The notes beneath the pieces were generated by a model, which did not search any database, was not told the origin of the DNA, and saw only the letters and a list, made by a program, of their open reading frames with translations. Of a DNA stretch of 64,000 bases, positions 1 to 64,000 are shown in pieces. A program made the translations under genes and the position numbers. Every line of letters begins with the position of its first letter. The stretch's first letter is position 1. Origin of the DNA: Macrostomum lignano (taxonomy: Eukaryota); contig NIVC01000530.1 of the NCBI GenBank assembly GCA_002269645.1, positions 248,001-312,000 on the forward strand, read 5' to 3'.

Positions 1-398
1 CATTGTGCGAGTATCTAGATACTAGTGGTAGCTGTCTGGACATTTTGCGAGTATCTAGATACTAGTGGTAGCTGTCTGGACATTTTGCGAGTATCTAGAT
101 ACTAGTGGTAGCTGTCTGGACATTTTGCGAGTATCTAGACACTAGTGGTAGCTGTCTGGACATTGTGCGAGTATCTAGATACTAGTGTTAGCTGTCTGGA
201 CATTGTGCGAGTATCTAGATACTAGTGGTAGCTGTCTGGACATTTTGCGAGTATCTAGATACTAGTGGTAGCTGTCTGGACATTGTGCGAGTATCTAGAT
301 ACTAGTGTTAGCTGTCTGGATATTGTGCGAGTATCTAGACACTAGTGATAGCTCTCTAGACATTGTGCTAGTATATAGACACTAGTGGTAGCTGTCTG
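1..398. repeat. 40-bp minisatellite (~10 units, runs off window start) in the intron upstream of the GINS2 last exon
   Basis: Unit CATTGTGCGAGTATCTAGATACTAGTGGTAGCTGTCTGGA read directly; contains the 14-bp palindrome AGTATCTAGATACT. Confidence 0.95.
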
Positions 399-436
399 TA
401 AGTGTCCCATCCCACCTGCGCACCTGCCCCACCCAG

Positions 437-970
437 GTACCGCTGTGGCTGGCCCTGGCCCTTCGCACCAAGCAGCGCTGCAGGATCACGCCGCCAGACT
501 GGCTCTCCGTTGAGTCCCTCGCCGAGCTGAAAGAACGCGAAGAATCCGAACAATTATTCACCCCGGTGTCGAGTCCGCATTTCCGAGAAATTGCTTCACT
601 GTTGCTGCAACACGCCCCGGAAGATGTGCCGCATTCCGAGCGGATCCGAGGCCTGATCAAGGATATCTGGGATTTGAGGATGAGCAAACTGCGCCTGAGC
701 TTTCAGTTGTTTCTTAATAGCGACGCCGCATCGGCCAGGCTGACGCATCTCACTAGGATGGAGATCTACACAATGCGCGCGTTTTTAACCAAATCGCTGG
801 ATCAGGTGTTCAAGCTGCGGCATTCGGATAAAACTGTGCCAGCCCAGGCCGCTGAACAGGTTGCTGCCAGCAATGCCAGGACCAGGCGGGCTGCTGCTGC
901 GGCTGCTGCTGCTTCTGCTGCTTCTTCTAGTAGGGGCGGAGCTGCCGGATCTTCCGGTGTGTCACAATGA
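437..970 (+). CDS. GINS2: DNA replication complex GINS subunit 2 (PSF2), last coding exon; 5' exons lie outside the window
   Basis: Acceptor CCCAG|GTACCG at 437, in frame with ORF 566-970: VPLWLALALRTKQRCRITPPDWLSVESL...FTPVSSPHFREIASLLL...IRGLIKDIWDLRMSKLR...ARLTHLTRMEI. This matches the recalled PSF2 motifs VPLWLA, PPEW, DIWDxRxxKLR and LxxLTxMEI. Confidence 0.93.
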   Translation, partial: VPLWLALALRTKQRCRITPPDWLSVESLAELKEREESEQLFTPVSSPHFREIASLLLQHAPEDVPHSERIRGLIKDIWDLRMSKLRLSFQLFLNSDAASARLTHLTRMEIYTMRAFLTKSLDQVFKLRHSDKTVPAQAAEQVAASNARTRRAAAAAAAASAASSSRGGAAGSSGVSQ

Positions 971-1093
971 TCAACTGCTGCTGGCTTACTATTAATAGTA
1001 CTCGTAGTTTATTAAGTAGCTGAGCGTTTGTATTTTTGTGTTTGTAAAGTACATTTTCCAGTTTCTTTATCAACGCGACAAATGCTTATTTAA

Positions 1094-1582
1094 CCCGCTG
1101 AAAAGGTTACCGTGACAAGAATCGCTAGAGAGTCATTGCAAAAAATTTCTCTAGTGACTCCATAGCGACTCTGGGGCGACTCCTGTGACTTTTTAGCGAC
1201 TCAAACGACTGTTGAGTCACGAGCGCATCACGTGAGTTGCAGAATGATAAAAGAGTCTTGAAGAAGCGTCCAATAGTCATTGCGTTAGCGGCGTTAGCGC
1301 TTAACTTTCTACTAATTCGTTTGACATGCGATTCTGATTCATAAAGTGGCGCAGATGCGCTTTAGACGCAACTCAGTGATTCTGCAGCGACTCCAGCACG
1401 TCTCAGCTACGACTCTACAGCCCCAGAGTCTTTGGCTCTTTGACGACTTTTCCCGTGACATCTTGTCGGTTTAGAGTCGTCTAAGAATCACTTCCTTCCA
1501 GGTTTACCTGTGTTAGCAGCAGCGACTCTTAGGTGACGCAAGTGTCTCGGGATGGTCTAAAGTAGGTACCGTTTTCATCGGG
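1094..1582. mobile_element. MITE-like non-autonomous DNA transposon (~489 bp)
   Basis: Imperfect TIRs CCCGCTGAAAAGGTTACC / GGTACCGTTTTCATCGGG, TAA on both flanks, non-coding interior rich in GACTC/GAGTC motifs. Superfamily not resolved. Confidence 0.7.
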
Positions 1583-2577
1583 TAATCTCGTCTTTATTGT
1601 GCAATTATTCTATTAAAACATGCATTTTGTATTTACTTATTAATAAAACGCCTGATTAAATTTACTGTTACCTTTGTTCCATGGCAAATTGTAATAAAGA
1701 AAATCTTTTTCAGGTATTAAATTATTATACTTTTTTGCGATTGAATTCGTCCAAACTGCAAAACCTTTCGTCCACAAATGCTTTCTTAATGGGAGCTAAA
1801 TTTAGATCATACCATAGACAACTGTGTTCACGCACAACGGTTCATCCATCAGAGCGCCGCGCTAGACTACTGCTGAATGACTCGCACAGCTGCCGCATGT
1901 CTACACATCACAACATATCGTAGTATAAACTACAAGTTAAAGCAGTACGAGAAGTAGACTGCACGAGAATTGTATATAAGAAAGAAGTACACTTGTGATG
2001 CACATGCAAACGGATTCAAAACCTCACCAACAGCATGCAATTGGCAATCAGTATAAGTTTGTATTTTTATAGCCTTTCACTTGACTATTTAATTCCGAAT
2101 TACTTGTATTTGTGTTTCAGAGTTAATGCCAATGTACGGTATACCGGTGCAGTATGTCTTCACAGCTAGAACACCCTAAATTCTGTTTTCTTAATTTGTT
2201 AAAATCTGCCGGGTCCAACCGGAAGTAGCTTCTTTTAGCAGTTAAAATACAGGGCAAACAGGCTCTTCTGTGTTGTTTATCGGGTCTCATGACAGCCACT
2301 GTCCAAGTGCAGAGTTTCTACAGTTTAGTGGTTAGAAACCATAAGCACGGACAAAACTTGCATGGAAACCACACAGAAAGATCGAATAGTGACTGCTACT
2401 AGAGTTCTGGATTGCGATCTGAGATATGATGGGGCTAAAGTTCTGCAACTGCCGAACTTCTTCAAGTTATATTTATGACCGTTGAATATAACATTTAATT
2501 ACCAAAGCCCTTCAGTTTTTAAAACTTTCTACATGCAAGCAAAAACAAAATAGGGTTTTTACGATCGTCTTAAAAAT

Positions 2578-5500
2578 ATGAAAAGTACGCTTTGGCAGTT
2601 GCTGCCTCTGCTGCTGAGCATGCGAGTTGCTGCATCTTTGGACTGCTCCGATGTGAATCGCACGGGTGAGTCAGCTGCAGCTCAAAGACCAGCAATGCAA
2701 GGCTGCAAATCTTTTGAGATAAATATTTCAGTGACCGTGCAGCTGAGCAGGGCTGACGTTCTGCGCACCTGGCAACCCAGCGGTGCGCACTGCCGTTGGT
2801 GGGAGAGTCGGCAGTCGGAGACAAACCGATTCCCTGCTGCTGTGCGGTCCGGGCCTCGGTGGCTTGTGATGCAGCTGAGGCAGCCGATGATGCTGGAGGC
2901 GGTGAGCGTACGAGACTGGGGTGAGTGACGCTGACCGACTCATTCTCATGATGTATGATGAGGTAGAGGGAGTCTGGTATTAAGAAAGCCTTGTTAAGTT
3001 ATAATGAATCGACGTTTATTGAGTTTTGAGAAAGATAGCAAAAGAAAGGGTTAACATGGAATTTAGCACTGGCGTAGCTCAAACAAAACTTAGTGGTACA
3101 GGTAAGGGAGTCGAAACCATAGATATAATTAAGAAGTCTGTTATAGAAAATTCTAGAAGGAAAACTTGGATTCACTTACTATAAATATAAAGTTGACTAT
3201 TTTAAGATAAACGATTACTTAACATCTTTAACACTCCCACTTAATGTTTAGCTTAAAAACTAGTGCATACTGGTACAAACAGTTCATATTGTGTCTTGAA
3301 TATCAAAGTTAGATAAAGAGTTAGCAGTTATATTAACGAACAGGAATCAGTTCCTTGAGCACTTGAAACTTGGCATTAGACAGTGCTTTAGTAAGAATGT
3401 CAGCGATCATCTCCTCTGACGGACAGTAAATTAGCTTTAAAGTTCCACCGACCAACTTCTCACGCACGAAATGGTGACGGATATCAATGTGCTTAGAACG
3501 ACTGTGGAAGACAGGATTCCTAGCTAGAGCAATACAGCCTTGATTGTCTTCTAGGATAGTAACGTATTTGAGACTTTCTACGCGAAGATCTAGTAGTAAC
3601 TGTTGTAACCATGTGGCTTCTTGGGTAGCAGCTGAGAGTGCCATGTACTCGGCCTCCGTCGTCGATAAGGCTACAGTTTGTTGCTTTTTGCTACTCCAGC
3701 TAATCGGACATTCAGCCAACTTGAAGATGTATCCGGTTGTAGAACGTCGGTCATTGTGATCTCCAGCCCAGTCTGCATCGGAATATCCAATTAGATCGAT
3801 TGCACGCGAGTCCTTCTGAAAAACCAATCCTGATGAAATGGTTCCCTTTAGATATCTCAGGACACGCTTCACGCCACTCCAATGCTGTTCAGTTGGGTCT
3901 GAGAAATATCGCGCGAGAACTCCCACTGCAGATGACACATCTGGTCGTGTAGCTAGTGCTGCGTAGTTTAGACTTCCTACTGCCGCCTGATACATAGTCT
4001 TGTCCACCTTAGCATCACAGGTCTGTGTAGTGTATAATTTGACACTTGTGTCCATTGGTGTTGATACCGGTTTGCAGTCCATCATGTTGAATTTAGAAAG
4101 GATGGTATTTAGATACCACTCTTGGTTTAGAAACAATGAACCATTCTTCCAGGTAGCTTGAATTCCAAGAAAATAGTGAAATTCGCCTAGATCCTTCATC
4201 TTAAATTTAGATTGCAGTTCTTGCTTCAGCACGGGCATGTAGTCGTCAGATGCTGTTAATAGAATGTCGTCCACATACACACCGATCGCAGATTGAGAGT
4301 TGGCATAGATACACGGTTCTGACTTTGCCTGCACTAGGTTAAGACTTAAAAGTTCATCATGTAGAGTTTGATTCCAACATCTAGGAGCCTGCTTGAGTCC
4401 ATATAGACTTCTTTCTAGTTTGCATACTAGTGTTTCCTTGCCTTGCACCACAAATCCTTCCGGTTGTTCCATGTAAATTTCTTCGTCTAGTTTGCCGTTT
4501 AAAAATGCTGTTACGACATCCATCTGGTGAATTTTCCAATCTCGTTGAACTCCAACAGCCAGTAGAGTTCTAATTGATGTAAATCGAGCTACTGGTGCAT
4601 ACGTCTCCTCATAATCTACTCCATGCTCTTGAGAGTATCCTTTGACTACCAATCTTGCTTTGAATCTGTCTACTGAGTTGTCTGCCTTATACTTGACACG
4701 AAATACCCACTTACAGCCAATAGTTTGACGTCCTTTTGGTAGCTCAACCAGTTTCCATGTTCTGTTCTCCATCAGTGACTCGTACTCTGCGTTCGCAGCC
4801 TCTTGCCAGTCTTTAGAGAATGAGCTGTCCAATGCTTGCTGTAGAGTTTTCGGTTCGTCAATTTGTGTTGCAACGGATGCCACGTACCTGTCAACGGGCT
4901 TCTTCTCTCGAGTTGATCTCCGAACTTCTTGCTTGTCGACAGTTTCAGGAACACATTTAAAATCAGACGATGCTGGTTCGGTACCTGCATTCAGTTGAAG
5001 TGTCTCCTGCTTCTCCACTAATTGCTTCACGAAGCACGACTCTTGGAACGTTACATCGCGACTGACGAAAACTGATCGTGTTTGGAAATCAAAACAACGA
5101 TATCCTTTTGAGGTTTCCGAGTATCCAATAAATCTGACTTCCCGAGCTTTTGAGTCAAACTTGTGACGTTTCTCAGCTGGGACATGCGCGTAGGCAACGC
5201 ATCCAAATACTCGCAAATGCTGAACACTCGGCTTGCTGCCGGTCCAAATTTGATATGGTGTCGCTTTGTTGACTGCACTCGTTATTGATCGATTACGCAG
5301 ATATGCTGCCGTAGAGATTGCTTCTGCCCAGAATTCCTTGCCAATATGAGCATGTGCAATCATTTTTCGTGCTGCCTCCACCAAGGTTCGGTTCATTCTC
5401 TCGGCTACTCCGTTCTGTTCAGGAGAGTGTGGGACAGTAGTCTGGTGAATGATTCCGTTTCGGGCACAGAATGCCTCAAATTCTCCCGATGTATACTCTC

Positions 5501-8500
5501 CACCATTGTCAGTCCGAAGAATCTTGATAGACTTGTCTGTTTGATTCGTGACGAGAGCCTGAAAGATCTTGAATTTATCTAAGACTTCTGACTTGCTTTT
5601 AATGAAGTAAACTGAGCAATAGCGCGAATAGTCGTCAATAAATGTGACAAAATACTTTGATCCTCCAATTGACGTAGTTTGCATGGGACCGCACACGTCA
5701 CTGTGAATTAGACCCAATAGTTCAGTTGACCTTGACGTTTCACCCTTTGCAAATGGCGTTCGATGTTGCTTTCCTTCCACACATGCTATGCAGAAACTGA
5801 TGCCTTCAGTTTTTACTTCATCCTTGCTAAGCTCAATTCCGTCCACTTGCTTTCCATTAATTAGAGATTTCAGGTCTTGCTCACCTAGGTGTCCATAGCG
5901 CTGATGCCATAGGTCGATGCTGTTGTTTCTCGCGACAGATGCAGTCTCGTTAGTTAGGTTAAAGCCTTTCAATTTGTACAGTCTGCCAACTTTCAAAGCT
6001 TCTCCAACAATCTTACCAGTTGCGCTCAAAATCTGACACTTGTCGTCGCTGAATTGTACACTGAAGCCTTTTCTTGTAACTGCTGATACTGAGAACAAAT
6101 TCTGTTCCATAAGTGGTACATATAGAACGTCGCTCAGCTCGCACAATTTCTTACCAGAACCAGTATTGATATACAACCGAACGGTTCCCTTTCCAGTGGC
6201 TTCGAGCTTATGTCCATCTGCTAGCGTAATGTTCTCCAGTACCGAAAAATCTTCAAATTTCTCAAAACTTGTCCGATCATTAGTCATATGATTCGTTGCG
6301 CCTGAGTCCACAATCCATGTACTAGACTCGTTAGCTGTCGATGATGTGCCCATAGACAACGCCGGAAATGCAGAATCTTCCTCATCTGAAGCTGAAAAGT
6401 CCTTTAAGTCTTTTGCTGGGGCGTCTGCAATCCTCGCCTGATGCCTTCTGTTGGATATCTTCAAATCCTGTGGTCTTGAATTTGTGCTCGATCCACCTGT
6501 CACAGAGAGGCTATTCTTGAATTTGTAACAGTGCTTCTTTAGGTGACCAGGCTTATTGCAGAAAAAACATACTTTTGGTCTGACACTCTGGTGCTGTTGC
6601 CTCTTGAATCCAACCAGAGCCTTTGAATTGCTGCTAGGTTCACAGCTTTACTGTTCAAGTCGTTTTGACTCCTCGTGCAAAAGCCGCTCGAGTACGAAAT
6701 TCATCGTCAAGTCGTCCGCTCGCGATTCCAGGGCAGTAATCAACCCGTCATATGACTTCGGCAAACTGTTTAGCAGAATCGTGACTTGATAGTCCTCGGG
6801 AACACCTGCCCCGATAGCCGACAGTCGTTTGACGATATCCTTGAACTGATTAACATGCTCCTGCATGGATGCACCTTCCACCATCTTGAGCGCTTGTAGT
6901 TTCCGATTAAGAAACAATTTATTTGCCAGCGAACTGCGCTCGAAATATGCTTGAAGCTTATCCCACGCTTCCTTCGGAGTTTCTGCATCCTCAATTAGAT
7001 GAATTTGACTATCCGCAACAGCCAATACGATAGTCGCTAGGGCTTTGTTCGCACGCCGCTTGAACTGAACTTTGACCTCGTTGGTCGCGTCCTCAGCAAG
7101 TGTCTCTGTACCATCAACAACTTCCCAAAGTTCTCGCTCCATCAGGACGTTCTTCATCTTGAACTTCCAGACAGTGTAGTTGGAACTATCCAACTTCTCA
7201 ACCAGTAGTTTGGCATCGAAAGACATCGTGTCGATCCACCAGCACAACTGGACTGCTGAGCTTGAACTTTCTAAGAGACGGTAGAGCCTGACAATCACGC
7301 CGACTGACGCACTGCCACTGAAGCAGCTTTATTATTCACACTGCAGTAGATCGCAGTGGAAGGGGCGCAGGGCCCATAACCTATTAAGAAAGCCTTGTTA
7401 AGTTATAATGAATCGACGTTTATTGAGTTTTGAGAAAGATAGCAAAAGAAAGGGTTAACATGGAATTTAGCACTGGCGTAGCTCAAACAAAACTTAGTGG
7501 TACAGGTAAGGGAGTCGAAACCATAGATATAATTAAGAAGTCTGTTATAGAAAATTCTAGAAGGAAAACTTGGATTCACTTACTATAAATATAAAGTTGA
7601 CTATTTTAAGATAAACGATTACTTAACATCTTTAACATCTGGGACACAGAGTGTGAGACGGTGTGTGAGACCAGCTAGCATCTAATTAGCACTCTGAGAC
7701 AGTGTGAGACCAGCTAGCATCTAATTAGCACTCTGAGACAGTGTGAGACCAGCTAGCATCTAATCAGCACTCTGAGACAGTGTGAGACCAGCTAGCATCT
7801 AATTAGCACTCTGAGACAGTGTGAGACCAGCTAGCATCTAATTAGCACTCTGAGACAGTGTGAGACCAGCTAGCATCTAATTAGCACTCTGAGACAGTGT
7901 GAGACCAGCTAGCATCTAATTAGCACTCTGAGACAGTGTGAGACCAGCTAGCATCTAATTAGCACTCTGAGACAGTGTGAGACCAGCTAGCATCTAATTA
8001 GCACTCTGAGACAGTGTGAGACCAGCTAGCAGCCAAGCACTCGTGTTGCAGATGGCCAGTTGCACGCAGCAGCTCCGGTCGGCTCGCCCGTGTCAGCGGT
8101 CGGAGCCTCGAGCCTCCCGCTGGAGCTGCAGCTGGAGGATCCGTGCCGCGCCAGCTGGGAGGCCTTGAACGGTAGCGACCGCTGGCGGAGTCTTGATGGC
8201 TCCAGCGGCACCGCCATGGTGAGTTAAAGAGGCAGCTGTTTGCATGCTGCACATTTTGCACATTCTGAAGAACTCAGACATTCTGAGCACTCCTCCTTCC
8301 AGCAGCCAGTGGCCTTCCTTCTGTTCAGCAGCTCCCAGCCTCTCCAGTGGAGCGCTCTCAATCTTGCAGGTGAGGTCTTTCAGCTCAATGCTTTGATTTG
8401 CAGGTCACTGAGTTCATTTTACCTCCGCATCCTCAGGCCGCACGGCCCCAATGCAGCTGAAGGAGACCAGAAACCCATTCTGCCTGAACTGCGAGCCCCT

Positions 8501-11500
8501 CACGTGGAGACCCGGAGATCGCATTGGCTTCTCAGTGAGCAGCTGCGGCTCCCAGACTCCGAGCTGCTCAGTTCGACTCGCGGATGGCAGCAGGCGGGAG
8601 GCTGAGTTGGTGAGCGACTGGCCGGTCTTGCCTGACAGATTTTCCACTTTGAGGCTGAGATCTCAGGGCATTCTGTGATTTTCAGCTGATCTCAAGACCT
8701 GGCAGTGATCGGATTCGAGTCACCCATTTTGAGTACTTTGTGAAGGAGACGGAAATTCCGCGGACTCTGACGTGCTGGCAGGGGGACCCAGCGGCTCTGC
8801 AGATTGAGAGGGAAATCGCTGTGCCATGCAAGTCTAGAGATTTGCTAATGCAGCTGTCATTCAGGGCTCTGTACAGTTTTACACCTATAAATCCATTTGT
8901 ATGCACTTTTAATTGTAGCTAATGAGGGAAGCTTCACTCTATCGGTCTCTCCGGTGTGGGTTTCGGGCAGGAAGATTTTCTTAGAAGCCGAAGCGCAGCG
9001 ATTCTTTCCGGAGCCCAGGATTCAGTGTTCGATCAGGGCGGTGACGGAGCAGCCTTTGAAAGTTGAGAGTCAGGTGAGGACAGGTGCACTGTCTTTGAGT
9101 GAACGATACCGCTGACAGCACGAGTTGGTCTGCAATCTGACCACCACGCCACAACCCCAAGTTCCCAGTCACCGCGCCACCGCGCCACCGCGGCCTATCC
9201 TGACACAAAGCACACGTAAAATGCAGATACCCCTCATTCTATGTCGTTTAACTTTCAGAACGGGTCTGTAGTGAAGGACAATAAAAGCAGGGTTCTGCTG
9301 TCAGTTCGCTCAAGGTTCAGCTTTCACGCATCGCTCTCAATGCACGGAGGCCAAATTCTGTGCTGGGTGAATCTAACTGGAGGCGAAGATCGTGTTACGA
9401 GTACTTTGAAAAACTTAAATCACAATATAGCGCAGATAAGCGGTGAGAAATGTGGGAAATAATTTTTGTTTTCAATATTTAATTAATATGACCCCTCACC
9501 CAGCCAGCGCTCACCCAGCCACCCCTCACCCAGCCACCCCTCACCCAGCCACCGCTCACCCAGCCACCCCTCACCCAGCCACCCCTCACCCAGCCACCCC
9601 TCACCCAGCCACCCCTCACCCAGCCACCCCTCATCCAGCCAGCCCTCATCCAGCCACCCCTCATCCAGCCAGCCCTCATCCAGCCACCCCTCACCCAGCC
9701 ACCCCTCACCCAGCCACCCCTCACCCAGCCACCCCTCACCCAGCCACCGCTCACCCAGCCACCGCTCACCCAGCCACCCCTCACCCAGCCACCCCTCACC
9801 CAGCCACCCCTCACCCAGCCACCGCTCACCCAGCCACCCCTCACCCAGCCACCCCTCACCCAGCCACCCCTCACCCAGCACCCCTCACCCAGCCACCCCT
9901 CACCCAGCCACCGCTCACCCAGCCACCGCTCACCCAGCCACCCCTCACCCAGCCACCCCTCACCCAGCCACCCCTCACCCAGCCACCCCTCACCCAGCCA
10001 CCCCTCACCCAGCACCCCTCACCCAGCCACCCCTCACCCAGCCACTCCTCACCCAGCCACCCCTCACCCAGCCGCTCGCTCGCACTGCAGAGCCGTGCCA
10101 GACGGCCGTAGACCTGGGCTCGAGTCCGCACTGGAAGGTGGGCCAGACCCGCCACATCGCAGTGACCTCCAGCGCCTGCAGCATCTGGAACGTGAGCCAC
10201 AGCTGCCGGCTGCTGCAGGCTGATGGCGCTTCACCCGTGCCGCTCCGCAGAGTTGAAGTACGCTTGCACTGAGACTGGCCAAAGTGCTCAGAGAAGTGCA
10301 GAGCCTCACCTGTCCCAATCTGCACCCTCATTCGCATTGCAGCAGAGCAGCTTCAGCAGCGCTCACCAGCTGCAGGTGAGCAGGTCGATGGCTCACCAGA
10401 ACTGGTCCGTTCGCTGCAGCGTCAACCAGTCAGGTGTGGTGTATGATGACGCTGAGAGTCTGGAGCAGCTGCGACCGCCGATTTTCTGTGAGTGCCGAAC
10501 AGTGAATGAAGCGAGTCAGCTGTGAACGCTTTGCTTGAATGCGATTTCCAATTTCACTGCAGACCCGGCAAGCATTCAGGTAAATGGCAGCATTGAGAGC
10601 TCGCGACTGCACCTGGCTGTGGCTGCCTCCGACGCTCGGCCTCCGGTGACATCCGTAAAATGCTTAATTTCGAGTTCTATTGTGAGCAGTAGCTTTCATA
10701 TTTGTTGTTGGTTTTTCTGTTTGAAATTATTCGCAAAAATTCGAACGATTTATTTTCTTCCTGTCTCCAGCAAGTGACTTTGCACAAGCAAAGCGATGCC
10801 AACACGTGGAGTTTTGATGGCGATGGAGGTCGAATGAATGTTTTATACAGAAGGCAGCACCTCGCTGCATCGAACATCACTATCTACTGCACTGCCCATC
10901 AGGTGTCAACGAATGGCAACCTGATATTTCAGAGCCACAGCTCGAAACAAATTTACGTAGCTGAATCGATTGGCACTACGGATCTGCCAAGCACTCAATC
11001 AGTGAAGGCTGTTGAGTCAAAGGGTATGGGGCTTGAGTCGCACTCATTGTTCTAACATGTCTATTGAGAACATCGGAGCTAATCAACCTTCAAGAAACAC
11101 ACTAGCTGGTAAAATTATTGCTGCAGGTCCATTCTCAACCGTGTACGCCTTACCACTGTCGCACCTGCTCGTTGCGTCCGCTTCGGTGATAGCCGTAATT
11201 GTGATGGTGGGCATTGCCTCAGCTAGGATTGCCTGGGTAAATAATACCTTTTTTGGATAGCTTTTAGTAAGTAGCTAAGTAAGTAAGTCAGTCAGTCAGT
11301 CAGTCAGTCAGTCAGTCAATCAGTCAGTCAGTCAGTCAGTCAGTCAGTCAGTCAGTCAGTCAGTCAGTCAGTCAATCAGTCAGTCAGTCAGTCAGTCAGT
11401 CAGTCAGTCAGTCAGTCAGTCAGTCAGTCAGTCAGTCAGTCAGTCAGTCAGTCAGTCAGTCAGTCAGTCAGTCAGTCAGTCAGTCAGTCAGTCAGTCAGT

Positions 11501-11822
11501 CAGTCAGTCAGTCAGTCAGTCAGTCAGTCAGCTGTTCACCTTGCAGAGAGTGTCCCGGTCCCGATTAGCCGCACTGGCTGCTCAGCGCAGAGGCCCCGGC
11601 GCACTTCGGATGCAGTCGCTGGCAGCCGCGGCCTCTGCAGGCGCCGGCAGCAGCGCGTACGACTACCCGTCCACGAATGCGACAGCTCAGGGCAGCAGGA
11701 GCCACAGTGAGGCCGGAGAGTCCAACAACATACCCAGTGTCTACTTGGTGCTCACTCCGTCCAGAAGGTCTCAGCAGCAGCAGCAGCTGGTCAGCAGCTT
11801 TGAGCCGAGGCAGCAGAGCTGA
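2578..11822 (+). CDS. Receptor A: 14-exon type-I membrane protein (744 aa): signal peptide, discoidin-like N-domain, 4 Ig-like domains, TM, Tyr-motif tail; appears intact
   Basis: Exons 2578-2665, 2732-2920, 8052-8218, 8303-8369, 8437-8609, 8686-8827 (GC donor), 8919-9073, 9259-9442, 10091-10257, 10343-10487, 10563-10681, 10771-11023, 11127-11236, 11547-11822. All phases are compatible, the total is 2235 nt and open, and the structure is the same in A'. Leader MKSTLWQLLPLLLSMRVAA; TM LLVASASVIAVIVMVGIASA; tail has YDYP and SVYLVL. Domain names are motif-level inference. Confidence 0.85.
3333..7226 (-). CDS. Copia gag-pol polyprotein, one reading frame interrupted by a single TAA at 6648-6650
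   Basis: Gag MSFDAKLLVEKLDSSNYTVWKFKM; zinc knuckle CFFCNKPGHLKKHC (after the stop, same frame); protease WIVDSGATNHM; GAG-pre-integrase LWHQRYGH; integrase IHSDVCGPM/LRTDNGGEY/NGVAERMNRTL; RT QMDVVTAFLNG, YVDDILL; RNase H YSDADWAG, RSKHIDIRHHFVRE. Confidence 0.95.
7370..7381 (-). promoter_or_regulatory. Copia primer-binding site for the 5' half of initiator tRNA-Met
   Basis: GGTTATGGGCCC directly abuts the 5' LTR and is complementary to the anticodon-stem region (GGGCCCATAACC) of tRNAiMet, as in Drosophila copia. Confidence 0.85.
7660..8030. repeat. 39-bp minisatellite array in intron 2 of A (~9-10 units)
   Basis: Unit GAGACAGTGTGAGACCAGCTAGCATCTAATTAGCACTCT, ending in the exon-3 acceptor region. 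Confidence 0.95.
9491..10073. repeat. 15-bp C-rich minisatellite (CACCCAGCCACCCCT)n in intron 8 of A
   Basis: Direct reading; shorter paralogous array at 42418-42667. Confidence 0.95.
11287..11531. repeat. (TCAG)n microsatellite in intron 13 of A
   Basis: Direct reading. Confidence 0.97.
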
Positions 11823-12717
11823 GAGATGCTGAAAGCAGGGAATAAACTGATTTTTTCTACGACCTACTTTGAAGTCGTTTTCTACTCAAAAACTACAATA
11901 TAAAACTTTTACTTCGTCAATTTTATAGTTCGACTGGTCATCAGAGTTTGTAGCCGTGAAAAAAGGATTTTTATGTCTTTAAGTGAAATCGAGTACTTTT
12001 CTGCTTCTTTAAAATGATTATTTTAACAATAGCATTAAGTTATGATAAAAAGTAAATACAATAAAATAAATTATTGCAGAACATTGTCTTTCCAGACAAA
12101 TAAAAAAGCAAAGAAAAGTTGATCAAGAAAGGAGACAGATTCTATCGCAAAATCCAAGGTGCACAAACTCCAAATTCGGGACTGAAAGCTTATTTAATAA
12201 TTTCAGCTGAAGGTGCGTGTTGAACATTTTGTCTGTTACCCTCTGTGAGTAGCGCAGCAGGTAGCCCTGACAGATGCCATGCAGTGTAGTTTTCGTCTAT
12301 GATGACAGCAGAAGCTTCAATAGTTTTCGAGCGGAAGCGGCAGTGGTATGACATTTTTGTATTTGCATCCTGGTTCAGTAACGCAGTGCAGAATTATACA
12401 TGCGAATGTTTTACATGAGCAGTGCAACAACAAGCCTCAACGTGTCTCAATATTTTGAGTTCTCGGAGAACACGGTGCTTCCAATAAGCCTCGACTAGAA
12501 TTCATTCGTCTGGATTTCGGCTTGGAGCAGATCGGCTTATATCTGCACTGAAAATCTGTGCAGTTTTAATGAGCCGGCGTTAAGAGTACGACATTATGAA
12601 TTATGAATATTTTGATGAAACACAAGATTAATGTTTGAGATGTTTAGAGTTAGTTTTGCGTGTGGTTTCAGTGTTTTTACGTTAGAATTATACTCGTACC
12701 ATATTTTTATTAAAGGC

Positions 12718-13045
12718 TGGGGCTGTGGCGAACTTTAAGCGACATTGCCACACAACCGGAGAGAGGCATTGCTGCCCATTCCGCCGACTCCCCTGAGCAT
12801 GAGGCATGCAAGCGCGCGGATACGTACGCTGATATACGCACAGGCACACACACAACTTTATTTATGGTAAGGCATGTACACTTCCCTGTGCCTTGGGAGT
12901 TGGCCCTCAAAACCGTTAATTGCACGAGCAGAGCCAAGCCGAGATTTCAATTTATCCCCAAATTAATGTGACTGCACTTGGAATCGAGCCTGGGCCGCTG
13001 GCACATCAGAAGCGCCGCGCTAAACCACTAGGCGACAGACCCCCC
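12718..13045 (-). mobile_element. tRNA-derived SINE, family 1 (boundaries approximate)
   Basis: Minus-strand head GGGGGTCTGTCGCCTAGTGG (A-box-like)...GGCTCGATTCC (B-box-like), followed by a body shared with four other copies in the window. Confidence 0.75.
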
Positions 13046-13777
13046 TTCATTTATACGTATTCCACAGATCTTTATCTTTTGCGTTTGTCAATTTAATCTT
13101 ATCAGAAAAATTAAACTGTTGAGTCTTAAAATACCGCTGACTTGTTTTCCAGTATGAAAAAACAGATAAGGCTGTAAAGGATTTTTTTAGTTACATAAAC
13201 ACACATTGCACACCATTTCACGAAGAAAGTGAATGCCCAATGCACGAATTTGTGCATAGAATATGGACTGCTCATAACATGGTCAGGTGATTTGAAACGC
13301 AAGTCTCGAGGTCAATAAAAATCCATTAAAAGTCCATAACGGAGGTCGGAGGAGCTGAGAAGTCGATAATATAGCATAATAAATAATGCATATTTATTTT
13401 CTGGTTCATCATCAAGTCCAGCAGCCATTATGGTAAGTTGATAAGAACTATAAGTATGAAGGATTTGACTATCTTGAGTAATCTAAAACGATCAAAATGC
13501 CTTATTAACCTCTTTTATTATCTGATTTCGCATGTGTCAGCCAATATGTCTGCTGTCTTTCGCCACTCATTTAAAACTGATTGATGAATGATGCTCTCAG
13601 GTGAGTGCATTTTGGTCCAGTTTGCGTCTGGTTCAGTGGTTCAGTAATATTTTATTGTTTCTGCTTGATTTATTAATCACTGATCGTTGCGAACGCATTC
13701 ATGCTTGGATTTTTTCACTGTTTTGTTCTTATGTATAGCGTAATTGACTGTTGTGCTGTCCATTGCATAAAAGTGTT

Positions 13778-14265
13778 TTTTGAGATTTGAGATTTAGGAT
13801 TTTAGATATGAGATTGAGATTGGAGATTGATATTTGAGATTGAGATTCGAGATTGAGATTTGAGATTGAGATTTGAGATTGAAATTTGAGATTGAGATTT
13901 GAGATTGAGATTTGAGATTGAGATTCGAGATTCGAGATTGAAATTTGAGATTGAGATTGAGATTCGAGATTGAGATTTGAGATTCGAGATTTGAGATTGA
14001 GATTGAGATTGAGATTCGAGATTGAGATTTGAGATTGAGATTTGAGATTAAGATTTGAGATTGAGATTTGAGATTGAGATTTGAGATTGAGATTTGAGAT
14101 TGAGATTCGAGATTGAGATTTGAGATTGAGATTTGAGATTGAGATTTGAGATTGAGATTTGAGATTGAGATTTGAGATTGATACTGAGATTTGAGATTTG
14201 AGATTGAGATTTGTGATTGAGATTTGAAATTTGAAATTTGAGAGTTGGGATTGAGATTGAGTTTA
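13778..14265. repeat. (GAGATT/GAGATTT)n degenerate satellite
   Basis: Direct reading; paralogue at 48296-48800. Confidence 0.95.
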
Positions 14266-14920
14266 AGGAATTGCTGAGATGTCAAGGCTGAGGTCAAAAG
14301 CTGATTTGACCAGGAAATTAAGCAGAGATTTGAGCAGAGATTTGAGCAGAGATTTAGCCTCCTATAGTTTATTTAAACAATTTCCACTCTTTGTTGGCTC
14401 CCCAACGTGGGGTGCTCATTGCTAGGCAGACTGCCTTTATTACAAAATATTCAAAAGACGTCAAGAATTCAGTACCGGGCCTTACTGGCAAATCCCCAGA
14501 CTCCATCATCTCGAGACTAATCGGAGTCCGCTTAGTCCGATTATCCCTAGAAAGTACGCTCGTACTTCATGGTGTTCGGAATCCTCGAAGTACGAGCATG
14601 TACAGATGTACAAGCAAGTGTCAATGACTTAGTCAACAAAATCACCCGGGGTCAAAAAAGCAGATTTATCAATCTTTAAGCCTTATGTACGAGTCCTACA
14701 GTTGCCACCTGAGACAAAAACATTGCTCCATCTGGAAAATGAATCATGATCAAAGTCAGAAGTAGAGCTATATCAATGTCATTTCTATTCAAAGACCATA
14801 TTTCCTGCTCTTGGTGACATCAAGCTAGCTGTAAGCGGTCTCTTGAGAAGCTGCTGAGACCAGTAACTCTATCTGTAGCTCAGCACATCAACTTGAGTTG
14901 TTTGAATCGCCCAATTGCAG

Positions 14921-19512
<4,592 letters not shown>

Positions 19513-20362
19513 TTGCATGCTGCAAGGGTAATTTATTCTCAATTATCAACGTTAAGGCACTAAAGACTAAGATAAGTAGAAAAGGCGATACAATACAATG
19601 TGGTCAGCCATGATTTGTTTAATTGCTCGTTACGTGAATACCTAGTATTAAATCTAAAATGATTATGTTTTTCAAGTTTTGATTTATAATTTTAGTGCCA
19701 ATCATTTGGCGTTTATCACGAGGCAGTTGGTGTTTATCAATCCTTTTTTCACCAAACACACAACTTCACTTCACCTTTACAGTGTAAGCGAGTTCACTTT
19801 TCTTTATTAGCTTATAAAGTATTCGAAGCACTGAGAGAAACCATATATTGCAACTGTAATTTCGTCCTCACTGGACAGTTTACTACTATCGCGAACATGC
19901 TTGGCTTGAAGTAAAACAAATTGAATAAAAATATCTTGACTGCTGTGTCAGTTGCTTTGGCTAATACAAAATACAGGAGTTAAAGAGTTTTAAATAAGCC
20001 AAACTGATTGAAGTCAAATGTAAGGATTTAAATATTCACTTGAGTACTTAAAATAGCCTTTGTAAGAACAGTCCATTTTTCATGGACATTAACTGTAGCA
20101 GCAGTTCACGGCAATCGCCAGAGAGCGGTATTTGATGTAAACAAAGCAGGCAGTCATTAAATCTTCAAGTCTCGAGGCTGCATCCATCGAACACAGCATA
20201 AAACTTCTGTCAGAAAAACAACATCGGTGAAATTTTTCTTTACCTGAAGATTCGACTTTACATGATGGGTTTTTACAAAATTTTGCTGTGGCTGCTGCTC
20301 TGCAACACGAAATTCACCGACGGCAACTCAGACTGCTCGTCCACGAGCCAAGCCGGTGAGGC

Positions 20363-20450
20363 CAGCTGGCATCTAATGAGCACCCTGAGACAGTGTGAGA
20401 CCAGCTAGAATCTAATTAGCACTCTGAGACAGTGTGAGACCAGCTAGCAG
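20363..20450. repeat. 39-bp minisatellite remnant (~2 units) in D1
   Basis: Same unit as in A. Confidence 0.9.
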
Positions 20451-23400
20451 CCAAGCACTCGTGTTGCAGATGGCCAGTGGCTCGCAGCAGCTCCGGTCGG
20501 CTCGCCCGTGTCAGCGGTCGGAGCCTCGAGCCTCCCGCTGGAGCTGCAGCTGGAGGATCCGTGCCGCGCCAGCTTGGAGGCCTTCGGCAGCAGCAACCGC
20601 TGGAGGCAGATTGGTGTGAAAGTAGTAGATCAAGTAAGCTGCTTCATTTGAAGTATCTTAGCCTAATAATGAAATTAATAAATCCATCCATTCCACACTT
20701 CAGCCCGTAGTTCTTTCCTTGTGCAAAGTAGCTTGAGAACTGCTGGACTGAGCTGGAGGGCCGTCTCATTAACAGGTGTCTGAGAAATTTTGAAGCAATC
20801 ACTGAATCATAGCTTATTGTGAATTAAGTGCTTTAGAAGCAGTTGCATTTTTTCTTGTAGGTCGCTTTCTACCGCTGAGCCTCACAATAACTGACAACCG
20901 TTTTTGCCCTCTGAGAGACCTGTCCGCCTTGCACGATGGAGTTGAAGCCTGCTTCTCTGTTTCAAGATGCACCAGCGAATCAATTCGATGCTTCTTTAAC
21001 CTAAGCAATGGCGCAAATCTGGAGCCGAGACTGGTCTGCTCAACTCTTCTTTATAGCGAGCTATCAATAATTTTTCTTGCACTGGCTTAATACAAAATTC
21101 GTTTTTTCAGCTACGAAGCCAAAAGCAGCAAGCTGAATTCGAGTTCACAGCCAATTTCTCGCTGCACGGAGCACTGCTCACCTGTCTTCTGCCTGATCGG
21201 CCAGGGATTCGAATCGAGCAGACCATTGGAATCGTTGGTGAGAAAGAAGTGTCTGCCGGAGTTAAAAAATGTATTTAAAGTCCGCTTTGAAGATTACAAA
21301 TCGAAACATGCACTTTTCAGTCACACCAAGTGTTGAACTGTCGTTATCAACCGTGTGGGTGATTGGTCGCAGAGCCAAGGTGTACTTTGTCTCAAGCCCA
21401 GCTTATCCTCCTCAGCAGCACAGGTGCCAAATTATCTCTGACAGCAGCACCTGGGAACTGAATGAGCATTTTAGTAAGGTAAGTAGTATTATATTATTGT
21501 TGAAAATGCTGTACCTTGCCCAATCATGTACTTTTCCATGAAATAAACTTCCAGACTAGACAGGCTTATATCAGGAACAGCATCAACATGTCGCTAACTG
21601 AAGTGGAGTCTGAATTTGTTGTCACAGTCACGTCAGCCATGCTGAGGGGCACCGTGAGATGCAGTAGCAGCTATAAAAGTACAAGTCAAGGAGAAGTCAA
21701 GAAAGATATCGATATTTCAAGCATCAGTGGTAAGTGCTTGCATTAGAGAATCTCCTATACGCCCGATTGGAAGAGCCATAAGATCTCCTCATTTCAGAGC
21801 CTTGCACAACTGCCATTCGTGTAGACAACATCCAGTACTCGTATCAGGTTGTACAAGTGACGTCACAGAAGTGCAGCATTTGGAATGTTCAGCACAGCTG
21901 CTGGCTTGTCAAGCCCAAAGAAGATGTCCTGGAGCATCCAATTAAGCTTGCTGTACGGTTCTTTGATTTTGTAATAATGCTTACTATTCAGAAGTTACTG
22001 CAACAATATCTGATGTCTTCTATTGCAGCAAGACGGCTTCAGCAGCACTCACAGGTTGAATTTTATGAAACAAGAGCAGAAAAGAGACTGGCTAGTGAGA
22101 TGCAGCGTTAATCAGTCGGGAGTGACATACCCGGATGTGGAAATTGAGTTAGCAAGCGATGCTGACAGTGAGTCAAACGATGCATTCAATCACTGTTAAT
22201 ATTTCCAATGCAAGTTCAAAGGTTTTTTACCACTTGAATCTACACTACACGTTGCTACATTTGTACTCATATTAATACGAGCGTAATGCAAGAGACCAGC
22301 GAGCACCCCGACGCTACGTCTTCGGCGACCTTGTCCCGCAATCAGCTGCCCGTTCCGCTCACTCCTGATCACATACGAGCGTACGAGCGCCTCAATACTG
22401 CACTCAGGCACGCACTCATACGCACGCTCCCACAGGGTGTACAGCGGCCCTGACTTTCTAAGCGTCAGGCATGTACCTCTCTGTGCCTTAAGGGCTGGTC
22501 CTCATAAGCACTGAGCACGTTTGCTCTACTCACCTCCAGAATAAAAACAAATGAGCGTTTTTAATCGTATTCTGTTGGCTGCCATTAAAGCGACTTTTGA
22601 TAACAGTCAACCCACAGCCAGCGTGGAGTCGACCCAAATTAATTGGCCATTCCACATGTAAGCACTCGAGAGTGCGTACTTAAGCAACTATTCTTAATCG
22701 TTAAATTTTCAGGTAGTGTATCTTCATTTGCTTATTACCCCTACTTTGAGGTTGTAACTGTTGCGAGCCTAAGTGTTCGATGTGTAACTACTCTGCCACT
22801 TATCAACCCCTCTGTCTTCAGCTTTCTACTATCAGTGGGGACTGAGTTGCATAATTTTGCTGATTTTATCTGCCCTCGGCCTCATCCTGAGCTGCATGAT
22901 TATTCGAAGAATTCGCCGCGCTAAATCAGCAAAGCGAAACTCGACTTCAAGTAGAAGTTCGACATTCCCAGGACGACGTACCCTCCTCTCGAGTTCGGCC
23001 ACCTCGCCGCAGGCACAGGTAGGGTTAGCCACATATTTAGTTTGTACATTAGGGCACGCATGTAAGTGTCAAATACTGGTGTTTTGATGAAGAATAGCTT
23101 TAAACTAAAAGAAAATTCTAGCTACCAGGGGTTGTTTCGGCTATTCGCTCAAGCACTTTTGCTACTGGCTTTTGCCTGAAACTGAAGCTCTTTCTTAGAA
23201 TAGCCTGGACACAGATTGCCTGGTAAATAGCGCTGCTTATCTGATCAGAATTCAGGTGTGCACTGAAGCACAGTTCTAATAAGAACTTCTCTCAGCCTGA
23301 GCCGCGATATTGCCTAATTCCATGTGACTGTAAAATTCAGCAGTGAATTCCGGTGCATCTAATACCAGCTTTTCTAGAGCTAGATCCACTTTTGTTTCTT

Positions 23401-23514
23401 TAAAAGTTTAATTCCCATTCTAAATAGTAATACAGTAGAGATATTCTGCTGAGTTTGTGAAATGAATTGCGATCGCTTTCACTCAAGCGTGCTATGGCCT
23501 GTACGAGTATTCTA

Positions 23515-23910
23515 TGAAGCCGTAGCCCATTGGTCAATCATGGATGAATTAAACCATTGGTCTAGTGCGGCGCTCTGATGTGCCAGCGGCCCAGGCTCGA
23601 TTCCAAGTGCAGTCATTAGTTTGGGGCTAAATTGGAATCTCGGCTTGGCTCTGCTCATGCAATCAACGACCTTGAGGGTCAACCCCCAAGGCACAGTGAA
23701 GTGTACATGTCTAACGATAAATAAAGTTAGGGCCGCTGTACACTCCTGTGTGAGTGTGTGCCTGTGCGTATGACTGCGTACGTATCCGCGCGTTTGTGTG
23801 CCTGCTCAGGGGAGTCGGCGGAATGGACAGAAATGCCTCTCGCCGGTTGTGTGACAATGTCGCCTAAAGTGCACCATGGGTGCACACAGGTCCCTGCCTG
23901 CAACTAGAAC
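23515..23910 (+). mobile_element. tRNA-derived SINE family 1 copy (approximate)
   Basis: GCGGCGCTCTGATGTGCCAGCGGCCCAGGCTCGATTCCAAGTGCAG head plus shared body; at the same site in D2. Confidence 0.7.
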
Positions 23911-24030
23911 TACCCCTATATTCCATAGCCCATGCAGAATCATGAGCAGGCTGAACTGCTAAAAAGACAACAAATGACTTGGTATGGTCAAAGCAATCTG
24001 TTAACTTTCTCGTCTTTAAGGCCTACTAAA

Positions 24031-24300
24031 GTGTCAGCTGTTAGACATTCGTGTGTCAGCTGTTAGACATTCGTGTGTCAGCTGTTAGACATTCGTGTGT
24101 CAGCTGTTAGACATTCATGTGTCAGCTGTTAGACATTCGTGTGTCAGCTGTTAGACATTCGTGTATCAGCTGTTAGACATTCGTGTGTCAGCTGTTAGAC
24201 ATCCGAGTGTCAGCTGTTAGACATCCGAGTGTCAGCTGTTAGACATCCGAGTGTCAGCTGTTAGACATTCGAGTGTCAGCTGTTAGACATTCGTGTGTCA
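24031..24300. repeat. 22-bp minisatellite GTGTCAGCTGTTAGACATTCGT (~12 units)
   Basis: Direct reading; absent at the homologous position of D2. Confidence 0.93.
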
Positions 24301-25858
24301 GTCTGCGTCCTTGCGCTGATCGAAATGCTTGCAATTTGTAGGCCAATCAATTTATTTGTTATACTTGTAAACTCCCTAGTAATCAAGTGACTTCTAGACT
24401 CGAAACGGGTCTGTCATTTGAGACCGAAATTTTATTATTCCATTAGATCAAGACAACTATTCACCCATCAGTACAACCGTATTACTTTCGTATATAATAG
24501 CAATGGTTTGATAGTGGGAATAAAGATTTGGATTTATGCTGTAGCATGACATTGATGGAGCATATTTGGCTTGCCTACGCAATTTCTCAACTGTGAACAT
24601 TCATGCTGCTACAGGTAGCATCCCAGCGCAATGCTGTCGAGACCTTCCAGGTGCCAACTCTGCTGAACGAATTCGCAGTTCACAGCGACGGAGCGTCCGC
24701 TGGCAGCAGCGAATACGACTACCCAACTGGAGAACGCGACTCAATTTGCATACCAACAGGTGCCGTTACTTCCATCACGACTCAAACTGCTGGCTGAGAG
24801 CTAGGTGTACAGTCTGGAAGTGAAACTTGAGTCTTCTTTGAACTTCACTGCTGACCTTGGTGCATGCAGAGTTTATCCACGCTATTATAAATTCAGTAGT
24901 AAGCTTGCATATGAGCTCTGTGTGTATTGCAGCTCGCTATACAGTTATTCAATGCTAATATGATTTACAAGCAGTTTGTACTTTCTCTGGAAATTTGCAA
25001 TATAGTATCTGTGAACACCATTCATCGATTCATAGTGATTCAAACCTAAGAAAATATAACAACCGAATTTCTGATTTCCTATCATAGAGCTGCTTTGGTA
25101 TCAGCAGAGACGATGCAAACATTTTGCCATTATCGATATTTCCTTCATTCTGTCCGAATATAATATATTAAATCGCAAACCAACTCACAAATTTAGCAAG
25201 ATATCTGAGATGTTCTCGGATAGAAAGCTTGATCTGAAAGCTTGAGCGTATCTCTATCTGATCCGGCGCAACTGCAGAAGTTACCAACATTTGTAAACAG
25301 TAGACAGATTCTAGGAAAATCAGTGGTCTGCTGTAATTAATTATAATCTTGCACTTCTTACGTGAATTTCGTCCATCAAAACAGCCTTTGACTAACTGTG
25401 AGGCTAGCAAAGGCAAGCGTGTCAGAGGTCGCTTTTAAAAGCTAATAAAAGCCATGGATTATTGAATACGTTCGAGCAACGAGAAATTATGATCACTGTG
25501 ACGTTACACCGATCCGCCCAAAAAGCTTCTGAACAATCGCTTGAAAAACCATAGTTTACGTGTATATCCAAGTTTTAATCGCATTTCTGCTTGTAGCACC
25601 TGATTTTTTGCTGTTTTAGATTTTAGTAGTTTTGAAAGAACTTGGAGCCCTAACGCACTTGAAAACCTGCAACCTGCAATCTACCGTAAATACCTAGAAA
25701 CAACTTATTTTTAGCGTATCGGACTGGCTGAAAGCGCCACAGCGATTCTAATCAGATTTATAACTTGAACCGGAATGTGATGTCTCTCACCAAAGCGTAC
25801 AACCAGAAACTCACCGGCTGGGTCCTTCCTGGCTCGATGCTTCTTCCGAAAGAAAGGT

Positions 25859-26358
25859 CTGATAAAAAGCTCTTAGCATCTCTCTGACTATTCCGATGTT
25901 TTTAACTGACAACCGCTGAGACAAGTCGGAAAAGCGTGACTGAATACAGTAACAAGGTCGGATAAAAAGCTCTTAGCATCCCTCTGACTATTCCGATGTT
26001 TTTAACTGACAACCGTTAAGACCAGTCGGAAAAGCGTGACTGAATACAGTAACAAGGTCGGATAAAAAGCTCTTAGCATCTCTCACTGACTAGTCCGATG
26101 TTTTTAACTGACAACCGTTAAGACCAGTCGGAAAAGCGTGACTGAATACAGTAACAAGGTCTGATAAAAAGCTCTTAGCATCTCTCTGACTAGTCCGATG
26201 TTTTTAACTGACAACCGTTAAGACCAGTCGGAAAAGCGTGACTGAATACAGTAACAAGGTCGGATAAAAAGCTCTTAGCATCTCTCACTGACTAGTCCGA
26301 TGTTTTTAACTGACAACCGTTAAGACCAGTCGGAAAAGCGTGACTGAATACAGTAACA
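25859..26358. repeat. 100-bp tandem repeat, 5 units, upstream of E1
   Basis: GATAAAAAGCTCTTAGCATC recurs at 25861, 25961, 26061, 26163, 26263. Confidence 0.93.
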
Positions 26359-26887
26359 AAGACAATCTTAACTAGGAAAACGCCACTGCTCCGTATGCTA
26401 GACCGAACAGATATTGGTATATCCGCAACAGATTGGGAATATACTTGGGATAGGCAATTCATAATAACATCTTCTTTCAAAAGAACTATTTAAATCTAAA
26501 TTGAATTTCTCATCTTAAAGTTCCGCAATAATCAAATTTTAATAAAAATTTCACAGCCAGAAAGTGTCTGGGCTAAAAAAACTGTCACCTCTGTCTCTCC
26601 GGTCCTGCGATAGCAAGTGTGAAGATACAGAATTTCTATTCTACTAGTTTCAAGAGATCAGAAACGTGGCAAACTTGCCATGAAAGCACCAAAACACCAG
26701 ATGGAGTGAATGCCAGTGCAGTCCATTGCATTGCGATCAGATATGATGGGCTTTTATGCTGCTTGCTGGATGCAACGGAACACGTCACTTAAAATATAAA
26801 AGAAGCTGAATTAAGTCTGCGATTATAACTTTAAAACCGGATACCCAGCAACAGACTCGTAGCAGCAAAGATTTTAATAAAAGACCA

Positions 26888-29800
26888 ATGAAAATTTCGC
26901 TCTGGCAGTTGCTGCCTCTGCTGCTGAGCATGCGAGTTGCTGCATCTTTGGACTGCTCCGCTGTGAATCGCACGGGTGAGTCAGCTGCTTTTAGGGGCAG
27001 CTCAAAGTCTGGCAAGGCAAAGCTGCAAATCCTTTGCGCTAAATGTTCCAGTGTCAGTGCAGCTGAGCAGGGCTGACGTTCTGCGCACCTGGCAACCCAG
27101 CGGTGCGCACTGCCGTTGGTGGGAGAGTCGGCAGTCAGAGACAAACCGTTTCCCTGCTGCTGTGCGGTCCGGGCCTCGGTGGCTTGTGATGCAGCTGAGG
27201 CAGCCGATGATGCTGGAGGCGGTGAGCGTGCGAGACTGGGGTGAGTGACGCTGACCGACTCATTCTCATGATGCATGATGAGGCAGAGGGAGCCTTGGAC
27301 CCAAAGTGTGAGACAGTGTGAGACCAGCTAGCATCTAATTAGCACTCTGAGACAGTGTGAGACCAGCTAGCATCTAATTAGCACTCTGAGACAGTGTGAG
27401 ACCAGCTAGCATCTAATTAGCACTCTGAGACAGTGTGAGACCAGCTAGCATCTAATTAGCACTCTGAGACAGTGTGAGACCAGCTAGCATCTAATTAGCA
27501 CTCTGAGAAAGTGTGAGACCAGCTAGCATCTAATTAGCACTATGAGACAGTGTGAGACCAGCTAGCATCTAATTAGCACTCTGAGACAGTGTGAGACCAG
27601 CTAGCATCTAATTAGCACTCTGAGACAGTGTGAGACCAGCTAGCATCTAATTAGCACTCTGAGACAGTGTGAGACCAGCTAGCATATAATTAGCACTCTG
27701 AGACAGTGTGAGACCAGCTAGCATCTAATTAGCACTCTGAGACAGTGTGAGACCAGCTAGCATCTAATTAGCACTCTGAGACAGTGTGAGACCAGCTAGC
27801 ATCTAATTAGCACTCTGAGACAGTGTGAGACCAGCTAGCATCTAATTAGCACTCTGAGACAGTGTGAGACCAGCTAGCATCTAATTAGCACTCTGAGACA
27901 GTGTGAGACCAGCTAGCATCTAATTAGCACTCTGAGACAGTGTGAGACCAGCTAGCATCTAATTAGCACTCTGAGACAGTGTGAGACCAGCTAGTATCTA
28001 ATTAGCACTCTGAGACAGTGTGAGACCAGCTAGCATCTAATTAGCACTCTGAGACAATGTGAGACCAGCTAGCAGCCAAGCACTCGTGTTGCAGATGGCC
28101 AGTGGCACGCAGCAGCTCCGGTCAGCTCGCCCGTGTCAGCGGTCGGAGTCTCGAGCCTCCCGCTGGAGCTGCAGCTGGAGGATCCGTGCCGCGCCAGCTG
28201 GGAGGCCTTCGGCAGCAGCGACCGCTGGAGGCCGATCGGGCGTGGCGAAGCGGTGAGGCAGGTGCAGCAAATGTTTGGTTTTCTTTCCACCTCAAGCCAA
28301 TCACGTTTCACTCCAGGCTTTGACAACGTTTATCCGGCTACTCAGCGAGAGTTCGCTTGCTTGGCAGGCCATAAATATCTCAGGAAGGTTGCTCATTTCT
28401 TTTTACTAATTTCATTCAGTCTTTTATGTATCGGTGATAAATATTTTCAGGCCGCTATGCCGTGATGCGCATCAACATGAGCCTGTCCAGTCACCTGCTC
28501 TTCCATCGGCTCGGCCTCTTCGTCAGCGAAGACGCTCAACGTTCGACTTCCTTTTTCTTCCTAGACAGCTGCAGCTTCGACAAGGCCGCCTGCTGGCTTT
28601 CCAATTCTTCTGGAAGAATTGTCAGCACCACGCTGGTGAGCCGTCATCAAGGACCTTGGCTGCCATGTTTTCAAGCATGCATTCGATTTTGCATTCAGTA
28701 GGCTAAGAAAATTCTCAACTGGCTTCAGGTTGGCTCATCTCGAGCTGATGCCAATGGGATTCGGACTCACAAGTTCGAGATTAAAACTCTACCTGGTGAC
28801 CACGGCAAGCTGCTGCAGTGCGGCTTGAGCACTTCTCAAGGCCCTGTTCTGCTTGAGAAGCTTCTGTTGTGGGAAGGTGCTCTTCTTTTGCTTTTTTTGA
28901 ACTTACCGGCTGGCAGTTAGAATTGCGGATCATATTGCTGCTGAAGTTTAGGGATAGATTGAGAGGCTGACAGAGATAACAGACTCAGGTGTACCATTGA
29001 CAGTCTGTGAATAAATTTATCCATTTTTAACGCTATGTAAAATATAATCACTTTAGTTCCAGTCAAAGCTCTGCACATCTCAGCTTTGCCAGTCCTGGTT
29101 GCTGGGCAGCTGGCAAAGCTCAGCGTGTTCTCAGACTCCCTGCCTGAGGCTCAGCACCGCTGCTTCATCGAGAGGCCGGAGTCGCAGCGAAGTAGAAACC
29201 TCACTGCTCTTAGCACTGTAATTTCCTGACAATCTCGAATACATTGCCTGCGCGTTTCCAAAAAATGAACTTGTTATTGATTTTCAATTTCAGAGCCAGT
29301 CAAAAACAATCGACAGCACGAACAGAATACTCGTCAGAGTGCGCTCAGAGTTCGGCTTTAATGTATCGATGGCTGATCGAAACGCCAGCATCGTGTGCAA
29401 AGGAACTGCTGAATCAGAAAGGAAGGAAACTGCTTGGAATGGAAGCATTTCAGAAATCAGTGGTACGCATATCATAACTCTTGGAGAAAATATGATAATG
29501 ACGCAAAGAAGAATAAAAAATTTAACAGGATTTTTTGTTTATTCACTGACATTCTAACATTCCAACACTCCGTGTGTTCCTCATTGGCTCCTAAAGTCCT
29601 CTTGACCACCCTGAAAAGTCTGAACATAAGTATGTATCATCAGCCTATGCTTCATCTTTCAGAGCCCTGCGAGACAGCCGTGGACTTGGGACCGGAGAAA
29701 TTCTGGCTGGCGGGGCAGACCAAGCTGGTTCAGGTGATCTCTAAGCGCTGCAGGAATGTGAGCCACAGCTGCTGGCTGAAACTGAATGGCGATTCCCCAC

Positions 29801-31256
29801 TGCTTCAGAAAGTGCAAGTGAGCTTCGGGTAGTCGAGGCGATGGCCCGTCAGAATTGGCAGGTTTTGTGCAGCGTCAGTCAGTCTGGAGTTGAGTACAAT
29901 GACTCAGAAAGCAGTCTGAGGAGTGCACCAGATGTTTTTAGTGAGTCATTTTAGCCACTTTAATTCGATGTTGCTATTTAATTGAATTGAAAGAAAATCA
30001 AAAGTCGAATCTTTCTTGCCATTGAAAAAACCTCAAGGCGAAGCCAGCAAGTCAACGCTTGAACTCGCGTTAGCCTACGTCGGTAACAGTCAGTCTGAAG
30101 TGAGCGTGCATGCAGTTGATCAAAATGAAAACCAAAACGCACTACTTCCGGTCTACAGCATCAACTGCTCAGTTGCGGGAGATGAGGCGTCGACAGAGCT
30201 GAGCAGCAGCAATAGCAGTAGCACTGAGTGGTACGGCTTACTGAAACTGAGATGGAACCGCTCATCTGTGAACGTCTGCTGCTCCAGTTACCAAACCTGC
30301 ACTGGATTGACTGTCTTTAAGTCTCTGCAGTGCAAATCTTTAACCCAACAGCCCATTGGTAAAGATGGTGAGCAGATGTTTGTGGTTAGTGATTCACAGT
30401 CATCGTCATTAACCGATGAGCAGCATTTGATCGGCTTCTATTAAGAGAATGCCCTAGCTCTGTTGGTAGTCAGCCTTTGGTGATTTTCTAAGAAACGGAG
30501 TGTCCTGTCCTTCTACCATAGTCGTCTTTGATAGAAACAGGAAGTTCTCAACTGGAGATACGAGCGTAATTGAAATATGGGTAGCTAAGATATGTTATTA
30601 ACATGACCTAATAGTAGCGCATAATGCTTCCCTGAAAATTGCAGCTCAGTGGGACGATCGCTCGGCAAGGTTTCTCTCGCTTCTATTGGCTTCTATACTG
30701 GCTTCACTAGTTGTGGGCTTCCTTCTGTCTACAATATACCACAAATCTGGTATGCTTTTTACCTGCGAGAGAAATCCTGTGAGTCATATTTAAGTCATTT
30801 CAAAATTCAATTTAAAATCTGCCAGAAAGTGTTTCACGTCATTATTTCGTACCATTTATGGTGCTGTGTTCATGCATACTCCATAGATCAAAGTTCATCA
30901 TGCATATTTTCTTAATGCTTCGACTATGAAATTGCGATTTTTAATTTATCCTTTATACATGGAATGAATCCTGTAAGCTTGCAAAATTTCAGCCACAGAG
31001 AGGTCACACTGGACTGCGAAGTCAGCACAATGCAGGTCAGACCGTCCCAATGCGAATGCGGAACAACTTCGCAGTGCAAAGTGACTCACACGGCAGCAGT
31101 GAATACGACTACCCAACCACTGAGCAGCCAGGAAGCTGCAAAAATGAACAGTTGGGTAAAGAAGGTGCCTACACACAGGTGCTGCTGGTTCCTTTACAAC
31201 AGGGACCACTGAATGAAGGTCGGGTTTACGTCAACCAGACTGAAAATGCTACTTGA
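26888..31256 (+). pseudogene. Receptor E1 (Ig-type family) with an A-type leader; ~123-bp deletion fuses exon 9 to mid-exon 10 and gives a premature TAG at 29830-29832
   Basis: Leader 26888-26975; exon 2 27052-27240; later exons collinear with E2; junction GTGAG/CTTCG at ~29822; TM exon 30645-30778 (FLSLLLASILASLVVGFLLSTIY); tail 30993-31256 with SSEYDYP, AYTQV and VYVNQ. Confidence 0.75.
27308..28075. repeat. 39-bp minisatellite array in E1 (~19-20 units)
   Basis: Same unit as in A. Confidence 0.95.
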
Positions 31257-32932
31257 GTCAGTTGAGCATTAAAGTAAAGAACTTGAGACTCTGTGAGATC
31301 TATTTTGACATTGTTGCTTGCCGAGTGCACCAGTGTCCAATATTCAGTTATGCGAGCCATAATTAAACACTTCAAACCGATTCTGACTTGGCAACAAGTC
31401 GGTACTGCTATGCTTAATAATGACCAATACTGATTTATCACTTTGTGCACTATTAGCTCTGATTTGTAGATCTTTTTTGGAAAAAAGTTATGTAAACTGA
31501 AGCCTCGGGATTCGGAATTGAGAGACAAGGAATCGATATATAATCTGTGGTAAAACGAGTGTTAATTTCACTATTGCTGTTATGCGTCTTATCATGCATG
31601 GCTGCTGGCTGCTTATCATACTCTTCGAAGTTATGCATATAAGCGGCTTGACCAACCTCTCTGCTGCTTTGTCTGCAGTGGTCAGCTTGGTTTCCGTTCT
31701 TGCTTGCAGGAAAACAGAAAAACAGTAGTACACATTTCTGTGTCTATTAGAAAGTAACTTTTTCAAACGGCCCTTTATCTGATGTTATTCGAGTGCTCCC
31801 ATAACAATAATTAAACTCGATTTTCTTGGTCAAGAACCCAAATATTTCTTTGTTTCGAGTTCAAAACTCATTTAGCAGGTTTATTTGTTGATTCTAGCAA
31901 ACACTTTGAAAAAGTGCCGAAGCGTTTAGAAGTGAAATTTTTAAAGGCCACTCGACCCACTGCATTACAGCGCTGCACATCTCGCGCGTGCTTTTACTTG
32001 AACGATTGCTCTAACTGTTCTCAATAAATTTGTAGCCAACTGTCTTGAGCCTTTGAGACGCTGAACTGATAGCTGTAGTTTTTCGTTGCGGTCGGATTCT
32101 TCATTGGTAGACTGTAGATCCGGTTTATAGTACTTGTACTGTCAGTAGCAGTGGACCGATTTCTGGGAAATACGCTCGTAGCTATGTGCTCCAAAGCAAA
32201 ATGGGAGGACAGCATCAAAACTCAACAATGGGCTTAATAGCCAAGCAGTATAGGTCATTGGTTGCGTAGCTCGTACATGTATATACGGTGAACGGGTTAT
32301 TATTATTATAAACGGACTTATTTTTCGACACAGGAGGGTTGGACAAATCAAGTCCTAATCGAAGGACTTACCACAGCCTTAAACATCTTTGGAAGCACTG
32401 AGCACGTGATTGCGTAAGGTTTTGTTACTCGTTAAGATTGCTCGTTTACAGGTGTGAAACGCTAAGGGCTTTCGGCAACCTAGTCTACTGTAAGCGTGCG
32501 TGATTGATGCGTGTGATTGATATCATTTTAGGGGATCGATGGGTGCGCACAGTATGATGGATTAAAATTCATGCAACGATTGTTCATGTCGGTTTCTATA
32601 GGTCAACTGAATTTTCGATTGCTTATGTAGAGCTAATATTAGTCATATTATATTTTCAGCAGTTTTCCAAACGCATTTTCTTACCTTTCTGTTGTCACTG
32701 CACTCTACATGGGTTTTTCTTGTACTTTGGCTCGACTCTTATCTCTTTTGCTTGAAAATGTGCAGTATATGCTGAAGCAAATATTACAAGGTAGAATTTT
32801 TGTATAAAATACAGAAAAGCCAGACAATGATACTTGATTTAGAAAAAAGTAAATTGGTAAAAGCTAATTACTAACTAAAATAAAGTACGGCTTTTGGATT
32901 CGAGTACGTCTACGGGCTCGAATCATTTTGCA

Positions 32933-35900
32933 ATGTCTGATAAGTTAAACAGCGGAAATTTCAAACTAACATTTGCACTTTTGAATCTGCAAGTCTTCAT
33001 CTTGTTGTCATTGGTTTCAGAGTATGTAGCAAATTGAAGAGTTCGCTTTAGCACACTAGAGAGAGAGGGAAAGAGAGAGAGAGAAAGAGAAGAGAGAGAG
33101 AAATTAATCTAGTGTCTAAACGCACGAACTCCCACTTCCAGACCTCAAGCCTGGGGACAAAGTTCAGTGTTCACTTACTGATGCGGGCTCCTCTTCTTTG
33201 TCGGGCAGGTTCTCCGAGCTCGTCTCTTCAAATATTCTTCCTCCGGAGTAGTCTTGAATTATAGAATCGGCCGAATATGAGAGCTTAATAACTTAGTCCG
33301 TCGACGTCAGTATATTCCTCGAGTGCAGAAATCAATATATTCCTCGAGTGCAGAGATGCGCCCTAATAACAAAGTCAACTCTATAACAATAACGAGGTCC
33401 TCCGAAAGGGCGTCTTCTTCTAGAAATAACGGAATCGGAGTCGTTTGCTCCTATCGGTTACTCTAGGGTACCAAAATCAATCAGTCAGTAATCAACTAAG
33501 AGTATCGGAATCGGTCCGCAGATCCAATCCAATCCCTTAGGAATAGGGAGGCCTCAAATTCAATAACTCAATAAATCGACTTATCAGTAACGGCCGGCAA
33601 TGACACAGCTCTCAATAATCGAACAACAAAGTCTTCAAATAACAAAGACTCGAACAAAGGTTTACCAATTGGTGTTTGTCTCTCTCAGAGATATAGCCTT
33701 GCTTAGTAACTCTGGCTAAGCCTAAGATCTCTTAAGGCTGCTCCGAGTCTGAGGTTTCAGCTCGGATTTTTGCTTGTATTTATACACGATTTCATTCGAC
33801 CTTGAGCTTCAAACTGGTTTTATTGATAAGAATCAAAAGATGGACTTTGTCTCTTGACCGGTGGGGTTTTACATAGGAAAGGGGTGAAGCCTAGATCGCA
33901 TTTAACTTGACCTTTACCATATTTGGAAATTTAGGTTGAAAACCGGTTTTTTGGACTATGTAACAATCACTCGCTGTTTACGTGATATTGCATGCATTAC
34001 TGAAAATAGAGTATGACGCATGTTAGTTTTAAATGGTATTCATGTTTTTATCTTGCTACTTTTAGTAGGCTACTATGCTTAGAGATCTCTACAATATCTC
34101 CCTTTTTTACAAAAAATTCGTCCCGAATTTACGTTGGGACTTAATTTAAGGTGATTAACAGTAGGCAGTCATGTCATTAATGATATGGAAAAACGTCACT
34201 TTTAATTTGAGGGCTTTGGTCGTTATATTAAACCGTTAGAACCGCTTGTTGCGTTAAAAGTTTGTAAACAGGTTCGCATGCAATTGAGAGTTTGCGTTAA
34301 CTGTTTAAGCAAAATGTTCATTCAAAAATCGATAGAATATCCTCTGTATTCTGGCTGTCAACACTGCCACGGGCCATATGAGGTGTTGGATTGGCGTCAG
34401 TTGCGTGTCTTCTGTTGCTTCGAGGAGGTGGTAGTACACCTCCTCCGGGGTCAGCAAGCTGTCGGCCATGGTGTAATATCGTCCCACGGCCAGTAGATGT
34501 TGACGCGCACTGTGCAGGCGAAATGGTATGGGCCAAGCTTGTACATTGGCAGCTATCTCCTGCGTCGTTAGAGCTTCTAGATGGTCGAAGCCGAGTTCAG
34601 TGTTGCGTCGAAAGCGAAGGTTTAGTGTGTGTATGTGTGCGTTAAGGTAAGACTGGGTGAAAAAGTTTTTTTTTTTTTTGTTATTGCAGCGGTTAACAGA
34701 AGCCTTAAGTCAATCAGACAGTTATCGGCGAAATTTTAACACAAACAAATGTGAATTTCAGCGCGTTTTGGGGCAGGCAGGGTGTTAATACAGAAGATTG
34801 TGCTTTTGATAATTAGTCAAAACGCAGGAAAATGTGAACCGGAACTGGCTCGGTTACTTAGCAGTAGTTTTTGGCAAGCGCTGGAGCGCCGAAAGACAAC
34901 TGTTTAAAAAATGAAACTTGAAACCGTATCCAATCAATTAAAATCCAAAGTTTGCCGAGGGCAGTGTCGGCCAAAATTGTTTAAAAAACCTGACACGTCA
35001 ACTGTGGCACGAAATTTATATAAACGAGCGCAAATTCGTCGGTGAAAGAACAAAATTCAAAAACTGCCTAGAATCGCGTAGGTTATACAAAAAGATTTTA
35101 TCAGAGCCCAGAATCACGTCGGGCTCACCAGTTGAAGAGTTCGCTTTAGCACACTAGAGAGAGAGGGAAAGAGAGAGAGAGAAAGAGAAGAGAGAGAGAA
35201 ATTAATCTAGTGTCTAAACGCACGAACTCCCACTTCCAGACCTCAAGCCTGGGGACAAAGTTCAGTGTTCACTTACTGATGCGGGCTCCTCTTCTTTGTC
35301 GGGCAGGTTCTCCGAGCTCGTCTCTTCAAATATTCTTCCTCCGGAGTAGTCTTGAATTATAGAATCGGCCGAATATGAGAGCTTAATAACTTAGTCCGTC
35401 GACGTCAGTATATTCCTCGAGTGCAGAAATCAATATATTCCTCGAGTGCAGAGATGCGCCCTAATAACAAAGTCAACTCTATAACAATAACGAGGTCCTC
35501 CGAAAGGGCGTCTTCTTCTAGAAATAACGGAATCGGAGTCGTTTGCTCCTATCGGTTACTCTAGGGTACCAAAATCAATCAGTCAGTAATCAACTAAGAG
35601 TATCGGAATCGGTCCGCAGATCCAATCCAATCCCTTAGGAATAGGGAGGCCTCAAATTCAATAACTCAATAAATCGACTTATCAGTAACGGCCGGCAATG
35701 ACACAGCTCTCAATAATCGAACAACAAAGTCTTCAAATAACAAAGACTCGAACAAAGGTTTACCAATTGGTGTTTGTCTCTCTCAGAGATATAGCCTTGC
35801 TTAGTAACTCTGGCTAAGCCTAAGATCTCTTAAGGCTGCTCCGAGTCTGAGGTTTCAGCTCGGATTTTTGCTTGTATTTATACACGATTTCATTCGACCT

Positions 35901-37773
35901 TGAGCTTCAAACTGGTTTTATTGATAAGAATCAAAAGATGGACTTTGTCTCTTGACCGGTGGGGTTTTACATAGGAAAGGGGTGAAGCCTAGATCGCATT
36001 TAACTTGACCTTTACCATATTTGGAAATTTAGGTTGAAAACCGGTTTTTTGGACTATGTAACAATCACTCGCTGTTTACGTGATATTGCATGCATTACTG
36101 AAAATAGAGTATGACGCATGTTAGTTTTAAATGGTATTCATGTTTTTATCTTGCTACTTTTAGTAGGCTACTATGCTTAGAGATCTCTACAAAATAAAAC
36201 ACTTTTTTTCAATGTTTCATCCAATTGTACTTAAGAGTTTATTGTTCCGCATTTCAGACACCATGCCGCAAATCACTATTGTGTGAGCGGACTGACGCTG
36301 AGTCTGCGACTCGACGATTTCTACCACAGAGACGAGCTCATCATTCCACAGCCGTCAGATGAGTCTGAGCAGAGTTTGATGAAGCGCAGGACCTGTAAGT
36401 GGGCCGTTAGAGCGGACTCCAGAAGGAGGGATCTTCAACTCGTGCTGGAAGGGCGAACAGCGGGTTTTGGGAAAAACCCAGTCAGTTTAAACATTCGCTT
36501 CTCGCCGGGTTCAAACGGATGGGCGACTGTGTCGCCAGGAATGTTTCGCGTTTTTCCGTTGGAAAAAGGGCAAGTCTAATTTTGCTGACGTCATGCAGTG
36601 TTTGCGTGTAGCAGGTCAGACCATATATATCTATAAACAGCATAGAGTACTTGAAATATAGAGCTTTGCTTTCATTTTGGATTGCCAATTTAGTAAATTG
36701 ACTAGCAAAACGCGTCATAAAAGTGAACTACTAAATGCGTCAACTACTAAAAAGATTTTTAATTTCGATTCCATGCAAATTTTTCTTTCCAGCAATCAGT
36801 TCAATGTGGAGACAAACTGGGATACGAGAAATCAGAATAGAAGCATGTCAAACCTGAGGATTGCCTGCAGCTTCCCGGGTTCTGTAGCCGGGAAATGCTC
36901 AGCTTCAATAGAAAATGCTACGCCGTGAGCTCAGCAAAGCAGAATGCTTCAGCCACAATGTCCAGCATTGAAGGCGATGCTCAGCTGGCCAGCTTCTCCA
37001 GCATGGCTGAGATCAGCGAGCTCATTGCTGCCAGTGAGTGAGCATCGTCTTAGATTGCAATATAGGCTATGATTTCGACGTTCAATGATAATTTTTTCAT
37101 CATTTCAGACAGCGAAAAGCTGCACGAGTTTCCCTACAGGCGGCCCCTGAGCCTGGGCCAGCCGGTCCGTCTCGGCATGTTTCTGAACGCATCCGCTGCC
37201 ACAGTGCTGTCCTTTGTCAGGAGTGACAGCGGATGCCTGCTGCTACAGCCTGTGACAGATTTCAAGGACTTCTTGTAAACTTTTACTGCATTTACTTTGC
37301 TCTTGAAATGAAAGAATAACGGAGAGATTCTTCTTCAGACTATCGGACAAAGTGGCGGGACCATGCGTGTCGCTGAGAGTGACCGAGTCAGATACAGCGG
37401 TGGTCGAGTTCGTTAACTGCAGCAGCCCGATGCTGTCGCTGCTGAGCTTCCCGGAGACTGCGCGCTCCGTGCCGAGCTCAGCGAAGTGCAGCGGCATCGA
37501 GCTTGAGAATCTTATTCGTCTGAACAGCCGTCGTCGAGACACAGTCTCAGCCACCTCGACAGTAACTGCTGATGCATCAATCCAACCTTATTTTTCGACG
37601 AATCCCAAGCCTCGGATTTTAGTTTTCAAATCCTGGTTTTGGCCTTGTGCTCAACTCTCCTGCTGATTTCGGGCATCGCATACTTTGTTGTCTCAAAATC
37701 GGACTCTAGCAATACTCGCAAATTTTTCGAAATATTTGTCCGCCGAGATCTCAAAGGCATTGAAAATTTATAG
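32933..37773 (+). pseudogene. Receptor C: divergent paralogue of B (signal, CUB-like, CTLD-like, TM) with two apparent frameshifts and an LTR element in intron 1
   Basis: Exons 32933-33021 (MSDKLNSGNFKLTFALLNLQVFILLSLVSE), 36258-36569 (GC donor), 36793-37033 (241 nt vs 242 in B; frameshift ~36863), 37109-37274, 37339-37773. The TM QILVLALCSTLLLISGIAYFVV is reached only after a frame change near 37575. Confidence 0.7.
33035..36191 (-). mobile_element. Non-autonomous LTR retroelement (3157 bp), probably Ty3/gypsy-derived
   Basis: 1059-bp TG...CA LTRs at 33035-34093 and 35133-36191 with no difference seen by eye; 4-bp TSD AAAT; PBS TGGTGAGCCCGACGTGATT (35112-35130) resembling the tRNA-Trp 3' end; PPT AAAAAAGGGAGATAT at 34094-34108; 1039-bp interior without gag/pol motifs. 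Confidence 0.92.
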
Positions 37774-38285
37774 TTAATATAACCATGTTGAAAACCTCTA
37801 GCTGCATTGTCACTAATGGCATAGGGTTGGGTTGCATTGGGCAATTACCCGTCCGCAAGGAGTTATTTAATGAGTTATTTACCAATTGCTCTTATTGTCT
37901 TCATTGACGAAATATGGCTTTTGCCTTGTTCGCAATATTATTTTCTCTCAAACCGAAAAAGTTACAAAAATACGATAGTCATTTCAATTTACCTCATCTT
38001 ACCTATTTGATTTTCTTATAGCTTTTTTAACTCGCTGTTTCTTGCTACATTCCTTAAACCAGGTCGATGAAGAAGATTGAGTCATTCCACGAGCAGATAA
38101 ACTAATTAAACACTCAGAAAAAATAACTGTACACAATAAGCATTTCGCAGGTATATTTCTTTACTAATCCTTATCCAATGCTTATCAAAAATATACTCAC
38201 TCTAATTTTTTAATTTTTATTAAGGTGAGCGGCACCGCGAACAAAAGTTCGAAATTTCTGTTTGACATTTCTTTATTAGCTGGAC

Positions 38286-38630
38286 ATTGCTGAGATGTCA
38301 AGGCTTACTGGGGGAATTGCTGAGATGTCAAGGCTTACTGGGGGAATTGCTGAGATGTCATGGCTTACGGGGGGAATTGCTGAGATGTCAAGGCTTACTG
38401 GGGGAATTTCTGAGATTTCAAGGCTTACTGGGGGAATCGCTGAGATGTCAAGGCTTACTGGGGGAATTGCAGAGACTTCAAGGCTTACTGGGGGAATTGC
38501 TGAGATGTCATGGCTTACGAGGGGATTTGCTGAGATGTCAAGGCTTACTGGGGGAATTTCTGAGATTTCAAGGCTTACTGGGGGAATCGCTGAGATGTCA
38601 AGGATTACTGAGGGAATTGCTGAGATGTCA
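38286..38630. repeat. 30-bp minisatellite GCTGAGATGTCAAGGCTTACTGGGGGAATT (~11 units) at the duplication junction
   Basis: Direct reading; related monomers near 14270 and 48800-48870. Confidence 0.93.
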
Positions 38631-38631
38631 A

Positions 38632-38679
38632 ATTCACCCCGGTGTCGAGTCCGCATTTCCGATAAATTGCTTCACTGTT
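38632..38679 (+). pseudogene. GINS2: 48-bp relic of the GINS2 last exon
   Basis: Matches 556-603 at 47/48 nt, then jumps to sequence homologous to 1585 onward. Confidence 0.9.
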
Positions 38680-39129
38680 TATTGTGATCTCGTCTTTATT
38701 GTGCAATTATTCTATTAAAACATGCATTTGTATTTACTTATTAATAAAACGCCTGATTAAATTTACTGTTACCTTTGTTCCATGGCAAATTTTAATACAG
38801 AAATCTTTTTGCAGATATTAATTTATTATTTGTTGTTGCTCAGACAATAGAGAGGCCCTTAGACAAGAAAGTACGAATTGATTGAAATCGGTTGATACTG
38901 CGGGCGTAGTAGCTCTGCCAATGAAATATTGCTACAAATGGATTTTAAATTGATTCTGAACCAACGACAAATTGGTTTGATACTAGTGGTTAATGCAAAC
39001 CCGGCCTTTTCTGGAATTAATCAATCTGGTCTTTGAGCTTAATATCGGTTTATGGTCTATGTACATCATACTTGTCCAGTACGTCTCAGATCTATCTCAG
39101 TTTAACTCATATTTGTGATTTACACGTAC

Positions 39130-39420
39130 TTAACTTATGGAGAAGGTGCGGGTAAGAGTGCTACAGAGTGTCACACAACCGGCGAGAGGCATTGCTGCCC
39201 ATTGCCGACTCCCCTGAGCAGGCACACAAGCGCGCGATACGTACGCAGTCATACGCACAGGCACACACACGCACTGGAGTGCACAACGGCCCCTAACTTT
39301 ATCTATCGTTAGGCCAAGGACCACTAGGAACTTTTCGTTATATCTGGTCAAGTATAACGACACTTGGAATCGAGCCTGGGCTGCTGGCACATCAGAGCGC
39401 CGCGCTAGACTACTGCTGAA
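39130..39420 (-). mobile_element. tRNA-derived SINE family 1 copy (approximate)
   Basis: Same head and body as 12718-13045; only the head remains at the paralogous site ~1850. Confidence 0.7.
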
Positions 39421-40133
39421 TGACTCGCACAGCTGCCGCATGTCTACACATCACAACACATCGTAGTATAAACTACAAGTTAAAGCAGTACGAGAAGTAG
39501 ACTGCACGGAGAATTGTATATAGGAAAGAAGTACACTTGTGATGCACATGCAAACGGATTCAAAACCTCACCAACAGCATGCGATTGGCAATCATGCAAA
39601 TGAAAAGTTTGTATTTTTATAGCCTTTCACTTGACTATTTAATTCCGAATTACTTGTATTTGTGTTTCAGAGTTAATGCCAATGTACAATATACCGATGC
39701 AGTATGTCTTCACAGCTAGAACACCCTAAATTCTCTTTTTCCTTAATTTGTTAAAATCTGCCGGGTCCAACCGGAAGTAGCTTCTTTTAGCAGTTAAAAT
39801 ACAGGGCAAACAGGCTCTTCTGTGTTGTTTACCGGGTCGCATGACAGCTACCATTCAAGTGCAGTTTCTACAGTTTAGTGGTAAGAAACTAGAAGCTAGG
39901 ACAAAACTTGCATGGAAACCACACAGAAAGATCGAATAGTGACTGCTACTACAGTTCTGGATTGCGATCTGAGATATGATGGGGCTAAAGTTCTGCAACT
40001 GCCGAACTTCTTCAAGTTATATTTATGACCGTTGAATATAAAATTAAAATACCAAAGCCCTTCAGTTTTAAACTTTCAAATAACAAGCAAGAAACGAAAA
40101 AAGCAATTATACCAGCATATACTTAAAATTACT

Positions 40134-64000: not shown

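What the first reader, a model, noticed from the sequence alone, without database searches (positions are those of the whole stretch)
2732..8218. Nearly invariant exon2 / 39-bp minisatellite / exon3 cassette shared by otherwise divergent paralogues
Exon 2 (189 nt) encodes the same peptide VQLSRADVLRTWQPSGAHCRWWESRQSETNRFPAAVRSGPRWLVMQLRQPMMLEAVSVRDW in A, E1, A' and E2, with one H>N change in D2. The start of intron 2, the 39-bp array and about 120 nt of exon 3 are also almost identical, including synonymous and intronic sites. Immediately outside this window the A, D and E subfamilies align only by a few Cys/Trp/Phe residues. Protein-level selection cannot explain intronic identity, so recurrent gene conversion or ectopic crossover centred on the minisatellite is the likely cause. 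The cassette could act as a shuffling hub between leaders and receptor bodies.
Basis: partly seen in the sequence, partly recalled or inferred. Interest (0 to 1): 0.82.

Follow-up and report, generated by a model that had tools for sequence, protein, structure and literature searches.

The report
Shared gene-conversion cassette in flatworm receptors
In a flatworm-specific family of membrane receptor genes, a roughly 350-bp stretch around an intronic 39-bp repeat array (one whole exon, part of the next, and the unique ends of the intron between them) is kept almost identical in otherwise unalignable paralogues by DNA copying between genes. The same stretch has served as a crossover point that joins one gene's promoter and leader to another gene's body.

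Summary
The window is Macrostomum lignano DNA holding six tandem genes (A, D1, E1, A', D2, E2) of an orphan, probably Ig-like, type I receptor family.

- **The cassette.** Five genes carry the 189-nt exon 2. All six carry the same 39-bp array in the following intron and the same first ~115 nt of exon 3. Eight more copies lie on two other M. lignano contigs.
- **Identity profile.** Across 13 genes, identity jumps from about 0.35 to 0.95-1.0 at the exon-2 acceptor. It falls back about 115-140 nt into exon 3.
- **Divergence.** Cassette divergence is 2.5% between same-body genes and 2.8% between different-body genes. The next 260 nt diverge 7% versus 58%.
- **Synonymous sites.** Cassette dS is 0-0.085. 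Body exons are saturated between subfamilies.
- **Tree switch.** The tree changes at the start of exon 2 (p=8.5e-4).
- **E2 is a mosaic.** Its 5' side follows an F-type gene and its 3' side follows E1. The two homologies overlap only in the cassette.
- **Deletions.** Two copies have deletions with one breakpoint inside the array.

Best explanation: region-restricted interlocus gene conversion plus crossover between non-allelic copies. This is a known kind of process in a new family. A causal role for the minisatellite remains unproven.

The parts
2578..2665 (+). Gene A exon 1 (leader, MKSTLWQLLPLLLSMRVAASLDCSDVNRT; ends in phase 1)
   Evidence: Gene model with GT/AG sites and an open 730-aa frame. 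Related leaders sit at 26888 (E1) and 40134 (A').
2732..2920 (+). Gene A exon 2, 189 nt: the 5' coding half of the cassette
   Evidence: It differs from the other four window copies at 5 of 189 nt, nearly all synonymous.
2921..2977 (+). Shared 5' end of intron 2 (continues at 7638-7662 after the retrotransposon)
   Evidence: The first ~28 nt are identical or nearly so in 13 genes. The next ~25 nt exist as two main variants that are spread across body types.
2978..7637 (-). Ty1/Copia LTR retrotransposon inserted in intron 2 of gene A. It is not part of the cassette.
   Evidence: The 256-bp LTRs at 2978-3233 and 7382-7637 are 100% identical. A 5-bp target duplication TCTGG flanks it at 2973-2977 and 7638-7642. 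gag and pol (protease-like barrel, integrase, RVT_2) match Pfam.
7663..8031 (+). 39-bp minisatellite in intron 2 of A, 9.5 copies; all six frames are closed by stop codons
   Evidence: The consensus unit is the same in all 14 genes examined.
8032..8051 (+). Unique 3' end of intron 2 with the acceptor (…GCCAAGCACTCGTGTTGCAG)
   Evidence: Invariant in all six window genes.
8052..8218 (+). Gene A exon 3. The first ~115 nt (8052-8166) are cassette, 8167-8190 is a mosaic transition zone, and the rest is subfamily-specific.
   Evidence: Sliding identity over 13 genes is 0.94-0.99, then 0.73, then 0.35.
20262..20584 (+). D1: leader exon (20262-20355) fused directly to a 2.4-unit array remnant (20356-20447), then the exon-3 cassette part (20470-20584). 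Exon 2 is deleted, and the reading frame is kept.
   Evidence: The junction joins the intron-1 donor GGTGAGGC to the unit sequence TGTGAGAC. D2 and L1d keep exon 2.
26888..28209 (+). E1 cassette with an A-type leader: exon 1 26888-26975, exon 2 27052-27240, array 27309-28074 (19.6 copies), exon-3 part 28095-28209
   Evidence: E1 is identical to its neighbour A' over ~236 bp of exon 2 and intron 2.
40134..41029 (+). A' cassette: exon 1 40134-40221, exon 2 40298-40486, array 40558-40894 (8.6 copies), exon-3 part 40915-41029
53705..54487 (+). D2 cassette: D-type leader 53705-53798, exon 2 53881-54069 (H>N), array 54139-54352 (5.6 copies), exon-3 part 54373-54487
60865..62016 (+). E2 cassette with an F-type leader: exon 1 60865-60958, exon 2 61048-61236, array 61311-61881 (14.6 copies), exon-3 part 61902-62016. 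The gene is a mosaic.
   Evidence: 59300-62040 is collinear with L001 53547-56388. 61021-63866 is collinear with E1.

Best explanation
The window holds six tandem members of a Macrostomum lignano-specific family of type I membrane receptors. Each has a signal peptide, a beta-rich and probably Ig-like ectodomain, a transmembrane helix and a tyrosine-motif tail.

One segment behaves as a single gene pool shared by the whole family. It runs from exon 2 through the start of intron 2, the 39-bp array and the end of intron 2 to the first ~115 nt of exon 3. Repeated non-allelic (interlocus) gene conversion copies it between paralogues. It therefore stays about 97% identical while promoters, leaders and receptor bodies diverge beyond alignment.

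The tract ends where homology ends. On the 5' side this is the exon-2 acceptor, because intron 1 differs between leader types. On the 3' side it is inside exon 3, where the subfamily-specific sequence begins.

Because the cassette is the only long stretch of homology between subfamilies, it is also where unequal crossover can resolve. Such crossovers produce hybrid genes that join one gene's promoter and leader to another gene's body. E2 is one such product.

Purifying selection also acts on the exon-2 peptide (dN/dS about 0.07).

Shown: the homogenisation, its edges, the incongruent trees, the E2 mosaic, and the array-linked deletions.

Inferred: that the mechanism is meiotic or germline conversion and crossover between non-allelic copies, and that the array helps to start it.
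For: Organism and family
- All protein relatives are M. lignano.
- 36 relatives were found among 1.84 billion representative proteins. The nearer hits checked by name are M. lignano. At least four of the weakest (P0031, P0037, P0040, P0042) carry bacterial-type surface domains plus Ig-like domains and look bacterial.

The cassette
- It occurs in 6 window genes and 8 genes on two other contigs, always with the same 39-bp unit.
- The identity profile over 13 genes runs 0.3-0.45, then 0.86-1.0 at the exon-2 acceptor. It is 0.95-1.0 up to 115 nt into exon 3, then 0.35.

Divergence
- Cassette dS is 0-0.085 between subfamilies.
- A-A' body dS is 0.086.
- Between-subfamily body pS is 0.61-0.97.
- Cassette divergence is 2.5% for same-body pairs and 2.8% for different-body pairs (permutation p=0.13). 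By contig it is 2.7% versus 2.8%.
- The adjacent 260 nt diverge 7.3% versus 58% (0 of 5000 permutations reached the observed difference).

Incongruence and mosaics
- Upstream of exon 2 there are 13 E1-private sites against 1 A-private site. Downstream there are 1 against 6 (Fisher p=8.5e-4).
- Variants in the intron flank and exon 3 are shared across body types.
- GC3 is 0.73-0.84 in the cassette and 0.55-0.67 in the bodies.
- E2 is a mosaic, and leaders and bodies occur in different combinations.
- D1 and L1c have deletions with one breakpoint in the array.

The same signature (regional identity plus raised GC3) is the published basis for regional gene conversion in fugu protocadherins (PMC1852091).
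Against: - No conversion event was observed directly.
- Counts of informative sites per gene pair are small (1-8).
- All DNA comes from assemblies of one species, so concerted evolution was not tested against orthologues.
- Homogeneity across three contigs needs exchange between distant loci, which is less common than exchange between neighbours.
- One copy, L1b exon 2, has escaped (11-16 differences).
- The E2 mosaic could in principle be an assembly chimera at a 1-kb repeat.
- The array is not GC-rich and has no special single-strand fold (z=0.36). Nothing intrinsic marks it as a hotspot.
Confidence: 0.8

Rival explanations
1. Selection at the nucleotide level. The segment from exon 2 through intron 2 to exon 3 would carry an overlapping functional element, such as a splicing control region, an intronic enhancer or an RNA. 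Each repeat unit holds a CTAATTAG homeodomain-type site. That element would keep every copy the same without any exchange between genes.
For: - The exon-2 peptide is under strong purifying selection (dN about 0.007, dS about 0.09).
- The unit sequence is the same in 14 arrays, and 44 of the 56 units in the window's six arrays are exact in a 30-nt core of the 39-bp unit.
- The first 28 nt of intron 2 are invariant.
Against: - Between the recent duplicates A and A', cassette synonymous sites have diverged as fast as body synonymous sites (0.056-0.097 versus 0.086).
- Variant sites exist and are shuffled among body types rather than fixed per gene.
- The tree switches at the start of exon 2.
- GC3 is raised.
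- There is no Rfam match.
- Damaged copies (L1c, L1e) still carry near-consensus cassette halves.
Confidence: 0.07
2. Recent insertion of a mobile exon-carrying unit. The cassette would be a transposon-borne or retro-copied module that entered genes which had already diverged.
For: - The 5' edge at the exon-2 acceptor is sharp.
- The genome is rich in mobile elements. An intact-looking Copia element with identical LTRs sits in this very intron.
Against: - No terminal repeats or target duplications were seen at the cassette edges by eye in the alignments (no dedicated repeat search was run).
- The 5' edge differs between copies: at the acceptor in D2, -27 nt in E2, and at the ATG in E1.
- The 3' edge is a graded, in-frame transition inside an exon whose remainder is homologous in all subfamilies.
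- The 39-mer is absent from the viral and metagenome collections.
Confidence: 0.05
3. Assembly artefact. Near-identical cassettes, and the E2 mosaic, would come from collapse, chimeric joins or over-polishing at a repeated 1-kb segment.
For: The cassette plus array forms 0.5-1.6 kb of about 97% repeat. M. lignano assemblies are known to be repeat-rich (my own background knowledge). L1e has a frameshift in exon 2 that could be a long-read indel error.
Against: - Each copy has private substitutions and its own array length.
- The same pattern is seen on three contigs, two of them from the public assembly GCA_002269645.1; the window's source is not given.
- Flanks on both sides of each cassette are continuous with paralogous blocks.
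Confidence: 0.03
4. Programmed recombination, possibly somatic. The array would be a cis-acting signal that the animal uses to reassort leaders, cassettes and bodies to diversify a recognition repertoire.
For: - The array is conserved in every family member.
- Hybrid genes and array-linked deletions exist.
- A second shared module lies at the 3' ends of the genes.
Against: Everything seen is explained by ordinary germline conversion and crossover between non-allelic copies. No recombinase signal, excision footprint or somatic data are available.
Confidence: 0.04

Closest known systems
Regional gene conversion in clustered protocadherin genes of teleosts (fugu, zebrafish; PMC1852091)
   Same: Tandem receptor paralogues share one near-identical part of the coding sequence while the rest is divergent. 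Identity includes synonymous sites. GC3 is raised in the homogenised part. The conserved part is proposed to serve a common function and the variable part to serve specificity.
   Different: - Here the tract spans two exons and the intron between them, including a minisatellite.
- It lies at the N-terminal end of the protein.
- It is shared by at least 7 body subfamilies on at least 3 contigs, not only within one subcluster.
- The family is unrelated to cadherins.
Hybrid KIR genes formed by non-allelic homologous recombination in the human KIR complex (PMC2816608)
   Same: Head-to-tail immune-type receptor genes recombine unequally. This fuses the promoter and 5' exons of one gene to the body of another and changes gene content. 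Minisatellites are present in the loci.
   Different: KIR genes are similar along their whole length, introns included, so crossovers can fall in many places. Here homology between subfamilies is confined to a ~350-bp cassette plus the array, which therefore acts as the one available crossover site. No family relationship was shown.
Sea urchin Sp185/333 (SpTransformer) clusters, where flanking microsatellites are proposed to promote recombination (my own recollection; the library search found no paper)
   Same: An invertebrate, lineage-specific, clustered gene family with a leader exon, unusually similar introns, and simple repeats proposed as drivers of exchange.
   Different: There the repeats flank the genes and the mosaic lies within the second exon. 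Here the repeat is inside an intron in the middle of the homogenised tract. This comparison rests on memory and was not tested.

Membership tests
Interlocus gene conversion / concerted-evolution tract | Paralogue identity in the tract far exceeds the flanks, at synonymous and intronic sites too | tested here: met
   Cassette dS is 0-0.085 against flank pS of 0.61-0.97. The identity profile over 13 genes is.
Interlocus gene conversion / concerted-evolution tract | Tract phylogeny is incongruent with flank phylogeny | tested here: met
   The tree switches at the start of exon 2, Fisher p=8.5e-4. Cassette distance is unrelated to body type (p=0.13), while the next 260 nt are strongly structured by body type (0 of 5000 permutations reached the observed difference).
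Interlocus gene conversion / concerted-evolution tract | Mosaic sharing of variants among paralogues (incompatible sites) | tested here: met
   Sites 457 and 601 of alignment A1 are incompatible. The pre-array variant GCCTTGGACCCAAAG is shared by E1, E2 and the A-type gene L1f.
Interlocus gene conversion / concerted-evolution tract | Raised GC3 in the converted region (biased gene conversion; supportive, not required) | tested here: met
   GC3 is 0.73-0.84 in the cassette and 0.55-0.67 in the bodies.
Interlocus gene conversion / concerted-evolution tract | Cassettes group by species rather than by gene when orthologues are compared | not testable with these tools
   No other Macrostomum genome is reachable. 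All hits checked by name are M. lignano; the library holds no names.
Hybrid gene formed by recombination between non-allelic copies (NAHR) | The 5' side is collinear with one paralogue's context and the 3' side with another's, overlapping only in the shared homology | tested here: met
   E2: window 59300-62040 matches L001 53547-56388. Window 61021-63866 matches E1 27025-29961.
Hybrid gene formed by recombination between non-allelic copies (NAHR) | Reciprocal deletion or duplication haplotypes, or de novo events | not testable with these tools
   This needs population or pedigree long-read data.
Recombination-hotspot minisatellite (Jeffreys type) | Unstable copy number | tested here: met
   Copy number is 1 to 33 units in 14 genes. 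The block duplicates differ: 9.5 versus 8.6, 2.4 versus 5.6, and 19.6 versus 14.6.
Recombination-hotspot minisatellite (Jeffreys type) | GC-rich, Chi-like core motif | tested here: not met
   The unit is 46% GC. I saw no Chi-like core when reading the unit (by eye only). It has no unusual single-strand fold (z=0.36).
Recombination-hotspot minisatellite (Jeffreys type) | Polar variant-repeat exchange, or mapped double-strand breaks next to the array | not testable with these tools
   This needs variant-repeat mapping in many alleles, or break mapping.
Immunoglobulin-superfamily receptor | An Ig-domain profile match above the curated threshold | tested here: not met
   The only hit is C2-set_2, 14.3 bits against a cut-off of 21.
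Immunoglobulin-superfamily receptor | Ig-like beta-sandwich fold | tested here: inconclusive
   The AlphaFold2 model of P0004 has confident all-beta structure only for residues 170-265, and the cassette region scores pLDDT 25-50. The weak remote profile hits are to proteins that contain Ig-like repeats and look bacterial.
Ty1/Copia LTR retrotransposon (the insertion in A's intron 2) | LTR pair, 5-bp target duplication, and gag followed by pol with integrase ahead of reverse transcriptase | tested here: met

The most novel reading that the evidence does not exclude
The 39-bp array is not a passenger. It would be a cis-acting recombination initiator kept in every family member. Breaks in it would both homogenise the N-terminal cassette and reassort promoter-leader modules with receptor bodies, and a second shared module would reassort the tails. 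That would give this flatworm a recombination-based way of diversifying a recognition-receptor repertoire, in the germline or possibly the soma.
Probability: 0.1. Interest if true: 0.85.

Novelty: new member of a known kind. Interest (0 to 1): 0.55.

Why it matters
This is a clean, quantifiable case of region-restricted concerted evolution in an invertebrate receptor family that I could not find described. A short island of homology is both kept uniform and used as the junction for new combinations of promoter, leader and body. It identifies a large M. lignano-specific family of modular membrane receptors with tyrosine-motif tails, which makes it a candidate recognition or immune-type repertoire in a regeneration and sexual-conflict model animal. 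It also warns that gene models here are unreliable. One GenBank model spans 77 kb, a range that holds five cassettes.

The locus could be used to measure ectopic conversion and minisatellite instability in a flatworm that can be bred and made transgenic.

Tried and rejected
- **Look-up of P0004 and P0001 contigs:** not on record.
- **39-mer scans of the metagenome and viral collections:** no hits.
- **Spliced gene-A protein for the exhaustive search:** The alignment A3 was used instead.
- **Pfam on seven family proteins:** nothing above threshold.
- **AlphaFold2 on P0004 with a 13-row alignment:** mean pLDDT 49, and the cassette region was unusable. No fold search was run.
- **Rfam on the intact A' cassette:** no match.
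- **Single-strand DNA fold of three units:** not unusual.
- **Coding potential of the array:** rejected, because stop codons close all six frames (read from the unit).
- **Transposon origin of the cassette:** rejected, because the 5' edges vary, the 3' edge is graded and in frame, and I saw no terminal repeats by eye.
- **The ~25-nt pre-array 'island':** I first read it as subfamily-specific. With 13 genes it turned out to be two variants shared across body types, so the cassette is continuous through the intron.
- **L1c as a clean 'pseudogene still homogenised' argument:** dropped, because its divergence from A' is uneven along its length.
- **Literature:** searches for M. lignano with gene conversion, minisatellite, concerted evolution or immunoglobulin expansion found nothing on this family.

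Full report
**What the window is.** A protein built from exons 1-5 of the first gene finds only Macrostomum lignano proteins. Source names confirm the species. A repeat-masked self-comparison shows a tandem segmental duplication of about 37.5 kb. Block 1 holds A (about 1.8-14.6 kb), D1 (17.9-24.0 kb) and E1 (25.7-30.0 kb). Block 2 holds A' (39.4-49.2 kb), D2 (49.8-58.0 kb) and E2 (60.6 kb to the window end). Identity between the blocks is 88-97%. An upstream gene at 392-967 is GINS/PSF2-like.

**Gene structure.** I built a 14-exon model for gene A. All introns are GT-AG and the frame is open for 730 aa: signal peptide, ectodomain, transmembrane helix, and a tail with YDYP and SVYLVL motifs. 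Exon 2 is 2732-2920 (189 nt, phase 1 to 1). Exon 3 is 8052-8218.

Pfam gives nothing above threshold. A profile search of 1.84 billion representative proteins finds 36 relatives. The nearer ones that I checked by name are M. lignano. The weakest are multi-domain proteins with bacterial-type surface domains and Ig-like domains. An AlphaFold2 model is confident only for a beta-sandwich after the cassette. The family is therefore an orphan, probably Ig-like, set of type I receptors.

**Checking the observation.**
- A 41-mer from exon 2 occurs five times and a 41-mer from exon 3 five times with at most 3 mismatches, against 0 expected. The D2 copy of exon 3 has more mismatches to the 41-mer and was found by alignment.
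- Tandem Repeats Finder reports the same 39-bp unit in six arrays.
- All 56 units found in the window lie in those arrays, on the + strand.
- Alignments show near identity through exon 2, the first ~45 nt of intron 2, the array, the last 20 nt of the intron and the first ~115 nt of exon 3. After that come subfamily-specific sequences.
- Between subfamilies nothing else aligns at the DNA level. The best body exons are 47-54% identical as protein.

1. A's 5.1-kb intron 2 is mostly a Copia retrotransposon. It spans 2978-7637 on the minus strand, with identical 256-bp LTRs, a TCTGG target duplication, and gag and pol matches.
2. D1 has no exon 2.
3. A, A' and E1 also share exon 1 and intron 1.

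**Is it selection or exchange?**
- Nei-Gojobori estimates for the cassette (62 codons of exon 2 plus 37 of exon 3) give dS 0-0.085 and dN 0.004-0.027 between genes of different subfamilies.
- The recent duplicates A and A' have body dS 0.086 (22 changes over 272 sites). Their cassette dS is 0.056, or 0.097 in exon 2 alone.
- Cassette synonymous sites therefore change at the ordinary rate. They are not frozen by some hidden constraint.
- Even the best-conserved body exons are saturated between subfamilies (pS 0.61-0.97).
- GC3 is 0.73-0.84 in the cassette and 0.55-0.67 in the bodies. The same signature was used to argue regional gene conversion in fugu protocadherins (PMC1852091).

**Incongruent histories inside the window.** Between the ATG and the end of intron 1, E1 is the outgroup to A and A' (13 E1-private sites against 1 A-private). 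From exon 2 to 45 nt into intron 2 the pattern reverses (1 against 6; Fisher p=8.5e-4). E1 is identical to its physical neighbour A' for about 236 bp. In exon 3, E1 groups with A and A' at the H/L codon, while E2 groups with D1 and D2. Several informative sites are mutually incompatible.

**More copies elsewhere.** Two family proteins could be traced to GenBank contigs of assembly GCA_002269645.1. L001 holds six more cassettes and L002 two.

| Copy | Body type | Note |
|---|---|---|
| L1a | I | |
| L1b | I | |
| L1c | A-like | damaged |
| L1d | D | |
| L1e | F | exon-2 frameshift |
| L1f | A | |
| L2a | G | |
| L2b | G | |

Every copy has the same 39-bp unit in intron 2, in 1 to 33 copies.

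Over 13 genes, mean pairwise identity in 25-nt steps behaves as follows:

| Region | Mean pairwise identity |
|---|---|
| Upstream of exon 2 | 0.3-0.45 |
| At the exon-2 acceptor | 0.86 |
| Exon 2 and the first 28 nt of intron 2 | 0.94-1.0 |
| From inside the array to 115 nt into exon 3 | 0.94-1.0 |
| Next 25 nt of exon 3 | 0.73 |
| Beyond | 0.35 |

Cassette divergence (353 nt) is 2.5% for same-body pairs and 2.8% for different-body pairs (permutation p=0.13). It is 2.7% within contigs and 2.8% between them. The 260 nt just downstream diverge 7.3% versus 58% (0 of 5000 permutations reached the observed difference). For example, A' differs from the G-type gene L2b on another contig at 1 of 217 nt, but from its own duplicate A at 5.

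The ~25 nt before the array looked subfamily-specific within the window. In the larger set they exist as two variants shared across body types. The cassette is therefore one continuous, family-wide pool. One copy, L1b exon 2, has drifted away (11-16 differences).

**Shuffling.**
- *Leaders in the window.* E1 and E2 are block duplicates in their bodies, yet they have different 5' modules. E1 has an A-type leader and a diverged A-like promoter. E2 has the MEHDLGF leader.
- *The E2 mosaic.* D2, its tail, the intergenic DNA and the whole 5' module of E2 (window 54520-62040) are collinear at 87-97% with L1d, the intergenic DNA and the 5' module plus cassette of L1e in L001. L1e has an F-type body. 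From 61021 onward E2 is collinear with E1. The two homologies overlap only in the cassette (61021-62040). That is the expected product of a crossover, or a long conversion, resolved inside the cassette.
- *Combinations across the family.* The A-type leader occurs with A and E bodies. A distant relative of it occurs with a G body. The MEHDLGF leader occurs with E and F bodies. F bodies occur with two different leaders. L1f, an A-type body, is homologous to A' only from 6 nt before exon 2 onward.

**Role of the array.**
- *Evidence for a role.* Copy number differs between every pair of duplicates. Two of 14 copies carry deletions with one end in the array. D1 joins the intron-1 donor GGTGAGGC to a unit (TGTGAGAC) and loses exon 2 in frame. 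L1c joins a unit to the middle of exon 3. The homogenised flanks lie on both sides of the array.
- *Evidence against a role.* The unit is 46% GC with no unusual fold. It matches no Rfam family. Tandem arrays are very common in this window (42 TRF rows), so coincidence is possible.

I regard a causal role as plausible but not shown.

**Comparison with what is known.** The behaviour matches regional gene conversion in teleost protocadherin clusters. It also matches hybrid-gene formation by recombination between non-allelic copies in the KIR complex. It differs in that the tract spans two exons and an intron with a conserved minisatellite, and in that it lies at the N-terminus. It is also the only homology between subfamilies, so one short island carries both homogenisation and shuffling. 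I found no paper on this family. I therefore class it as a new member of a known kind.

**Limits.** All DNA is assembled sequence from one species. Site counts per gene pair are small. No expression data, raw reads or orthologues were available. The fold and function of the cassette peptide remain unknown.

Noticed in passing
window 2978-7637 (- strand): A full-length Ty1/Copia LTR retrotransposon sits in intron 2 of gene A. Its 256-bp LTRs are 100% identical and it has a TCTGG target duplication, so the insertion is very recent. The gag ORF (6648-7298) and pol ORF (3333-6503) are separate.
   Followed up: yes
window 20262-20470: D1 has lost intron 1, exon 2 and the start of intron 2. Its leader exon runs into a 2.4-unit array remnant. 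Because exon 2 is 189 nt and phase 1-1, the exon 1 to exon 3 splice stays in frame, which makes D1 a natural exon-2-less variant.
   Followed up: yes
window 24031-25727 versus 57997-60551: The block duplicates D1 and D2 have unrelated 3' ends. D1 has a tail exon with SSEYDYP (24615-24794). D2 has a tail with DPVYEEV (58064-58309). Their homology stops at a 22-bp minisatellite (24031-24301).
   Followed up: partly
window 30340-31500; L001 28160-29301 and 76593-77484: The 3' end of E1 (tail exon and flanks) is 91-92% identical over about 1.1 kb to two places in L001 that lie downstream of the I-type cassettes L1a and L1b; the genes there were not delimited. This looks like a second shared or shuffled module at the 3' end of family members.
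   Followed up: partly
window 33034-34094 and 35132-36192: Two 1061-bp direct repeats are 100% identical and 2098 bp apart. They could be the LTR pair of a small non-autonomous element or a very recent tandem duplication.
   Followed up: no
window 392-967 (+): An open frame with GINS complex Sld5 and PSF2 N-terminal domains. This is a PSF2/GINS2-like gene just upstream of the receptor cluster.
   Followed up: partly
window 9491-10073 and 42418-42667: A 15-bp array (ACCCCTCACCCAGCC) lies in intron 8 of A and A'. It is open in three frames and would encode Pro/Ser/Thr-rich repeats. By my gene model it is intronic, but one frame runs on into exon 9.
   Followed up: no
window 43856-45104 and 50231-51702: Very long tetranucleotide arrays: (AGTC)n of 1.2 kb and (AGAT)n of 1.5 kb. 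Their counterparts in block 1 are much shorter (11278-11531 and 17996-18468). Simple repeats have changed size greatly since the block duplication.
   Followed up: no
L001 38078-38600: L1c is an A-like copy in which an array unit is joined to the middle of exon 3, so the acceptor and the first part of exon 3 are lost. Its array units are a diverged 41-bp variant. It is probably a pseudogene.
   Followed up: partly
L001 55680-55870: Exon 2 of L1e (F-type body) has a frameshift relative to all other copies. This is either a pseudogene or a long-read indel error.
   Followed up: no
L001 10001-87216: The GenBank gene model for PAA64192.1 (P0024) spans 77 kb, a range that holds five cassettes, so it is probably a chimeric annotation. 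Several UniProt models of the family also skip exons or lack N-termini.
   Followed up: no
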